Shown: piece by piece, positions 1-57,148 of the stretch
Layout: the number at the start of each line of letters is the position of its first letter
Position numbering within the stretch: position 1 is the stretch's first letter
Virus record (IMG/VR): IMGVR_UViG_3300045988_048750
Reading direction: 5' to 3' (one strand)
Length of the DNA stretch: 57,148 nucleotides
Source of the DNA: a virus
Notes under the pieces: generated by a model
What the model was told of the DNA's origin: nothing
Databases searched by the model: none
The model's input: the letters and a program-made list of their open reading frames with translations, nothing else
Program-made: the position numbers and the translations under genes

Positions 1-55
1 GACAAAGCGCAGCAACAGACAGCACAACCACAGTCCAGTACCAATAAGGAAATCA
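1..55. repeat. 55-bp terminal duplication, identical to 57094-57148; marks a circularly closed/permuted genome of unit length 57,093 bp
   Basis: the first 55 nt of the window match the last 55 nt exactly. Confidence 0.9.
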
Positions 56-189
56 AATGTGAAATGGAAGCACATGCAAATAAGCCACACAATAAAGTTG
101 AAAATAACCCAACTTCCACCGAATGTGATAATCAGAGCCACCAACACTGCCAGAAATGATGTGATCATGCCTTTAATGCTATCGTCCAT
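1..189 (-). CDS. small two-TM membrane protein (MDDSIKGMITSFLAVLVALIITFGG...). The ORF runs off the window start and finishes after the wrap at 57073..57093 (...LRFVLKAAKN), about 69 aa; possible holin-like protein
   Basis: ATG at 189 with upstream GGAG; 63 in-frame codons reach position 1 with no stop; hydrophobic helices and a charged C-terminus. Confidence 0.45.
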   Translation of the reverse strand, partial: MDDSIKGMITSFLAVLVALIITFGGSWVIFNFIVWLICMCFHFTFDFLIGTGLWLCCLLLRFV

Positions 190-191
190 TA

Positions 192-3100
192 TTAATCTCC
201 AATCGCAGTAAATGCAGTAAAGTCTCCATATTCTTCAATGGAGTCGACAGCTTCATTAGCGAGTCTGTCGAAATATGAATAATCTATTGACGCCTGTTTT
301 GACGTCGCTTGCACCGTTTCCGCTTCGAGCCAACGATAGGGTACGCGTTGTGAAGCGACCATGCCGGGTTTAAGAGTTCCTCCAACGGAAAGATATCGAC
401 CATCCTTCTCACGGACGAGCACGCCTCCTCCATCTCCTTCCCGAATTGGGCAAAAGCTTCCGACGCGTCCAACAAAGCAGTAATTGTGCCCTTTCGCAAT
501 TCCTTCAACGATCTGGGCAGTGGACATGTCAGGGAATCGAAGTCGTTTTGGTTTACTGTCTCCATGTTTATCATTCCATTCTCTATTAGCAAGTTCCGTC
601 TCATATGCGGATACGTCAGGAAGATCCTCGTTCATATCCAAGTAAATAGAAGTTGTAACAGACTTGGTTACACAAAGATCCTTGAACTCAATATCCTCGT
701 GTGAGAATAGTTTCTTAAATACATAAGGAACTGCGAACTGAGCGCCAGTCACTGTCCAGCTAGGACCATGCTTCTGATTGTCACCGGGAATATGATCGAA
801 ACGCTTCTTGCACGTGATAGGATCATGGTAGTACGCGATGTAGTCAGCATCATTAATCTGACAGATACGATCGTAATATGCCTCGAAGTCAAACTTGTAA
901 CCATATTGCTTAGCATAATCAATGCAGAAATCAACAATGCTCTTGGTCGCGTTTGCAATCTTAATGGAATCCGTCTTAATTGCAACGATCTTGTAACCTC
1001 GTGCGAGAACCTCATCGTGAAGATTCTGCATGAACAACGCGCCACGGAGAGCCACAATATTGTTCTTGTTACGAGGATCACGCATCGGGTTGTCGAACGA
1101 AGCAGCAGTAAGACCATATACCGAGTTGATTGCGATCTTTAGAGCATAAGCCAACGAACTAGCCTGATCCGGATCATCCAAATATTTAGCAAGTCGACCG
1201 TCGAACAGATTCTTTGCTCGATCGTAATCGCCGTGCTTGATTGCCAAACGAGCATCAAGAATCGCTTTGAAGTTCTTGGTGTACTTACCGAAAATATTCA
1301 TCTCAATAGCCGAATGAGGGTGCAAGCTCTCAACATCGAGCAACGCTACATCATAATAAATTCCGGGATAAGACTTGATGTTTCCACCCTTGCCGACGTC
1401 TTCTCCTCGGTACATGTTGTGATACTTTTTGTCTTTGTCAGAATATACAAACTCGTATCCCTCGAATTTGTTCGAGTCTTTGTGAGTGCCATCAGTCGAA
1501 TCGCCTGTAGCCAGATCAGTGTATACCAAATCAGGATGACGCTCTTTACCAAAGATGATCTTGGTAGTTAGACTGTTAGTCGTATCATTAGTCGTACCAC
1601 CGGCAATCTCAGCCAGAATCTCTCGAGCCACAAAGTCGGACTTTCGAGCATTGAATACTGCCTCAGTAGCGAGAACATCGTCATCACAATACTCTGCGAC
1701 AGTGGTCCACATGTCTTCCGGAACCTCTTGATCCCAAGGCAATCCAATCTCGTGATGGTGAATACCAAGTTCGATCTCCCATTTCTTAAGACTTTGCTTC
1801 TTACTACAGAAGTCATAAACGTCTGTGTATGAGAGATTATAGGCTTCACCGAACATAGCGTCTCGGTTGCCGTTAATGATCTGTTGAGAACGGTGGAAGA
1901 TCTCAATATTGGACTCTCCGATAAGACGTGCATAAATAAGATGGTTGTCGTATCGGCGATTGTTGAATCCTACGAGCTTGTTCTGAACGAGATTCTCAAT
2001 ATCAGAAGGTGTCGGGTTGATCATTCGAACAACCTTTGAATCCTCACCCTCAAATTTCCAGTTAACAAGGAAGAGGTTGGGAAATACCTCGATATCGTAG
2101 AACACAAGCTTAGATCCGGTGTCTGCCAAAATCTCTCGAGTTTCCTCGGATTTGAATTTCATTTCGGCAATACGATCGAGACAATATGGAGCATGGTGAG
2201 TACTATTTGCACCAAAGCTCAGCACAGCATTTCGCATATCGCTAACATCATACTTTAGACCGGAATCGTATGCGTCATCCAAAATCTTTTTAATGAAATC
2301 GATACTAGGTTTTGTTCCAGGGTGGTACTCCTTATTCAGATTGCGCATTATAAGGGTTCGAATACCCTTTTCTGACTGCACTCCATCAAAGTCAATCACC
2401 TTCGTATCTCCTCTCAAGGGCAACCCAGATGAAATATGAGCTATCGGAACATTGTTGCATTTTGTAAGCTTACGTCGCAGAGAGCTTTTACCCGCGAACA
2501 CCTTGATTTCGATGTGATCATCATAGATTCGGCTAAGCTTAGAGGCATCCCCATCATAAATATAATGAAGGTGAATACCATTCCCGCTTTTACTGAACTC
2601 CGCATAAGTTTTAGGCCATTTGCTAGCCTCTTTGAGATTGAGTTCAGCATCCTTTTCGCCGTTCGATGAAATATCAAAATCGATTACGATGTGATTCTCA
2701 GGCACTCGTACATAATGAAGCTTCGTTGTATCGAGTTCACCAAGTTTTGTAGAGACTTTATCCCAAGCTTGCTTAGGTGTTCCGTTCTCTTTAGCATATT
2801 GAGCGATACAGTCCGAGTAATCCGTATCAAATATACTCTTGTCGGATGACAGATTCATCCACTGAGGCAAAGTCTCTTTCTCAACTTGCTTATCTAGTTT
2901 CTTAAGCTCTGGTACCTTGAACTTAGAATATAGAAAGCCTCGATACTGTCCCTCAACAATACGACCGTTTACTTCGCCAAGCTCTACAAAGTCAGAGAAG
3001 TAATTCTTAAGCTCCTCTTTGAATACTCGTCTGGAGAATGGATACTGAATCTTTGCATCGTCGCAAAAAGTCTTATACTTCTCCCAGGCGATGTTCAGAC

Positions 3101-4220
3101 TGACAGCATCCTCTCGTTTGAACTCTGTATAATTGGACACCATGAATGTGTAGAAATCATTCGTTGCACCAATCATGCTCATCGGAATGTAGTTGTCATA
3201 GTAATTCGGATCTTCCAAATATACGTCACGACAATGACACGCGATTGCTCCGAGTTCAAACTTTATTTGAGCAGTCAAAGTGCGATACTCACTTGGTTTG
3301 ATTTTCTCTCCGGTCGGTGATACATCAATAAGCCTTCGGATAATACCTGACTTAGCATCTGTGATCTTTACAGGCTTGTTAGTGCCCATAAATAAGAAGC
3401 TCTTGAAGTGATTGGCGTATGCTGTTTTGAACTTCTCATTCACCATCATTGTCTCGTGCGAAACAAGACTGTTAAGACGAGTATTGTCTTCGATTCGACT
3501 AAGATCGCCATCGTGCTGAATAGCGACAAGAGGATTAGACTTGAACGCCTCAAGGGCAAACGAGTTATTTGCAGACCCAAGAGCTCGAGCATCAAAGACA
3601 GAATAATATCCCTCAAATAATTGTTGAATGATATTAAGAACAGTCGACTTACCAGTACCAGCAGAACCATACAGTACTAGGAACTTTTGAATATGTTTCG
3701 AATCACCAGTTACGATTGATCCGATAGCCCATTCAATCTTATGTCGTTCCTCTGGAGAATATAGCGTAGACATGATCTTGTCATACGATGGGCACTCTCC
3801 TGGAGTCAGAGGGTATGGAAGCTTCTTACTTGCATAGTCTTCTTTCTTTGGATCATCATTGGCAAATATAAGCTTTTCATCCAAAGTTACATAGTTGTCC
3901 CTTAGCTGTCGTTGACAGTACTTATGCCATTTATCAATGAAGCCACTATCAGAATCCCAAATATAATTCGTACGTACAACTGCATTATATGACTCTTTAT
4001 GCTCGTTGTAATACGTACGAGTCATGTCATCAATTAAAGATATCGCACGTTGCTCGTCAGTTGACCAAAATCCAGTAGACTCATCATATATAGCATAGAA
4101 ATCACTACCACGAATCATAAGATCCGTACTCTTATTGATGAGAAACTTCGGAGATATCTCAACAGTATCTTTCTTGGGATTACGCTCGATAATTTTAACG
4201 AAATCCAACATTACATGCAA
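192..4220 (-). CDS. replicase fusion of an SF3-like P-loop ATPase/helicase, an archaeo-eukaryotic primase (prim-pol) domain and a proofreading family-B DNA polymerase
   Basis: Walker A GSAGTGKST and motif C-like FMGTN; AEP motifs IVIDFDI / KSGNGIHLHY / IYDDHIE; exonuclease motifs FYDIEVF, FNNRRYDNHLIY and YCDDDV; PolB motif A DVESLHPHS, motif B KIAINSVYGLTAASF, motif C-like IVAIKTDSI, and KKRF. Confidence 0.8.
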   Translation of the reverse strand: MHVMLDFVKIIERNPKKDTVEISPKFLINKSTDLMIRGSDFYAIYDESTGFWSTDEQRAISLIDDMTRTYYNEHKESYNAVVRTNYIWDSDSGFIDKWHKYCQRQLRDNYVTLDEKLIFANDDPKKEDYASKKLPYPLTPGECPSYDKIMSTLYSPEERHKIEWAIGSIVTGDSKHIQKFLVLYGSAGTGKSTVLNIIQQLFEGYYSVFDARALGSANNSFALEAFKSNPLVAIQHDGDLSRIEDNTRLNSLVSHETMMVNEKFKTAYANHFKSFLFMGTNKPVKITDAKSGIIRRLIDVSPTGEKIKPSEYRTLTAQIKFELGAIACHCRDVYLEDPNYYDNYIPMSMIGATNDFYTFMVSNYTEFKREDAVSLNIAWEKYKTFCDDAKIQYPFSRRVFKEELKNYFSDFVELGEVNGRIVEGQYRGFLYSKFKVPELKKLDKQVEKETLPQWMNLSSDKSIFDTDYSDCIAQYAKENGTPKQAWDKVSTKLGELDTTKLHYVRVPENHIVIDFDISSNGEKDAELNLKEASKWPKTYAEFSKSGNGIHLHYIYDGDASKLSRIYDDHIEIKVFAGKSSLRRKLTKCNNVPIAHISSGLPLRGDTKVIDFDGVQSEKGIRTLIMRNLNKEYHPGTKPSIDFIKKILDDAYDSGLKYDVSDMRNAVLSFGANSTHHAPYCLDRIAEMKFKSEETREILADTGSKLVFYDIEVFPNLFLVNWKFEGEDSKVVRMINPTPSDIENLVQNKLVGFNNRRYDNHLIYARLIGESNIEIFHRSQQIINGNRDAMFGEAYNLSYTDVYDFCSKKQSLKKWEIELGIHHHEIGLPWDQEVPEDMWTTVAEYCDDDVLATEAVFNARKSDFVAREILAEIAGGTTNDTTNSLTTKIIFGKERHPDLVYTDLATGDSTDGTHKDSNKFEGYEFVYSDKDKKYHNMYRGEDVGKGGNIKSYPGIYYDVALLDVESLHPHSAIEMNIFGKYTKNFKAILDARLAIKHGDYDRAKNLFDGRLAKYLDDPDQASSLAYALKIAINSVYGLTAASFDNPMRDPRNKNNIVALRGALFMQNLHDEVLARGYKIVAIKTDSIKIANATKSIVDFCIDYAKQYGYKFDFEAYYDRICQINDADYIAYYHDPITCKKRFDHIPGDNQKHGPSWTVTGAQFAVPYVFKKLFSHEDIEFKDLCVTKSVTTSIYLDMNEDLPDVSAYETELANREWNDKHGDSKPKRLRFPDMSTAQIVEGIAKGHNYCFVGRVGSFCPIREGDGGGVLVREKDGRYLSVGGTLKPGMVASQRVPYRWLEAETVQATSKQASIDYSYFDRLANEAVDSIEEYGDFTAFTAIGD

Positions 4221-4240
4221 TACCTCCTTTCGTTGTTATT

Positions 4241-4783
4241 CTAAAGGACTTCGCTTAGATGCCAACACATTTGATACCACAGCTCTGTCTGATTCATCGG
4301 AGCCTTCGGATATTGAACATTAAACGCACATCCAATAAGAGAATGATCGTCATAATCACGATTCAGAAAAAGATCAATAACATAATTAACCTCTTCATCA
4401 TCGTATTGGCCATCATCGTACTTACCGAGACCCATGTTAACGATCATTTCCCAGAACCATTGTCCTGTTCGATCTCCGAATTCATCATCGCTAGCAATTG
4501 AGTTTTCACAACGCTTTGCTAGAGCGATAAGGACCTCAAGAACAGAGCAACCGGAAGCATTAGGCATACATGGGATTTCCGGATAGAGATTCTGAAAAGT
4601 AGAACGTAGCTCTAGACCGTCGATCGCCCTGTTCTCGTCTCGAGGAATAAACCAGATAAATTTACGATTAAGTAGTGTGTTAAAAAGCTTGTGGTATGAA
4701 ACATGATTGGAATATGTATCATCACAGACTAGATCATATAGCCACTCCAAGTATTCGTTTTTGATCTTACGCATAAATATCAC
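4241..4783 (-). CDS. hypothetical protein
   Basis: 180-aa ORF in series with the operon; no motif recognised. Confidence 0.5.
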   Translation of the reverse strand: MIFMRKIKNEYLEWLYDLVCDDTYSNHVSYHKLFNTLLNRKFIWFIPRDENRAIDGLELRSTFQNLYPEIPCMPNASGCSVLEVLIALAKRCENSIASDDEFGDRTGQWFWEMIVNMGLGKYDDGQYDDEEVNYVIDLFLNRDYDDHSLIGCAFNVQYPKAPMNQTELWYQMCWHLSEVL

Positions 4784-5391
4784 TAATCCTCAACCGGGAT
4801 ACCGGGATAATCGTAAGACATGGGAACGATCTCGTAGTAGGCTTTTAGACGATCATTGCGTACATATAGTGTGGCATCTGGGTTTTCGCACATGTAAGGA
4901 AGAGCCATCGGTCCGACAGTGTCTTCCATGTTCTCAAGCGGAATATCCCAATCATCAGTAATAAGCTGAGAATCAAGATAGAACCGAAGCTCGATCTCAG
5001 AGTAATCAGTATCAATACCGTACTCATTACTTGGGATAATCTCAGGCTTCGCATCTACGTTCTCATCGTCGAAAATATGAACCTCTTTAACCGAGTCGGG
5101 CTCATTAGATTTAGTCAAATACCCATTGGCGTATTGAGTATAGTCAACAAAATCTTTATTATTTTCGATGGACTTATACTTCTCGTCGCTTACTGTAATA
5201 TCTTCGCCAGTATTTGCATCAGATTCTGAAAGGCTAGAATCATTATCATCCATTCCAGAAGGATCATGTCCCTCCTGCTCATCTTCCACCCATTCCAATC
5301 CGAGGTAACGAGTGGCCACCCAATATGTGGCAGCCACTCCAGATGCAAAACCGGCTACAAATACAAGACTGCTCTTAACAAAATTATTCAT
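4783..5391 (-). CDS. membrane-anchored highly acidic protein
   Basis: N-terminal TM helix (LVFVAGFASGVAATYWV), then a D/E-rich region. Confidence 0.5.
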   Translation of the reverse strand: MNNFVKSSLVFVAGFASGVAATYWVATRYLGLEWVEDEQEGHDPSGMDDNDSSLSESDANTGEDITVSDEKYKSIENNKDFVDYTQYANGYLTKSNEPDSVKEVHIFDDENVDAKPEIIPSNEYGIDTDYSEIELRFYLDSQLITDDWDIPLENMEDTVGPMALPYMCENPDATLYVRNDRLKAYYEIVPMSYDYPGIPVED

Positions 5392-5403
5392 AGCCTCTCA
5401 CCT

Positions 5404-6318
5404 TTACTTGTAATAAAGCATTCCGTCGGGATTAAACTCCAGCAACAGATCACCATCTTCGTTCGTGATAAACTCAGCCTCACGCTCGGTATTATAAGAG
5501 TTGCAACTAATATACTTCTCTACATCCTTGCTGGGAGTCCAACCGAGCATATGAGCATCCTGGCGATATCCATCTACAGGAATGCCGAGCGCCTTGTAAA
5601 TATCATCAAGCCACACATGCTCTCCACGGGACAGACAACCGTCAAACCATGCAATTTGACCCTTAACGAACGTGGCATTGAGATCCTTGTTAGATTGCCA
5701 ATTAGGATTAACAATCACAGTGCCATCAGAAAGCTCATACTGACGTTTATACCAAATATTAGTAGCACTCGCAGCACTCTCAGTAACAGTTGCCTTGGTC
5801 TTTACTACCTCACCAGTTTCCTCGTCAACTTGCTCGACTTCGACCTCTTTCGTGGTGAGACCGTAGCGCATCTTCTTATCGACTTCGTCACCATACTCAT
5901 CAATAACACGGGTACGATAGTCAGAGAATGTTGCATCGAGAGTGGAATATGCAGCAGCAAGACTGAATGCTCGACGACGCATGATTGCATTAGAACCGAT
6001 TAAACAACCGGCAGACGCCATGGCAAGCGTAACCGCAGGAGCATAGTTACGAGCGATGTTGAGGCCTGTATGAATATAAATTCCATGCTTCTTCTTACGA
6101 CGCTCCTCCTCCATTAGAGAATTATCCTTCTCGACCGCGTCAATCTCACATACGGCGTTCGTAACATCAACGCCAGTATCGAGGGTGCCAATTACAGTAT
6201 ATACAAGAGATCCGATAAGAGTGGCGATACCGGCACCCACAAGAATCTCAGGACTATTCTTCTTAATATAGAATTTAACATTTGCCATCTTAACAATGGC
6301 GTTTTCCTTAAATGACAT
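5404..6318 (-). CDS. membrane protein, member of a phage paralog family (with 6330..6944, 7404..8051 and 8287..9081)
   Basis: N-terminus and TM region align with 8287..9081 (KFYIKKNSPEILVGAGIATL vs KYLNDNSPAVLTGIGITGV); shared C-terminal motif VWLDDIYKALGIP...GW. Confidence 0.6.
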   Translation of the reverse strand: MSFKENAIVKMANVKFYIKKNSPEILVGAGIATLIGSLVYTVIGTLDTGVDVTNAVCEIDAVEKDNSLMEEERRKKKHGIYIHTGLNIARNYAPAVTLAMASAGCLIGSNAIMRRRAFSLAAAYSTLDATFSDYRTRVIDEYGDEVDKKMRYGLTTKEVEVEQVDEETGEVVKTKATVTESAASATNIWYKRQYELSDGTVIVNPNWQSNKDLNATFVKGQIAWFDGCLSRGEHVWLDDIYKALGIPVDGYRQDAHMLGWTPSKDVEKYISCNSYNTEREAEFITNEDGDLLLEFNPDGMLYYK

Positions 6319-6329
6319 AAAATATCTCC

Positions 6330-6944
6330 TTAATCGAGAGGCATGGAACGAGGAAGCTTAAGTGTGTACCCATCACGGGTCCGTTCTACTCGAGCATCAT
6401 CCAAGTTCATCCAGCCGTATTTGTTCGCTGTGTATGGTGCAGTCTTCTCACAAATCTCATAGAGAGCTTGTACGCTTACGACTCCAAAGTTATCGCATGC
6501 TTCGCGAAGGTGCTCAAGAGCAGTATCAGCATCAGATTTTCGCTCAAATACAAATCCGTCTTCGGGTCGTTGACGGACTTTTTGTACGTGACTTGTCGGG
6601 CGTCCCATACGATTGTAGTTACTGATTGACGAATATGGAATTCGATTAACTCCATTTGAAACAGAAGGCTGGTCAGATTCTCCGTAAATAAGAGTTTGCA
6701 ACACAGAAGTTACAACATTAAACAGAAGATCTCGTCCAGCCGGAATAATCAAATCGGTAATAGCATTTGCGATCGCGTCTGTAATACTCCCTTGAATAAC
6801 AGACTTACCCAAAGAGTCCATCTTGCTTTTCTTAAGCGTGACCTTACCCTTTGGAGCAGTGTAGTCAACCTTCTTCGTGTCCTGACTCACATCTTTCTTT
6901 ACGAGTGAATCACCTGTAGAGTATTCTTTGATTTCAACAGGCAT
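6330..6944 (-). CDS. hypothetical protein whose C-terminus resembles the paralog-family domain
   Basis: C-terminal VSVQALYEICEKT...YGWMNL resembles VSLNAYYINLGIS...FDW in the paralogs. Confidence 0.5.
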   Translation of the reverse strand: MPVEIKEYSTGDSLVKKDVSQDTKKVDYTAPKGKVTLKKSKMDSLGKSVIQGSITDAIANAITDLIIPAGRDLLFNVVTSVLQTLIYGESDQPSVSNGVNRIPYSSISNYNRMGRPTSHVQKVRQRPEDGFVFERKSDADTALEHLREACDNFGVVSVQALYEICEKTAPYTANKYGWMNLDDARVERTRDGYTLKLPRSMPLD

Positions 6945-6966
6945 CTATGCTCCATTCTTAGATAAA

Positions 6967-7000
6967 AAGAGAAGATAATCTGTTTAGATTATCTTCTCTT
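6967..7000 (-). terminator. rho-independent terminator: perfect 14-bp stem, 6-nt loop, T-run on the minus strand
   Basis: aagagaagataatc / gattatcttctctt, followed on the minus strand by TTTTTATC just after the stop of 7012..7329. Confidence 0.7.
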
Positions 7001-7011
7001 CGAAGTTGACC

Positions 7012-7329
7012 TTATTTGGTCTTCTCATCTTCCACGTCGTCAATAACGACATGATCGTTTGATTCTTCCGAATCCTCAGACTTCTTCGTCTTGAGCTTCG
7101 TCAGACCTTCATCAATCTTGCCCTTGACGAAGTGAGCGCCCTTCTTGACGCCCTTGATAAGTTTCGGTCCACCGACAATCACCGCAGTGGCGATGCCAGC
7201 ACCGAGCATTACCGCAGGCACCACAGAATTGCTCTCGCCCTCGTAGGGTTCGATATCCGTAATTTCCTCAGTAGTCTCAATCGGAGTCTCGTCCATGGTC
7301 TCAGTAGTCTCAACAACCTCAGTGTCCAT
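7012..7329 (-). CDS. small acidic membrane protein (MDTEVVETTE...); start moved to the internal ATG that has a strong RBS
   Basis: AAAAGGAGAAAATA precedes the ATG at 7329; the longer track ORF (to 7413) would overlap a conserved promoter-like element. Confidence 0.55.
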   Translation of the reverse strand: MDTEVVETTETMDETPIETTEEITDIEPYEGESNSVVPAVMLGAGIATAVIVGGPKLIKGVKKGAHFVKGKIDEGLTKLKTKKSEDSEESNDHVVIDDVEDEKTK

Positions 7330-7368
7330 TATTTTCTCCTTTTCTGACTCGAAGATTCCTTTTGAATC

Positions 7369-7402
7369 TCCTTCATTAAATGGTTTGCAAAATATGCGGA
7401 AG
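7369..7402 (-). promoter_or_regulatory. class I conserved promoter-like element. Minus strand: CCGCATATTTTGCAA-N4-TTTAATGAAGG
   Basis: one of at least 7 near-identical copies, all 40-70 nt upstream of small genes. Confidence 0.45.
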
Positions 7403-7403
7403 A

Positions 7404-8051
7404 TTAACCCCAAACTTCATAGTTCTGCTTCGGATACTGTTCGAAATCAACATACATGCAACGTACGCCGTCATCATTGACCAAATTGTCAAGAGTTAAT
7501 GAAATATGACTGCACTCTGGATAAGACCAATCGAAATTATACCCGATTTTAATAGGAGAAATGCCAAGATTAATGTAATATGCGTTAAGCGATACTGAAC
7601 CTTGCTCATACAACGTTTCGTTTGTTTTGTTTAAAGCTCGATTGATACGTTCAAGGTTCGAATAGAAATATCGCCCTGTGAATACGTCCTGACAGCGATA
7701 CACTTCATCCTTGTATCCTACTCCGCCGTTGGAAAAAGCATTCAGAATAGCTTTACAAGAAATAAGCATTTCATTCAGAACATACTTCACATCTGCACTT
7801 GGAGCATTCGCTACAAATTTCTTTAGATCAGAAATGTAGTCGTCTACAATTTCTCCAGCTGTAAACGGCATACGATCTTTGATAGCGGCAGGGATGTTTA
7901 GCTCTTCTTCCAAAAGCTTTCCCTCAATTTCCTCCGCCGCAAATTTTCGATATGAGATTCGTTTGTCTTCTGACAAAGAACCAAATATCGGAGTATTGTC
8001 TAGATCAGATATATACTCATGGATTAAAGATAGTTCCTTTTCGAACATCAA
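7404..8051 (-). CDS. soluble member of the paralog family (no TM); C-terminal domain shared with 8287..9081
   Basis: CQDVFTGRYFYSNLERINRALN aligns with CYDTWSGRYFKSSIPKIERAVN. Confidence 0.6.
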   Translation of the reverse strand: MMFEKELSLIHEYISDLDNTPIFGSLSEDKRISYRKFAAEEIEGKLLEEELNIPAAIKDRMPFTAGEIVDDYISDLKKFVANAPSADVKYVLNEMLISCKAILNAFSNGGVGYKDEVYRCQDVFTGRYFYSNLERINRALNKTNETLYEQGSVSLNAYYINLGISPIKIGYNFDWSYPECSHISLTLDNLVNDDGVRCMYVDFEQYPKQNYEVWG

Positions 8052-8286
8052 CAGCTCCTCAAAATATAAAGGAAGAGCCGTTGACCGACCCTTCCTTTAA
8101 TCTAGTTCTGGTGCTCTTCAAGAGCTTTAGTTACTTGCTCTTTGACTTTCTCATCGAGCTGCTTTTGCGCGATGATTCCGCTGCCAATTTGAGCAACGAG
8201 ACCAAGCACCGTAAATACAGCCGAAGCAAGTCCAAGAAGCTTTCCTCCTTCATTCATGAAAGCACCTCCTTTCACTAAAGAACTTG

Positions 8287-9081
8287 CTAAAGCTGCGTAT
8301 AAGTTGCAATAGGCTCCGTGTTGTAATTAAGGACAATGCACGGACTATCGTTGTCAGCTACCTGAGCTGAGAAATATACATTCAGCTTATGATCGGTATT
8401 CCATCCACAATTATCCCCGCATTTGATTTCAGGAAGATTGAGGAGGAAATAGAAATCATTAAGACTTGCGCACATATCCTGAATGCACTCATAGTTGATC
8501 TCATTCACAGCACGCTCGATCTTAGGAATAGACGATTTGAAATATCGACCGGACCACGTGTCATAGCACAGCGTGTCTCCGTTGTCGACCACAACCTCAG
8601 AATTGGAGAGTGGGTCATCGTTGATCTTCTTCTCAGAAATACGGTCAACGATTTCGTGCTCTTTCTTTTCTCCGAGTTTCTTTACGACTTCGTTCTTGTA
8701 GGTATTGAACTCGTTGGACGTTATCGCATAAAGTGTAGCCAGTGCTGCGTTACGTTTCGTGTTAATCGACTGAGCACCAACGAAACATGCGATAGACATA
8801 CCACCGATAGCAATTGACGGAATATAATACTTGATTCCGGTTGCAATGGTCTTAGGGGTTCCGAGAGCTTCCTTAGCATCTACGAAATCCAAACCCTCAG
8901 TCTGAAGTTCGTTCTCCGCTTTCTCTACAACAGCATCCATTGCTTCTGGAGTCTTTTCTACGGCTTTAACAACCGCACAAATAACCCCTGTAATTCCGAT
9001 TCCAGTAAGTACTGCTGGTGAATTATCATTAAGATACTTCACACCTTTCTTTACGAAATCGTTTACACGAGACAAGTTCAT
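8287..9081 (-). CDS. membrane protein of the paralog family
   Basis: two TM segments; aligns with 5404..6318 (N-terminus) and 7404..8051 (C-terminus). Confidence 0.6.
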   Translation of the reverse strand: MNLSRVNDFVKKGVKYLNDNSPAVLTGIGITGVICAVVKAVEKTPEAMDAVVEKAENELQTEGLDFVDAKEALGTPKTIATGIKYYIPSIAIGGMSIACFVGAQSINTKRNAALATLYAITSNEFNTYKNEVVKKLGEKKEHEIVDRISEKKINDDPLSNSEVVVDNGDTLCYDTWSGRYFKSSIPKIERAVNEINYECIQDMCASLNDFYFLLNLPEIKCGDNCGWNTDHKLNVYFSAQVADNDSPCIVLNYNTEPIATYTQL

Positions 9082-9123
9082 GTTAATCCTTTCAAAAATA
9101 GGCCGAACTTAAGAGGAATTGTA

Positions 9124-9156
9124 CTCCTCCATAATAGGGTCTGCAAAATATGCGGC
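9124..9156 (-). promoter_or_regulatory. class I promoter-like element, variant TATTATGGAGG
   Basis: tgcaaaatatgcgg at 9143-9156, upstream of gene 8287..9081. Confidence 0.45.
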
Positions 9157-9416
9157 TAATCAGCTACATCATTATAAGCTTCATGCATAAGGACGTCAAG
9201 CTTGTACTTTTTGACAAGGACCATCGTTCCTGGTTCATCGATAGGGATACGGGTGTTCTTCTTTGTGGCGATAGACGCCCAGTATTTATCCTTTTCCGCA
9301 TTCCATCCTACGAGCTTTTTGAACGGTGGCTCATTGATAGTCGCAAGCATGCCGATAACTTTTGAACTGTTATACGACTCGAATAATGGTGAAATCGATA
9401 CAACGGGCTCGTCCAT
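9156..9416 (-). CDS. hypothetical protein
   Basis: 86-aa ORF, same strand, compact spacing. Confidence 0.45.
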   Translation of the reverse strand: MDEPVVSISPLFESYNSSKVIGMLATINEPPFKKLVGWNAEKDKYWASIATKKNTRIPIDEPGTMVLVKKYKLDVLMHEAYNDVAD

Positions 9417-9722
9417 TTATTCCTCTTCCTGAGTAAGAGACATGAAGAACTCGAGAGAACTCATGTCTGATTTAACGATCTGAATAACCTGCGGGAGATC
9501 AAGATCATCGACTGTAAAGAAATGTCCTTCTGGGATCAAAATATACATAGCCTTACCATTGACAAAATCGTCATGATTTTCCATACGATCGATCAACTCT
9601 TTTGATTTACCTTCCAGTACAGTTTTATCTCCTAGCAGCTTCCGGTCCTTTGAAAAATAGATGAACGATCCACTACGAGGATACTCTTCCCAATATTCGT
9701 GATCTACAATAATCGTGCGCAT
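9417..9722 (-). CDS. hypothetical protein
   Basis: 101-aa ORF; its start abuts the upstream stop. Confidence 0.5.
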   Translation of the reverse strand: MRTIIVDHEYWEEYPRSGSFIYFSKDRKLLGDKTVLEGKSKELIDRMENHDDFVNGKAMYILIPEGHFFTVDDLDLPQVIQIVKSDMSSLEFFMSLTQEEE

Positions 9723-9732
9723 TCGTTACTCC

Positions 9733-10020
9733 TTAAAAACTGGTGGTCATGCTTTCTTCTTTATCGATCAGTCCTTTAATATACGGAATCTTGCTCTCTA
9801 TTTCGGACAACGCTTCGCTAAAATCGTTCATATCGGCTTCAATCTTATCTAAATTAGTATATGCCTTTAAGAAATCCTTTCCTACACGCATCCCGAGACT
9901 GGTCTCAGTTGATCGAATGTCTTTTAAGTTTTCAATACGCTTTTTCAATTCAAGTCGGTCTTTCATATAAGTCGATAGAAGTATATTCAAATCGCGAAGA
10001 TCCAAATTAGCAGAAGCCAT
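9733..10020 (-). CDS. hypothetical coiled-coil protein
   Basis: 95-aa ORF; its initiation region GAGTGATTTTTAATGGC is duplicated at 10755. Confidence 0.5.
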   Translation of the reverse strand: MASANLDLRDLNILLSTYMKDRLELKKRIENLKDIRSTETSLGMRVGKDFLKAYTNLDKIEADMNDFSEALSEIESKIPYIKGLIDKEESMTTSF

Positions 10021-10071
10021 TAAAAATCACTCTTCTCTCACGAGTTCATTGCATAGACGACTAAATATCTT

Positions 10072-10233
10072 CTAATGAACAGTCACCACAACATGGTGAA
10101 TAAACATCGATGGATCGAAAAGTAAACCGTAGATTAGAATTCCAAGCAGTACAATAATGAGCAGAGCAGCAAGAATCCCAATGGCCCATAGCAAAACTTC
10201 ACCGATCATCTCCGGGATCATATAGCGCTTCAT
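10072..10233 (-). CDS. 53-aa membrane peptide (MKRYMIPEMIGEVLLWAIGILAALLIIVLLGILIYGLLF...), not in the ORF track
   Basis: GGAG 8 nt upstream; hydrophobic core; sits in an otherwise empty gap. Confidence 0.35.
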   Translation of the reverse strand: MKRYMIPEMIGEVLLWAIGILAALLIIVLLGILIYGLLFDPSMFIHHVVVTVH

Positions 10234-10237
10234 ATGA

Positions 10238-10441
10238 TTAGTCTCCATTCTTTGAAGAAAATACGCTACGAAGCAGAGCCATAATAAGCCAAATTACCGT
10301 GGCAACGTAAATGTTAAACTCGATCGCAACGCCGGCCATATTGAGTAACCAGACAATGCCCCAAAGAATACCGACAGTAATCCCCCAAGAGAATACCCAG
10401 CCGATTATCAAACCAGCAATAATGACAATAATTGCAAGCAT
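10238..10441 (-). CDS. small polytopic membrane protein
   Basis: 67 aa, almost entirely hydrophobic. Confidence 0.45.
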   Translation of the reverse strand: MLAIIVIIAGLIIGWVFSWGITVGILWGIVWLLNMAGVAIEFNIYVATVIWLIMALLRSVFSSKNGD

Positions 10442-10452
10442 TAAAAACCTTT

Positions 10453-10755
10453 CTACTTAGAATCCTTGACCTTAGCCTCAGAGACAAGTTTGTTGATATA
10501 GCGGTTCGCGGCAGAGGTCGATCCGAGAATGCGCTTCATAATCGCGTACATGATAGCCAGATTCTTGTTATCAGGATCGTCCATCTTACGCTTTACGACT
10601 GTCTTATTGCCGTCTTCCCAGAACACGATAGTCGCTGGTCCGTTAAAGATAACATGGTCAACATCAGGTGGATTTTTGCCATAAGCGGTCCTATAAAAAT
10701 TAGCAAAACCGTTTGACAAATTTTCCATCAGCTTGTCCATTTTAGCGACGGCCAT
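10453..10755 (-). CDS. hypothetical protein
   Basis: 100-aa ORF; shares its translation-initiation sequence with 9733..10020. Confidence 0.5.
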   Translation of the reverse strand: MAVAKMDKLMENLSNGFANFYRTAYGKNPPDVDHVIFNGPATIVFWEDGNKTVVKRKMDDPDNKNLAIMYAIMKRILGSTSAANRYINKLVSEAKVKDSK

Positions 10756-11876
10756 TAAAAATCACTCTCCTTCAATTTATAATAGTCTTTAATGGTTTTG
10801 CATTTGGCTAGCATTTGATCCATCCTAGAATACCAATGACGCTTCTTGAGATCCTCTTCACCGTTCTTCTCCTTATAACGAGTCTGGTATTTAATAATGT
10901 TGCCCTGACAGAACTGTCGAGTACCATCGATTCCGAGAGATTCGACAATAATATCAAAAGACTCGAACGGTCCAACCATCTCGTAATGGTTCGGATGGTT
11001 TACTGGATCTGTATCATTAACTGTTTCGCGAAGATCGAAACTTCTCACCGATTTTGATTCGTACTTATTAATAACATCGTATGTTTGACCGTCATATTTA
11101 ACGGTTACTTTCACAGGATCTTTAACAAACTCAACATCGCAAGATCCAACACAGTTGTTCTTGAGATCCTCTTCTTTATCAGTAAGCTTTTTACAAAGAT
11201 ATTCGGTTTTCCATTTTTTGTCTGAACGTACTGTATCAAAAATGGTAGTTCGAACGTTTGCCAACTGATAAGTGCATTTCAAATGACTTGGATTTCCATG
11301 ATGCTCAATTTTATCGATTCGTTTAAACGTGAATTCAAGATTAGGCGCTGGCGAAAGATTCGTTACCGTGAAATAATTGGTGATGGGTTCAAGGTCAGAA
11401 TCAATGACAAAAGTTAGCAAATTATTTTTATTATCGATCGATTTAATTTGCGGACCTTTATGATAGTCCCATAGTAGGAATTGTTCAAACGCATAAGCAC
11501 ACTCGTTAATAAAATATGGCTTATAACGGATAGCTATATCTTGAAACATAAACGAAGGTGCTTCGTAAAATGCAATATTGGAATAGTGCACAGTATAGAA
11601 GTTAGATGTGCTACATGGTTTCTCTATATGTTTGTCTGCTTTCGCATATTGATCGGGAAGCCGAATTCCATAACGATTTGAACGATTGAAATCGAGGGTG
11701 TACATTTCTGTAGAAATATCCCGTGTAGGAATGTTTTTGTTACCATGATAACATGCTATAAAACCTATTTCTCCGGCATACGGATCGGCCCATGCTGAAT
11801 TAACCGAATAATCATGTTCTTTAAACCAGTTAATTCTATCTTTCTTGAATTCATCAAGTAGAATTTTGTTAATCAT
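10755..11876 (-). CDS. protein with a C-terminal DUF3310-like domain (phage nucleotide-metabolism-associated family)
   Basis: C-terminal HPNHYEMVGPFESFDIIVESLGIDGTRQFCQGNIIKYQTRYKEKNGEEDLKKRHWY matches the DUF3310 signature. Confidence 0.5.
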   Translation of the reverse strand: MINKILLDEFKKDRINWFKEHDYSVNSAWADPYAGEIGFIACYHGNKNIPTRDISTEMYTLDFNRSNRYGIRLPDQYAKADKHIEKPCSTSNFYTVHYSNIAFYEAPSFMFQDIAIRYKPYFINECAYAFEQFLLWDYHKGPQIKSIDNKNNLLTFVIDSDLEPITNYFTVTNLSPAPNLEFTFKRIDKIEHHGNPSHLKCTYQLANVRTTIFDTVRSDKKWKTEYLCKKLTDKEEDLKNNCVGSCDVEFVKDPVKVTVKYDGQTYDVINKYESKSVRSFDLRETVNDTDPVNHPNHYEMVGPFESFDIIVESLGIDGTRQFCQGNIIKYQTRYKEKNGEEDLKKRHWYSRMDQMLAKCKTIKDYYKLKESDF

Positions 11877-12150
11877 TTTTATTATCCTTTCTGATGCGTT
11901 CTACCCAAGTACCGTTTTCATACTCGAAATGCTTTGCATGACTAACATTGCTTGTACGATAACAGTTCGGGTTACATTTAGAGCAAGCTAGTCTGTCACA
12001 TTCATACAGAAGGTTGTCTTGAAATTCATATCCGTGTTGTTCGATAAAACTAACGATATAATTCATATCGTCTTCTACGTCATCGCCTTGTGGGTAATTA
12101 GCCCTAGCAGCAGAACCGTAGGAAGATAAAATTTCTTTAATATTAGCCAT
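11869..12150 (-). CDS. Cys-rich small protein (putative zinc-binding)
   Basis: CDRLACSKCNPNCY cluster. Confidence 0.45.
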   Translation of the reverse strand: MANIKEILSSYGSAARANYPQGDDVEDDMNYIVSFIEQHGYEFQDNLLYECDRLACSKCNPNCYRTSNVSHAKHFEYENGTWVERIRKDNKND

Positions 12151-12156
12151 TGGTCA

Positions 12157-12969
12157 TCACTCTTCTCCAGTAATAAGTTCTGAATAAGGAAGCGTTTTAA
12201 TCCAATCGCAGAAATCATGCCACTCATCCAGTTTATGATTTCTACGTGAATTATACATATTCGTGAGAACTTCGTAATTCAGCATTACTGTTCGCTTCTG
12301 ATTATATGAACTAGGCAGAAGTTGAATCATTTGCCACCAGTATTCCTTGTTTTTTGTCTCAAGATATTTGTTTCGATATTTGTTCAAACCTTCGATAATT
12401 ATTTCAAGAAGATCTTTCGGATAGATAGTAACTGTATAATAATTAGAATTCAAATATTTCGCATCATCTGCGTAATCTTCATATTGCTTTTCGGGGGCAA
12501 GAGTAACTTCATCTGGTTCTGGATTCTCAATCAAATGATCATAACTAAAATCATCCAGCGTGAATTCTTTATCATGAATTTTATGCATCGTACTGCAAGA
12601 GTTTGCGACTGTTCCGACCTTGTAGGTATCGAATTCCTTCCACCAATATAGTGGAGCAGTAATGTCACAATAAACCACGAGCATACGCATGAACTTGCGG
12701 TGATCTGTACCAGCCGCACAAAGTCGACGCATGAGATCTAAATCGTTAGGACCTACCATAAATCCTTTATGTGAATTGCACGCCTTAGTTACTGAACAAT
12801 TATCGCAGTCTTCCCATTGATTATTTTTAAAACTTTTGCAATCATCACACTTAGCACAAAGAATAATTCTATAATCGCTATCACTCTTATCCCAAGAATT
12901 CTTAGGATTGCGCATACCTCGAATAGCTGCTTTCCAACCGTAAATTTCAGTTTCTTCAATTTTAATCAT
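12157..12969 (-). CDS. divergent ThyX-like (flavin-dependent thymidylate synthase fold) protein with a Cys-rich insertion; lacks the canonical RHR motif
   Basis: DLDLMRRLCAAG...HRKFMRMLVVYCDITAPLYWWKEFDTYKVGTVANSCSTMH parallels the ThyX DRHLIEYLMKHGHE..FEHIVFTF..API..RQWFRHRIASY layout; CAKCDDC...CDNC insert. Confidence 0.3.
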   Translation of the reverse strand: MIKIEETEIYGWKAAIRGMRNPKNSWDKSDSDYRIILCAKCDDCKSFKNNQWEDCDNCSVTKACNSHKGFMVGPNDLDLMRRLCAAGTDHRKFMRMLVVYCDITAPLYWWKEFDTYKVGTVANSCSTMHKIHDKEFTLDDFSYDHLIENPEPDEVTLAPEKQYEDYADDAKYLNSNYYTVTIYPKDLLEIIIEGLNKYRNKYLETKNKEYWWQMIQLLPSSYNQKRTVMLNYEVLTNMYNSRRNHKLDEWHDFCDWIKTLPYSELITGEE

Positions 12970-13120
12970 AATAGCTCCTTCTTAGAAACATCTTCAGGCT
13001 CTGGCAAATAAATACGCCAATTAGATTTGACGTGATAAGTACCCTTACGACTTTGAAGCTTGACATAATCCGTTGTCAATTCAAATGACCAACAATACTT
13101 AGTGTGATAAAATTCAGGCG

Positions 13121-13267
13121 CTAAATATGAATGTCCACGTCACCTTCTGAGCCAGTAACCTTTGGAAGATGGTCAACCACAGTTTGCGAAATATAATCCT
13201 TCTCAGCCTGAGTTCGTCCTGGAACACCGAGTTCAATCAATCCTCGTACATAAGTCCACATAGACAT
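13121..13267 (-). CDS. 48-aa hypothetical protein, not in the ORF track
   Basis: ATG overlaps the upstream stop (TAATG); fills a gap. Confidence 0.3.
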   Translation of the reverse strand: MSMWTYVRGLIELGVPGRTQAEKDYISQTVVDHLPKVTGSEGDVDIHI

Positions 13268-13605
13268 TATAAACCTTCTTCTTTAAGAATCTCAGCAACC
13301 TTGTCTTCCAAACCCATGGATCGGGCAATATCAAATGCTCTACCAGGCTCTAGTGCAATAGCTCCATCATTAAAAGGAGTTTCTGCAAACCACCGTTGAT
13401 CATTTACCGCATAAATTAAAGTCACTGATTTACATGAAGCGGAATTCTCACAGGATTTGTAATGGTTCATTATGAACCTAATACCAGAAATATTGCCTTC
13501 GTTATCATAAACTCTATTGACCGAATAGTCTGAATGATTCATAGTAACGTCCATACTAAAGCTCTCCTCGAGATTTAAGTTCGTCCAGTAGTTCCATTGC
13601 GTCAC
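13267..13605 (-). CDS. hypothetical protein
   Basis: 112-aa ORF. Confidence 0.5.
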   Translation of the reverse strand: MTQWNYWTNLNLEESFSMDVTMNHSDYSVNRVYDNEGNISGIRFIMNHYKSCENSASCKSVTLIYAVNDQRWFAETPFNDGAIALEPGRAFDIARSMGLEDKVAEILKEEGL

Positions 13606-13873
13606 TCATCGACATGTCTTCAAAGAATTTACGACCTACGCGAACTCCTTCAATACCGTTGACATGGTAATCGACTTTTATATCGTTAAGACGAACTTCA
13701 TATTCTGCTTCCAAGTGCTCCAGTCGAGACTTCATCTCAGTTATAGAAGAACCTGCTCTAGCTACGGGGTTTCTGTGTGAATTTCCATAAAACTCAATTT
13801 TCGCCATAGCAATTTGCAATTCATAGTCATTAATGAGCATTTTTAGTTCATTCGGCGTAATATCAATTTTCAT
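13556..13873 (-). CDS. small coiled-coil protein, tandem paralog 1 of 3
   Basis: pattern similarity with 13863..14162 and 14226..14438. Confidence 0.45.
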   Translation of the reverse strand: MKIDITPNELKMLINDYELQIAMAKIEFYGNSHRNPVARAGSSITEMKSRLEHLEAEYEVRLNDIKVDYHVNGIEGVRVGRKFFEDMSMSDAMELLDELKSRGEL

Positions 13874-14162
13874 GGTTATCTCCTTTACCGTTTATACCAT
13901 AAATAGAAATACCATAAATAGAATTTAGTTTCTTCTTAAATTCATTACACTTGTCAAGTTCGTCTTGTAACTCGAGAATGCGAGTCTCTAGCTCTTTAAT
14001 TTTCGATTTATATCGCTCAACTTGAATATTATATAAATCACTATCAAGAATACCATGCCAGTCAGAACAATTTTCAAATGAATACATTCGACGCTCAAGG
14101 TCGTATATAAGCCTGGTATAATAGTTCATAAGATCTCGTATGTCAGTCTTTTTCATTTTCAC
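13863..14162 (-). CDS. small coiled-coil protein, tandem paralog 2
   Basis: YY.RLIYDLERR...C.....ILDSDLYNIQVERY...RILEL aligns with the next gene. Confidence 0.5.
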   Translation of the reverse strand: MKMKKTDIRDLMNYYTRLIYDLERRMYSFENCSDWHGILDSDLYNIQVERYKSKIKELETRILELQDELDKCNEFKKKLNSIYGISIYGINGKGDNHEN

Positions 14163-14225
14163 GTCTATCTCCTTTCAAGAAAAAGAGAAGAGCTTATATT
14201 TCTATAAACTCTTCCCCATGACAAA

Positions 14226-14438
14226 CTAAAGATTGTCGCGTTCAGCCCTCAACTCACCGATACGAGACTCGTACTTATCGTACTCCGTCTGATAACGGTC
14301 GAGCTGGATCTTGTACAGATCAGAATCGATAACTCCCTGGCAATTCTCCTTGAGAGTATCGATCCGATCTTTAAGATCAAACTGAAGACCGTCATAGTAG
14401 GTCACAAGCGTTGCAATCTCATTTCTCGTAAGTTTCAT
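14226..14438 (-). CDS. small coiled-coil protein, tandem paralog 3 (start at the ATG after the RBS; the track uses an upstream TTG)
   Basis: YYDGLQFDLKDR...C..VIDSDLYKIQLDRY...RIGEL; AAAGGAG upstream. Confidence 0.5.
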   Translation of the reverse strand: MKLTRNEIATLVTYYDGLQFDLKDRIDTLKENCQGVIDSDLYKIQLDRYQTEYDKYESRIGELRAERDNL

Positions 14439-14459
14439 ACCGACTCCTTTCAAAAGTCT

Positions 14460-14651
14460 TTATATGTCATAATAGCGTGTGCTTTTTCTGCGGGATGTGG
14501 TTTGCTTTGAATGAAACGGATCGGTTTTAATAGATCGTGAACATGCGTTGCACCAAAAACTTTGATGATACATCTCTAATTCGGTAGCTAATCCTATTGT
14601 ATGCCAACAATAAGGACAACGAACCCAAAACAAAGGCGGCTTTTCATACAT
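14460..14651 (-). CDS. zinc-ribbon protein
   Basis: CPYCWH...CNAC. Confidence 0.5.
   Translation of the reverse strand: MYEKPPLFWVRCPYCWHTIGLATELEMYHQSFWCNACSRSIKTDPFHSKQTTSRRKSTRYYDI
14461..14482 (-). promoter_or_regulatory. class II conserved promoter-like element. Minus strand: GCTAT(A)TTATGACA
   Basis: same motif at 17881-17904 and 54030-54051, each about 15 nt upstream of an RBS. Confidence 0.4.
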
Positions 14652-14660
14652 CGTATTCCT

Positions 14661-14870
14661 TTATCCAAGAAAATCGATACTGTAACGCCTGTAATCCATT
14701 ACTGGAATAGGATCTGGAGCAACCGCTTCATTCGCTGTAGACCAAACAACTCTAGCAGTTTCCTCATCATAGTCTACTGATTCGACTTCGAACATTCGAC
14801 CCTTGAATCGCCCTCGATTAGCTGCAACCAAATCACCAGGTTGCAATTCACAAAAGCTGTAATAATCCAT
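14661..14870 (-). CDS. hypothetical protein
   Basis: 69-aa ORF. Confidence 0.45.
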   Translation of the reverse strand: MDYYSFCELQPGDLVAANRGRFKGRMFEVESVDYDEETARVVWSTANEAVAPDPIPVMDYRRYSIDFLG

Positions 14871-14872
14871 TA

Positions 14873-14980
14873 TCAGTTGCCTCCTGCAAGAATAGAAATC
14901 GCAAGAAGACCAATTCCCGCTCCAATGCTAAGAATCAGAAAAGTGTAAATAATAATGCCGAGAAGACTAAAGTTAAACAT
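14873..14980 (-). CDS. 35-aa membrane peptide (MFNFSLLGIIIYTFLILSIGAGIGLLAISILAGGN)
   Basis: overlaps neighbours by ATGA/TAATG-type coupling; hydrophobic. Confidence 0.3.
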   Translation of the reverse strand: MFNFSLLGIIIYTFLILSIGAGIGLLAISILAGGN

Positions 14981-15122
14981 CTTTGATTTTTCCTTTCTTA
15001 AGAAGCTTGTAATAAATCGCGATCACTTGATCGTTTGGCATGTTACGAACACGTTTTGCCCAACCATCTCCGGAATATGCCTCACGAATCTTTTCACGCA
15101 TCTGACTTATTTGTAGATTCAT
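14976..15122 (-). CDS. 48-aa hypothetical protein (MNLQISQMREKIREAYSGDGWAKRVRNMPNDQVIAIYYKLLKKGKIKDV)
   Basis: GGAAAGGAA RBS; fills a gap in the track. Confidence 0.4.
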
Positions 15123-15155
15123 CGGATTCCTTTCCATAAGTAGAAGAATCAGCGT

Positions 15156-15383
15156 CTAATATTTTATGTGCAAACTTTTCTTTAATGACTTAAGTTCCGT
15201 ATATAGCCTTTTGCCACAATCTTCACAAAGATCAAAAGATAATTTTGTTGAAGAATAACCATCTTCGTCAACTACAAGTAGTTCGAGTCTATTTGCTTCA
15301 CTGATACATTCAGAACTGCTATACATGAGCATAGAGGGACGTTTTATAGTTTTACCGCATAAATCGCATTTAATAAGTTTCAT
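15156..15383 (-). CDS. zinc-ribbon protein
   Basis: CDLCGK...CEDCGK. Confidence 0.5.
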   Translation of the reverse strand: MKLIKCDLCGKTIKRPSMLMYSSSECISEANRLELLVVDEDGYSSTKLSFDLCEDCGKRLYTELKSLKKSLHIKY

Positions 15384-15444
15384 AACTCACCAATCAAAGA
15401 TAAGAGAGACCCTGATAAATATCAAGATCTCTCAATCTAGTTAA

Positions 15445-15849
15445 TTAGAACTTTAACAGTTTCCAAACCCAATCTGACAGTTTGCCAAAGGTTTTATTGT
15501 TAAATGCTCCTTCTTGTTCAAAGTGGAATCCCGCAACACAGAGAAGTCCGACTCCGACAACCGTTACAGTCTTTTCAGCGACGTTCGTAACACGATCAAC
15601 CACTGCCAACTTACGTTCATGCTCTGCCTTGATTTGTGCTTCAGCCAACTCAGCAGACTTAATCATCTGCTCATTTTCGATAGCATTAACCTTGGCTTCG
15701 CACTCAATAAGTTCTGCATAGGTTTTCGCTTGCGATTCAATAGCTTTAGTAGCCCGCAATTGATCCTCAGAACCGACTTCCATGTGAGACAAAATCTCAA
15801 CATTGTCATTCAGTACCTTTACCATTTTTCCCTTTTCAATACTGGTCAT
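15445..15849 (-). CDS. coiled-coil protein with a C-terminal TM segment
   Basis: 134-aa ORF; Ala/Glu-rich heptads, then VTVVGVGLLCVAGF. Confidence 0.5.
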   Translation of the reverse strand: MTSIEKGKMVKVLNDNVEILSHMEVGSEDQLRATKAIESQAKTYAELIECEAKVNAIENEQMIKSAELAEAQIKAEHERKLAVVDRVTNVAEKTVTVVGVGLLCVAGFHFEQEGAFNNKTFGKLSDWVWKLLKF

Positions 15850-15884
15850 TTGATTCTCCTTTCGTTAAATGACCTATTAACTCA

Positions 15885-16205
15885 TTAAATAGCTTGTTTG
15901 TCTTGCGAATCCACTACACAATCCAGGAAAATACACGATCCATTAATAGAGCGATTAAGAATTTCCTGATATGAATTTTTGTAGATTTCTAGGTAAATAT
16001 CTGGAGCTTTATGCTCGTCGATTTGTGAAATATGCAGACATCCAACAGCTGATTCACAAATGTGCTCATACGTTTTGAGATACTGGTCACATCGCTTTTT
16101 ATAAATATTTAAGTCTTTATTCTTCAATCGAATAATTTGTGCAAAAGTAGCGCTAAGAATGATTATTAAACTAATCCATACCCAATAAATAGTAGTAATA
16201 CTCAT
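15885..16205 (-). CDS. membrane-anchored hypothetical protein
   Basis: N-terminal TM IYWVWISLIIILSATFA. Confidence 0.45.
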   Translation of the reverse strand: MSITTIYWVWISLIIILSATFAQIIRLKNKDLNIYKKRCDQYLKTYEHICESAVGCLHISQIDEHKAPDIYLEIYKNSYQEILNRSINGSCIFLDCVVDSQDKQAI

Positions 16206-16399
16206 TATTCGCTCCTATAGTTGATCTCGACTTCTTTAGAACCCAATTTGAATTTGAAATTCTGCTCTTTATCGTTCCAGTTGAACCACAGTAGTGGAAT
16301 TTTATTCAAAAGTTTCTTAACAGCACGATACAGACAAATCATAAATATAAGTGACCAAATTATGATAATAATCTTGATGATCATAAGAGCAGTAAACAT
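16205..16399 (-). CDS. small membrane protein
   Basis: 64 aa with a hydrophobic N-terminus. Confidence 0.4.
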   Translation of the reverse strand: MFTALMIIKIIIIIWSLIFMICLYRAVKKLLNKIPLLWFNWNDKEQNFKFKLGSKEVEINYRSE

Positions 16400-16448
16400 G
16401 GCTTCTCCTTTCGAAAGATAAGAGACCTTGCGATCTCCTATCTAGGTA

Positions 16449-16622
16449 CTACCTTCCTGAACGTTTCTTCAGAATATGCTTAATCAGCATAACAATGAAT
16501 ATTACTGCTACAATGATATCACCGAATACGATTAGGAATGCTGCACCAGCAGATGCAACACCCACAATCAAGAATGCGGTGAGAATCACGAGCATAATAA
16601 GCAAAGTCAACAGAATAAACAT
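16449..16622 (-). CDS. 58-aa polytopic membrane peptide (start moved to the RBS-preceded ATG)
   Basis: GAAAGGAAACTT-ATG; the longer track ORF would overlap the class I element. Confidence 0.45.
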   Translation of the reverse strand: MFILLTLLIMLVILTAFLIVGVASAGAAFLIVFGDIIVAVIFIVMLIKHILKKRSGR

Positions 16623-16648
16623 AAGTTTCCTTTCTACGTATGTTTGTA

Positions 16649-16680
16649 GTCCTTCATTATATAGGTTGCAAAACATGCGT
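16649..16680 (-). promoter_or_regulatory. class I promoter-like element. Minus strand: ACGCATGTTTTGCAACC-TATAATGAAGG
   Basis: conserved element upstream of 16449..16622. Confidence 0.45.
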
Positions 16681-16692
16681 AGAATTAATTTT

Positions 16693-17019
16693 TAGTTTAA
16701 GCCGCTTAGACCCTTTTCGTATTTCAAAGTAGCAGCCTCAATTTCTTTATCGCAGCGATCTTTTAGTGCTTTTTTAATTAAATCCTTCGCCTTTTCAGAA
16801 TCATCTTTTGCAAGCCATACAGTCCTGCATTTATACACTTCGCCTTCCTTTGTTGACATTCGCCAATATCTATTATTTCTACGTCTAGCCTCGTGATCGC
16901 TTAAATCAATATACGAAGGTAAACCATATGTCCATTCGTATCCAGAATTTTCACCGCCACATAACTTAATTTCTCCTAATTCGTAGAATTTTTTTGTTTA
17001 GAAGCATATATCCATACAT
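16693..17019 (-). pseudogene. gene of about 109 aa, frame-split at an A7 homopolymer (16989-16995). Could be a sequencing error, a true frameshift, or programmed slippage
   Basis: RBS-preceded ATG at 17019 encodes MYGYMLLNKK, then the frame shifts +1; the downstream frame stays open for 101 codons (…ELGEIKLCGGENSGYEWTYGLPSYIDL…GLSGLN). Confidence 0.4.
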
Positions 17020-17041
17020 AGCTTGATCCTTACTTTATTTC

Positions 17042-17260
17042 TCATTTATTGCACATATCAACGTACGTAGTATATACGAGATTGAGTTTCTCATACTCTT
17101 TAGGATCGATCCATTCCTGAACAAACCGTTGTGTAACATTTACTCCATGTTGTGCACCGGCTTTATAAACAGTTCGTAAAATAATGCCTGCACTAATACT
17201 GATAGCACAGATCTTGATGATTTGGTTAATAGTGATTTTGTTTTCGTGTTCTTTATCCAT
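17042..17260 (-). CDS. small membrane-associated protein
   Basis: AGAGAGG RBS; hydrophobic segment ICAISISAGIIL. Confidence 0.5.
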   Translation of the reverse strand: MDKEHENKITINQIIKICAISISAGIILRTVYKAGAQHGVNVTQRFVQEWIDPKEYEKLNLVYTTYVDMCNK

Positions 17261-17296
17261 TTTAAACCTCTCTTATAATCGATAAACCGTATAGAC

Positions 17297-17328
17297 AAAG
17301 AGAAGAGCCTTTGCAGACTCAACTCTTT
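17297..17328. terminator. conserved hairpin family AAAGAGAAGAGCC...CAACTCTTT, copy A
   Basis: stems AAAGAG/CTCTTT plus GAG/CTC, 10-nt loop; lies 10 nt downstream of the stop of 17339..17554. Confidence 0.5.
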
Positions 17329-17338
17329 GAATGTCTCC

Positions 17339-17554
17339 TTACTTCGTATCCCAGTCGTAATCATGAGAACTCGTCTTTGCATCCCTGTGCTCAACCCAAG
17401 CACCGTAACCAAGCACCGCAACGGTCAGCGCCATGGATACTCCAAAGCCGATAAGACAGCAATCGAGTTGTCCACGACGTGTGCCCTTGCGAGCTGCATC
17501 GTATACAGTGTTGTGCAAACACTCATAAGGTGAAACAAAATTGAAATTCTTCAT
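17339..17554 (-). CDS. small membrane protein
   Basis: AGGAAG RBS; TM segment LIGFGVSMALTVAVLGYGAWV. Confidence 0.5.
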   Translation of the reverse strand: MKNFNFVSPYECLHNTVYDAARKGTRRGQLDCCLIGFGVSMALTVAVLGYGAWVEHRDAKTSSHDYDWDTK

Positions 17555-17584
17555 AATGTACTTCCTTTCACTAAGTATCTTATA

Positions 17585-17614
17585 CCTTCATTAAAGAAGT
17601 TGCAAAATATGCGG
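17585..17614 (-). promoter_or_regulatory. class I promoter-like element (archetype copy)
   Basis: ccttcattaaagaa + tgcaaaatatgcgg on plus, immediately downstream (minus sense) of terminator copy B. Confidence 0.5.
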
Positions 17615-17617
17615 AAG

Positions 17618-17650
17618 AAAGAGAAGAGCCCTTGCGAGCTCAACTCTTTT
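17618..17650. terminator. conserved hairpin family, copy B
   Basis: aaagagaagagcccttgcgagctcaactctttt, just downstream of the stop of 17649..17858. Confidence 0.5.
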
Positions 17651-17858
17651 ACAAGTCCTCAATAAATTCCTTAAACAGAGGAATCATATAAAAACTTACC
17701 ACGATAAACGTTACGATGATCATAGCACTGATCATAGCAACCAGAAACAGTTCTGCGCCACAAAACATGTAAGCGTAGACCAGTATACCGGTAGCCATAG
17801 CCAGGCCAATGATAGCCGTAATCGTAAACTCCGGGTAGTTGTTATAAAAATCCTTCAT
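17649..17858 (-). CDS. 69-aa two-TM membrane protein (MKDFYNNYPEF...)
   Basis: AAAGGGG RBS 7 nt before the ATG at 17858; the longer track ORF runs through the terminator/promoter elements. Confidence 0.5.
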   Translation of the reverse strand: MKDFYNNYPEFTITAIIGLAMATGILVYAYMFCGAELFLVAMISAMIIVTFIVVSFYMIPLFKEFIEDL

Positions 17859-17880
17859 TATAACCCCTTTCATAGAGATA

Positions 17881-17904
17881 TACTTGTCATAATATACCAT
17901 GCTA
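17881..17904 (-). promoter_or_regulatory. class II promoter-like element (TGGTATATTATGACAAGTA; extended -10-like)
   Basis: TG-n-TATATT followed by GACA; 15 nt upstream of the RBS of 17649..17858. Confidence 0.45.
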
Positions 17905-17919
17905 TTTTTGCGCAAAAAA

Positions 17920-17951
17920 AAAGAGAAGAGCCCTTTCGATCTCAACTCTTT
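17920..17951. terminator. conserved hairpin family, copy C, followed on the minus strand by T9
   Basis: aaagagaagagccctttcgatctcaactcttt, with an A9 run upstream on the plus strand. Confidence 0.55.
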
Positions 17952-18030
17952 AATCGTCTACGAGATATCCAATTTTGTACAGAAACCTTCCAAGTTTGGT
18001 ATAAAACCAATCATGAAAACGTTTAAACAT
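17950..18030 (-). CDS. 26-aa peptide MFKRFHDWFYTKLGRFLYKIGYLVDD
   Basis: GAGAGGAG RBS 7 nt upstream; bracketed by a promoter-like element and the copy C terminator. Confidence 0.3.
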   Translation of the reverse strand: MFKRFHDWFYTKLGRFLYKIGYLVDD

Positions 18031-18048
18031 AATACTCCTCTCATAGCA

Positions 18049-18089
18049 CCTTCGTTAAAGAATTTGTGATTTTTTGCGCAAAAAAAAAT
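18049..18089 (-). promoter_or_regulatory. class I variant element (ccttcgttaaagaa + tttttgcgcaaaaaaaa)
   Basis: same bipartite layout as the other copies, upstream of the 26-aa ORF. Confidence 0.35.
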
Positions 18090-18090
18090 A

Positions 18091-18119
18091 AGAGCCCTTG
18101 TAAAACTTACGCAGGCTCT
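18091..18119. terminator. hairpin AGAGCC-N16-GGCTCT, related to the terminator family
   Basis: 6-bp GC-containing stem downstream of the stop of 18126..18362. Confidence 0.4.
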
Positions 18120-18125
18120 CTGTTG

Positions 18126-18362
18126 TTACTCAGCATCCTCAGAATTCTGCTTGTAATAATTACTCGAAGAAATATGAAGAATAGTACCGAGGAAGGTTAC
18201 CACGGCAGTAATAATACCAGCCACAACATCAGGATAAGGTAGACCAGGCAGCCCGCCCTGAACCAGAACGCCGCTAATTGCAATATACAGAGTAGCAATA
18301 GCAGGAAGAACAATAGTAGTAACATACTTAGCAACCTTATACGTCTTGTCGTCAAGAACCAT
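18126..18362 (-). CDS. holin-like small membrane protein (two TM, charged C-terminus)
   Basis: 78 aa; TM1 IVLPAIATLYIAISGV, TM2 VVAGIITAVVTFLGTIL, tail KQNSEDAE. Confidence 0.4.
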   Translation of the reverse strand: MVLDDKTYKVAKYVTTIVLPAIATLYIAISGVLVQGGLPGLPYPDVVAGIITAVVTFLGTILHISSSNYYKQNSEDAE

Positions 18363-18372
18363 GTTTTTCTCC

Positions 18373-18717
18373 TTAAGAAGTCCTAATAGGAAGATTTTTC
18401 AACTCATTGGCTACTTTACTACCCGATCCGTTTCCACCGTTTTCCGCGTATGGCTCATACAGATATGTAAAGAAGTTTTCATACTCGTCCTTGGTAATAT
18501 AACCTCGTTCGATATACGTCATGCCGAGAGTGATAATACGATCGTGGGCAAGTCCAATAAGCAGTTTCTTCTGCGCCTCTCGATTTTGAGTAGCAATCTC
18601 TTCGCGAGCACGCTTTTCCTCTTCCCTCTGGTCCATGCGTTTCATGATAACGCTCCAGAACCCAGAAGATGCAATAATAGCACACGCAATAGTAACAACA
18701 CACTGAGTTAAGTCCAT
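18373..18717 (-). CDS. membrane-anchored coiled-coil protein
   Basis: N-terminal TM VVTIACAIIASSGFWSVI, then a charged helix. Confidence 0.45.
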   Translation of the reverse strand: MDLTQCVVTIACAIIASSGFWSVIMKRMDQREEEKRAREEIATQNREAQKKLLIGLAHDRIITLGMTYIERGYITKDEYENFFTYLYEPYAENGGNGSGSKVANELKNLPIRTS

Positions 18718-18771
18718 CCCTGTTGCTACCTCCCTATTAGCTTTAATGTCTGTAAAATATAAACTCCATAG

Positions 18772-19041
18772 TCATTCTTCAGCTTCCACCCAGTACCGCG
18801 GATGGACCATTTGATGAATATCATCAAGTAAATGGAAGCTAAATATGATACAATGACCGATCTCGTGAATCAGTACCTTGGTTAGAAATTCTCCAGAGAT
18901 TTGGTTTGATATATAAACTGTCATTGTCTCTAGATCAGTCACAGCGACTGTAGCTTTACCAGTACGATCCACGAGAATCGGATCATTGTAATCAACATAT
19001 CGGATACGCCAAATATCGTCACCTAATTTGAACGTATCCAT
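18772..19041 (-). CDS. small putative zinc metallopeptidase-like protein (HExxH)
   Basis: LIHEIGHCIIFSFHLLDD. Confidence 0.35.
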   Translation of the reverse strand: MDTFKLGDDIWRIRYVDYNDPILVDRTGKATVAVTDLETMTVYISNQISGEFLTKVLIHEIGHCIIFSFHLLDDIHQMVHPRYWVEAEE

Positions 19042-19048
19042 CTTTAGG

Positions 19049-19567
19049 CTAAGACATCTCGTTAACCAAAGAAGTTAGTTGAGACTTCATTTGCTGACGA
19101 AGCGTCGGATCTGCACTATTCCAAATCTCTCGAATGGAAACAATAACAGAGTCGATATGCTCACGTGCTTTGCCATCCATAGAACTCTTGTCCGAGCTAG
19201 AATGGGTCTCAGTATAGTGCTTTCGAGCGTCACGATACTCGTTAAATACTCGACCGTACTTCTCGTCCCAGTCATGATGAGGCATACGAGAATATTCGTC
19301 ATAATCCTCATCAAGATCGATCATAGGAATATAACCGAGACGGCGAGAGCGACTATCACCATCCATACCCTTGACCACAGTCTTATAGTATTTGGCTTTG
19401 GCGCAGTCCTTCTCGGCCTCGTAAATATCCTTGATCATATCAATGACTTCACCGAGCTCGTGAGTGTTAACTTCCTCAAGTTTACCACACAAGGCTTCGC
19501 GAGCAGCACAAGTCAACTCGGCCTTCATATCGCAAAGCTTAGTCATGCTATCATCCATGCTACTCAC
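19049..19567 (-). CDS. acidic hypothetical protein
   Basis: 172-aa ORF, D/E-rich centre. Confidence 0.5.
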   Translation of the reverse strand: MSSMDDSMTKLCDMKAELTCAAREALCGKLEEVNTHELGEVIDMIKDIYEAEKDCAKAKYYKTVVKGMDGDSRSRRLGYIPMIDLDEDYDEYSRMPHHDWDEKYGRVFNEYRDARKHYTETHSSSDKSSMDGKAREHIDSVIVSIREIWNSADPTLRQQMKSQLTSLVNEMS

Positions 19568-19570
19568 TCC

Positions 19571-19972
19571 TTACGCGATACGATGTACGAAAAGTACAGG
19601 ATTAGCACTGACAATAACCGGCACAGTACCAGTGTTTACGACTGTGATACGATCATAATCGCAGCAGCAATTAGCGACCGGAATATCGGTAGACACGTTA
19701 CCCACAGCGTTTGCAGCAGCCGGAGTGTAGATCATAGTTGACTCGTTAATAGTCTCACCGCCGATTGCAAGACTAAGCCGCACGGGCGTACCAGCTGCTG
19801 CGCCAGTTACGTTAGCCCCGAAATGAACTTCGTACGTTCCGCACTTAGCACAAAGCTTGACCGAGCCAGAATTCTTTCGATGGCATTCTGCGCCATTCTT
19901 ACTCTTCAGCAGCACAGTGTCGAAGGTAATATACCTCCAAAGGGCAGAGAGGCCCCGTGAAAATATACTCAA
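19571..19972 (-). CDS. hypothetical protein rich in Gly/Ala/Thr/Val (possible structural or decoration protein); true start uncertain
   Basis: no SD at the annotated start; a 9/10-bp stem-loop (19936-19985) lies inside the predicted 5' end. Confidence 0.35.
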   Translation of the reverse strand: MSIFSRGLSALWRYITFDTVLLKSKNGAECHRKNSGSVKLCAKCGTYEVHFGANVTGAAAGTPVRLSLAIGGETINESTMIYTPAAANAVGNVSTDIPVANCCCDYDRITVVNTGTVPVIVSANPVLFVHRIA

Positions 19973-20050
19973 GCAGAGCCTCTCCGCAGATCAGTTAACT
20001 AAGCCTGGTTGCAGTAGCAGCCCTAGTCCGAGAGTATGAACTAACTGAGT

Positions 20051-20431
20051 TTACGAGGTAACGTCAGAATTACTCGTATTTTCAGCTTCGAGATTTAGTC
20101 GCCAGATGAGTTCTGCAAGGTTCTTATTCATAGCCTCGAGAACATATGAAGAAGTCGGAGGGTCGAACGCGATACGAGTCTTCTGTGACAAATATGTTGC
20201 CACCGCTCCTACGTTCTTAAACCCTCCGATGAAGTCTTCAAATGTCTGAGAGGAATCAGTAACCGTAAACCCATCAGACGGACCAATCCCATTTTGAGTG
20301 AGATCAAGGATGGCAGCGTTTAGAAAAACCAGAATATCCCGATCGAATGCATCGTAGTCCGAACCCAGACCACAAGTCTTCTTAACTGTATCCAAGATGC
20401 TTGCTGTTTTGTCAAACGGCATGATTATCAT
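20051..20431 (-). CDS. hypothetical protein
   Basis: 126-aa ORF. Confidence 0.5.
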   Translation of the reverse strand: MIIMPFDKTASILDTVKKTCGLGSDYDAFDRDILVFLNAAILDLTQNGIGPSDGFTVTDSSQTFEDFIGGFKNVGAVATYLSQKTRIAFDPPTSSYVLEAMNKNLAELIWRLNLEAENTSNSDVTS

Positions 20432-20448
20432 CCTTTATTCGTTAAATA

Positions 20449-20667
20449 TTAGTGAGGAATGTTGAAGAAGTTAGCAGCCTGCTTGGTTGCTTCCTCAGGA
20501 GTGATTCTCATAGTGTTGCAGAGGTTCCTTGCAATCTCCTCGCCCTTCTGAGCATCGCCGCTCTTGACGACATTCAGCATTGCCTGAGCCTGAGGGTTGT
20601 TTGCGATATTAGGATTTGACTGTGCCATGTTAAGAATAGCATTAAGCGGACTTAGCATTGTTATCAC
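20449..20667 (-). CDS. hypothetical protein
   Basis: 72-aa ORF. Confidence 0.45.
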   Translation of the reverse strand: MITMLSPLNAILNMAQSNPNIANNPQAQAMLNVVKSGDAQKGEEIARNLCNTMRITPEEATKQAANFFNIPH

Positions 20668-21067
20668 CCTTCCTCATTACCTGATTAGGCTTGGTGAAAA
20701 GATCCTCAATCTGATCAAGACGTTCATCCATATGAGACATTACCTCATCAAGAGTGACTGTCGGATTGTCGTCCTTAGTATTTGCAGGAAGGTACTCAAG
20801 AGTCTGAATCAGACCGTTGGGCGTCCACTGCTTTGCAATGATCTTAGAGAAGTCCTGAAGCGGGAACATAGCAATTGTCCCATCCATCGGTACGTCATTC
20901 GGAGTAATCTGACTCTCATTTTGAACGACCTTGCCGAAAATAGTCTGCTTTGGAGCGGGCGTTACGTATGGCAGAGTGACATTCTGGTTGCCCGGCAACT
21001 AAGTCTGTGGTGTAGCTGATTGCTGACCTGGAATCTGGCCAATATATGGATTGTACGGCTGCGACAT
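20642..21067 (-). CDS. hypothetical protein interrupted by an in-frame TAG (20999-21001). An RBS-preceded ATG at 21067 gives 22 codons, then the stop, then 118 codons in the same frame
   Basis: GGAGTTTCTC-ATG MSQPYNPYIGQIPGQQSATPQT-TAG-LPGNQNVTLPYV...; the ORF track had to start at the TTG right after the TAG. Confidence 0.4.
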
Positions 21068-21230
21068 GAGAAACTCCTTTCAACGATTTCTTAAATAGAG
21101 TAAGAGGGCATCATAGGGACAATTCTGGATTTAACAATGGAAAGGACAGAAGAACGAAGTTAAATCGAAGAACACCTACGACGTCTTGAACTAACGAATT
21201 GCCCCCAGGATACCCTCTTACTTTGAACTA

Positions 21231-21956
21231 CTAAGAGATCTTCTTGTACTTAGTAGGATTTGAACCGTCACCCTTTGAGATGATAATAGTATCGTCTGAA
21301 GAATCTTGGTTCGATGGTTGCTCAGGTTTAGTTGTAGGCTGCTGGGGAGTCTGAGCAGGTTTCACTCCAGCATAGGCATTCCAGGCGTTTGCGTCTCCAT
21401 AGAAGAGATCCGCGTCAAGATTGCCATTATAGCCGTTTAGTCGACCGTCAGAGCAGAATTGCCACATGCAGACAAGTCCGTCTACATCGGGACAATCCCA
21501 CGATTCGGCCATTTTGAAAGTTGGGTGAGATACTGCTGGATATGAAGCGACCCATCGTCCGCATTCCTTATCCACGCCACCTTGATTGAATCGCCAAGGA
21601 TTTGCGTAGATAATCGGGGAGACTCCCCAGCGGCTACGGACAACTTTGACCCACTCGTTAACCCAGGCGACTGACTGTTTCTCTTCCCAGTCAAGAACAG
21701 GGATGGCGTCCCCCTTGTAGCCAATACAGTTATCGCAGAAGTAGTTCGCCTCTGCAGTAGCGTTACCGGCCTTAGCGTAATGGTATACACCTCGGAGGAT
21801 GCCTGCTTGCTTCGCCTGTTGGAAATGTGGATCACAGTAGGGATTTACGTAATTCGTACCCTCAGTACCCTTAATCACAACGAAATCAATCTGGCCTTTG
21901 ACCGTAGTAAGGTTCAGACCAGACTGATATGACGCGATATCAATACCGTGAAGCAT
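21231..21956 (-). CDS. endolysin, glycoside hydrolase family 25 (lysozyme/muramidase)
   Basis: MLHGIDIASYQSGLNLTTVKGQIDFVVIKGTEGTNYVNPYCD...ILRGVYHYA. Confidence 0.85.
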   Translation of the reverse strand: MLHGIDIASYQSGLNLTTVKGQIDFVVIKGTEGTNYVNPYCDPHFQQAKQAGILRGVYHYAKAGNATAEANYFCDNCIGYKGDAIPVLDWEEKQSVAWVNEWVKVVRSRWGVSPIIYANPWRFNQGGVDKECGRWVASYPAVSHPTFKMAESWDCPDVDGLVCMWQFCSDGRLNGYNGNLDADLFYGDANAWNAYAGVKPAQTPQQPTTKPEQPSNQDSSDDTIIISKGDGSNPTKYKKIS

Positions 21957-21975
21957 GATTTACTCCCATTTTGAT

Positions 21976-22557
21976 TTAGGACTGAGTGATCTGAGTCCAA
22001 ACAGATTCGGAGCCCACGACACCAGGCTCGTAGGTATTAGAATCAATATTAGACTCGTAGATATTACCGTACTTAGTCACTCGGTCACCCTTGTTGTAGA
22101 TATGTCCACTCTCCCACTCAGGAGCAGTCTCACCAGAAGAGGAAGGAAGCACCTTGGTCCAATTCTGAGGACTCTCTACGAGCGACGTGGTAGAAGTCGA
22201 GGTATGAGTCTTAATGGCCTTATACAAAGTGCCGTTATAGAGAACTCGAGTACCTACAGGATATACCACGGAATTGCCGCTCCACTCAGGATAGAGGGCG
22301 GGTACATTCAGAGCCTCATCGTCGGACAATTTCTCAGCCTGCATCATAGCAAGCGTGATAGCAGCGTCCTGAGGAGTACCGGCATTGGGTACAACATCCC
22401 AAACCTGAGTAATAGAGCTGCCATTGTCTCGGAATCGAGACTCAGCATGGTAACCTGTCGGAATATTCGTAGGAGGATCGACCTCTATAACAGGACGACC
22501 AGTAGACAAATCCGGTGTAAGGATTACCATATCGTTTACAAGATTACCGTAAAACAT
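21976..22557 (-). CDS. protein with two CBM5/12-like carbohydrate-binding repeats (tail or lysis accessory)
   Basis: YPEWSGNSVVYPVGTRVLYNGTLYKAIKTH and APEWESGHIYNKGDRVTKYGNIYESN. Confidence 0.5.
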   Translation of the reverse strand: MFYGNLVNDMVILTPDLSTGRPVIEVDPPTNIPTGYHAESRFRDNGSSITQVWDVVPNAGTPQDAAITLAMMQAEKLSDDEALNVPALYPEWSGNSVVYPVGTRVLYNGTLYKAIKTHTSTSTTSLVESPQNWTKVLPSSSGETAPEWESGHIYNKGDRVTKYGNIYESNIDSNTYEPGVVGSESVWTQITQS

Positions 22558-22581
22558 TTTTCACCTTCTTGTGTTGCGTCT

Positions 22582-24087
22582 TCACACCATCGAATGAATA
22601 ATAGCGTAATTAATTCGAATTGGTGCGCTGGAGTTACGATCCAGTACAGCATATATCGTTGCATCGCTGTTTACATAAGTCACACCTTCGACGTGACTAT
22701 AATTAGCCACTCCATCTCCGTTATTCGCTATAATTATTGTTTTTCCAGTCGCATAATCAAATCCATAGTTAGACTTGAATTCTGATAAAGTCCACATGGC
22801 AACCGTGTCCTTATTTTGGACTGTTTTGACCATAGTTCCAGTAATTATTTTTACGGAATTAAGTATAACGTTCACACCATTCAACTTCAGGCTATCAGCT
22901 ATGAGGTTGATGGACCCCCGTGCTACATTGCCTTTCGAATCTGTGCCCTGCGTACTTAGTGTCAACTCGCCTTGACCTGTTGAAGACGTACTACCATGAA
23001 TCTGTGCCATCGACTCTAGTTTGTCATTACTCTTATCGGCAGCGATAAGAAAATCTGGATTACCTGAACCACCGAACTGCAATCCGGCAGTTTTTGGAGC
23101 AGCGCTGAGAATACCGACTGATTTGCCTTGATTTGCAACTTCCATAGGTAGAACTCCTGTTGTAATGGATCGGGCGATAGTCACCGTTCCGGACTTAGTA
23201 TCGGTTAAAGTACACTCGACATAATATACCGAGTTGATTGACGCTGCAAAATGGACATTGACTGTGCCTGATACCTTGTTAAGATCGCCTGTGGGGGTTA
23301 CAGTTACGCCTGTAGCGCTTCCGTCTTGATAGTATCTGCACACGATAGATTTTGCAACATTGCTCGGATAGATAGTCGTGTCTACCTTGTAAGCAAAGCT
23401 GGCATAGCAGTAACCTCCTGAGTAATCTGGAGTCGTAGACGTCATTGAGTTGGTACGGATAGCCAGACCATCGGTAAACTTAGGCGGGACGTATAGAAGT
23501 TTCCATACTGCATATAAAGTATAGTCCTCATCAGGAGTACCGTAGTAGGCCTGACCTGGTTGATACACAGCTGTACCAGTAGAGGTTTCGCTCCAACCAA
23601 GAAATTCATAATTTGTGCGAGTCGGCTTCTGAGATGGTATACTAAGATTCTCTCCATACCACTTATCTGCTCTACCAGGAGCACCGGTACCACCATTCGC
23701 ATCGAATGTGACATAATGATGTGCCAGCGCAGGAACGGTAATCGTCTGACTTGCTGAACTTGTGCCATTCATGTAGCCAGACTGGTTTCGCACCCATCCT
23801 GATAGAGTAACATTATAAGCGTTATGCTTCTTAACAAATCTCTGAGAAGCAGAAGTAATATCCTTCGTACTCCAGGAGCCGGTTGAGGTGTTGAAGCTGG
23901 TGTTGACCTCAGAATCAGTACCGTTAGCACTAGCATGTCCGACAATACCAGTCCAGATTTGAAAACCCCAACCGCAGTCCTGAATACCGACAGTCAGTCC
24001 GGCTGATACGGATGCATCATCCTCGGAGGACCAAGTGTTAATGTAGCAACGCCAGTGATTGGTTGTGTCGCCGTAAATAGTAGCCAA
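22582..24087 (-). CDS. putative receptor-binding protein / tail fibre with a Listeria-Bacteroides repeat (Flg_new) domain
   Basis: YVTFDANGGTGAPGR...YGENLSIP...PTRTNYEFLGWSETSTGTAVYQPGQAY...TLYAVW. Confidence 0.6.
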   Translation of the reverse strand: MATIYGDTTNHWRCYINTWSSEDDASVSAGLTVGIQDCGWGFQIWTGIVGHASANGTDSEVNTSFNTSTGSWSTKDITSASQRFVKKHNAYNVTLSGWVRNQSGYMNGTSSASQTITVPALAHHYVTFDANGGTGAPGRADKWYGENLSIPSQKPTRTNYEFLGWSETSTGTAVYQPGQAYYGTPDEDYTLYAVWKLLYVPPKFTDGLAIRTNSMTSTTPDYSGGYCYASFAYKVDTTIYPSNVAKSIVCRYYQDGSATGVTVTPTGDLNKVSGTVNVHFAASINSVYYVECTLTDTKSGTVTIARSITTGVLPMEVANQGKSVGILSAAPKTAGLQFGGSGNPDFLIAADKSNDKLESMAQIHGSTSSTGQGELTLSTQGTDSKGNVARGSINLIADSLKLNGVNVILNSVKIITGTMVKTVQNKDTVAMWTLSEFKSNYGFDYATGKTIIIANNGDGVANYSHVEGVTYVNSDATIYAVLDRNSSAPIRINYAIIHSMV

Positions 24088-24096
24088 TTGACCCTC

Positions 24097-27000
24097 CTAA
24101 GCAATATAAACCAATTGCATCGATGTACCAGTATCTCGCCACTGATAATGACCCATTTGCACTCGAGAAGCTTTCACCGTGGAAGTAACGCCATCCAACT
24201 CCATGATTGTCTGATTGCCCTGCATGAACTTCTCGCTTGTATTAGTCAGCTTCGTACGGAACGAACTTGACGAACTACCAATTGTCAGAGTAGGTTGGTT
24301 ATTCTCTCTAGCGAATGTCATGTAGTCATCGACATTCTTAACAGTCGTAGACATACCCGAGACAGTTTTCTCAGTCGTCTGGATACGAGAAGTCAGAGAT
24401 GTGGATGTCTGCTCAAGCTGAGACTTAGTAGCATAGCTCGATAGCGTCTCGTTATTGATATACGTAGCGGCTACTGTAGAAGAAATCTGATCGGCACGTT
24501 GATTAATGGCCGAATAAGTTTCTTCTGACGTTAAATGACCAGCCATGAAAATGTTCTGAGACGTTCCGTCTGTTGGCTCAGCTGTTTGATTCAATCCCGA
24601 ATGTTCCCATTTACCAGATCCGCGGTCAACCATATATGAGCCGGTTCCGTAATACCACGGGCAATAGAACCATACATCACAAACGGTACTCGATTTTGCT
24701 CGAACTTGAACTTTAACATTGTCACAGTTCAACCCGAGGGTGACTGTTACGCCAAACGCCACAGAAGCACTAGGTGTTTGCTGAGATCCGTCCTTAATAA
24801 ATATCGAAAAATCGGAATTTTGATTCGCTGAGCCGTTATAGCCATTACCGGTGAATACTTGGATCGAGCAAGTCTGAGAGTCACCAGAAGAAGTCCATGT
24901 TCCGAGTTTAATCCATTTAGCTGAATTGTCTGGTTGGTTTCCTGAAAAAGTATATTTAACCGCAGTTTGATTCACAGTTGGATATTTCTGCATATCAGTT
25001 TTTGTCTGATACGTTTTCGATACTGCTGATGTAATCGAATCTGCAGTCTGCTTGATCTCTGATTGCATCTCGGTCGTAGTGGAATAATCTTCAGGGGCTG
25101 GTGACCAGTCTGTTACTTTATTGCCATATTCTAGTTTAGGAACGCCTATAAAGATTCGTCCTGTTCCAGACGTAATGCGAATCGTTAATGATCCTGTCAT
25201 AGGCGAGGTATACGTTGCTGTGAATTTTCTCCAAGTATTATCCGCCGGGGCTGTTATGTTTCCAATAATAAGGCCATTATCTTCAACGCCTACGTAAAAA
25301 GTTACTGGTGAAGAATCTTCATTTTTATACTTAAACTGTAAAGAATATTGAGTATTCTTTAGATGATACTTCTCCTGTCGAGAGTTATTACATACTCGAC
25401 CACGTCCAGTATTAGCGATCTCTAATACATATACGTTACCTTCTTTTAGACTATCAGTAGGAACAGCATTTATTTTACAATTCTCTTCAGTCGTCCACCC
25501 AGAAGTACCGTTTAGAAAATTTGAATTTAACAGCAAATTCCTACCACCAATACTAACATTGTTGATAGCACTCGTAACTTCAGTCTTAGTTGCTCTTAAA
25601 GCGATAGCCTCACTATTCTGTGTAATCTTTGTCTCGGCCTGGGTTACACGATTCTTAAGAGCATCAACAGCATCCTGAGCCTTCTTAGCATTAGCCTTAG
25701 CTGTATCGGCGGTACTCTGTGCAGCACTAGCAGCATTAGCAGCAGCGTTAGCCTTTGATTGAGCTGAAGCTGCATTCTGCTTAGCAGTGTTTGCGGTACT
25801 CTGTGCCGTATTAGCCAACTCTTTAGCTTTACTCGCAGCAGAGTTGGCACTGTCAGCAGCGGTCTGAGCAGAAGCTACAGCATTCTTAGCAGCTGTTAAC
25901 TCCTCATCAGTCACATCAGCCCTATTTTGAAGATCCTCAAGATTCTTCTGGGCATCACTCAGAGCAGCATTAGCTTTGTTAGCAGCAGCCTGAGCCGCAG
26001 CAGCATTAGCCTTGGCTGTCGAAGCCGCAGTAGCTGCACTAGTAGCGTGTTCTTGGGCCTCGTTGGCAGCAGTCTGAGCAGCTGTAGCCGTCTCATGAGC
26101 AGTGTTAGCCGCAGCAGCAGCATCATTAGCAGCCTTCTGAGCGTTATCAGCAGTAGTCTTTGCGGAAGAAGCATCCGTACGAACCTCTTCCACGCTACTT
26201 ACTGTCTGCTCAATACGATCGCTAAGCTGATTCACAGTAGACTTAGTGGCATAGGTTCTCTCAACTGTATTGGAGAGATTTTTTACAGCCGTATCATCAG
26301 TGTACTTACTGGCTTTGACCCAATCAGATTCAGCATATGTCTGACTGGCAATCTTGGGAGTCTGGCAACGCATGATATCGCCGTTGGAGCCCTGAACCCA
26401 TAAGTCACCAATGTCATAAGGCGGTTTCGGGGTAGTGACAAATATGCGCTTCTTAGCGTTCGCGGTAGTTTGAGCGTTAGCCGCATCAGCCAAAGCCTTA
26501 GTGACCTCGGTATCCTGAATCCTACCCCAAGAATAGACCCCATTTTGATTCATGTAGCGATAGCAGAATCCAGTATGCTTATCGTAGTAAAGGTCTCCGA
26601 GATGAGTCTGACGATCCTTATCGGTAGTCCAATTAACCTCAGGCTCTGTCAATGCATTAGGGATGCCATCGTAGAACCAAGTCTGAATGGCACCATCAAT
26701 CTGATCTTTAAGTCCAGAAATGTCCCCATCAAATTTGCTAACGGCGTTTGCCAAATCAGATGCATTTGACTCAGCTGCTTTCTTAGCCGCATCAGCAGTA
26801 GATTGAGCCGTTTGAGCTGCCTTAGTGGTAGTCTCGAGCTCTTTCTTTGTGCTATACGTCTGAGATACCTCAGTACGGAGTCCAGCAGCAGATTTAGAAA
26901 TCTCAGTTTTGAGATTACTCTCGGTGGCACTCAATTCAGACTTCTTTGTATAGTCCGCTTCCATAGTCTCTTTGACTGTGGTAATCTGACCAGTCAAATC

Positions 27001-28680
27001 GTCACGCAAAGTAGCCGCATCCTGCTTAACCGAGGTCATTTCTCTGTTGATGTCAGTAATCTGAGTCTTGACACTGCTGACATCCTTATTTGCCTGAGCA
27101 GCAGAGCTTAGAGCACTATCAGCAGTAGACTGAGCATTGCTAGCAGCTGTATTAGCGTTAGATGCAGCCTCATTAGCTTTCTCTGCTGAAGACTGAGCCG
27201 AATTGGCAGCAGTTGTCGCATCGTCAGCAGCCTTCTTAGCGGTGTCTGCCGCATTCTTAGCCTCAGTAGCCTTCTTTTCAACAAGGGTTACCTTAGCTTT
27301 AGTATCGTTTGAAGTAGACGAAGCATCTTCTGCTTTACTTACAGCTGAGTTAGCTATGTCTGTTACCTTGTCGGCTTTCTCAGCAGCGTCTGCAGCAGCA
27401 TCTGTCGCGGTATCCGCCTTATCTTTTGCTTCTTGAGCGAGCTTAGCTGAATTCTTAACATCAGTGCTTAGAGCATCGACTGTATCAAGACTTGTATTAA
27501 TTGAAGCATTAAGAGCTTTTAGATATGCACTCTGCTGGCCGGTAAGAGTATCATACGAAGCGCCTAAGTCAAAGGTAGTATTCTCAGGATTCATCAAATC
27601 GAGATCGATCGAATTGACCATGATGTACTCGTCTACCTTGCGGGGCTTAGAACGAACTCGTACCGCCTGACCGAGCTGAAGATGCTGGTACTTCTCGCCA
27701 AGAATAAGAGCAAGGTCTACGGCCCTGACTGAGATGGTGCGAGCAGGAGATAGCAGAGTATTAAGTGTCTTGCAGGCGTACTCAAGAAGACCGTCGTGAG
27801 TCTTGATATCGGTATTCGAGACATAGTACTCTCGATAACCGTAACGGGCGACAGCTTCTACATCATAAACCCTATCTCCCATTTTGACGATAGTCGAGGA
27901 GTATGGTGTGCCACCATCTGCGCAGCCTTCAAGAGTAATTGGCTTCATCTTAACATCAGTTTGACCCTCAGGAGGATCGGGCGTATACCCTGTTGCCACT
28001 ACTGCTGTATATTGAGTCTCCGCGGTAGTAGTCTTAGTAAAATCTAAAATATTGACACCGTAGTCAATAATCTGAGTATTGACATCATGGACGTCAGCGT
28101 AAAGATCAAGAATATTCAGATCATCCCGATAGCGTACGAACAGATAACCGCCAACAGAATTAAGAATCTTGTCCTCAATCTCTGAGGCAGTCGTTGGACG
28201 CTGTTCAGACGAACGATAGATATAATTGTTCTTATCAAGCATATTGCCCTGATTCACACCGACTGAGAAACGCTTGCGTGAGTCAAGACAATTAGAATTG
28301 TGCTGATTGATCAGCCATTGAAAATAACCATCAACTGTCGCCGGACAAGTTAGTGGTTGTTCTCCTTGCACAGTAGAGTACGGACGAACTCGAGTAGCAG
28401 TCAAGTAATCGAGAACGCCCGTACAAGAAACAGAGTAATTCCCCTCAAAGTCTTCATCTATTTTAGTAATCTCACCCTTGAATAGAATAAGATTGTTGAA
28501 ATAGATTCGAACTTCTCCTGCTCGCTCTTCAATTTTAGAATATAAAGAATGTGTAGAGGAGATAGTGAAATCGAAATATGAGGCGGCATTAAGCTTAGAA
28601 GAAAGCTTCGTATCGGTTATACGGTCATCCGTATAAGGATCGAAAAGAAGTTGATTATCATACAAAACCCTATAACCCAT
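24097..28680 (-). CDS. tail-associated lysin (Tal) / host-specificity fibre: an N-terminal prophage-tail-endopeptidase-like region, an Ala-rich coiled-coil repeat shaft, and a C-terminal binding region
   Basis: 1527 aa directly downstream of Dit; a long run of AKKAADDATTAANSAQSSAEKANEAASNAN-type repeats. Confidence 0.7.
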   Translation of the reverse strand: MGYRVLYDNQLLFDPYTDDRITDTKLSSKLNAASYFDFTISSTHSLYSKIEERAGEVRIYFNNLILFKGEITKIDEDFEGNYSVSCTGVLDYLTATRVRPYSTVQGEQPLTCPATVDGYFQWLINQHNSNCLDSRKRFSVGVNQGNMLDKNNYIYRSSEQRPTTASEIEDKILNSVGGYLFVRYRDDLNILDLYADVHDVNTQIIDYGVNILDFTKTTTAETQYTAVVATGYTPDPPEGQTDVKMKPITLEGCADGGTPYSSTIVKMGDRVYDVEAVARYGYREYYVSNTDIKTHDGLLEYACKTLNTLLSPARTISVRAVDLALILGEKYQHLQLGQAVRVRSKPRKVDEYIMVNSIDLDLMNPENTTFDLGASYDTLTGQQSAYLKALNASINTSLDTVDALSTDVKNSAKLAQEAKDKADTATDAAADAAEKADKVTDIANSAVSKAEDASSTSNDTKAKVTLVEKKATEAKNAADTAKKAADDATTAANSAQSSAEKANEAASNANTAASNAQSTADSALSSAAQANKDVSSVKTQITDINREMTSVKQDAATLRDDLTGQITTVKETMEADYTKKSELSATESNLKTEISKSAAGLRTEVSQTYSTKKELETTTKAAQTAQSTADAAKKAAESNASDLANAVSKFDGDISGLKDQIDGAIQTWFYDGIPNALTEPEVNWTTDKDRQTHLGDLYYDKHTGFCYRYMNQNGVYSWGRIQDTEVTKALADAANAQTTANAKKRIFVTTPKPPYDIGDLWVQGSNGDIMRCQTPKIASQTYAESDWVKASKYTDDTAVKNLSNTVERTYATKSTVNQLSDRIEQTVSSVEEVRTDASSAKTTADNAQKAANDAAAAANTAHETATAAQTAANEAQEHATSAATAASTAKANAAAAQAAANKANAALSDAQKNLEDLQNRADVTDEELTAAKNAVASAQTAADSANSAASKAKELANTAQSTANTAKQNAASAQSKANAAANAASAAQSTADTAKANAKKAQDAVDALKNRVTQAETKITQNSEAIALRATKTEVTSAINNVSIGGRNLLLNSNFLNGTSGWTTEENCKINAVPTDSLKEGNVYVLEIANTGRGRVCNNSRQEKYHLKNTQYSLQFKYKNEDSSPVTFYVGVEDNGLIIGNITAPADNTWRKFTATYTSPMTGSLTIRITSGTGRIFIGVPKLEYGNKVTDWSPAPEDYSTTTEMQSEIKQTADSITSAVSKTYQTKTDMQKYPTVNQTAVKYTFSGNQPDNSAKWIKLGTWTSSGDSQTCSIQVFTGNGYNGSANQNSDFSIFIKDGSQQTPSASVAFGVTVTLGLNCDNVKVQVRAKSSTVCDVWFYCPWYYGTGSYMVDRGSGKWEHSGLNQTAEPTDGTSQNIFMAGHLTSEETYSAINQRADQISSTVAATYINNETLSSYATKSQLEQTSTSLTSRIQTTEKTVSGMSTTVKNVDDYMTFARENNQPTLTIGSSSSSFRTKLTNTSEKFMQGNQTIMELDGVTSTVKASRVQMGHYQWRDTGTSMQLVYIA

Positions 28681-28698
28681 GCTATCTCCAAATAAATC

Positions 28699-29127
28699 TT
28701 AAGAAGCTTTTACCATGCCAATAACATGGACATAAATCCATCGAGTATTATTATCAGACGACGCTTTATATATGTAGCAATCGAGCGCTGTGCCACCGCC
28801 ATGTGTGTTGCAATAAGAAATATGTGAATCACTACGGTTATCTACGCCGCCACATACGCTAACGCAAGGCTCTTCCGAGAACGCAAACGGGAACGTAACA
28901 CCGCTTTGAAGCTGTCCGCTAGCAGTCGTTGCCGGGAACGTAATTTTTGCCCAAGCTTCAGCTATTCCGCTTTTGAATTTTCGATATCGCCATTGACCGC
29001 TCTTGCCCTGTTCGACGACATAGTCATATCCAAGCTTATCGAGCACTTCAAAATTTTGACTAAGCACTGAAGCATTTACAAAATCGCTTCCATTAATAGT
29101 AGACAACCCAAGATTTGGTGTAGGCAT
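28699..29127 (-). CDS. hypothetical tail-tip associated protein
   Basis: 142-aa ORF between Dit and Tal. Confidence 0.45.
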   Translation of the reverse strand: MPTPNLGLSTINGSDFVNASVLSQNFEVLDKLGYDYVVEQGKSGQWRYRKFKSGIAEAWAKITFPATTASGQLQSGVTFPFAFSEEPCVSVCGGVDNRSDSHISYCNTHGGGTALDCYIYKASSDNNTRWIYVHVIGMVKAS

Positions 29128-30017
29128 TATAAATCCTCCCAGTCATAAGTTAGATATACAACTTTTGTCTCTTCATTACCAATTACGAAGTTCAGATCAT
29201 TCCATGTTTTATCGGACAATTCGTTCCAACGAGTCTCAAATAAATCGTTCCAACATCTTGGTGCGTCATCATTTGGGACAGCAAATTTATGAATATCGTT
29301 CCATCGAATCGAACTAAGCGAATCCCACGTAGATTCGTAAGCTCCGTTTTCTTCAAGTTCATCCCAACGAACATATTCTAGAACTTTACTATTAACATAC
29401 AGTTCGTTATATCCGTCTTTAAAAATAACGTTATTCAATCGATACGTTCCAGCTGGAACAATTTCTTCTTTTCCATTAAACGATATTGTGGTTACAACGT
29501 CGCTTTCGATAACTGGGTATACAGGCCGCCTACCAGACTCAAAACGATACAGATTACCGCCAGTAGCATTAAGTCGATAAGCGCAATGCTCTTTCAACTT
29601 ATATGGATTTGCGTCGACCTTAATCTTGAATTGTCCTAGAAGGCCATTTGCATAAGTCTCGTGGCTATAGGAATCCACAGAAAAACGTCCGTGGTAGGTA
29701 TAACCAGGATCCATTGTCATCGTGTAATCAAATGCTCGACCATGGAGGAAATTACTTACCTCAGTCTTGACCTTCTCGAAATTCTTTACGTCGATAACCG
29801 CAAACGTGAATTCCTGCTTGCGGTTCTTGTAGGCGACATCCCCGGTAAGCGCCTCGGTCAAATCAATAACTCCGTTGCCTCCAGGGATGTCGACCGTATA
29901 AGTCTTAGGCTCAGGAGGCTCCAGCGTGTAACCATCCAACAGAACCATCTGAAAACGAATTGACAAATCAACACCGTTTACAATTAGACGGTTGTTGGGT
30001 AAATCTGGGTAACTCAC
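29127..30017 (-). CDS. distal tail protein (Dit)
   Basis: position right after the TMP; N-terminal LIVNGVDLSIRFQMVLLDGYTL typical of siphovirus Dit. Confidence 0.65.
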   Translation of the reverse strand: MSYPDLPNNRLIVNGVDLSIRFQMVLLDGYTLEPPEPKTYTVDIPGGNGVIDLTEALTGDVAYKNRKQEFTFAVIDVKNFEKVKTEVSNFLHGRAFDYTMTMDPGYTYHGRFSVDSYSHETYANGLLGQFKIKVDANPYKLKEHCAYRLNATGGNLYRFESGRRPVYPVIESDVVTTISFNGKEEIVPAGTYRLNNVIFKDGYNELYVNSKVLEYVRWDELEENGAYESTWDSLSSIRWNDIHKFAVPNDDAPRCWNDLFETRWNELSDKTWNDLNFVIGNEETKVVYLTYDWEDL

Positions 30018-33000
30018 GCCAGACCTCCTCTCCTAGAAAGAACGCCAAGCTGCTGATTCATAGGCTTGACAATGGACGAAGCAAGTTTCTTGCCGTCAAC
30101 ATACATTGCAGTCTCAGTATTGGCCACAGCATCAGCGTAGCTTCCGAGATTATCGTTGAGTTCGTTGATAGCGTTGAGAACTTGGGTGTTGGATGCTTCA
30201 ATGGCTTTCTGAGTTTCAGCCATGAGAGTGGCATTACTCTTAATCGGCTCAGCAATAACTCGACTAATATTAGCAGACAGATCCAAAGATCCGGTGTAAC
30301 GCCCGAAGTTCTTAGAGTCAATAACAGGAGTAATACTAGCATATCCCATTTTGAAATTTGAATAGCCATTAAGAAGATCCATCGTGTCTTGAGCAGTCTG
30401 AACGACAGCCTTAGACAAGTCTCCGCCAGCTTTCTCTGCAATCTTGGTGTTCTTCTTGAAACCAACTGCAAGGCCCATCACACACCATTTACCGATGGTG
30501 ATGAACTTCTTAGCAGGAGAACCAACGCCTGCTTCCTTGTTAGCCGCTTCGACGGCAGCCCTAGCAATACTACGAGCAGAAGCGGTTACAGCACTGGTCT
30601 TTGATGTGATACCATGAGCAAGACCAATGGCACACCACGCACCAGCGGAATAGAATCCATCGTAGTAGCCGCGAAGAGTACTGGCTACACCACTCAAAGC
30701 TGAAGATGCAGCAGACTTGGCCTTAGAAGCATTCGATTGAATGCCGCTTGCTAGTGAACTCATCATCTTTGCGCCTACGCTATGGAACTTTGAACCCATC
30801 GAGCTAGCTGCACTAATCATAGCCGTAACGACGATTCGAACTGCACTAGTCGGAGCTGCACTTGATCCGTTAATACCGGCTGCAAGGTTAGTCATAGCAG
30901 AGGTTCCGCTCTGACCAAATGTAGCCACGGCAGTCGTGCAAGACGTAACCATATTACTGACTACTGCAGTAACCGCACTTGTAGCAGCTCCACTACCAGC
31001 AGCCACACCAGCAGCCAGATTCTGCATTAGACCACTTCCGGCAACAGTAAGCTGTGGACCAGCATTCTGGAATGCAGCAACCAAACCCGCGACATTAGTC
31101 TTAGCCAATTCATTAACTGCCGACACAAAGCTGGTAACTCCGTCTCCACTGAAATCAGTAAGACCAGAAGTAAATTTAGCAACAGAGTTCAAAGCGTCAA
31201 CCGCGGCAGAGCATGAACCGTAATCCTTGCCCATGGTCATAGTTGCAAAATTAGCAGCGGCCATGCCGAGGTTCTCGAATTTGGTCTTAAGGCCAGCAGT
31301 AGAGAAATTAGACTGAAGTGACTGCATATTATCACTTGCGGTAGCTTTTGCAATTCGATTAAGAATGGAAATAGCTCCAGATACGCCATCAGTAACAATT
31401 CCAGTCGTAGCATCACCAAACTTCTTCGCTGCTTCACCCAAAGGAACAAGCTTAGAAGACATGTTTGAAATGCCTTCAGACTGAGAACCGAAGATCATTC
31501 CAGCAAGACCGCCCTCAGTCGGGAAGTTCATACCCATGATTTCACTAATAGCCCTTACAGCCGAAACCCCATTTTGAATTGCCTCAACATTTACATCAGC
31601 TGAAGCATTTCCAAACTTGACAGCTGCAGCAGCAATCTTAGGAAGAGCTTCCGACATGTTATCAATGCCCTCAGATTGAGAGCCAGTAAACAGTCCAGAA
31701 AGTCCACCCTCAGTAGGCATAGCATCAATAACTTGCTTAAGAATTGGAGCAGCAACTGCACCCTTTGTCATTCCAGCAACGTTAATATCAGCTGCTTTCT
31801 CAGAAAACTTCACAAGAGCATCTGCATATTGTCCCATACGTTCAGCGGGACTACTACCGGTAAAGAAATCACCAATGTTGGAAATACCCTGAAGCAAATC
31901 AGCAGCAGTTAATTTCAGCAACGCTGTAGCCAGTGAAGAAACACCGCTAAAGTCCATTCCGGACAACTGCTTGATCTTTGTGAACGTTGGATCAAGATTC
32001 ACAAAGAAATTACTGAGGTTTGTAGCAATATCAGGCAGATGATCGCTTAAACTCTCAAGTGCTCCGCCGACAAATGCGCCAAGAGCTTCTCCTAACCCTT
32101 CTCCAATTTTCTTAAGAACTGGAATACCAGTATTAAGCCATTGCTGAAGTTGAGGGAAGTTAGTCGTTAAAGCTCCAAGGCTTACAAGCAGTGCGGCGAC
32201 AATCGCAATCACAGCATCCATAGCAGCAGCACCTGCAATAGCAAACTCTGCAGCAGGGCCGATTGCGGCTAATATCGCAGTAGCTGCACTGAAAGCCAAC
32301 AAAAGAGTGCTTAGAGCAATGGCGTTAGGAATTGCATCCTGAACTTTAAGAGCAGACATAGCAGAAAGAATAACTGCAAGAAGAACACAGGCAGCTCCCA
32401 TTGCTACAAGTGCAGGAACAATACCTGTTATTTGACCGTTAATCGTAGATAGAATCTTGACTGAAACTGCAAACGAATTCAAAAGAATGCCCACACCGAT
32501 TGCATTTTCAATTGCTTTGTCAGTTTTAAATGCTGACATCACAATAAGGATGGCTCCGAGAGCGGCAGTCACACCTAGCATTTCGGCCAGAACTTTACCA
32601 CTGACTTTAATATCGCCGTTAATCGTAGACAGAATCTTGATCGACGCAGCGAATGCCAATAGCAATGATGCTAAGCCAACGGCATTAGGCAAAGCATTTT
32701 CGACCTTAAGTTCACTCATGGCCCAAATAACGCCAGCCATAGCTACAACAACAGTGGTCAGAAGCAGAACTGTAGTTAGAACATTACCAAATTTAACGTT
32801 CTGAAGGCCTTCGCAAGCCTTGATCATAGCAGCAAACACAAGTCCCATTGCACTTACAGCAACGACGCCCTGTACGCATTTGGAAGTATCCATCATGCCA
32901 AGAGCAATAGCGCACGCTGTCATAGCAACAATCACTACGGTCATAGCAACGATAGATTTCTCAGCGCCCATGAGAGCATTCTCATTTATCCCGTTACAGG

Positions 33001-36000
33001 CTTTCATGATAGCTGCGAACATAAGACCGAGAATACCTACAGCAACAACACCCTTACCCAGTTGGTCAGTGTCGACATATCCACAGAGGATAGCTACTGC
33101 GATAAGGGCTGCAATACCAATAGAAAGAGCCGCTACAGTTCCTCCTATTTTGATTGCTGTAGGCCCGCCATAGCGAGTGACTATGACAACCAATGCGGCC
33201 ATCATTCCACCGAAGATACCAATAGCTTTTGCGCCAGCTGCGAACTCTTCAGGTTTAAGCTTCGCTGCTAGTTTAGAAATACCAATCAGTAGACCGATGC
33301 TAACCGTAATCGCAAGAATAGTTCCAGCAACTCCAATAAGAGCTGCTCCATTAGAAGCAATTACATGAATGATTGCTGCAAATAGAAGACCCAGTACAGT
33401 CACAGCGACCATACCTTGATCCATGTCATTTCGATCCATAGAACCGAAAAGTTTCACCGCTGCTGCCATGAGAATCAAAGCAACACCCAATGACTTAAAC
33501 ATCGTTCCGATCTCGACAGCCTTGCTAACGGGCATCATGTTGCTAACAGCAACGAGAGCTGCTATAAACGTGATCATGGCTCCTACCACAACAGTTCCCT
33601 GTGTAGCTTGTGCCTCACTCATAGTACCAACGATCGCTAAGGCCGCAGACATAAGCAATAACGCAGCACCGAGTTTGACAAACATGGACCCGGCTTGTGT
33701 CAGTGCCTTGCCATCTCCGCCTTTCTTAGTCATATTAAGAATGAGTGCAATCATAGCAGTCATAGCGAGCATCAAATTTCCAAGCGCATCTACTGCTTGA
33801 GTTGCTCCAGCAGAGTCAATTGAAGAAATGAGCCAAATAGCGCCAGCCACCATAGCAATCATACCGCCAAGAGCAGCAAACATAACGCCCATTGCCGCAA
33901 ATGCTATAGAATTAGCAGGAGTAGCTACCTTTGATGCAATAGCAGCCACAACACCAATAGCTAGAATCAATCCGCCCAATGCAGCAGTCGCAGCAGCTAA
34001 ATTAGCCAAAGGCATATCGCCAATAAGTTTGATTGCAATAGCCATCACACCGATTGCCAAAGCAAGGTTCAAAATACCATGAGCGACAGCCATGAACTTT
34101 ACTCCGCCAAGCAAACTCTTAAAGCTTAGAACAGTCTTAGATAGAGCCTGTACCAACGGATCAAATGTCGAAAACGGTTTAGTAACATTAGTGAGGGTCT
34201 TACTTAATGCATTAATGTTATCAGAAAACTTCTTAATTACAACAAGAGCACCAATAGCTCCAGCCATTGATAGCAAGGGCTTCCAATTAATGCCCTGAAT
34301 AAAGTCAGTAAGAGCATTTCCAGTACTTTGAGCATCGGTCTTAAGACCCGTCATAGTCTCGAAGAAACGGTCTTTAACTTTCGCAAGGGTATCCAACCCA
34401 TTTTGAAAAAGTTGACCGAAATCGATAGGGGCGAGTCCAGCTATGTAATCCTTTGCATAAGTAGCAACCTCATCAATAGCTTGTTTGACAGTCTTTTTAC
34501 CCTTAGAGCTATCTGACTTACCAAACAAATCATCTAGCAAACCGCTGAGAGACTCTTTTGCCTTTTTGACTTTTTCGTCAATGTCGTCAAACGGAATGAG
34601 TTGCTCCATAAACTTCTTAAGCGGTTCAATGACATCAGAGATGCTACCGCCCAAATCGCTAAAGAACGTCTTTAGTGGTTTACAAGAGTCATACCATTTG
34701 TCTACGGCTTGTGAGGCGCGTTTCACAGCCTCTTTGAGACTCAAAGTTCCATCAGCAACATTATCTATCAATTTCTTAATTATGCTGAGTGTCGGCTTAA
34801 ATGAATCAAATGCTTTCTTAAAGTTTTTTACGATAATGGTGCTGCCAACAAAGTTTTTAACATTAGAAACGATGCCGGATACAACGTCAATAAAAGTACT
34901 AAGAATGAAATATACGGAATCAAACACTCGACCGAGCACTTTAGCACTAGTGATAAAGTTAGTAAACTCAGCAATCGCGTTTCCGACACTACCAGTAAGA
35001 TCGAAAATAGTGCCGTCTGCTTTACCGATGATCTCAGCAGCTAGCTTCAGGGCCACAGTGAATGTGCCAGACAGAATAGAACTAATTAGCTTCAAAGGTG
35101 CAAGCAAACCAGCAAGTGTATTACTCATCGCTTCACTATGGGCATCCAAATAATTAAACGCCCAAGCAGTTGCCTGTTGAATATCGCTCAGCACATCAAT
35201 AATCTGGCTAGCATTAATCGGCTTAAACATTTTCTCAAATGCTTTCTGGGCAATTTCAGCCAGTTTGAGAAGACTATTGACGAAATTCATAATTATTCCG
35301 TCGGTCTGATTAAATATCAGATCTCGTCCACCACGAGAGCCCAAAGAACTCATTAGGCGACTAAGCGATGATCCAGTTTTCTGAGCTTCATCGGAGAAAA
35401 CACGAAGCTTATCAACTTCTTCTTGTGTATATCCAATATTCTTTAATTGCTCATCGCTAAGGTCTTCTAGAGTTAAAGCATGACCCTTAACTGTTTTGTT
35501 AACCAAATCCTGAACTTTAGAATAATCATAACCAGCATCAGTAAGAGCTTGATATCGCTCTTCGCTAGTTTTCAGGTCGCTATTCCAAACTCGTTTGACA
35601 GTATCCTGAAAAGATAAAAGTTTTTGATTAAACTGATCTTGAGAATTACCAGCTGCTTTAGAAGCGTCCACCAAATTTTTGAGAGTTTCTGCGACTAAAG
35701 ATCCAGCATTGTCGCACCGTGATAGTGCAGCTTCGAAGCTACCGTATTTCTCAATAAGAGAGTTGATATCGATGCCGTGAGCATTAGCAATTTCAGTTAG
35801 TTTACTCTTAAAGCTATCAAGGCTTATGCCAGCAGCTGTAATTTTATCAACAAATTGTCCCCAAGACCCTTGCATCACACTCTTGACAAGTGTGTTTCGA
35901 GCCGTTGAGATTTTGCCAATGACATCACCAAATACAGTAGTCAAGCCAGTCCAAAGAGTTTTTGCCTCTTCGAAATTACCAAAGATAAGTTCAAAAGTTT

Positions 36001-36982
36001 CAGCCCAACCAGAGCCAGCAGACTCCTTGAGGGTATCCCACATCATGCTAAAGGTTTTAACATCCTTAGCTGCTGCGAATGCTTTCTTACCGATATCTGT
36101 AGTTTCATCGGCATATCGACCAAGAGTTGTAACGAGAACATCAGTAGTTAACCACTGTGATGACAACGAATCGTTAAACATCGAAGTCGCATCAAACGCA
36201 GCTGACACATGACCGGTAGCATCCTTTGTTGTGGAAACATACTTTCCGTTTTGCTCAACGAGGGTTCCCATCGCAACGGCTGTTTGAATAAGTTGATTCT
36301 TAAAATCTACTGTAGCCATATTGGCCAACTCGATAGATTTCCAGTCAATTAACTTAACCGAACCCTGCGACAACGCCTGAGCAAAGTTGTACATTGCTCG
36401 AGAAGCTTCGTTCGCATTTGCACCAGAAATGGCAGCTTCGTTAGAAATACCCTGAATTGCAGCTACAGCTTTGTCGAGACCGACACCAGCATTTGTAAAT
36501 TTGCCAATGTTGGCGGTCATATCAGAAAACGAATAAATGGTTTTATCAGCATAGGTATTCAGTTCATCAAAATACCTACCGACTTCTTCGACAGAAGCAC
36601 CAGTAGCGTTCATAATGTTCTGAACAGATCCCATTTTGAGTTCGTACTCTGAAAAACCTTGAGTTCGAGGTTCAATCGCGAACGTGTTAATAAGATTCTT
36701 GCCAAGACCGAGAAGCGAGTTGGTAATATTACTTATTGCGGTAATGCCGGCTACCTGAAAAGCCGAAAACTTAACAGACGCAATGTCTAGTCCGTTGCTT
36801 ACTCCGGAAAAGTCAATTTTATCTGAAGCTTTCTGAATAGAGGTTAGTCCAGCTTCTGCACCTTTGAACTTAAGCTTGTCTTTAAGCTTGTCCAAGGTAG
36901 ACATGGTATTCTTGACATTAGCCTCGAAGTCTCGGTTATCAAACTTCATCTCAACGACTTTGCTGTCAATAGAATTACTCAT
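30014..36982 (-). CDS. tape measure protein (2322 aa) with a long central multi-TM/Gly-Ala-rich region
   Basis: size, position between the chaperones and Dit; helical N-terminus and Ala-rich C-terminus. Confidence 0.8.
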   Translation of the reverse strand: MSNSIDSKVVEMKFDNRDFEANVKNTMSTLDKLKDKLKFKGAEAGLTSIQKASDKIDFSGVSNGLDIASVKFSAFQVAGITAISNITNSLLGLGKNLINTFAIEPRTQGFSEYELKMGSVQNIMNATGASVEEVGRYFDELNTYADKTIYSFSDMTANIGKFTNAGVGLDKAVAAIQGISNEAAISGANANEASRAMYNFAQALSQGSVKLIDWKSIELANMATVDFKNQLIQTAVAMGTLVEQNGKYVSTTKDATGHVSAAFDATSMFNDSLSSQWLTTDVLVTTLGRYADETTDIGKKAFAAAKDVKTFSMMWDTLKESAGSGWAETFELIFGNFEEAKTLWTGLTTVFGDVIGKISTARNTLVKSVMQGSWGQFVDKITAAGISLDSFKSKLTEIANAHGIDINSLIEKYGSFEAALSRCDNAGSLVAETLKNLVDASKAAGNSQDQFNQKLLSFQDTVKRVWNSDLKTSEERYQALTDAGYDYSKVQDLVNKTVKGHALTLEDLSDEQLKNIGYTQEEVDKLRVFSDEAQKTGSSLSRLMSSLGSRGGRDLIFNQTDGIIMNFVNSLLKLAEIAQKAFEKMFKPINASQIIDVLSDIQQATAWAFNYLDAHSEAMSNTLAGLLAPLKLISSILSGTFTVALKLAAEIIGKADGTIFDLTGSVGNAIAEFTNFITSAKVLGRVFDSVYFILSTFIDVVSGIVSNVKNFVGSTIIVKNFKKAFDSFKPTLSIIKKLIDNVADGTLSLKEAVKRASQAVDKWYDSCKPLKTFFSDLGGSISDVIEPLKKFMEQLIPFDDIDEKVKKAKESLSGLLDDLFGKSDSSKGKKTVKQAIDEVATYAKDYIAGLAPIDFGQLFQNGLDTLAKVKDRFFETMTGLKTDAQSTGNALTDFIQGINWKPLLSMAGAIGALVVIKKFSDNINALSKTLTNVTKPFSTFDPLVQALSKTVLSFKSLLGGVKFMAVAHGILNLALAIGVMAIAIKLIGDMPLANLAAATAALGGLILAIGVVAAIASKVATPANSIAFAAMGVMFAALGGMIAMVAGAIWLISSIDSAGATQAVDALGNLMLAMTAMIALILNMTKKGGDGKALTQAGSMFVKLGAALLLMSAALAIVGTMSEAQATQGTVVVGAMITFIAALVAVSNMMPVSKAVEIGTMFKSLGVALILMAAAVKLFGSMDRNDMDQGMVAVTVLGLLFAAIIHVIASNGAALIGVAGTILAITVSIGLLIGISKLAAKLKPEEFAAGAKAIGIFGGMMAALVVIVTRYGGPTAIKIGGTVAALSIGIAALIAVAILCGYVDTDQLGKGVVAVGILGLMFAAIMKACNGINENALMGAEKSIVAMTVVIVAMTACAIALGMMDTSKCVQGVVAVSAMGLVFAAMIKACEGLQNVKFGNVLTTVLLLTTVVVAMAGVIWAMSELKVENALPNAVGLASLLLAFAASIKILSTINGDIKVSGKVLAEMLGVTAALGAILIVMSAFKTDKAIENAIGVGILLNSFAVSVKILSTINGQITGIVPALVAMGAACVLLAVILSAMSALKVQDAIPNAIALSTLLLAFSAATAILAAIGPAAEFAIAGAAAMDAVIAIVAALLVSLGALTTNFPQLQQWLNTGIPVLKKIGEGLGEALGAFVGGALESLSDHLPDIATNLSNFFVNLDPTFTKIKQLSGMDFSGVSSLATALLKLTAADLLQGISNIGDFFTGSSPAERMGQYADALVKFSEKAADINVAGMTKGAVAAPILKQVIDAMPTEGGLSGLFTGSQSEGIDNMSEALPKIAAAAVKFGNASADVNVEAIQNGVSAVRAISEIMGMNFPTEGGLAGMIFGSQSEGISNMSSKLVPLGEAAKKFGDATTGIVTDGVSGAISILNRIAKATASDNMQSLQSNFSTAGLKTKFENLGMAAANFATMTMGKDYGSCSAAVDALNSVAKFTSGLTDFSGDGVTSFVSAVNELAKTNVAGLVAAFQNAGPQLTVAGSGLMQNLAAGVAAGSGAATSAVTAVVSNMVTSCTTAVATFGQSGTSAMTNLAAGINGSSAAPTSAVRIVVTAMISAASSMGSKFHSVGAKMMSSLASGIQSNASKAKSAASSALSGVASTLRGYYDGFYSAGAWCAIGLAHGITSKTSAVTASARSIARAAVEAANKEAGVGSPAKKFITIGKWCVMGLAVGFKKNTKIAEKAGGDLSKAVVQTAQDTMDLLNGYSNFKMGYASITPVIDSKNFGRYTGSLDLSANISRVIAEPIKSNATLMAETQKAIEASNTQVLNAINELNDNLGSYADAVANTETAMYVDGKKLASSIVKPMNQQLGVLSRRGGLA

Positions 36983-37368
36983 AGCGAGATAACCTCCTTC
37001 CAGACTTCACGTACTAATTGTGTAAACAACGGATCGATTGCGGGGTTAATGTAGTCGCGTCCTTCTACCCAACCGCCGTTTCGAGTTCCGTGTCCATACT
37101 GCAGAATAATAGCAATGTTTACATTCTTATTAATGTTTGTATTAAGAAATTCAATGTTTACACCGCTAGATGTAACAACAATTCTGTAGTCCCAACTGGC
37201 TGCAGTTGTTCCACTATCAACTGGGGTTGCAGAAGCCAAAGCGGCTACCCCTCGTTGACCATACTTATCAAATATGCCCTTATCCAAAGCTTTTTGACAA
37301 CGCTTGAGCCATTTTTCAGTTCTTTTAAAATCTCCTTTTTCTGAAAATGAGATACGCACTAGCGTCAC
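36979..37368 (-). CDS. HK97 gp10-family-like phage tail/connector component
   Basis: C-terminal LQYGHGTRNGGWVEGRDYINPAID. Confidence 0.4.
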   Translation of the reverse strand: MTLVRISFSEKGDFKRTEKWLKRCQKALDKGIFDKYGQRGVAALASATPVDSGTTAASWDYRIVVTSSGVNIEFLNTNINKNVNIAIILQYGHGTRNGGWVEGRDYINPAIDPLFTQLVREVWKEVISL

Positions 37369-37916
37369 CCCTTACTATGAGCCTTAGCCCTTCGTTGAGC
37401 ATTAAGAGCACGCTGTTGTTTTGCAGCTGCACTCTTACTCATTTTCTTGCTAGGAGAGTTCTTAATACTGCAGACTCGAATCAAAGTAAGCAGTCGATTA
37501 ATGTGCCATTTTTCACACTCAAATGGAATTCCAAATGAAATCATATAAAAGTAGATGACTTCAGCCGTCATGATTTCTCGATTTCCCCTAGGAGCACCGC
37601 CATTTTCTTTGAAAGTAGTGGCTGTCATAGGAGCAGCAATATAATTGTTTATCTTTTTGTAATTTTCAGTAGTAAGACAACTAAAAACTGCTGAATCAAC
37701 ACGATTAATAGTCATACATTTCACATAATCGATCATTTCTTCTGGAGTTTTTTCATCTCTAGTTAGAAATGGTTTATTCCATTTGGATTCCCATTTGGAA
37801 ATAGAAATCAACGAATGCTCGAGAACGAGTTTGCATGAATCAACATAAGAAAACATCTCGTTTTCGTTATCCCAAATCTCAGTTCGAGGTATCTCGATCT
37901 CGAGCATTCGAATCAC
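37365..37916 (-). CDS. tail assembly chaperone (Gp15-like)
   Basis: position between the major tail protein and the TMP; basic C-terminal tail. Confidence 0.45.
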   Translation of the reverse strand: MIRMLEIEIPRTEIWDNENEMFSYVDSCKLVLEHSLISISKWESKWNKPFLTRDEKTPEEMIDYVKCMTINRVDSAVFSCLTTENYKKINNYIAAPMTATTFKENGGAPRGNREIMTAEVIYFYMISFGIPFECEKWHINRLLTLIRVCSIKNSPSKKMSKSAAAKQQRALNAQRRAKAHSKG

Positions 37917-37924
37917 GTCCTTAA

Positions 37925-38341
37925 CTAATTCTTGGCCTCTGCCATAGCGATGATCTTAGCAGTCTCATCGCTCGAGAGCTTCGCATTCTTCGGAGCAATG
38001 CCGTTAATAAACTCAGCGGCAGTCTTTGAATCCTCAATAAGCTCCATAAAGAATTTGTCATATGCGGGAGTCTCAGTAAAAGCCTTCGAAATCTCAGGAG
38101 ACTTAACAAATCGACGGCCATCCTCAGATTTCTCACCATAAGCCTGCATAATAATCTGATTGAATGCGTCCATGATCTTAGGACCATCATGCGAATCAAT
38201 CAGCGTCTGCATCTCGTTATAAAAGCCACGCTGAGTACTCAACTGCATCTGCATAAGCTCCGAAGTGGTAAGATTAAAGTAAAAATCCTCAGTGCGCTCG
38301 ACACCGAAATAGTCCGTATACGTGATAGTCTTCTTATACAT
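37925..38341 (-). CDS. tail assembly chaperone
   Basis: 138-aa acidic protein just downstream of the major tail gene. Confidence 0.45.
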   Translation of the reverse strand: MYKKTITYTDYFGVERTEDFYFNLTTSELMQMQLSTQRGFYNEMQTLIDSHDGPKIMDAFNQIIMQAYGEKSEDGRRFVKSPEISKAFTETPAYDKFFMELIEDSKTAAEFINGIAPKNAKLSSDETAKIIAMAEAKN

Positions 38342-38393
38342 TAGAAGATTCTCCTTTCATAATCCCATTTTGATTAAATAGTGGACTTACCGC

Positions 38394-39104
38394 TTACAGA
38401 CCCGTGTCACTATTAAGCACAGCGCCAGAGTTGGTCTTGAAAATATCAATAACCTCATTCGGATGAGGAAGCGTCGGATCAGTAGTAGCATCACCGAACA
38501 GCTTCTTCTCAAGAGCATCAAGAGCAGCCTTGGGCGCCGTCAAAGAGTCAATCGTAATCGTGGACAAAGACTTGTAACCATTGACAGCGACCGGGGTGGT
38601 ATCAAACTCCCAAGAGAAAGTAATAGCGTCGGGGGAGTCGTTAATGGTCTCATAAGCCTTCTCAGAAGGAGAAGCAGTGCAGCCATAGACCAGATGCAGC
38701 TTATAGCCATCGTCAGCATTGCTGATCGTATCGTTGCCAATATTAGTACGATAAGCAAGACCAAAGGCAGTACGAGTCTGCTGACCGAGATAGAGACCCT
38801 TGGTGCCATTGGGAGTCACAGTGCCGTCGCACTGACCAAACTCCTCAGGATACATATAAGCCTCAATGGTACCGCCGAAAGTCTCAGCAGAACGCATAGA
38901 AGCATACTTCATGTTATCGGCGTACAGGTCGTTAGCCTCAGCACCATCAGGGGACTCAGTAATTCCGGTAATGCCGTTCCATGCGACACCCTTACCATAA
39001 CTACCGTTAGAATTCTGAAGATACAGCGCGCAATGGTCTACACCATTCTCATAATAACGCTGGCCGGCCTTATCCCAAACAAGGGCTTTAGAAGATTCAG
39101 GCAT
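38394..39104 (-). CDS. major tail protein
   Basis: 236 aa, position after the connectors, Thr/Gly-rich. Confidence 0.55.
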   Translation of the reverse strand: MPESSKALVWDKAGQRYYENGVDHCALYLQNSNGSYGKGVAWNGITGITESPDGAEANDLYADNMKYASMRSAETFGGTIEAYMYPEEFGQCDGTVTPNGTKGLYLGQQTRTAFGLAYRTNIGNDTISNADDGYKLHLVYGCTASPSEKAYETINDSPDAITFSWEFDTTPVAVNGYKSLSTITIDSLTAPKAALDALEKKLFGDATTDPTLPHPNEVIDIFKTNSGAVLNSDTGL

Positions 39105-39114
39105 AATTTACTCC

Positions 39115-39498
39115 TTAAAAATAAAGATAAAACACATCGTGATTAAGACCATCGGATACATAATGTCGTTCGAACGTACACGATTTAAGTTGTGTAAGAG
39201 GTTCGAAGAATTCACTATCCGGGTCTTCGTCAATGAGAATAATCTCATATCGACAGTCGAACGTATAAGATGTATTATCCGCAAATCGAGTATTTCCAGT
39301 ACTACGACTGTATCGAATACACGGATACTCCATACTCACGTTCTCGGGAGGTTGGAAATAAACCTTATTATCTCCCATGATTTCTTGCAATGTACTCTGT
39401 AAGTCTACTCTAAGACCCATTGTATACACCGCCAAGCGTAAGAATAAGACGAGGAGACTGTACCTCAACCGAAGTAACAGCCCACCTCGTCCCTGCAA
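39115..39498 (-). CDS. head-tail connector / tail completion protein
   Basis: 127 aa in the connector slot. Confidence 0.4.
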   Translation of the reverse strand: MQGRGGLLLRLRYSLLVLFLRLAVYTMGLRVDLQSTLQEIMGDNKVYFQPPENVSMEYPCIRYSRSTGNTRFADNTSYTFDCRYEIILIDEDPDSEFFEPLTQLKSCTFERHYVSDGLNHDVFYLYF

Positions 39499-39733
39499 GT
39501 TCTACGCATTTAATCTGGGAAAAATGAGCTACAGCATATGGATCAGCAATAATGCTAATAACATTATTACACGTAATATTACCATTAACGTTATTATCGT
39601 TAGAATATCGTCGAGACATCTTAGTAATATCACCATAATAATCCCGAGCTATCAACTGAGTTTTCCAACTTCCAGGTCGATCTTCTCGCTCTACAGTTTT
39701 ACCGTAGAAAATTTTACCGTAGAATTTTCCCAT
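39410..39733 (-). CDS. head-tail adaptor protein
   Basis: 107 aa downstream of the capsid gene; overlaps the next gene (start uncertain). Confidence 0.35.
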   Translation of the reverse strand: MGKFYGKIFYGKTVEREDRPGSWKTQLIARDYYGDITKMSRRYSNDNNVNGNITCNNVISIIADPYAVAHFSQIKCVELAGTRWAVTSVEVQSPRLILTLGGVYNGS

Positions 39734-39744
39734 TTTGATTCATC

Positions 39745-41754
39745 CTAGCGACCAGTAGTCTTCTGATCAGCGTCAGCCGGATCAGTCTTGGTTATGAAAT
39801 CAGAAGTACCCTCGAGAGAAGAATCAACATAATGCTCGACGACCATAGCAGAATAAGGAACCGTAAGAGCACCAGAGATACGAGTCTCGATCAGGTACTT
39901 CTCCTGATTGTAATCAATGTCGAAGTCATCGAACATAGACACAGCGCCACCCTTATCAGTACCAATGTTGTAGTCATTAAGATTGACAATAACAGCATCG
40001 ACAATAAGAGTCTTACCAGTGAGCGCCGTCTCCTTAGCAAGAGGCGTACGCTTGAGGTCTTTCATGACCTGAACGGGGACAATATCCGCAACGCAGAGCG
40101 CAGCACAAAGCTCCTGCTTGGACTTGTAAATTCGACGGCCGACCTTATCCTTCTGCATAAGCAGACGGTTGAGATTACGCTGAGTCGTGAACATCAGCGG
40201 ATTACCAGAACCCTCATAGTCCTCGAAGCCATAGACAACACGCTCCTCAAAATCAGCAGCAAAGGTGCTATTATCAGGCTCAGTCCTATAACCCTTGGTG
40301 ATCTTGATCGAGTAGAAAGGATCATCATTAAGAACCGAGCGGATGTGATCCTCGCTAATCTTGTCATCGCTACCGGACTCACGGCCATCGCCGATGACGA
40401 TAGCACGAGCAATCTCTTCCTCGAGCATCATACGCATTTCCTGACGAAGAACACTTACGATGTCCATCGTAGTAACATCAAGAATATCGTCACGATCGAG
40501 ACGCTGCTTCTTGTATACCGTCTGCGGGGTCGTGGTGCGCTTGAGCAGGGGGAACACTTCCTCCTTCTTCTTCGTACCCTTGATGTAGCCTCGAGCACGA
40601 GCCTCGTCCTCAGTAATATTAGCGAAGACGGACTTGACTCGGGTGAACGGAGTATGAGAAACCGCGTTCATGACACGAGAAACCCACTCGGTATTGCGCT
40701 TAACAAACTTAAGGTTGTTGCCGCCTACGGTCTGGAAATCGGGGAACAGATAGTCAATGTTGCCAATGCCGTAGTCAGTACCAGGCGTACCATTGTCGAG
40801 ATGCGCCAGGAACTCGTCACCAACAAGGTTGTCAATGTTAGCGCCATGCGCCAGGAACGACTTCTTAAGGGAACCATAACGGCTCATATCAGCAATAGCC
40901 TTCTCAAAATCGCAGTCCATACCGAGAGAATGCTCGAGAGTCTCGTCGTTCTCCTCAGTGTTATCAAAGATGTTATGCTTCATGTCAGAATTTCCCTTCT
41001 CGGAAGTATTGGACTCATTGTTAGAGCCGTTATCGATAAGATAATTAATCAAGCCCTGCATTACTTCACGCTGATGAGGGTTCATAGAGTTAAGAACGTC
41101 CTCAACCGTTTCATCTTCAGCAGGTTTCTTGTCAGAGTTGTCACCCGAATTGTCATCGGCATGCTCTACAGTCTCATCGGACTGAGAATCATCAACCTCA
41201 TCCGAATTACCCTCGTTATTCAGCATTTCTGCCATAAATTTCTCACTTTCATCAGAATGACCAAACCACACGGTATTATTGTCATTGTAAATCTGAGCCT
41301 CGTCATCCGATTCCATAGGTTCCCCATCGTCGGAATGAACCATCACAGAATCAATACATGCGCCAGGATTAGCACCAGCAAGAACAAGACTAACCTCTCG
41401 AATTTTGCCATGAACGACATCTTTGCGGCCATCTGCACGTTTATTCTGCTTGAGATTATTTGCAAAGATCGACAGTGCGGTAATATCCTTATGCTTTAGA
41501 AGCTTTTTAGCACGAGTACCTTCGTCAGTATCGTTTACGTAGCCAAAGCAATACATTCCTTCCGGACGATTGTTAAGCAGTGCATGACCTACGACATTCT
41601 TCATCTCACTGTGCTGATGATTCCAAACCAAAGGAACAATTTTTCCATCATCTGCGGCCAAGGCGTTCTGCTTAATCGTTCGACCATCAGAGCATGGAAC
41701 TTCATACTTACTAGCCCAACCACAAAAATCATAATTTTCATCCATGTTGATCAT
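39745..41754 (-). CDS. fusion of an HK97-family prohead protease and an HK97-fold major capsid protein
   Basis: N-terminal NALAADDGKIVPLVWNHQH...HGKIREVSLVLAGANPGA; acidic linker; C-terminal capsid-like domain of about 400 aa. Confidence 0.7.
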   Translation of the reverse strand: MINMDENYDFCGWASKYEVPCSDGRTIKQNALAADDGKIVPLVWNHQHSEMKNVVGHALLNNRPEGMYCFGYVNDTDEGTRAKKLLKHKDITALSIFANNLKQNKRADGRKDVVHGKIREVSLVLAGANPGACIDSVMVHSDDGEPMESDDEAQIYNDNNTVWFGHSDESEKFMAEMLNNEGNSDEVDDSQSDETVEHADDNSGDNSDKKPAEDETVEDVLNSMNPHQREVMQGLINYLIDNGSNNESNTSEKGNSDMKHNIFDNTEENDETLEHSLGMDCDFEKAIADMSRYGSLKKSFLAHGANIDNLVGDEFLAHLDNGTPGTDYGIGNIDYLFPDFQTVGGNNLKFVKRNTEWVSRVMNAVSHTPFTRVKSVFANITEDEARARGYIKGTKKKEEVFPLLKRTTTPQTVYKKQRLDRDDILDVTTMDIVSVLRQEMRMMLEEEIARAIVIGDGRESGSDDKISEDHIRSVLNDDPFYSIKITKGYRTEPDNSTFAADFEERVVYGFEDYEGSGNPLMFTTQRNLNRLLMQKDKVGRRIYKSKQELCAALCVADIVPVQVMKDLKRTPLAKETALTGKTLIVDAVIVNLNDYNIGTDKGGAVSMFDDFDIDYNQEKYLIETRISGALTVPYSAMVVEHYVDSSLEGTSDFITKTDPADADQKTTGR

Positions 41755-41832
41755 TTCCCTCCATTCCTTTAATTTGTAATTACATTACTATTATTCAAAC
41801 GATTTAAAAACCCATTTTGATGTAATCTGTAT

Positions 41833-43089
41833 CTATTCATCCTGAGTCTCTTCCTCGGTTTGATCGTCATAACCTTCTTGATCGTTTGCAGGAGCGCTGA
41901 GGTTTGCGTTTCGCAACTCATCAGCCTTTGGATCAGAAGAAGGCGTCATACCAATAGCCTGTCGAATCTCATTACTAGTAGCAATTTCATTTCGAGTAAA
42001 CTTATCAGCAATTTCAGCGATATCGCTGACCGGCATGAGCTTAAACGGATCTCGGAAATACTTAATGTCTTGACCTTGAGTCCTTGCAGTAGGCGTAATA
42101 AACACCCTGGACATGTTTTCGGTCAAAGCAGACAATACAGGCTCAATAACTCGACTATTATAGTTGGTCATGACCTTCTCATCTGCCGTACCGTTCATAA
42201 TCTCAGGTGTAACTCCGAGTTGGCCATAGGCAAGATTCGTCAAATACTCTACCTGTTTGAGTAGGTTATTTTCTACTGATCGATTCAGCTGAGTAATGTG
42301 CTCTGTGGCGTCAACATACGCAATTCCGTATTTTGATCCAGCAAGCTGATCCTCGATCGCCTTTCGGCGTTCCTCTGCTTGATTCTTCCGAGCTTCGGAT
42401 TTAATCGTATACGGAAGCTGAATGATAAGATCCAATTTTCCCGAACTGGTTTGCTCGTCAACGACATCGAGAAGGTTCAATTTCCTGTTCAAGCGAGTCA
42501 TCAATGAATCGTTTTTATTCATAATCGTATAAAATGGATTTTGAATAATAGCCGCTTGAGTCTTTGGAACAATTACTTCTTTTCGTCGCCCGCTACGGTC
42601 GTCATATAGACTTACCTTTACATGTTGAGGAAAGAATTCAACAGGAATTCCAACACGCAAAGAATAAATGTTATAACTTCCGTTATCCGGATCTGTTTCA
42701 GTCTCAATTGGAACAATTGCAATGCAGCCCTCATCAAATAGTGTTAGTACTGCATCCTGAATCATTTCTCGACCGGTTTGATCAATGTTCGCTTCGGTAC
42801 TAAGACATGCGTTAAGACTATCCTCGATCGTTTCAAGATAACGATGATCCGGATCTGTTCGAACATGCCGAATATCAACTGACGCAACATCCATCGCGAT
42901 ACGATTGTAGATAGAATTTACAATCGACCGATCTCCGCCACGATAGTGATAACTGTACATCTGTTGACCAGTATATACAATCGCAGGAGATGGAGAGCCG
43001 TAATCTTCAGTAGGAGCGTTATCTTTTAACTCTTGACCTCTAAAAATATTCCAGGCGTTTTTCAGCCTAGATCGTAAAGGTTCCGGCAT
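41833..43089 (-). CDS. portal protein
   Basis: 418 aa between TerL and the protease-capsid gene; acidic C-terminus. Confidence 0.65.
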   Translation of the reverse strand: MPEPLRSRLKNAWNIFRGQELKDNAPTEDYGSPSPAIVYTGQQMYSYHYRGGDRSIVNSIYNRIAMDVASVDIRHVRTDPDHRYLETIEDSLNACLSTEANIDQTGREMIQDAVLTLFDEGCIAIVPIETETDPDNGSYNIYSLRVGIPVEFFPQHVKVSLYDDRSGRRKEVIVPKTQAAIIQNPFYTIMNKNDSLMTRLNRKLNLLDVVDEQTSSGKLDLIIQLPYTIKSEARKNQAEERRKAIEDQLAGSKYGIAYVDATEHITQLNRSVENNLLKQVEYLTNLAYGQLGVTPEIMNGTADEKVMTNYNSRVIEPVLSALTENMSRVFITPTARTQGQDIKYFRDPFKLMPVSDIAEIADKFTRNEIATSNEIRQAIGMTPSSDPKADELRNANLSAPANDQEGYDDQTEEETQDE

Positions 43090-43098
43090 ACTACCTCC

Positions 43099-43617
43099 TT
43101 ACGATTTTGACTGAACTTTAGCACGTTTATCGCCGTACGCTCGCTTCTCTTTTGCATAATAAGATCCACCAGACGCATAATTGCTAAGAGCCGCAACAGT
43201 AAGACCAGCAATTGGAGCGGCAAGAGGTGCAGAACCAGCAATCAAAGCTGTAGTGCCGACTCCCATCACTGCTGAAAACGATTTCAACTTGATGTTACGG
43301 GCATTCGCAATGCGATAGCGACCGTTTTTAATCTGTTCACCAGTGAGTGTAGCTTCTTTTCGAGCAAGTTCGATCTCTTGATTACGATAGGTATTAAACG
43401 AATGAGTACGCTGCTGTCGATAATATGTACGAGCAGCTGACTTTTCAGCCTTTGTCGTAGGCTTCTTTGTCGAATAACCCTTCTTTAGTTTATTTCGCTT
43501 TTCATTCTCAGCTTTTCGCTTATCAGAATGCGCTTTAACTGAAGATGAAACTTTCTTAGTAATAACACCCCAGTGCATGCCTTTAACACCATGGTGTTGG
43601 ATGACTTCATACTCCAT
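43099..43617 (-). CDS. basic protein, paralog of 45369..45947 (N-terminal HHGVKGMHWGVITKK motif); function unknown
   Basis: MEYEVIQHHGVKGMHWGVITKK vs EEVVVHHGVKGQRWGVITKE; start overlaps the TerL stop (TAATG). Confidence 0.55.
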   Translation of the reverse strand: MEYEVIQHHGVKGMHWGVITKKVSSSVKAHSDKRKAENEKRNKLKKGYSTKKPTTKAEKSAARTYYRQQRTHSFNTYRNQEIELARKEATLTGEQIKNGRYRIANARNIKLKSFSAVMGVGTTALIAGSAPLAAPIAGLTVAALSNYASGGSYYAKEKRAYGDKRAKVQSKS

Positions 43618-45359
43618 TATTCGAATGCCTCCTTGTTTAATTTATAAGCAACATATGCATCCATCATAGCAGCAACAGCATCGATCTTATCTTCTCTGCG
43701 ATATTTGAAAAGTTTTCGATTTCCATTGTTGTCTACTAAAGTGATACAATTTCCCATAGTGAACTTCATAAGTTGCTCGTCAAACAAAAGCATTCTTTCT
43801 TGAGCGAGTTTCTTTAGTTCTCCTAATGGCACAGATTCCGTTTTAGAACCCTGAATAACTTTCTCAATACCAAACGGTCCATTTTCTTGTTCCCAACGAT
43901 TCACAAACGCTTTCGCATTATATGGATCATATCCAAAGCATCGAACATCATATTCGGTATCTATGATAAACTGATCCAAATCGTCATAAACTTCGTCCAT
44001 ATCGAGAACAGTTCCCTCCATAATAATAAGAGAACCCTCTTTTATGAAGTCATTATATTTTTCCCTAATAGCCAGAGGCAGACGATTTAGAGTAAGCGAA
44101 GTAATATAATTCCTCGTTTTAACGCCGAAACGTTCTCCGCTCAATGGGAATAAGAAAGTGAAAGCACAGAAGTCGTCGCCTTGAGACAAGTCAGCGCCCA
44201 AAGCACATGGCATCTGCCAGAAATTCTGACGACGATGAACCTTAGTTTCCTCGTAGGTAAAGTAATATGTATAGCCTTCCATCGGAATGCCAAAACGCTT
44301 CGCCAAAATATCGTTGCGTGTTGCAGGAGCTTTCTCAGCACGTTCAACGTCCAATTGATAAGTCTCATAGGTAACAGTCTTACCGATATTCGGATTTGCC
44401 TTTACCCACTTTGTAGGATCAGCGACTTCATCAACAGTATCCAAACGATACCAGAAAATAGACACATGAGGGTTTGAATATTCACCCTTTAGAATGTCCA
44501 TTAACTCCATTTTGATTGTATCGCCGCTGCCATTACGTACAGTACCCTCTGAGGATGTAGCGATAATCAGATAATTATCGAGCTTAGAGGCACCCTGCTC
44601 AATGGCGCCGATAACATCTTCTCGAATGTCACCAGACAACCATTCGTCTACAGTAGCATACTTGCATCGAAGACCCTGCAACTTTGCAATTGACATAGGG
44701 CGAACTTCAATCAGCGAACCAGTAAGAAAATTTTCAATACCCTTTTTTGTTGATGCTAATTTTGCTCGGTTTGCTTTAGAACCAGTCGTATTCTGCAATG
44801 ATCCAAGTGTAAGAAACTTAAACAATGGACCTTTTGAACGAGTAATAGCCGTTCGAATAGGGGACATTACCTCATCGGCCTGTCGCATCGTAGGTGCTGT
44901 AGTAATCTGATGCGTTGTACTTGTATCCATGTTCAGAAAATATGTCTGAATGCAAGAATCGTATAACGATTTAGAAGCGCCTCGTCCAACGATGAGATAC
45001 TGTTTATTAATCAAACGTTTCTTGACCATTTTGGTCTTATGAATCAATGTTCCGTTCGGTTGAACCTCTGGAATACTGCGCTCTACATAGTAATACCAAC
45101 CAAAGACTTGCTCTCCCCACAGCTTAAAACTATCGAGAAGCTTCAAGTCTCCACCGTCGGTAAGAGTCATTTCATTTTCGCAGAAACGAATCCAGCCTTC
45201 AACAGCCTTATCATCGTAATAAACGCCGGGGTTGGAAATAAGCCAATCAATGCGATTCATTTCCATTGAAATTTCTTCGTTAACAGGAATTTCTCCACGA
45301 AGAACTGCATCTCGAAATTGGCCGTAATAAATAGGTACTGCTGTATTAGAAAGACTCAT
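43617..45359 (-). CDS. terL: terminase large subunit
   Basis: Walker A-like LIVGRGASKS, Walker B CKYATVDEW, nuclease motif LGADLSQGDDFCAF, C-terminal KIDAVAAMMDAYVAY. Confidence 0.85.
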   Translation of the reverse strand: MSLSNTAVPIYYGQFRDAVLRGEIPVNEEISMEMNRIDWLISNPGVYYDDKAVEGWIRFCENEMTLTDGGDLKLLDSFKLWGEQVFGWYYYVERSIPEVQPNGTLIHKTKMVKKRLINKQYLIVGRGASKSLYDSCIQTYFLNMDTSTTHQITTAPTMRQADEVMSPIRTAITRSKGPLFKFLTLGSLQNTTGSKANRAKLASTKKGIENFLTGSLIEVRPMSIAKLQGLRCKYATVDEWLSGDIREDVIGAIEQGASKLDNYLIIATSSEGTVRNGSGDTIKMELMDILKGEYSNPHVSIFWYRLDTVDEVADPTKWVKANPNIGKTVTYETYQLDVERAEKAPATRNDILAKRFGIPMEGYTYYFTYEETKVHRRQNFWQMPCALGADLSQGDDFCAFTFLFPLSGERFGVKTRNYITSLTLNRLPLAIREKYNDFIKEGSLIIMEGTVLDMDEVYDDLDQFIIDTEYDVRCFGYDPYNAKAFVNRWEQENGPFGIEKVIQGSKTESVPLGELKKLAQERMLLFDEQLMKFTMGNCITLVDNNGNRKLFKYRREDKIDAVAAMMDAYVAYKLNKEAFE

Positions 45360-45368
45360 ACGCGGCTC

Positions 45369-45947
45369 CTATTTTTTCTCCTGTTCCGAAGAAAGACTAG
45401 CAAGAATCTCGGATGTACGCTTAAGATTAGTATAGGCGTTGTTAATTGTGTTCGCGGCTTCGCTAATGTCTTTGACATACTTCATAGTCTTGTTAATGGT
45501 CTCCATATTCTTCTCAAAAGAAGATTTTTCTCGAGAAGAAGCAGCAAGTTCAGAAACTCTTTTCTCAAGCATTAAGCGTGAATAAGCCTGTTGAAGTTCA
45601 TTATCATTAAACAAATCAGCATTCTTCGACAACATCTTAGCTGATTTTGATTCCAAAACCATCTTCTTACGCTGATCAGTAGAAAGAGTCTGCCAAGTAT
45701 CATCGGTAGTAGTCTGCTTATTTGACTTCAACTTCTTCGACAACTTCGCTTGACGTTTTGCGAGCTTAGCATTTCGACGCTTAGCCAATCTCGCTTGAAC
45801 ACGCTGCTGAATCTTTGAACCCTTTTTATTTTGATCAGCCTTAGCTGAATGAGTACCTTTAGGAACGTATTCCTTAGTAATTACACCCCAGCGTTGACCC
45901 TTTACTCCATGATGAACGACTACCTCTTCATTCATCTGTGAACTCAC
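45369..45947 (-). CDS. basic coiled-coil protein with an N-terminal HHGVKGQRWGV motif (paralog of 43099..43617); possibly a terminase small subunit
   Basis: position immediately upstream of terL; lysine/arginine-rich. Confidence 0.5.
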   Translation of the reverse strand: MSSQMNEEVVVHHGVKGQRWGVITKEYVPKGTHSAKADQNKKGSKIQQRVQARLAKRRNAKLAKRQAKLSKKLKSNKQTTTDDTWQTLSTDQRKKMVLESKSAKMLSKNADLFNDNELQQAYSRLMLEKRVSELAASSREKSSFEKNMETINKTMKYVKDISEAANTINNAYTNLKRTSEILASLSSEQEKK

Positions 45948-45970
45948 CCCTTAAAAGATTAGCCCTGCGC

Positions 45971-46390
45971 TTAAGATCTCCAAGGGCATGTGTCGTTAGG
46001 TTTTCTTTCTACCAAGTCATGAATTAATTTTGTAGAATCGCCGTAATGTATTGCGTTATGCGTTCTACGAGTACAGCAAATAAGATTGTTCATGTCAAAA
46101 AGACAAGGATCTCTGTTTAAGACGTTCTCTTTTGTTATCGGATTAAGATGATGAATGTAAATCGGTTCTCCAGTAATTTCTCTATCGAAAATTCCCAAGT
46201 CACATCCAGAATCTCTGATGATAACTCGATTTCTGACAGATCGCCATTCAGTATCGTGATACAATACCTGATTCAAATATCGACTAGAACCAAAAGTATC
46301 GATTCCAACAGAAGAATTGACTCTCAGATACTCAAAGCGTTCCTCAAAAGTCTTAAGCTGTGAAAGCTCCAAATATGTTCTACAACTCAT
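45971..46390 (-). CDS. HNH endonuclease
   Basis: IYIHHLNPI...NNLICCTRRTHNAIH. Confidence 0.7.
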   Translation of the reverse strand: MSCRTYLELSQLKTFEERFEYLRVNSSVGIDTFGSSRYLNQVLYHDTEWRSVRNRVIIRDSGCDLGIFDREITGEPIYIHHLNPITKENVLNRDPCLFDMNNLICCTRRTHNAIHYGDSTKLIHDLVERKPNDTCPWRS

Positions 46391-46704
46391 ACTGTTCCGC
46401 CATAAGATTTCATAGCTTCGACAGCTTCCTTCATGAGTTGCTCGACATGAGTCGCCGATTCCAGAGACTGTGTCTTTGCCTTGAGTAGTTCATTCTCGTG
46501 AACCAACTTTTCTCGCTCAAGTTCCGCTCGTTCAGTACCAAGTTTCAAAAAATGAACGATAACAGCCGAAGATGCAGTGCCATCACGCAACTGTGATTCA
46601 GCACAGTCCATAGCAAGAGATATCATTTGATTCTCTTTACCTTCTGGAGTAAGAGGTGGCATACTTCTTATAGACTTGTCGTCAGTCTTATTACGTTTAC
46701 CCAT
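46387..46704 (-). CDS. hypothetical protein (possible terminase small subunit or late regulator)
   Basis: AAAGGAGGAG RBS; 105 aa, helical. Confidence 0.4.
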   Translation of the reverse strand: MGKRNKTDDKSIRSMPPLTPEGKENQMISLAMDCAESQLRDGTASSAVIVHFLKLGTERAELEREKLVHENELLKAKTQSLESATHVEQLMKEAVEAMKSYGGTV

Positions 46705-46844
46705 AAATATCTCCTCCTTTACCCGACTTCATCTTCATTTTGAATTAGTTTATGTAGTGTTTTTAGGACCTATCCTGACTTGGTACCCTGCGTGAAAGGA
46801 GAAAAAAGCGCAATCGCAAAGATAGGTCCGAAGAACACTGCATA

Positions 46845-46880
46845 AAAATTAAGGATAGAGGGGGCTTGAGCGACCCCTCC
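46845..46880 (-). terminator. rho-independent terminator after the dCTP deaminase gene
   Basis: GAGGGG-N10-CCCCTC stem, followed on the minus strand by TATCCTTAATTTTTATG. Confidence 0.6.
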
Positions 46881-46886
46881 GAAACA

Positions 46887-47459
46887 TTAACCACGAGCAG
46901 TGGTCGGTCCTTTTTGGCCCTGATAATGAGAATTGAGAGACGGATCTCCATAAGGATGAGCACAATAAGAATCAAGTCCGAAGAAACAGATCTGCCCGAT
47001 TCGCATACCATACTTGATGTCAATCGGATAACGATTCTCGTTCTTCATCTCAAGAGTAATCTGACCCTCGAATCCTGCATCAATAAATCCAGCAGTAACA
47101 TGAGTAGTCAGACCGATTCGACCAAGAGAAGACTTGCCTTCAAATCGTCCAGCAATATCATTCGGAAGCTTTACCGTTTCCTTGGTAGAAGCAATAATGA
47201 AATCACCAGGGCACATACGATAGCAGTTGTCCCGATCTTCCGTAAGATCAATCTCGACATACTCTAGTCCATGAAGTTTCTTATCATAAGCTGTAATATG
47301 ACTCTCAACAGGGTATTCGTCAATGTTGCTAACTACCATCTTCTTAATAATCTTATCAAGAGTTAGATCGTAGCTACACGGTTGCTGTTGCTCAGAGTGA
47401 TACGGAGTAATAAGATCGGCCCTAGCGGACCTTACAGCAATAGTAACGTCAGAAAGCAA
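46887..47459 (-). CDS. dcd: dCTP deaminase (dUTPase superfamily)
   Basis: KSSLGRIGLTTHVTAGFIDAGFEGQITLEMKN. Confidence 0.75.
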   Translation of the reverse strand: MLSDVTIAVRSARADLITPYHSEQQQPCSYDLTLDKIIKKMVVSNIDEYPVESHITAYDKKLHGLEYVEIDLTEDRDNCYRMCPGDFIIASTKETVKLPNDIAGRFEGKSSLGRIGLTTHVTAGFIDAGFEGQITLEMKNENRYPIDIKYGMRIGQICFFGLDSYCAHPYGDPSLNSHYQGQKGPTTARG

Positions 47460-47493
47460 GACGTTCTCCTTTACAATCCAAAATCGAAAATAT

Positions 47494-47517
47494 AAAAATC
47501 CCTCCGGAGCTTTTTTT
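47494..47517. terminator. bidirectional terminator hairpin: ctccggag palindrome flanked by A5 and T7
   Basis: aaaaatccctccggagcttttttt. Confidence 0.6.
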
Positions 47518-47614
47518 AGGGGCCCGGCGATAAAGGAGGGGGGTATATTTTGAGACCCCCCCCTATACCTTTATATTTATGTTATATTCGTCTGATATTA
47601 TGTTTTATTTAACA

Positions 47615-47845
47615 TTAATGTTTGACTTTAACATAAATATTTTGGAAATCATATTTAATGATCTCATCAATTGCACGTTCGATCTCTTTTTCGTTTTCTT
47701 CATCACTAAGCGAAGAAGAAGTAAAGCAAACTCGATCTAAGAACGAACAAGTGTTGTAATGTTTGTCTGTATCAAACCTAAACCACTCATCAAACTGATC
47801 TATTGGATCGAAAGGATTGTCTTTAGTTGTGATTGCAACAGACAT
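47615..47845 (-). CDS. hypothetical small protein
   Basis: 76-aa ORF abutting the RNAP-like gene. Confidence 0.5.
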   Translation of the reverse strand: MSVAITTKDNPFDPIDQFDEWFRFDTDKHYNTCSFLDRVCFTSSSLSDEENEKEIERAIDEIIKYDFQNIYVKVKH

Positions 47846-50656
47846 TTAGTTACTTCCTTTCTTTCCATTTAAGTATTGATAGACAGTTGAAGGTGAGCAG
47901 CCTAAAGCATTGGCTATCTCTTGGTTAGTGTACATACCAGATGCAGCCATAGACTTAAGCTTTGTGATCTTAGCCTGTGTCAATGTAACTGTAGACTTAG
48001 GCATAGCCTTAGCTCTAATAGAATCAGGATCAGAGTAACGCAATACTTTCTGCAACTGAGTACTTGAAATAGCACCAGCCTGGATGGCTTCCCATTCCCT
48101 ATCAGTAAGCTTGATACGTACCTTCTTACCAGAGGCGCCTACTTGTGCACGAGCGGCCTCTATAGCAAGCTGCTTTGTCTTCTTGTACAGCTTCTTATCT
48201 TCAATTAGGGCCGGGTTATCGGCTACTTTAGCCTTAACTACGGAGTTAGCCAGGGCCATAGCCCTACGCTCCTTAGGGGCGTTCATATCGGCAGCCTTAA
48301 TCTTTTCATTTAGGGCTGTTACTTCTGCAGCATAGGTAGACTGGGCCTGCTTGTTTAGCTTTGAATTGTCAGTAGCCAAGTATTCTTTTCGAGCTTCGTT
48401 AGCAAGGGCCTTCATTTTGTTACCATAGGAGGCATAAGCTTCCTCTTGTGGGGTACCGGATGAAAGTGTATGAAGATCTTTAGTCGCAAGCAATAGCTTC
48501 TGCTCTTGAGTAGCGAGAACTGTTTTGCCAGTCTTCTTATCTACATAGGTACGCCCCGACAGTTTGTACTCTACCTCTCCGGTATCGGGGTTAATCTTAC
48601 CGGATCCACGGGTCTCTGGAACACGAATGGTCTGGTTACGCCTAGACAATAGGGTGGATGCACCAGTACTTTCATTACCATTCTCATTAGTATGGAGCTG
48701 ATACTTCTTCTTAAGCTCAGCAATACCATTATCTTTCTCAGACTGCTTGTAGTCTAGCTTGTGCTTCTCTGCATCAATGACTACCATGGAGTGTCGAACA
48801 GCACGTTCAAGTTCTTCTGGCTTTGCTCCGGCTAGGGTCATGTCAGTAATAAGATTCGAAACAATACCCATTTGCTTCTGCTTATACTCTTTTGACATGA
48901 TCTTAACAGGAACACCAGCAGAATTAACCCTAACAGTCTTACCATTAACTACTTTCTCATCAGTAGAATAGGCAGTCTTAGGATCAAAGCCAACAAGTCC
49001 CTTCAAAGGCTTCTGATTTTTGATCTTAACACGACTGTTAGTAGGAATAACTACAACCTGATCACCATCAAAGTCAGCACCAGACAGCTGTTCTGCGACT
49101 TTAGGGTTAATACCAATAGCATCTACAGCATTAGGGTCAAGAATAGCTCGACATTTACGACTACGGTTGTTAACAGTTAGGATTGGGATCTCAAATGTGC
49201 CACCATGAGGATAGCGAACTAGTGCTACCTGCTCTCCATCCTTATAGGTAGGAGCATACACTTCAGTATCCTTGAGATGAGTCATAGGAAGAATAACTTT
49301 GGTGCTCTCACGAGGCAATGCAGCAGCCTTAAGATGTGTTGCAGCAGAATCACATTCATTAGCAAAGTCCATAAGAAACTTTTTCTTGACTGTATCATTA
49401 GTCAAGCTCTTAATCTCTTGGTATTCTGAAAGAGAACTATCATAGCTGAGGTTCAACTGTTTCTTAATCAGAGACATAGGCTGCTTAGACAAGAACTGTG
49501 AAGACAGATTCTTGCTCATATCATCCCAATCGCCCTCTTCTTTAAGCTTGTTGATTGCGCTAAGCTTAGACTTACCAGATTTATCAGTGTAATATGACTG
49601 ACCATCAGCCTTGATGGCTGCACCAAAAGGATTATCCGGGTCTTCGGTATGAATAGGTTTCAATACCTTGTTCTTAGGAACATCATGAGTCTTGTTAGTG
49701 TTAAACACAATGTCATAGCCATCCGGAATATCATCCGAATACATTGCCATACCCTTAAGATAATGAGTTCCATCAACAAGAATACGAACCTGTGCATAGT
49801 GAGAGTTACCAAGACTCAGATCATCTACGCCACGACGAATCTCAATGACGCCATCTTTTTCAACGCCTTTGGATCCAAAAAGATCTTCATCACCATAATG
49901 AATCTTAACACGAGAGCTATCAATAGATGAAGGATACTGAGTCTTGTTAAAGGTTAAGCCACCATCAGTAGAATGGTAATTTCCTACTGAATCGATATCG
50001 CCCATGTTTTGATAGGCATCCTTGTATTCGACGTCCTTATTAGCAAGAACTGATACAATAGTTTGCTTGCCAGGATTAGTGACATTAGGAACACCAACAC
50101 CATAAACATTGTAGCCACGAGTACGAAGAATAAACAAAGCTTCTTTAAGAGTGCCCTGAGACACTCCCAACTCGTGTTCAACGCCAGCGCCGACATCAAG
50201 CATAGAATGCGATTTAAGGGCCTCTTCTAGCTTGTCAGCAGTGACACTAGCCCTATTCTTATTCGTGGCCGTATTCTCGTTTAGAAGGGCTCTAACGGAC
50301 GAATCATTGGCATATCCCATGATACTTGCGATCTCATCAAGGGTTTTACCCTGATGTCGAAGAGATTTCGCTCGTTCAGCATCCATCTGACGACGTTCAT
50401 GAACAGCAACACGCTTCTGCAAACGAAGATCAGTGGTTGTCATACCAAGAGCTTCAGCAATCTCTTTCTCAGTGCCATACTTCTTAGAAAGTTCGTCTAC
50501 ACGAGAAAGGAAGTCGCCGCCACTTTGAAAAGGATTCTCTCCAGAACCCCAAGGATATCGACCAGAATGTCGCTTAGTTCCATAATGAGTAAGCTCTTCT
50601 TCAATTTCATCAATCTCATCGATAACCATAAATTCAGTGTAGTCCTCAAGTTCCAT
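47846..50656 (-). CDS. putative single-subunit, YonO-like 'two-barrel' RNA polymerase: beta-like and beta-prime-like double-psi beta-barrel motifs, plus N- and C-terminal HTH domains
   Basis: beta-prime-like: VALVRYPHGGTFEIPILTVNNRSRKCRAI...SGADFDGDQVVVIP (cf. NRQPSLH...NADFDGDQMAVH). beta-like: GSKGVEKDGVIEI...DDIPDGYDIVFNTNKTHDVPKNK (cf. RHGNKGV...DMPF.DG.P.DI.LNP..PSR). HTHs: TEKEIAEALGMTTTDL, KTLDEIASIMGYANDSSVRALL, NQEIANALGCSPSTVYQYL. Confidence 0.6.
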   Translation of the reverse strand: MELEDYTEFMVIDEIDEIEEELTHYGTKRHSGRYPWGSGENPFQSGGDFLSRVDELSKKYGTEKEIAEALGMTTTDLRLQKRVAVHERRQMDAERAKSLRHQGKTLDEIASIMGYANDSSVRALLNENTATNKNRASVTADKLEEALKSHSMLDVGAGVEHELGVSQGTLKEALFILRTRGYNVYGVGVPNVTNPGKQTIVSVLANKDVEYKDAYQNMGDIDSVGNYHSTDGGLTFNKTQYPSSIDSSRVKIHYGDEDLFGSKGVEKDGVIEIRRGVDDLSLGNSHYAQVRILVDGTHYLKGMAMYSDDIPDGYDIVFNTNKTHDVPKNKVLKPIHTEDPDNPFGAAIKADGQSYYTDKSGKSKLSAINKLKEEGDWDDMSKNLSSQFLSKQPMSLIKKQLNLSYDSSLSEYQEIKSLTNDTVKKKFLMDFANECDSAATHLKAAALPRESTKVILPMTHLKDTEVYAPTYKDGEQVALVRYPHGGTFEIPILTVNNRSRKCRAILDPNAVDAIGINPKVAEQLSGADFDGDQVVVIPTNSRVKIKNQKPLKGLVGFDPKTAYSTDEKVVNGKTVRVNSAGVPVKIMSKEYKQKQMGIVSNLITDMTLAGAKPEELERAVRHSMVVIDAEKHKLDYKQSEKDNGIAELKKKYQLHTNENGNESTGASTLLSRRNQTIRVPETRGSGKINPDTGEVEYKLSGRTYVDKKTGKTVLATQEQKLLLATKDLHTLSSGTPQEEAYASYGNKMKALANEARKEYLATDNSKLNKQAQSTYAAEVTALNEKIKAADMNAPKERRAMALANSVVKAKVADNPALIEDKKLYKKTKQLAIEAARAQVGASGKKVRIKLTDREWEAIQAGAISSTQLQKVLRYSDPDSIRAKAMPKSTVTLTQAKITKLKSMAASGMYTNQEIANALGCSPSTVYQYLNGKKGSN

Positions 50657-50657
50657 T

Positions 50658-51221
50658 CTAGTCCTCCTCTCTTATTCCAGAAAGAATCTTATCAAATTTG
50701 ACAATTTTGTCGCAAATATCCCTAATCTCAGCAGGATCGGGTTCATACTCAAAGATCTCATCATTCTGATAAATCCTCAAAATAATAGTGATCTCCGATG
50801 GCTTACGACGATACTCCAAACAATATAAAGCAGCATAAATCTCTAGCTGCTCCATATGTGCTGGAATCTTGCCAGTCTTCAAATCATGAATACGAAGAGT
50901 CTTGGTTTTCTCGTCAAAACGAATAGCATCAGCAGTTCCAAAAAAGTTTGAAGAGTAATATAGAATTACTTCAGGATCAAGCCGATAATTAATAGCATCG
51001 TTGACGTAAGTATTCAGAGTCTTCTTAGAACGAGGAAGCTTTTGTCCAAGCGCGATAGCTTCAGCCGCAAACTCATGAAGTCTTGTTCCATACTCCTTGG
51101 CTTGCATACTCTCATAGATCTGAAGAAGCTTATCCTTGTCGTAGTTAATCCAGTGCCATTTGCTAGCTCCGAATGTAGCGTGCTTACCTTTTAGTTCGTA
51201 ATGATTGTTGAAGCGCATCAA
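50658..51221 (-). CDS. PD-(D/E)XK family nuclease
   Basis: GTADAIRFDE...LRIHDLKTGK...QLEIYAALY. Confidence 0.6.
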   Translation of the reverse strand: MMRFNNHYELKGKHATFGASKWHWINYDKDKLLQIYESMQAKEYGTRLHEFAAEAIALGQKLPRSKKTLNTYVNDAINYRLDPEVILYYSSNFFGTADAIRFDEKTKTLRIHDLKTGKIPAHMEQLEIYAALYCLEYRRKPSEITIILRIYQNDEIFEYEPDPAEIRDICDKIVKFDKILSGIREED

Positions 51222-51513
51222 GCACCTCTTCCTTGTTCTCAGGATATATAAAACTACTGAAAGACATATGATTCATCTTATCAACATAATAATCTTGATT
51301 AGGTCGATGCTTAGCCTTGGCGCTACGCTTGCATTCCAATGTTGCCCACCTTTGTCCATAAAGAACAATCAAATCAGGAATACCCTGAATTTGAGTAGGA
51401 TCGGTCTTCATCACAATGCAACCCGGAAGACGTTTCTTCAAGTCTTTCTTGAGTTCTGCCTGAAACTTACTTTCCAGCTTGGTTGAGTTACTTGTCATGG
51501 ATTCTCCTTTCAC
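51184..51513 (-). CDS. VRR-NUC domain nuclease
   Basis: GIPDLIVLYGQRWATLECKRS...NQDYY. Confidence 0.65.
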   Translation of the reverse strand: MKGESMTSNSTKLESKFQAELKKDLKKRLPGCIVMKTDPTQIQGIPDLIVLYGQRWATLECKRSAKAKHRPNQDYYVDKMNHMSFSSFIYPENKEEVLDALQQSLRTKR

Positions 51514-51669
51514 ATGAAAAATACCTCAAAAGGAACATAGAAAGTATCCTAAATCGGGACACATTCTATCTCTCTCCATAAAAGAGTCTGTTTTTTTCGC
51601 GGAAGAATTACTAACACCCTGTAACTCTTAAACTACTCAAAACAGACTCTTCATTAACCAAGCGCTAGT

Positions 51670-52110
51670 CTACAACAACTTCCACTGATCTTGATGAATG
51701 CCTTCAAGATACCAAGAAAGAATGTAATGACTATAGGCAGTAGGCTTTCGTTGAAAATTCAAATATCGATAAATAGAATTCTCAGACAGACCAGTTCGCT
51801 CGGCAAGCTTCCTTCGAGAGATCTGACGGGCAAGCATACGACCACCAAGCAACTCTGAAAAATTGCGAAGATATGTTTGCTCACTCATCGGAAACAAAGT
51901 AGACTCATACTGATCCATGAAATATGAATCGCTCTCAATCCACAGACAAGTATGGTCATTGTAAGACCATCGATAGCAATCATCTGTATCAGTCCAAAGA
52001 TCCATACACTGATCGCCGACATACCTACAAAAGACGGCGCTGTCTTTCAAATCGGGAAGACGATCAAAAATATCCTTTACAATACCTGTCATAGTAATGC
52101 TGCTCTGCAT
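51670..52110 (-). CDS. XRE-family HTH transcriptional regulator
   Basis: LARQISRRKLAERTGLSENSIYRYLNFQRKPT. Confidence 0.6.
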   Translation of the reverse strand: MQSSITMTGIVKDIFDRLPDLKDSAVFCRYVGDQCMDLWTDTDDCYRWSYNDHTCLWIESDSYFMDQYESTLFPMSEQTYLRNFSELLGGRMLARQISRRKLAERTGLSENSIYRYLNFQRKPTAYSHYILSWYLEGIHQDQWKLL

Positions 52111-52167
52111 TTTGCTAAAATCCTTTCAAAATTGCGAAAATTACATAAAAATTACCAAAATATCCAA

Positions 52168-52443
52168 AACGTTGACACCTGGTCCTTTTTACGTAATTGG
52201 GGGTATATATTACCTTATATATTATATTTTTTTTATCGTATTAGTATACATCAATTTACGTAAAAAGGACCAGGAGTCAACGTTTTTTTCACCCAAAAAA
52301 GGGCCAAAAAGGACCAATTGGTCCTTTTTCACCAAATTTTGCCAAAAATCAGCAATTTTTCATAGGTTGACAGTTGGTCCTTTTTCACTTTTTGGCCTCT
52401 CCAACTCAAAAATCAAAAGTTGCCAATTGGTCCTACTTTTTGC
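52168..52443. other. putative origin of replication / operator cluster: a 29-bp imperfect inverted repeat around an AT-rich spacer, then at least 3 TTGGTCCTTTTTCAC iterons and a GGACCAATTGGTCC palindrome
   Basis: aacgttgacacctggtcctttttacgtaa (52168-52196) vs ttacgtaaaaaggaccaggagtcaacgtt (52256-52284); iterons at about 52318, 52374 and 52426. Confidence 0.5.
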
Positions 52444-53697
52444 CTAAAATTGACCAACAAAGTTGCCCTCAGTGAAGTTTTTCTTCTGCTTCAATGCCTT
52501 CGCAATAGCCAGATCGATAGGTGCAGAACTCCTCAAATGATAGCAATATAGGTCCACAAACGGAGTATTCAAGCGATTGATACGTCCCGAAGCTTGCTGC
52601 ATCACCTTATATGAATAGTTCTGAGAGAAGAAAATAATGGTGTCCGTAGTGATACAATTCCAGCCTTCACATCCAGCAGTGTACTGAACGAGATACACCC
52701 AATCGTCTCCAGTCGGAATAGGCTGATGCAAATGACCGTTCCACTGAGCTACCTCCAACCCTTTGATCCCACCAAACGCTTCAAGCAATGCATCAAGTTC
52801 ATAGTCGAAGTTGTAGAATATGATGGACTTCCTTCTCTTCAAAGCAATATTCACACATTTCTTGATCCTGTCTTCAGAACTGTTAACCAACTTCCTCCAA
52901 GTATAGCACAACTCCGAAGCATTAACTATTGGCTCATCTGTGTATGGATTGATCCTGGTTTTACCCACAAGTTTGTATTCCTCTTTTGGCCATGTTACGT
53001 CAATAAGTTCGTCATGCATGACAGTAGCTCTTTGCATTGGCATATCGACAAGTATCTTTCTTCGTAGTCGGATAAGGCGTCCTGTATTGATGTACCTGTC
53101 GATCTTGGGGTAAGTAGTGAACCGACTATAGATGACATGCGCCTGAATGAACTCGGTTTTGTTCCTGTAAAATCCGTTAGCCAAGAATACTGGGATGTAG
53201 TCAGACCAAGTATCTCCTGGGGTAGCGGAAAGAAGGATCCATCGATTGTGTTTCGCAATCCTAAGGAAAGCCTTAACCCATGCACCACTACCGACAACTC
53301 TTTGCTCGTCAAATATGAAGAACGCATTTTGGATGTCTTTGTACTTAGCGATATTGTTCCAGGAATCGATGACGACCTCTCGGAATATCTTAGATTCGAC
53401 CTCACTTCCGACAAGCAAGTCTTTCCCCACATGATCTGTGAAGATATAGAACGGGATGAGCTCTTGGTCCCATTCATAGGTATCTCGTTTTCTTGCAGTT
53501 GTGATGATATACAACGGTATAGGGTGTTCCATTTCTTGAAACCCCTCGGAATCAGTAGCGTCAAGATTACCACCCATTTCTTTGTAATAATATGCTAAGG
53601 ATGTACGACTCTTTCCAGTTCCTACACCTCCACACAATATGTTACCGTCTCGCAACTCATCGACTGCTTTTCTTTGCCATGGGTATAGTTCGATCAT
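52444..53697 (-). CDS. SF2 (DEAD/SNF2-like) DNA helicase
   Basis: Walker A GGVGTGKS, FIFDEQ motif II, RWILLSATPG motif III. Confidence 0.7.
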   Translation of the reverse strand: MIELYPWQRKAVDELRDGNILCGGVGTGKSRTSLAYYYKEMGGNLDATDSEGFQEMEHPIPLYIITTARKRDTYEWDQELIPFYIFTDHVGKDLLVGSEVESKIFREVVIDSWNNIAKYKDIQNAFFIFDEQRVVGSGAWVKAFLRIAKHNRWILLSATPGDTWSDYIPVFLANGFYRNKTEFIQAHVIYSRFTTYPKIDRYINTGRLIRLRRKILVDMPMQRATVMHDELIDVTWPKEEYKLVGKTRINPYTDEPIVNASELCYTWRKLVNSSEDRIKKCVNIALKRRKSIIFYNFDYELDALLEAFGGIKGLEVAQWNGHLHQPIPTGDDWVYLVQYTAGCEGWNCITTDTIIFFSQNYSYKVMQQASGRINRLNTPFVDLYCYHLRSSAPIDLAIAKALKQKKNFTEGNFVGQF

Positions 53698-53745
53698 AAA
53701 GCCTCCAAATATAAAAGGAACAGCCGTAGCCGTTCCGAATCGTTA

Positions 53746-54006
53746 CTAAACCTCGAATACGTAATCCTGCCAATCGATCCCGTTGTCAACAGATATCGTG
53801 TATTCCGTAACACGTCCAGTATCATCCTTCTTAGTAGCTTTCATACAATAATCTGTATTGCTATTAATAAGATCTTTCTGAATCGCCTCACGATACACAC
53901 GATCCTCTGACATGGAATTATCATGAGCAACACTCTCACCATTTCCAGTTAGAATAAGCAATCCGAACAGTACAACCATTCCGATGACAACCATAATCTT
54001 TTTCAT
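53746..54006 (-). CDS. small secreted protein (signal peptide)
   Basis: MKKIMVVIGMVVLFGLLILTGNGESVA; GAAAGGAG RBS. Confidence 0.55.
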   Translation of the reverse strand: MKKIMVVIGMVVLFGLLILTGNGESVAHDNSMSEDRVYREAIQKDLINSNTDYCMKATKKDDTGRVTEYTISVDNGIDWQDYVFEV

Positions 54007-54029
54007 AATAAATCTCCTTTCATAGATTA

Positions 54030-54051
54030 CCTGTCATAATATAGCGTGCAA
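54030..54051 (-). promoter_or_regulatory. class II promoter-like element (GCTATATTATGACAGGTA)
   Basis: 15 nt upstream of the RBS of 53746..54006. Confidence 0.4.
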
Positions 54052-54182
54052 TAGTGGCGAAAGATAAAAGGGAAAGCCTTTGTAGACTCCCCCATTAGAG
54101 TTAGAAGTTATTCTTCATTAAAGAGCGTGTAGATATGGCGAAAAAGAAGAGAGTCTGCGTAAGGCAAACCCTCTTCAAGAAG

Positions 54183-54398
54183 TTAGTTCCTCTTACCCGA
54201 GACTTCTTTTACCGTGTTGACGACCTCAGTCATACATTCTAAATATCCGACGGCCTTCGCTGCATTAATCGCCTGTTCGTCTATAGTGCTGGTATACTTT
54301 CCAATAGTATGTCCAACAACAAACGACCCTACGCAAAAAGCTGCAATCGTAGCCCAACCGGCAATAGTGTTGACGGTTTCTTCGTTCACGTTAATCAT
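54183..54398 (-). CDS. small membrane protein (MINVNEE...). Start at the RBS-preceded ATG; the track ORF starts 36 nt upstream, inside the class I element
   Basis: CGAAAGGAGAATTATT-ATG; TM segment IAGWATIAAFCVGSFVVG. Confidence 0.45.
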   Translation of the reverse strand: MINVNEETVNTIAGWATIAAFCVGSFVVGHTIGKYTSTIDEQAINAAKAVGYLECMTEVVNTVKEVSGKRN

Positions 54399-54427
54399 AA
54401 TAATTCTCCTTTCGATATGATTAACTG

Positions 54428-54452
54428 CCTTCATTAAAGAGTCTGCAAGAAG
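54428..54452 (-). promoter_or_regulatory. class I-type element (TTTAATGAAGG half)
   Basis: ccttcattaaagag; its ATG is in frame with the downstream gene. Confidence 0.35.
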
Positions 54453-54655
54453 TGTGTAAGTTCGTCGATACGACCTTTTAGGGCATTCGCATAAGCCTTG
54501 TGTTGTGCGTATCGTATGCTTATGACATTACCGTCACACAAAGGCTTTTCTTTTTCTGCAATATCTAGAAGCTGTTTCCTCGCTTCTTCGTACATTGCGA
54601 TGAGCGATTGAATTTCTTGCTTTGTTAAAGTAAAATGATCCGAGTGATCCATCAT
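54434..54655 (-). CDS. hypothetical protein
   Basis: 73-aa ORF. Confidence 0.45.
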   Translation of the reverse strand: MMDHSDHFTLTKQEIQSLIAMYEEARKQLLDIAEKEKPLCDGNVISIRYAQHKAYANALKGRIDELTHFLQTL

Positions 54656-54704
54656 GACTCCAAAAAAATATAGAGCCGTTGATTTCTCAGCGACCCTATA
54701 TTGT

Positions 54705-54891
54705 CTACAGATTGTTCAGCTTTCGATTGAACCAAAACTTGAAATCTTCACCAGCTCGATTTACAGAGTGTTTCAGATTAGGATTAGTATTATAGGCAAT
54801 CAAGCAACTGGCGCCAACACCAATAGCTTGAAGACCGATCTTAATCCACTGCCTGATCTCTCGACTCGTTTCGATCTGACGATAGTTCATT
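54705..54891 (-). CDS. small membrane protein (MNYRQIE...), start at the RBS-preceded ATG
   Basis: AAAGGAGAACAAA-ATG. Confidence 0.45.
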
Positions 54892-55029
54892 TTGTTCTCC
54901 TTTCTTTGAAACATCCGTTTCATAATAGAGCTTGTCTAGTTTGCGACAATATACTATGAAACTGACATAGCATCCAATACAAAACCCGATCGCAATTCCG
55001 AGAATATAGAAGTAAGTGTAGCTATTCAC
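54841..55029 (-). CDS. small membrane protein
   Basis: 62 aa; hydrophobic FYILGIAIGFCIGCYVSFIVY; 51-nt out-of-frame overlap with the next gene. Confidence 0.35.
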   Translation of the reverse strand: MNSYTYFYILGIAIGFCIGCYVSFIVYCRKLDKLYYETDVSKKGEQNELSSDRNESRDQAVD

Positions 55030-55196
55030 TTTCCGTCGCGCTCCTTGAAGTGAATAGGCTTTTCAGAGTGATAGTTAACAGGCTGTTCGAGACATTCCCA
55101 ACAAGGAGCCTCGTTTTCAGCCCTTGCACAGCACTCGCATTTTTTACAGTATTTCTCGAAGTCTACAAACTTCATTCCAATTTTATCCAATTTCAT
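55026..55196 (-). CDS. Cys-rich small protein (start uncertain; the track ORF extends to 55256)
   Basis: CKKCECCARAENEAPCWEC. Confidence 0.35.
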   Translation of the reverse strand: MKLDKIGMKFVDFEKYCKKCECCARAENEAPCWECLEQPVNYHSEKPIHFKERDGK

Positions 55197-55476
55197 CAAT
55201 CCCTTTTTCGCGTAGAATCGGTACCCAATAATCGTCATATCGCTTTTCAAGTTCATTCATCTTTTTCTCGATTGAATAAAATTCCTCACGCTTGCGATCA
55301 CGTGACTCCTTATCGGTATCAATAATTATAGATCTGAATAGTTTATCGCGTTCTGCAGCTAATGCTTCATACGTGCATATATGGCCTTTAAGAACATATA
55401 TGCAATTTCTTCCAAAGTTAAGTTGCACATGATTATCCCCTTTCAATGTAAAAGAGAAGAGCCTTTGCAGACTCAA
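55183..55476 (-). CDS. hypothetical protein
   Basis: 97-aa ORF. Confidence 0.45.
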   Translation of the reverse strand: MSLQRLFSFTLKGDNHVQLNFGRNCIYVLKGHICTYEALAAERDKLFRSIIIDTDKESRDRKREEFYSIEKKMNELEKRYDDYWVPILREKGIDEIG

Positions 55477-55490
55477 CTCTTTTTTTTTTT
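55451..55490. terminator. conserved hairpin family, copy D, followed by T13 on the plus strand
   Basis: aaagagaagagcctttgcagactcaactctttttttttttttt. Confidence 0.55.
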
Positions 55491-55495
55491 GAAGA

Positions 55496-55708
55496 CTACT
55501 TCTTAATCATCGATTTGACAGTTTCTTCAGAAACATAAGATTTATCGTTTTCTCTTTTCCTTAATCCAGCCTCCAGACCGTCTTTAAAGGCCTGTTTTAT
55601 CTTTTCGTCACTATCATCAGTGATAGACTTAAAGATGACAAATAGACCCATTACAGACATCGCTACAGCCACAATACCAAAGCAAAATCCGATAACATTA
55701 CTCCCCAT
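55496..55708 (-). CDS. small membrane protein
   Basis: GAAAGGAG RBS; TM VIGFCFGIVAVAMSVMGLFVIF. Confidence 0.5.
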   Translation of the reverse strand: MGSNVIGFCFGIVAVAMSVMGLFVIFKSITDDSDEKIKQAFKDGLEAGLRKRENDKSYVSEETVKSMIKK

Positions 55709-55732
55709 ACAACTCCTTTCAATGGAAGTAGT

Positions 55733-55764
55733 CCTTCATTAAAGAAGCTGTACTATTTGCGGGA
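55733..55764 (-). promoter_or_regulatory. class I promoter-like element, variant CCGCAAATAGTACAG-TTTAATGAAGG
   Basis: upstream of 55496..55708. Confidence 0.4.
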
Positions 55765-56082
55765 GTTCTCTTTCTTTTCCATGTCGTCGAGAATATCTTT
55801 CCAGTGATAATACCTTTTAAAATATTTATCAGACTTATAAAAATGCATATACAACTCATGTTCTTTTTCTGGATCATATTCGTCACAATGCGTGGCTATT
55901 TCATTGTGCGAAGCTAAATATTTTTCTTGCTCATCCTGATACTTCCACCAGAAAAATTCACAGATCTCTTCTGCATCAGAAATAGAGAGTTCGACTTTCA
56001 TTATTAGCTCCTTTTTGATACGCTTTTCTTCCTTTTTAGCTTCTCTTTTTTCTTCGTCGTAACTATATAACGGCTCTTCCAT
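55753..56082 (-). CDS. hypothetical charged protein
   Basis: 109-aa ORF. Confidence 0.45.
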   Translation of the reverse strand: MEEPLYSYDEEKREAKKEEKRIKKELIMKVELSISDAEEICEFFWWKYQDEQEKYLASHNEIATHCDEYDPEKEHELYMHFYKSDKYFKRYYHWKDILDDMEKKENSRK

Positions 56083-56247
56083 TATTCTGTAATATTTCTG
56101 ATTTACGCCAACTTAAGCTTCCCACAGCAGATACCTTAGATTGTTTACTTCACGGACGGAAAGAGTAGTTATCATGATTATCTCTTTTTTTTTTTTTTTT
56201 TGTTGAAAAGAAAGAATCCATGCAATAAGCACAGACCCTTTCTTCAG

Positions 56248-56439
56248 TTATTCTTCAATCAGAACTGCGTCGACATGAATAACATTCTCACGTTCTGCTA
56301 TCTTGCCCCATTCATATCCGCTGGTAAAAGCGTCATTGAGCTCTTCCTCGTGCTTATAACGACGAATGTCAATGATCTGCTTAATACCGAGATAGATACA
56401 AACGATGCTAGCGATAGCACAAATGATCATAGTTTCCAT
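56248..56439 (-). CDS. small membrane-anchored protein
   Basis: 63 aa with an N-terminal TM. Confidence 0.4.
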   Translation of the reverse strand: METMIICAIASIVCIYLGIKQIIDIRRYKHEEELNDAFTSGYEWGKIAERENVIHVDAVLIEE

Positions 56440-56502
56440 TATTTACTCCTTTTCTAATTGAGGATTATCCCTCATTAGATACGGTGTAAATTTCGCGCAA
56501 GT

Positions 56503-57045
56503 TTAGTCAAAAGGAACCTCATGAGTAAAATCGTCATTGCGATCAGCATAACGCTCTGCGAACGGGTTATCATTAACGACAGCCCACATCTGCTTCAGAT
56601 AGGCAGCGATACCCTCGCCAGAACCCATATTAGACTTTGTCCAATAATAAGGATGAATAACCAGGTCACATGCGTTTACCTCACGAGCACGGAACTTTGC
56701 ATCAAGATCCGCCATGTTCTGAGCACCGAGGAGAATATCATTCTTGGAATTGATCATATGGATCTCAGGATCCTGTCGAACGGTAGCACCGTCAACACGG
56801 AACTTTGCCTTGACGGTAAGATAATAATAAGGATCGTAATCGTCATTCTTAGGAGTATAAATCTTAATGTTCCAGCCATCATCGGCAAGTGACTTGGCAA
56901 AGTCGTCATCATTGAACTTCAAACGGAAGTTACGGGCTCCCTGATTATTGAATCCCTCAGCACGACCCTCAAGGTTACAGAACAGAATCTCAAAGTCAAC
57001 AAGCTCGTGGTCGAGAATAAGATCAGAAGTAGTAAAATTAGCCAT
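56503..57045 (-). CDS. single-stranded DNA-binding protein, phage T7 gp2.5-like (DUF2815-like)
   Basis: VDFEILFCNLE...NFRLKF, LVIHPYYW, and an acidic C-terminal tail ending ...DDFTHEVPFD. Confidence 0.45.
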   Translation of the reverse strand: MANFTTSDLILDHELVDFEILFCNLEGRAEGFNNQGARNFRLKFNDDDFAKSLADDGWNIKIYTPKNDDYDPYYYLTVKAKFRVDGATVRQDPEIHMINSKNDILLGAQNMADLDAKFRAREVNACDLVIHPYYWTKSNMGSGEGIAAYLKQMWAVVNDNPFAERYADRNDDFTHEVPFD

Positions 57046-57093
57046 AATAAAAAACCTTTCGAAATAATTTAATTAATTCTTAGCAGCTTTAAG

Positions 57094-57148
57094 GACAAAG
57101 CGCAGCAACAGACAGCACAACCACAGTCCAGTACCAATAAGGAAATCA
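57094..57148. repeat. second copy of the 55-bp terminal duplication
   Basis: identical to positions 1-55. Confidence 0.9.

Follow-up and report, generated by a model that had tools for sequence, protein, structure and literature searches.

Two small and very basic proteins (pI ~10), here named A and B, appear from their sequences to be unrelated to each other except for the same N-terminal motif of ~20 residues. Both are encoded in a stretch of viral DNA of 57,148 nucleotides that was analysed as a whole and is referred to as the window. The motif corresponds to Pfam DUF7211 (PF23847). As far as sequence comparison can tell, it is a hallmark of one phage lineage (1706 / FP_oengus / actinophage) that also carries a YonO/QDE-1-like RNA polymerase. 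We tentatively propose, at slightly less than an even chance, that the motif is a disordered address tag which is coupled to prohead-protease sites and brings cargo proteins into the procapsid, from which they would be delivered together with the DNA. The lineage restriction of DUF7211, its repeat architecture, its cargo and its link to the polymerase are results of this analysis. The relevant features of the window are as follows.

39745..41754, minus strand: prohead protease (S78)-major capsid protein fusion, 669 aa; phrog_3270, 3e-192
40750..41385, minus strand: acidic linker of the protease-capsid fusion, residues 124-335, with repeated Φ-x-H-[SAGD]-[DE] elements
41833..43089, minus strand: portal protein, 418 aa; candidate receptor for the tag
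43099..43617, minus strand: protein A, 172 aa, pI 10.3; sole gene between TerL and portal
43555..43608, minus strand: tag of protein A (DUF7211), residues 4-21, EVIQHHGVKGMHWGVITK; Pfam, regular expression and custom HMM
43617..45359, minus strand: large terminase subunit (TerL), 580 aa; TerL_nuclease 6e-34, phrog_9 1.8e-108
45369..45935, minus strand: protein B, 188 aa from the most likely start, ATG 45935; HNH-to-TerL slot
45873..45926, minus strand: tag of protein B (DUF7211), residues 4-21, EVVVHHGVKGQRWGVITK; regular expression and custom HMM
45971..46390, minus strand: HNH endonuclease, conserved partner of the packaging module, 139 aa; phrog_4321, 2.4e-56
46387..46704, minus strand: conserved 105-aa protein, homolog of 1706 gp04; phrog_4259
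47846..50656, minus strand: YonO/QDE-1-like single-chain RNA polymerase homolog, 936 aa; GADFDGDQ, C-terminal HTH
50540..50608, minus strand: variant tag at the RNAP N-terminus, residues 17-39, EIEEELTHYGTKRHSGRYPWGSG

Proteins A and B have a tag in common, but not their bodies

The first-pass annotation had described A and B as clear paralogs that flank the large terminase and share H-H-G-V-K-G-x-x-W-G. The position was confirmed, as both ORFs are located on the minus strand with TerL between them. The motif was found at residues 8-17 of both proteins and is shared and non-random. The proposed paralogy, however, did not hold. Only a tag of 22 residues could be aligned by pairwise BLASTP (15 of 22 identical, E 3e-9); similarity ended at residue 22 and the remainder of the proteins was unalignable. 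The same codon was used at only seven of the 15 identical residues and synonymous sites had diverged. Thus, the motif is conserved at the protein level, and a recent duplication or gene conversion was rejected as the origin of the tag in A and B.

For protein B, the ORF annotated at 45369..45947 was retained, but with a different start. ATG at 45935 is most likely used because an AAGGGG ribosome-binding site is located upstream and homologs have 185-190 aa; translation probably does not begin at GTG 45947.

In protein A, the DUF7211 tag precedes a helical core of basic character and a hydrophobic C-terminal segment rich in Gly and Ala (residues ~114-152), with a Kyte-Doolittle 19-residue mean of 1.67. 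It has 29 homologs. In protein B, the tag is followed by a long basic helix and a small helical domain with DLF..EL...Y.R, and the protein matched phrog_24711, 32444, 16943 and 7021. No catalytic domain was detected in A or B with Pfam and PHROGs. As full-length tblastn queries they gave four weak matches or none, since relatives share no more than the short tag, and megablast of 43-48 kb of the window gave no match to phage records. A and B align over ~100 residues to phrog_14126, the family of 1706 gp07, or to the related phrog_7021 and phrog_24711. An apparent second motif, S..EL.....R[LM].LE.Q[FY], was seen in B, 1706 gp07, Circum gp7 and ReqiPoco6 gp015. It was not confirmed by hhalign against single sequences and is a lead that is weakly backed through the shared PHROG profiles.

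The motif is DUF7211 and is predicted to be disordered

The motif follows the consensus acidic-x-[LIV]-x-H-[HYF]-G-[VI]-K-G-x-x-W-G-V-(R/I)-(R/T)-K over ~20 residues, of which H, G, G, W and G are strongly invariant. DUF7211 describes the same motif as the tags of protein A and of lineage relatives, in which copies scored 35-56 bits. Compared with the gathering cutoff of 27 bits, protein A passed with 27.5 bits at full length and 31.4 bits on its N-terminal 40 aa. Protein B stayed under the cutoff with 18.7-21.9 bits but retained all invariant residues, and the polymerase variant did not score. With a custom HMM for the lineage, both tags were detected (E 4.5e-12 for A and 4.7e-11 for B). The regular expression, applied to the whole window in six frames, matched only A, B and the RNAP-like ORF of 936 aa, in the last case at its N-terminus. 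Neither DUF7211 nor the motif strings occur in the literature, the Pfam entry names no function, and the motif is unmentioned in the Arthrobacter-phage, Gordonia-phage and polyvalent-protein papers.

AlphaFold models of A and B had a low overall confidence (pLDDT 61 and 72). The motif region is predicted to be disordered with a pLDDT <52 and without strands, while the protein cores reached 82-94. Foldseek of the models against BFVD gave no match at E<=0.001, and a motif-profile search of PDB sequences found no relatives of the tag at E<=10. A link to WXG proteins and type VII secretion was dropped, as the motif contains W-G and not W-x-G and no other support was found.

Tagged genes occupy variable slots throughout one phage lineage

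Conservation in homologous phages, whose absence would have spoken against the first-pass annotation, was found throughout the lineage, namely in Lactococcus phage 1706, Faecalibacterium phage FP_oengus, Rhodococcus phage ReqiPoco6, phages of Arthrobacter, Gordonia and Streptomyces and many gut phages. The hosts are restricted to Actinobacteria and Firmicutes. A search of representative libraries yielded 39,310 protein clusters with the motif at E<=1e-3, and at least 14 PHROG families contain it. The tag is conserved at the amino-acid level across genomes with 40-65% GC. Motif searches with a 48-aa alignment returned mostly short or fragmentary gene calls in which architectures are not visible.

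One to nine copies per genome head unrelated genes, mostly in two variable slots between HNH and TerL and between TerL and portal, and across the lineage the motif heads dozens of different proteins. Nine copies were counted in Qui, seven in ReqiPoco6, four each in ClubPenguin and Untouchable, three in Circum and two in 1706, with bodies that are all different. In relatives, the HNH-to-TerL slot contains endolysin, holin, connector and variable DUF7211 genes. In the TerL-to-portal slot, the 172 aa of protein A mark the lower end of the range, and polyproteins of 1038, 1335 and 1569 aa, each with two to five copies, the upper end. Among the 150 best matches, the first copy is usually located at residues 5-26. 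Later copies are spaced every ~150-300 aa and head each polyprotein module. In D_HF5_2C, terminase and portal are adjacent and the tagged genes are found among tail genes; the replication/early region, instead of the head module, harbours some DUF7211 genes. Transmembrane segments are predicted for many tagged proteins, which in actinophages are encoded close to lysis genes. Copies within one genome share a flavour, with 62.5% identity at variable positions compared with 37.7% between genomes (permutation p<0.0005).

A short element links the tags to the protease-capsid fusion

The acidic linker of the protease-capsid fusion contains the elements MVHSD, FGHSD and VEHAD, plus DEFLAHLD. Across eight protease-capsid linkers, Φ-x-H-[SAGD]-[DE] occurred 27 times versus 1.6 expected. 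Just upstream of internal tag copies it was present in 79 of 241 regions versus 4.8 expected, and it was found in none of the downstream control regions. We regard these elements as putative prohead protease sites; to our knowledge, no cleavage site has been described for the prohead protease of this lineage. The linker elements also resemble the first half of the tag.

The RNA polymerase carries a variant of the motif

The 936-aa protein groups with the YonO/QDE-1-like RNA polymerases. It matched phrog_4291 (E 0) and, below the cutoff, Pfam RdRP (6e-4), and it has the catalytic DxDGD loop as GADFDGDQ. No solved homolog was found by sequence search of the PDB. The lineage of the YonO/QDE-1-like polymerase has been analysed before, and the crAss enzyme is QDE-1/YonO-like as well (bioRxiv 10.1101/842583).

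The annotation had also claimed the motif for the N-terminus of this protein. This was borne out for a related first half, which is present in every homolog, but not for DUF7211 itself, to which the N-terminus had no match at E<=10. The variant was located by six-frame regular expression at residues 22-42 (...LTHYGTKRHSGRYPWGSGENP), and the tblastn alignments of all 250 polymerase homologs start at residue 22, i.e. at the variant. A profile-profile comparison of the N-termini, as had been suggested, matched only the first half of the motif to the RNAP N-terminal alignment, with an hhalign Prob of 94%. When the RNAP alignment was used at full length, P was 1.5e-4 versus 0.09-0.25 for the TerL, portal and HNH controls. 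An intermediate form between tag and variant was found as well (LMHYGVKRRSGRYPWG). On these alignments, the N-terminal element is best called a divergent variant of the motif and not a DUF7211 member. Genus counts of motif matches among phage genomes mirror those of the polymerase homolog; covariation of the polymerase variant with the tag flavour was not seen. σA-type early promoters are present in the window.

Tagged relatives contain effector-type domains

Of 52 long tagged proteins, six contained a GNAT domain, four a papain-fold glutamine deamidase and three a 2H phosphoesterase, the last of which is found in tagged ReqiPoco6 gp015 and ClubPenguin gp5. Ntox50 was detected in another tagged relative. 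Such effector-type domains are present in some tagged relatives and not in A or B. GNAT and 2H-phosphoesterase are among the domains of polyvalent proteins, and for those encoded by phages, packaging in capsids is predicted (Iyer et al. 2017, PMC5512222); for the toxin domains, the likeness is one of analogy. The only virion-type evidence for any tagged protein is a database annotation. 1706 gp07, which has two tag copies, is labelled 'structural protein' in GenBank NC_010576, and other such labels derive from it. The 1706 polymerase (orf75) has no structural annotation.

Comparison with known loading systems

The capsid-targeting sequence (CTS) of phage T4 is a short N-terminal peptide of the otherwise unrelated internal proteins IPI-III and Alt and directs them into the prohead. 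It is cut off by the prohead protease at a site also present in scaffold and capsid proteins, and the cargo, enzymes included, is injected with the DNA. The DUF7211 tag is likewise a short N-terminal peptide common to otherwise unrelated proteins. However, the two have no sequence similarity, and the DUF7211 tag is longer, has its invariant H/G/G/W/G and recurs inside polyproteins. T4 cleavage sites are L/I-x-E and T4 has a separate scaffold core, whereas encapsidation and cleavage of DUF7211 proteins are proposed here from sequence.

Jamet et al. reportedly described MuF-anchored polymorphic toxins of phages in 2017. As in these and in polyvalent proteins, head-module genes beside the portal encode multidomain proteins. 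In contrast to both, DUF7211 proteins have no MuF, metallopeptidase or other known anchor domain, their constant element is a 20-residue linear motif at each module start, and A and B have no enzymatic domain.

The polymerase resembles the virion RNAPs of N4-like and crAss-like phages as a phage-encoded non-canonical RNAP that would be packaged here only if the variant tag loads. It differs in that the lineage consists of siphoviruses of Gram-positive hosts with HTH domains in their RNAP.

A proposed capsid-loading tag and its alternatives

According to our proposal, the intrinsically disordered tag would dock on a lineage-specific procapsid component, either the interior of the protease-capsid fusion or the portal, and docked proteins would become enclosed in the assembling procapsid. 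The prohead protease may then trim or separate them at the nearby Φ-x-H-[SAGD]-[DE] sites before they enter the host together with the DNA. A and B would be minimal cargo, i.e. basic DNA-associated head-internal or ejection proteins, and the hydrophobic tail of A could have a role at the membrane when the DNA enters the host. It is more speculative that the polymerase, too, may be loaded in this way. Loading is suggested by the structural label of 1706 gp07, by the flavour shared within genomes, by the excess of Φ-x-H-[SAGD]-[DE] elements both within the protease-capsid linker and directly before internal copies, and by the modular occurrence of tags on unrelated proteins including effector-type enzyme fusions. 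The missing structural label of orf75 and the DUF7211 genes in the replication/early region argue against it, and given the σA-type promoters a virion polymerase is not obviously needed.

The tag could instead bind the phage RNA polymerase or its N-terminal copy, with A and B as transcription accessory factors, but this is improbable. It agrees with the parallel genus counts of motif and polymerase, the N-terminal variant and the genome-specific flavours, which imply a common partner. However, every other core gene of the lineage co-occurs equally, and the variant does not covary with the flavour. Co-occurrence with the lineage does not single out one core protein as the receptor. Arrays of 7-9 tagged genes, 1500-aa polyproteins, toxin/GNAT/2H fusions and transmembrane segments are unlike transcription factors, and the structural label of gp07 does not fit either. 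Polyproteins and toxin/enzyme fusions are explained less well by RNAP-associated factors than by a virion-cargo tag.

Transmembrane segments and the vicinity of lysis genes fit a membrane role in the infected cell, too. The tagged proteins would then act late and in association with the membrane, in lysis control, in superinfection exclusion or as a platform for assembly, and the tag would recruit them to each other or to a component of the Gram-positive host envelope. We assign little probability to this, in spite of the hydrophobic segment of A, the 'membrane protein' annotation of the Qui slot genes gp17-19, gp22 and gp24, a transmembrane-like stretch in ReqiPoco6 gp020, endolysin and holin in the actinophage HNH-to-TerL slot and the host restriction to Actinobacteria and Firmicutes. 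A hydrophobic segment is absent from protein B, from the polymerase and from the fusions with enzymes or toxins, the motif itself is polar and basic, gp07 is labelled structural and the motif link to the protease-capsid linker would be left unexplained.

There is a small chance that the motif is a module-boundary element only, i.e. a protease cleavage or recombination junction for module shuffling that docks nowhere. VENN and DPxGL, the junctions of polymorphic toxins, offer an analogy. The motif opens every module of the polyproteins, with Φ-x-H-[SAGD]-[DE] enriched directly upstream of internal copies. Most copies, however, are found 5-26 residues from a free N-terminus, where there is nothing to separate. 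Amino-acid conservation with diverged codons in genomes of 40-65% GC speaks against a purely recombinational role, and a cleavage site would not require a stretch of 20 residues in which H, G, G, W and G are so strongly invariant.

It is very unlikely that A and/or B are DNA-packaging factors, be it the small terminase (TerS) or a TerL/portal cofactor with the tag as a TerL-docking peptide. Like TerS, they are small, basic and encoded next to terL, no TerS is recognisable in the window with Pfam and PHROGs, and TerL is unusually conserved across phyla (76-78% identity to actinophage TerL). The annotation had seen one copy in the small-terminase position, but the content of the slot differs in every relative, with one to nine genes and enzymes among them. 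Neither A nor B matched a TerS family (Pfam, PHROG), and their bodies are not conserved across the lineage, as TerS should be. In D_HF5_2C, the terminase adjoins the portal and the tagged genes are elsewhere. The phrog_4259 protein beside HNH (46387..46704) is a better small-terminase candidate than A or B.

The reading of A and B as pieces of a split double-psi beta-barrel with which they would complement the polymerase, which the annotation had derived from a likeness to RHGNKGV of the RNAP beta subunit, is effectively refuted: beyond a superficial H-G-x-K-G match, no RNA polymerase family was matched in Pfam and nothing in the PDB (both E<=10), the motif region is predicted to be unstructured and followed by basic helices instead of barrel strands, a DFDGD loop is already present in the polymerase homolog, which is a complete single chain, and genomes have up to nine copies.

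Implications

The capsid-loading proposal can be extended to DUF7211 as a previously unrecognised loading signal, in use throughout a very abundant lineage of Gram-positive siphophages, that through a divergent copy also loads the YonO/QDE-1-like RNAP, so that effectors and a transcriptase would be injected with the genome. In this extended form it is rather unlikely. The arsenal would comprise basic DNA-associated and membrane-active proteins, GNATs, 2H phosphoesterases, and deamidase and RNase toxins. As a loading signal, the tag would provide a simple sequence rule for virion-delivered effectors in tens of thousands of genomes of gut and soil phages. The effectors found in this way would include candidate anti-defence enzymes and toxins, and the tag would be a peptide that can be transferred to foreign proteins in order to package them into capsids. 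Regardless of the mechanism, a motif of 20 residues in 39,310 protein clusters that has no literature is a well-defined problem, testable in cultured phages, which in this lineage include 1706, FP_oengus and SEA-PHAGES isolates. A loading signal would further suggest that, like the RNAPs of N4 and crAss-like phages, the unusual single-chain RNAP of this lineage enters the host with the DNA, and the view of the lineage's infection programme would then have to be altered.

Genome organisation

The first 55 bases of the window (1-55) are the same as the last 55 (57094-57148), so it represents a complete, circularly assembled phage genome of 57,093 unique bp. Every gene is carried on the minus strand. 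Genes for a helicase, a VRR-Nuc endonuclease and a Cas4/RecB exonuclease lie upstream of the RNAP-like protein, which is followed by the terminase and head genes:

50656..47846, minus, RNAP-like protein (polymerase)
47845..47615, minus, 76-aa protein
47459..46887, minus, dCTP deaminase
46704..46387, minus, phrog_4259 protein
46390..45971, minus, HNH endonuclease
45935..45369, minus, protein B
45359..43617, minus, TerL
43617..43099, minus, protein A
43089..41833, minus, portal
41754..39745, minus, S78 protease-major capsid fusion

This layout is that of a described lineage comprising Lactococcus phage 1706, Faecalibacterium phage FP_oengus, Rhodococcus phages ReqiPoco6 and Pepy6 and phages of Arthrobacter, Gordonia and Streptomyces, whose large protein has been identified as a polymerase of the YonO/QDE-1-like type, equipped with HTH domains and a DxDGD loop (bioRxiv 10.1101/842583). 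TerL is 76-78% identical to that of Streptomyces, Rhodococcus and Gordonia phages, a conservation across phyla that is unusually strong for a terminase, whereas the polymerase shares only 44-52% with its homologues.

In relatives, a head-tail connector or 'virion structural protein' (1706 gp06 homologue, phrog_4247) is encoded between HNH and TerL. This slot holds protein B alone in the window, and the connector is found about 25 kb away (20051..20431, minus), adjoining an endolysin (21231..21956, minus). In relatives, the genome ends (cos) are flanked by the phrog_4259 (gp04-like) gene on one side and the small gene following the polymerase on the other; in the window, the dCTP deaminase gene is inserted at this position (flanks 46705-46886 and 47460-47614). 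A G8...C6 inverted repeat, GGTATAGGGGGGGGTCTCAAAATATACCCCCCTCC, is located in the intergenic region upstream of this gene. The extensive periodic internal repeats of 21 and 63 nt (families D1-D4) in a 1527-aa ORF (24097..28680, minus) suggest a repetitive fibre-like tail protein.

The window has putative σA-type early promoters. A conserved element of approx. 60 nt, CGCATATTTTGCAAaC-CTTTAATGAAGG-a-TACAAT, occurs six times on the minus strand (7370, 9126, 16651, 17585, 54428 and 55733), precedes a GAAAGGA ribosome-binding site by approx. 10-15 nt and reads as a σA-type promoter (-35 TTGCAA, 17 nt, -10 TACAAT). Its spacer and upstream flank are unusually conserved, which may mean that a regulator binds there or that the HTH-bearing phage polymerase recognises the element. 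A 49-nt repeat, AAAGAGAAGAGCC...CTCAACTCTTT, a putative terminator-like hairpin, is present four times in the same early regions (17288, 17609, 17911 and 55442).

Proteins A and B share only an N-terminal motif

Proteins A (172 aa) and B (188 aa, probably starting with the ATG at 45935) are both very basic (pI ~10) and carry H-H-G-V-K-G-x-x-W-G at residues 8-17. In a six-frame scan of the window, the pattern was otherwise found only at polymerase residues 24-37, in a longer form. The two proteins align over their first 22 residues only (15 identical, E 3e-9) and beyond these no alignment was obtained. As the same codon is used at only seven of the 15 identical residues, the likeness is kept at the protein level and does not stem from a recent duplication. 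The observation made in the first-pass annotation is real but was overstated. A and B are not the paralogs they were taken for, and their reading as TerS was also judged wrong.

The motif corresponds to DUF7211, a Pfam family of unknown function with 25 positions. Protein A scored 27.5 bits (cutoff 27), protein B stayed under the cutoff and the polymerase N-terminus gave no match. Neither DUF7211 nor the motif strings were mentioned in the literature searched. In relatives the motif is multi-copy, each time on different proteins, with nine copies in Qui, seven in ReqiPoco6, four each in ClubPenguin and Untouchable, three each in Circum and the saliva phage D_HF5_2C, and two in 1706, both within gp07. 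At least 14 PHROG families have nothing but the motif in common. Most tagged genes are housed in two variable slots, HNH-to-TerL (in actinophages also home to endolysin, holin and connector) and TerL-to-portal, and a minority in the replication region. Among 1.84 billion cluster representatives, 39,310 clusters matched the motif profile (E<=1e-3). The best matches had 300-1569 aa with 2-5 copies spaced by ~150-300 residues, the first usually at residues 5-26, and all three polyproteins looked up lie between TerL and portal, the slot of protein A.

Lineage restriction and relation to the polymerase

In tblastn searches of 50,697 phage records, two consensus tags matched 230 and 235 records compared to 250 for the polymerase homologue, with mirrored genus counts: Arthrobacter 95 (86 with one tag query), Gordonia 55, Streptomyces 54, Curtobacterium 7, Microbacterium 4, Faecalibacterium 2 and Caudovirus 2. 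Much of the polymerase excess comes from twelve polymerase-only 'Siphovirus' records; those examined were partial contigs without a head module.

The conserved region of every polymerase homologue starts at (D/E)n-[FY/L]-L-x-H-Y-G-[TIV]-x-[RK]-x-S-G-R-Y-P-W-G-S-G, and a metagenomic form, LMHYGVKRRSGRYPWG, is intermediate between the tag and polymerase versions. When 2126 ORFs were ranked with an HMM built from DUF7211 copies only, the polymerase N-termini came right behind the true copies. In profile-profile comparisons, the motif matched the RNAP N-terminal alignment with 94% probability (P 1.3e-7) and full-length RNAP at residues 17-28 (P 1.5e-4). The corresponding values were 0.004 for the N-terminus of a post-portal protein (DDF[LI]xHY), 0.07 for the capsid fusion, 0.09 for HNH, 0.18 for TerL and 0.25 for portal. 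The polymerase thus has the first half of the tag, with W-G following after a three-residue insertion. The link to the polymerase proposed earlier was partly right. The split-barrel reading is effectively refuted and that claim was wrong; the likeness to RHGNKGV of the beta subunit is unsupported.

The actinophage post-portal coiled-coil protein (Circum gp11, L005 7441-8052; Qui gp27, L020 17559-18338; L004, another related phage, 16598-17248) has a half-tag (DDFIAHYA / EDFLEHYS) at its N-terminus, and YDPxKAxEYYxRTxELKGR comes next. This protein could be scaffold-like and use the same docking element as the tag; its gene is absent from the window.

A candidate docking signal for the procapsid

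AlphaFold gave pLDDT below 52 for the motif region and 82-94 for the helical cores of A and B. Motif copies of one genome have a flavour in common (WGVITK in the window, GMHWG in ClubPenguin, WGK[HR]K in Qui, QHFG in D_HF5_2C), and identity at variable positions was 62.5% within compared to 37.7% between genomes (permutation p<0.0005), which fits co-adaptation to one genome-specific partner. Low pLDDT and within-genome flavours argue for a docking tag rather than a folded domain.

Three lines of evidence suggest the procapsid as destination. Firstly, 1706 gp07 is annotated as structural protein, and A and B align over ~100 residues to its PHROG or related ones. Secondly, a Pfam scan of 52 long tagged proteins detected a GNAT acetyltransferase in six, a papain-fold glutamine deamidase toxin in four and a 2H phosphoesterase in three, with 2H-phosphoesterase-DUF7211 fusions in ReqiPoco6 gp015 and ClubPenguin gp5. 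GNAT and 2H-phosphoesterase are among the domains described in polyvalent proteins, and packaging and injection are predicted for those that phages encode (PMC5512222). One related gut-phage contig (L019 1-3600) encodes DUF5662-DUF7211-Ntox50, in series with genes for RtcB and a Tad3-family protein, and looks like a small counter-defence island including a tagged toxin.

Thirdly, Φ-x-H-[SAGD]-[DE] elements recur at conserved positions in the protease-capsid linker (40750..41385 in the window), with 27 in eight protease-capsid proteins (1.6 expected). Of 241 regions immediately preceding internal tags, 79 likewise contain the element (4.8 expected), and no downstream control region has one. The simplest reading is that the elements are sites of the fused S78 prohead protease, probably cleaved during maturation. 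The acidic-L-x-H start of the tag resembles them, and the window linker has DEFLAHLD. In the window linker and its homologues in L003-L007, L015 and L017, five or six positionally conserved Φ-x-H-[SAG]-[DE] islands stand in acidic sequence that is otherwise unconserved.

Phage T4 has a capsid-targeting sequence, which is the closest analogy to the DUF7211 tag. We infer, with slightly less than even confidence, that the tag is a docking element by which tagged proteins would be directed to the procapsid in a similar way. A and B would then be minimal cargo, i.e. basic head-internal or ejection proteins, and the hydrophobic Gly/Ala-rich tail of protein A might be active at the membrane during entry. 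The polymerase might itself be packaged; against this stand its lack of a structural annotation in 1706 and the σA-type early promoters of the window. Other roles are possible: the motif could bind the polymerase, which carries its first half; tagged proteins could act at the membrane of the infected cell or as packaging cofactors; or the motif could be nothing more than a module-boundary element. What underlies the observation is a modular tag that is lineage-specific, very abundant and uncharacterised, and the function proposed for it, docking to the procapsid, is testable.

Follow-up and report, generated by a model that had tools for sequence, protein, structure and literature searches.

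In a complete siphovirus genome of ~57.1 kb, the non-coding gap that is both the longest and the richest in A+T (positions 52111-52443) harbors the genome's sole non-coding iteron-like array, and this element is, judged by sequence comparison, conserved with lineage-specific repeats in a large phage group of gut Firmicutes and soil Actinobacteria. We consider it roughly an even proposition (a probability of about 0.5) that the gap is an origin of replication, of the iteron plus unwinding-element type used by self-loading SF3 helicase initiators. Following comparative analysis, an origin appears to be the best-supported explanation, which partly bears out the first-pass annotation of this DNA, where the region had been proposed as a candidate origin or operator array; the main rival is a platform for transcription control. 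The window, meaning the whole stretch of DNA analyzed (57,148 nucleotides), has a circular map on which all genes are co-directional on the minus strand, with no divergent lysogeny-type module.

Organization of the repeat array

The features discussed below are as follows.

192-4220, minus strand: SF3 helicase-AEP primase-DNA polymerase fusion of 1342 aa (DUF5906), candidate initiator
47846-50656, minus strand: YonO/RdRP-like RNA polymerase homolog of 936 aa with N- and C-terminal HTH, alternative candidate binder
51670-52110, minus strand: 146-aa protein with a C-terminal HTH, in a variable slot downstream of the element and probably not its binder
52111-52443, no strand assigned: non-coding element, from the SF2 helicase stop codon to the HTH gene start codon; 333 bp, GC 0.32
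52166-52207, no strand assigned: inverted-repeat arm on the HTH-gene side, with GTTGACA (52171-52177) and TGGTCCTTTTT (52180-52190) on the plus strand and a T-tract running into the spacer
52208-52244, no strand assigned: AT-rich spacer between the inverted-repeat arms, candidate DNA-unwinding element
52245-52286, no strand assigned: inverted-repeat arm on the helicase side, with GTTGACT (52281 to 52275) and TGGTCCTTTTT (52272 to 52262) on the minus strand and a T-tract running into the spacer
52253-52280, minus strand: candidate promoter of sigma-A-like type directed at the HTH gene (TTGACT-16 nt-TAAATT), with an iteron in its spacer; 9/12 matches
52296-52316, minus strand: tandem motif pair, TGGTCCTTTTT (52316 to 52306) and TGGCCCTTTTT (52306 to 52296), both facing the spacer
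52306-52329, minus strand: perfect 24-bp palindrome AAAAAGGACCAATTGGTCCTTTTT, a back-to-back motif pair
52366-52388, plus strand: composite repeat unit GTTGACAGTTGGTCCTTTTTCAC
52419-52441, plus strand: degenerate composite unit GTTGCCAATTGGTCCTACTTTTT
52444-53697, minus strand: SF2 (DEAD/SNF2-like) helicase, with the element directly after the gene
52446-52456, minus strand: TGGTCAATTTT, a weak outlying copy of the motif within the final codons of the helicase coding sequence

The gap contains eight copies of a short, GC-rich TGGYCM core with a T-tract, distributed over both strands, together with four GTTGMCW half-sites, the 24-bp palindrome and an inverted repeat of 29-42 bp. The 29-bp inverted repeat with one mismatch and the 59-bp AT-rich spacer described at first pass were both recovered: the arms lie at 52168-52196 and 52256-52284 (AACGTTGACaCCTGGTCCTTTTTACGTAA vs AACGTTGACtCC...), and the 59 nt separating them are 80% A+T. 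With the repeat tool the arms extend to 42 nt at 88% complementarity (52166-52207 / 52245-52286). Each arm holds one motif copy, the helicase-side arm (52245-52286) is invariant among 95%-identical relatives, and as single-stranded DNA the inverted repeat folds at -34.1 kcal/mol (z = -11). This repeat also accounts for the only Rfam matches to the element, which were sub-threshold, generic long-hairpin (miRNA-precursor) models; a tRNA scan found none.

Other details of the earlier description required revision. At least three direct repeats of TTGGTCCTTTTTCAC had been listed, two of which are exact (52318-52332 and 52374-52388); the third (52427-52441) is degenerate (TTGGTCCTACTTTTT). Further copies, which bring the total to eight, had been missed: those in the inverted-repeat arms, reverse-strand copies at 52262-52272, 52296-52306 (TGGCCC) and 52306-52316, and the weak one at 52446-52456. 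The palindrome GGACCAATTGGTCC exists at 52311-52324, two bases from its reported position, as the core of the longer palindrome at 52306-52329. Likewise, both TTGACA hexamers are present (52172-52177 and 52367-52372), but as parts of a four-copy unit, GTTGMCW-N1-YTGGTCC, rather than as independent -35 boxes, and on the plus strand they point antisense to all genes. Read on the gene-sense strand, the 24-bp palindrome is a terminator-like, A/U-rich hairpin (RNA fold -23.4 kcal/mol, z -3.8) followed by GGCCCTTTTTT; its left arm is degraded in close relatives.

The repeat array exceeds chance. Allowing at most one mismatch, TTGGTCCTTTTT occurs seven times in the gap versus once in the other 56.8 kb, a total count matched by none of 100 shuffles; GTTGACANNTGGTCC yields six matches versus 0.81 expected; and six of the 37 genomic GGWCC sites fall within the gap, a 26-fold enrichment.

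The array is arranged around an exceptionally unstable center. Positions 52191-52261 are 80-90% A+T with iterons on both sides, and no 40-mer of the genome is less stable than 52204-52243 (-36.2 kcal/mol vs a mean of -51.4, sd 3.5). Motif copies beside the center point inward from both sides to a 37-71-bp segment of lowest stability. The helicase side carries more copies, including the back-to-back pair, and three of them point inward (52316-52306, 52306-52296 and 52272-52262). The HTH side has one strong inward copy (52180-52190) and otherwise only the GTTGACA half-site, which counts against an origin; the relatives L188, L126, Circum and Caterpillar have at least two inward copies per side. 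Cumulative GC skew, suggested at first pass as a check on origin function, could be computed, but it is monotonic without inflection and uninformative here, because every gene lies on the minus strand.

Conservation across phage lineages

Loci from gut viruses were collected by anchoring on the exonuclease gene, and the same modular architecture was found in 61 of 63 related gut viral contigs as well as in all 14 named or isolated relatives examined. Among the carriers are FP_oengus, Arthrobacter phage Circum, Gordonia phage Gravy, Streptomyces phage Soshi, Rhodococcus phage ReqiPepy6 and Lactococcus phage P092, and eight further lineages include Microbacterium and Curtobacterium phages, an oral siphovirus and the 114-kb phage Qui; hosts thus comprise Faecalibacterium, Lactococcus, Arthrobacter, Gordonia, Rhodococcus, Streptomyces, Microbacterium and Curtobacterium. 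When gut relatives were instead anchored on the helicase, downstream gene content was variable and simple k-mer counts found no arrays. The papers examined, which dealt with FP_oengus, the supergroup of Actinobacteria/Firmicutes phages, clusters AU, EL and CC, and 1706-like phages, yielded no earlier description of the element.

The modules follow a constant order, which 16 diverse elements also show when aligned: first a motif cluster, next a hairpin, then pairs of inward-pointing motifs, an AT-rich spacer of 45-95 bp and, last, opposed motifs. Each element in the relatives has 4-17 iterons, and the 5-7-nt core changes by lineage (GCCCAC, TGGCCA, TGGTCA, TGCCAC, CTGCCAA, CCCGGA, GGGAC, ATTTCGC or CTGGCAA). 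An architecture that is conserved across phyla while its cores change implies selection for protein binding. No 50-mer of the locus was less stable than the spacer in 11 of 15 lineages and then in 8 of 8 more (19/23 in total), with a stability z of ~3.5-5.2 even in actinophage loci of 50-58% GC. Among 95%-identical relatives, the inverted repeat and spacer, with 2/121 variable sites, are under more constraint than the remaining gap, with 14/212 (p = 0.06), a point in favor of an origin.

The genomic position of the element is also constrained. Both in the window and in actinophage relatives it directly follows the SF2 helicase gene, and it always lies upstream of the genes for nuclease and RNA polymerase, with which it shares its orientation. 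Lactococcus phage P092 is no exception: the element is placed differently there with respect to the exonuclease but is still upstream of the RNA-polymerase-like gene. Furthermore, the spacer sequence is conserved directionally among relatives (wTGyGA ... TATAwA). This directional conservation and the fixed orientation count against an origin and fit a transcriptional role.

Candidate initiator and the origin reading

Three observations carry the origin reading: opposed iteron arrays are conserved around a conserved, low-stability, AT-rich center, the element occurs in a single copy per genome, and a cognate class of self-loading SF3 helicase-primase is encoded by every carrier. Each element-carrying phage encodes an SF3 helicase-primase of the D5/NrS-1/SaPI-Rep class fused to a polymerase, and this fusion is among the core genes of the group's ~250 phage genomes. 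The primase-polymerase invoked in the first-pass annotation is not the large neighbor at 47846-50656, which is the YonO/RdRP-like RNA polymerase homolog; the helicase-primase-polymerase is the 1342-aa protein at 192-4220.

Fold searches with this protein matched poxvirus D5/E5, the NrS-1 helicase region (CTR), ASFV PrimPol, SaPI5 PriRep5 and SaPI1 PriRep1, at E-values of ~1e-6 to 1e-5 from an underlying model of moderate confidence, and on this model the fold class appears clear. Its DNA-binding domain received no confident assignment from the predicted structure of the N-terminal 700 residues, a model with a mean pLDDT of 62 and low quality in its ATPase and winged-helix-like regions. Next to the ATPase domain, on its C-terminal side, a winged-helix-like helix varies among phages and follows phylogeny, the window's version (PFSRRVFKEELKNY) resembling that of GCCCAC-type gut relatives; no candidate DNA-binding segment co-varied cleanly with the iteron core. 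The moderate structural model and the lack of clean co-variation both count against an origin.

Under the origin reading, a conserved phage protein would bind the cores on both sides of the AT-rich center and melt it. The favored binder is the 192-4220 fusion, which may act through a DNA-binding module beside its ATPase domain and, once bound, would load as two opposed helicase rings. The inward T-tracts might then serve as AEP primase start points for two diverging leading strands, and, given the end-of-operon hairpin and the promoter-like site in the gap, transcription may traverse or activate the origin.

The closest known parallel is found in the SaPI origins, which contain 6-12 penta- or hexanucleotide iterons with an AT-rich center and at least two opposed iterons on each side, and which are bound and melted by SF3/SF6 Rep helicases via a winged-helix domain (PMC9371898). 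The closest structural relative of the SaPI Rep helicase is the NrS-1 helicase domain, and a primase fusion occurs in SaPI5 (PMC9371898). The present element resembles these origins in its eight TGGYCM cores with T-tracts, a number within the SaPI range, in iterons on both sides of an AT-rich center with opposed flanking copies, in the variation of iteron sequence among related elements, and in the presence of an encoded SF3 initiator helicase, for which the NrS-1 helicase domain is likewise a top fold match. It differs in that its iterons carry T-tracts, several core types can coexist in one array, and the phage helicase is fused to a DNA polymerase; its binding and melting are putative. Moreover, SaPI origins lie immediately downstream of rep, whereas the element sits beside the SF2 helicase gene: the SF3 gene lies 4.8 kb upstream of it on the circular map, and 10-13 kb separate the two in Oengus and Circum. 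This separation of 4.8-13 kb counts against an origin. So does the outcome of a plasmid search for the module as a natural minimal replicon, which gave zero matches.

Satellite phage P4 encodes the alpha primase-SF3 helicase, whose origin-binding domain recognizes octamer iterons in direct and inverted orientation; its two cis regions (ori and crr) are separated, and no extreme AT-rich center is known between opposed iterons. The multifunctional primase-SF3 helicase is the shared feature, and remote 'P4 family primase' matches to the 1342-aa protein were obtained, although the domain order is primase-helicase in P4 and helicase-primase-polymerase here. Among lactococcal and streptococcal phages, non-coding origins ('Per' elements and the Sfi21-type ori of S. 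thermophilus) have been shown functionally by plasmid replication or interference. They have no known sequence similarity to the element, a putative origin, and belong to other initiator families.

Alternative readings and implications

The main rival holds that a conserved phage protein on the motif array switches, insulates or activates the promoter of the nuclease-RNA-polymerase operon, possibly a late operon, with the AT-rich center as promoter or bendable hinge and the HTH-flanked YonO-like RNA polymerase or a small protein as binder. We regard this as tentative and somewhat unlikely. The constant placement upstream of the RNA-polymerase-like gene, P092 included, is what it would predict, as is the directional conservation of the spacer; a terminator-like hairpin stands just upstream of the inward-pointing arms, and some gut lineages have their next ORF ~40 nt past the right arm, too close for another promoter to fit between the two. 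By contrast, 8-17 sites over 250-400 bp far exceed usual operator sets. The actinophages bear on both sides of the question: they have a separate conserved promoter directly after the right arm, whose upstream part overlaps a GCCCAC copy, as transcription control might require, but whose separateness means that the AT-rich center is not needed as operon promoter. A lysogeny switch in particular is unlikely, since the element is kept in strictly lytic phages (PMC4110766).

Promoter signals elsewhere in the genome also weigh against this rival. The iteron motif occurs in this gap only and does not recur as a promoter of the phage-encoded RNA polymerase might; all other promoter regions lack it. 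A different motif, TTCCGC-N15-TTTAATGAAG, has eight copies on the gene-sense strand and marks the other intergenic promoters. The spacer was considered as an instance of TTCCGC-N15-TTTAATGAAG and rejected, being a poor one that shares only a CGCGAwAAAAA-like part.

The closest analogy for transcription control is offered by the p4 sites at the A2c/A2b/A3 promoters of phi29, where inverted repeats with T/A-tracts (bent DNA) flank the promoters and set the early-to-late switch. That system has only four p4 sites and a dedicated small protein, and is not known to have a long AT-rich center or to be conserved across phyla; the present analysis identified no protein resembling p4.

As binder, the RNA polymerase homolog at 47846-50656 is attractive for its three HTH motifs, but its C-terminal HTH does not track the iteron: GCCCAC lineages have NNSL, HDAL, SDAL, SAAL or SKYL helices. 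An initial hint of co-variation from Oengus and Circum (TGGCCA/CCCAC with a 'DAL' helix ending) was lost when more lineages were added. The homolog in phage 1706 is a virion protein according to the GenBank annotation of a relative, and the YonO/RdRP-like enzyme is the signature gene of the phage supergroup.

A more specific and doubtful proposal makes the element the DNA platform of this two-barrel polymerase, which would dock on the array, open the AT-rich center and either prime the leading strand or fire a unique master promoter. The primary origin of T7 comprises phage-RNA-polymerase promoters followed by an AT-rich region, served by the phage's own single-subunit RNA polymerase and without a known iteron array. 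Its AT-rich segment and promoter elements are reminiscent of the present element, for which transcription-activated or -primed initiation beside a conserved promoter would fit; however, the T7 enzyme is unrelated to the YonO/RdRP-like one, and the element's motif is not at other promoters. If true, the proposal would provide the first cis-element defined for this RNA polymerase class, the promoter being explicitly unknown even for YonO (PMC5467207).

A reading of the gap as ordinary intergenic DNA is improbable; it would combine a terminator ending the helicase operon with a host promoter for the next operon, and the repeats would be incidental or represent recombination 'boundary' sequences. 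Terminator-like and promoter-like sites do lie in the gap, hairpins accompany promoter-like motifs in other gaps of the genome too, and cluster AU phages have been suggested to carry intergenic 'boundary' repeats (bioRxiv 10.1101/2020.01.10.891226). The density and symmetry of the motifs and the extreme AT-rich center are nevertheless unique in the genome, these features persist across phyla while cores change, and the AU 'boundary' repeat is located elsewhere in AU genomes, at 28.5-30 kb.

The first-pass alternative, in which the repeats are operators through which the adjacent 146-aa HTH ('XRE') protein regulates its own promoter, is very improbable and, on the comparative data, appears largely refuted. 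The gene starts 56 nt downstream of the array, and one motif copy lies in the spacer of the sole sigma-A-like promoter facing it (52253-52280), a weak candidate whose 9/12 matches are within chance expectation for the region. The protein matches Cro/C1-type HTH domains, all below Pfam cut-offs. It is a near-orphan, with only two homolog clusters among 5.8 billion proteins; at helicase-anchored loci it occurs only in a 98-99%-identical relative, and it is absent from every more distant element-bearing relative (>60 loci, 14 named/isolated phages). A homolog on contig L113 is 76% identical, and that contig ends 81 nt upstream of the gene, before any array. Dozens of lineages without the protein carry the homologous element with the same motif vocabulary, and unrelated ORFs (a Zn-ribbon protein, membrane peptides, HNH) occupy the downstream slot in relatives; the HTH gene is, by this comparison, a lineage-specific insertion. 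Co-directional genes, the missing divergent or switch-type promoter arrangement and retention of the element in lytic phages further oppose an operator.

Packaging (cos/pac), attP or partition-centromere sites can also be short protein-binding repeat arrays with bent or AT-rich DNA, but such a role is the least probable of all: cos, pac and attP were rejected on position, as in 1706-group relatives the record termini are defined cohesive ends and the element is internal (PMC4110766), the terminase genes lie 4-6 kb away with the nuclease and RNA-polymerase genes between, and FP_oengus, recovered as a prophage (PMC5883640), has the element at 26.9 kb of a 58.4-kb record rather than at its ends, while no partition genes were found among the ORFs tested.

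If the element is an origin, it would supply the replication start site, and a pointer to the initiator, for a phage group that is large and of ecological importance. This group includes ~250 sequenced isolates (infecting Arthrobacter, Gordonia, Streptomyces, Rhodococcus, Microbacterium, Curtobacterium and Lactococcus) together with hundreds of human-gut viral contigs, and one member, Faecalibacterium phage Oengus, has been reported from as many as 40% of human virome samples (PMC5883640). A pattern of opposed iterons flanking a locus's least stable 50-mer would be a compact, readily recognized non-coding marker of the group. The element would also explain a previously unannotated gap, and small ORFs called across it in actinophage records (Circum gp95, Gravy gp87/88) may be spurious. 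The iteron variants form a natural series in which the evolution of initiator specificity could be followed across two bacterial phyla, and possible uses include interference ('Per'-type) phage resistance in dairy lactococci and a replicon part for gut Firmicutes. Should transcription control prove to be its role, the element would still be the main conserved regulatory DNA of the group.

Setting and anatomy of the element

An exact 55-bp direct repeat occupies both ends of the window (1-55 and 57094-57148) and is read as a circular-assembly overlap; the genome is therefore complete, at about 57,093 bp. All of its genes lie on the minus strand, and its GC skew is negative throughout. The element is a 333-bp gap with a GC content of 0.32, the largest and lowest-GC gap in the genome. 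In gene-sense order, its surroundings are as follows:

52444-53697, minus strand: SF2 helicase, directly upstream of the element
52111-52443: the element, between the SF2 helicase stop codon and the start codon of the 146-aa protein
51670-52110, minus strand: 146-aa protein with a C-terminal HTH, first gene after the element
51184-51513, minus strand: VRR-Nuc-like endonuclease
50658-51221, minus strand: Cas4/RecB-like exonuclease
47846-50656, minus strand: 936-aa YonO/RdRP-like protein

The 29-bp inverted repeat with one mismatch reported in the first-pass annotation is present, and its arms extend to 42 nt with 88% complementarity around a 59-nt spacer of 80% A+T. At least three direct repeats of TTGGTCCTTTTTCAC had been described, of which two are exact and the third is degenerate; the GGACCAATTGGTCC palindrome lies at 52311-52324, not 52309-52322, within a perfect 24-bp palindrome (52306-52329). 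Both noted TTGACA hexamers exist on the plus strand. They are not antisense promoters; they form half-sites within the repeat unit and can be compared with the TGACCA/TGGTCA motifs of relatives. In total, the element contains eight TGGYCM copies with a T-tract and four GTTGMCW half-sites, including reverse-strand copies absent from the earlier list. Repeat enrichment is far above chance: of eight matches to TTGGTCCTTTTT in the genome, allowing up to one mismatch, seven fall within the gap; GTTGACANNTGGTCC has 6 matches vs 0.8 expected; and the element holds 6 of the genome's 37 GGWCC sites. It is the genome's sole non-coding iteron-like array, and no other 40-mer in the genome is as unstable as 52204-52243, which deviates from the mean by more than 4 sd.

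GGWCC cores cluster second most densely at 46700-46915 (46766, 46825 and 46906), in the gap that separates the dCTP deaminase gene from the HNH-terminase genes. This cluster holds an inverted repeat, CGGACCTATC...GATAGGTCC, plus one AAAAAGGACCGA copy; it could be a minor site for the element's candidate binding protein or a mere RNA hairpin. Separately, near the start of the early region, the gap at 56083-56247 contains a run of 17 A on the gene-sense strand (56185-56201), which could be a slippage-prone or bent-DNA tract.

Conservation across phage lineages

Close relatives, 95-99% identical to the window, carry the same element, with the inverted repeat and spacer nearly invariant (2 of 121 sites variable vs 14 of 212 in the remaining gap, p = 0.06). 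In Faecalibacterium phage Oengus (FP_oengus), the nearest named relative, an analogous block of TGGCCAAAAA/CCCACTT repeats and a 94% A+T segment lies upstream of the endonuclease-exonuclease-RNA-polymerase genes. Comparison of relatives anchored on the helicase revealed variable downstream gene content and no arrays. With the exonuclease as anchor, followed by an array detector scan, arrays were found in 61 of the 63 loci with enough upstream sequence to be counted. Reading and alignment of these arrays identified one homologous modular architecture, into whose frame the window's element fits:

Module 1: upstream cluster of motif copies, including a head-to-head pair
Module 2: small hairpin segment
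Module 3: one or two motif copies, T-tract pointing into the spacer
Module 4: AT-rich spacer, 45-95 bp
Module 5: opposed motif copies across the spacer

The element also occurs in Arthrobacter phage Circum, Gordonia Gravy, Streptomyces Soshi, Rhodococcus ReqiPepy6, Lactococcus P092 and eight further lineages, including Microbacterium, Curtobacterium, an oral siphovirus and the 114-kb phage Qui. Its motif core varies:

GCCCAC and TGGCCA: widespread
TGCCAC: Soshi
CTGCCAA: Gravy, ReqiPepy6
CCCGGA: P092
GGGAC: L122, a relative's locus
ATTTCGC: Bilo
CTGGCAA: oral contig89
TGGTCC: the window

Among the 50-mers of each fetched locus, the spacer ranks as least stable in 19 of 23 lineages, and all the actinophages tested (48-58% GC) are among these 19.

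Relative L077 (5200-5730; gene order helicase, gap, endonuclease, without an HTH gene) shares this layout; its iterons (AAAACATAAAAA / TTTTTGTG) are strongly AT-biased, the most divergent class among the elements compared, and surround a centre of 92% A+T. Small hypothetical ORFs annotated within the element, namely Circum gp95 (L195 10179-10316) and Gravy gp87 and gp88 (L196 1721-1907), are probably not genes.

The ORF directly downstream of the element varies by lineage, being the HTH protein in the window, an unannotated Zn-ribbon protein in Oengus, membrane peptides in the L120 and L127 loci, and HNH in several actinophages. A search of 5.8 billion proteins gave two clusters for the 146-aa HTH protein, a near-orphan that all more distant relatives lack. 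The Oengus ORF (L114 7218-7593; FP_oengus record 27217-27592) encodes 124 aa with two CxxC pairs, has a good RBS and a preceding TTTAATGAAG-type motif, and fills the variable position that the HTH gene takes in the window, within an 871-bp 'gap' between gp52 and the endonuclease. In the window, the 156-bp gap from the HTH gene to the endonuclease (51514-51669) contains a hairpin, AAGAGTCTG...CAGACTCTT, that overlaps a conserved promoter-like site, CGCGAAAAAAACAGACTCTTTTATGGAGAGAGATAGAATG; most relatives' gap directly upstream of the endonuclease corresponds to this gap, not to the iteron region.

Replication enzymes and the origin reading

A 1342-aa protein (192-4220, minus strand), which combines a DUF5906 P-loop domain, AEP-primase motifs and a polymerase domain, is the actual replication enzyme. 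Modelled with moderate confidence (pLDDT 62), its residues 1-700 match poxvirus D5/E5, the NrS-1 helicase region, ASFV PrimPol, SaPI5 PriRep5 and SaPI1 PriRep1; on these model matches, the phage's polymerase is fused to an SF3 primase-helicase that belongs to the self-loading initiator class. This SF3 helicase-primase-polymerase is present in all element-carrying phages. A single ORF of 1279-1344 aa encodes it in the window, Oengus, Circum, Soshi and P092. Gut homologues with 63-67% identity (P0003-P0122) are mostly called at 872-910 aa and end within the polymerase part; in those lineages the gene may be split, may carry an insertion (intron, intein or HNH) or may be broken up by gene calling.

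The gene at 47846-50656, earlier taken for a primase-polymerase, belongs to phrog_4291, an 'RNA-dependent RNA polymerase' family; its product is a YonO/RdRP-like, two-barrel RNA polymerase homologue with a DFDGD motif and three HTH motifs, two of them N-terminal and one C-terminal. The second of the N-terminal pair (DSSVRALLN) hardly changes across phyla, and the C-terminal HTH is variable. The ReqiPepy6 GenBank annotation describes the phage 1706 homologue (gp75) as a structural protein, which hints that the polymerase homologue is virion-carried.

SaPI-type origins, from Staphylococcus aureus pathogenicity islands, comprise 6-12 penta- or hexanucleotide iterons and an AT-rich centre, with oppositely oriented flanking iterons (PMC9371898). 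The element's layout matches this arrangement, and together with the SF3 enzyme in all carriers and the sole iteron array it leads us to read the element as a candidate replication origin, at a probability of about 0.5. A conserved phage protein would bind the iteron cores and the AT-rich centre would melt; two helicase rings would load and then move apart, and the AEP primase could start two leading strands at the inward-pointing T-tracts. The anatomy, its conservation, the conserved low stability of the spacer and the class of helicase encoded rest on direct observation; the binding partner, the melting and the priming are inferred. Our confidence is held at this level because the SF3 helicase gene does not adjoin the element but lies 4.8-13 kb away, clean co-variation with the iteron core was seen for neither candidate reader domain in the lineages compared, spacer sequence is conserved directionally, and the RNA-polymerase-like gene is invariably downstream of the element and in the same orientation, with a conserved promoter, TTGCCCACGCA-N15/16-TATAATGATAGGAATAGAAT, directly after the element in actinophages.

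Possible transcription control and excluded readings

These same observations leave room for a transcription-control site, which we consider possible but less likely than an origin. Against it, the iteron motif is found nowhere else in the genome, and a different motif, TTCCGC-N15-TTTAATGAAG(G), marks the other intergenic promoters (9 matches vs 1.6 expected, 8 on the gene-sense strand):

5' ends, minus strand: 7380, 17595, 18059, 51583, 54122, 54438, 55743; 11570 doubtful

Moreover, the actinophage operon promoter is separate from the AT-rich centre, whose conserved instability therefore needs another explanation. Transcription activates many phage origins, so origin and transcription control could coexist.

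The TTCCGC motif is bipartite, with sigma-like -35 / 17 bp / -10 geometry and hexamers that are not sigma-A-like. It usually lies just 3' of a terminator-like hairpin. Gut relatives and Oengus retain it ahead of the endonuclease gene, and the actinophage TATAATGATAGGAATAGAAT shows a recognisable relationship to it. It may represent the class of promoters that the phage's YonO-like RNA polymerase uses; for YonO itself, PMC5467207 describes the promoter as unknown.

The proposal that the repeats are operators of the adjacent HTH protein is excluded, the element being older than and independent of the HTH gene. Also excluded are a lysogeny switch (lytic phages retain the element; PMC4110766), cos (1706-group cohesive ends lie at the record termini; PMC4110766), attP (Oengus is a prophage, PMC5883640, and the element is mid-record) and, by Rfam search of the element, a known RNA family.

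No description of the element was found in the literature searched, a set outside which the original phage 1706 paper falls; the preprint defining the Actinobacteria/Firmicutes supergroup covers the HTH-flanked RNA-polymerase homologue and mentions no origin, promoter or repeats. The interest of the element lies in its conservation across two phyla, in the natural series of iteron variants that it offers, and in which core protein reads the iterons.
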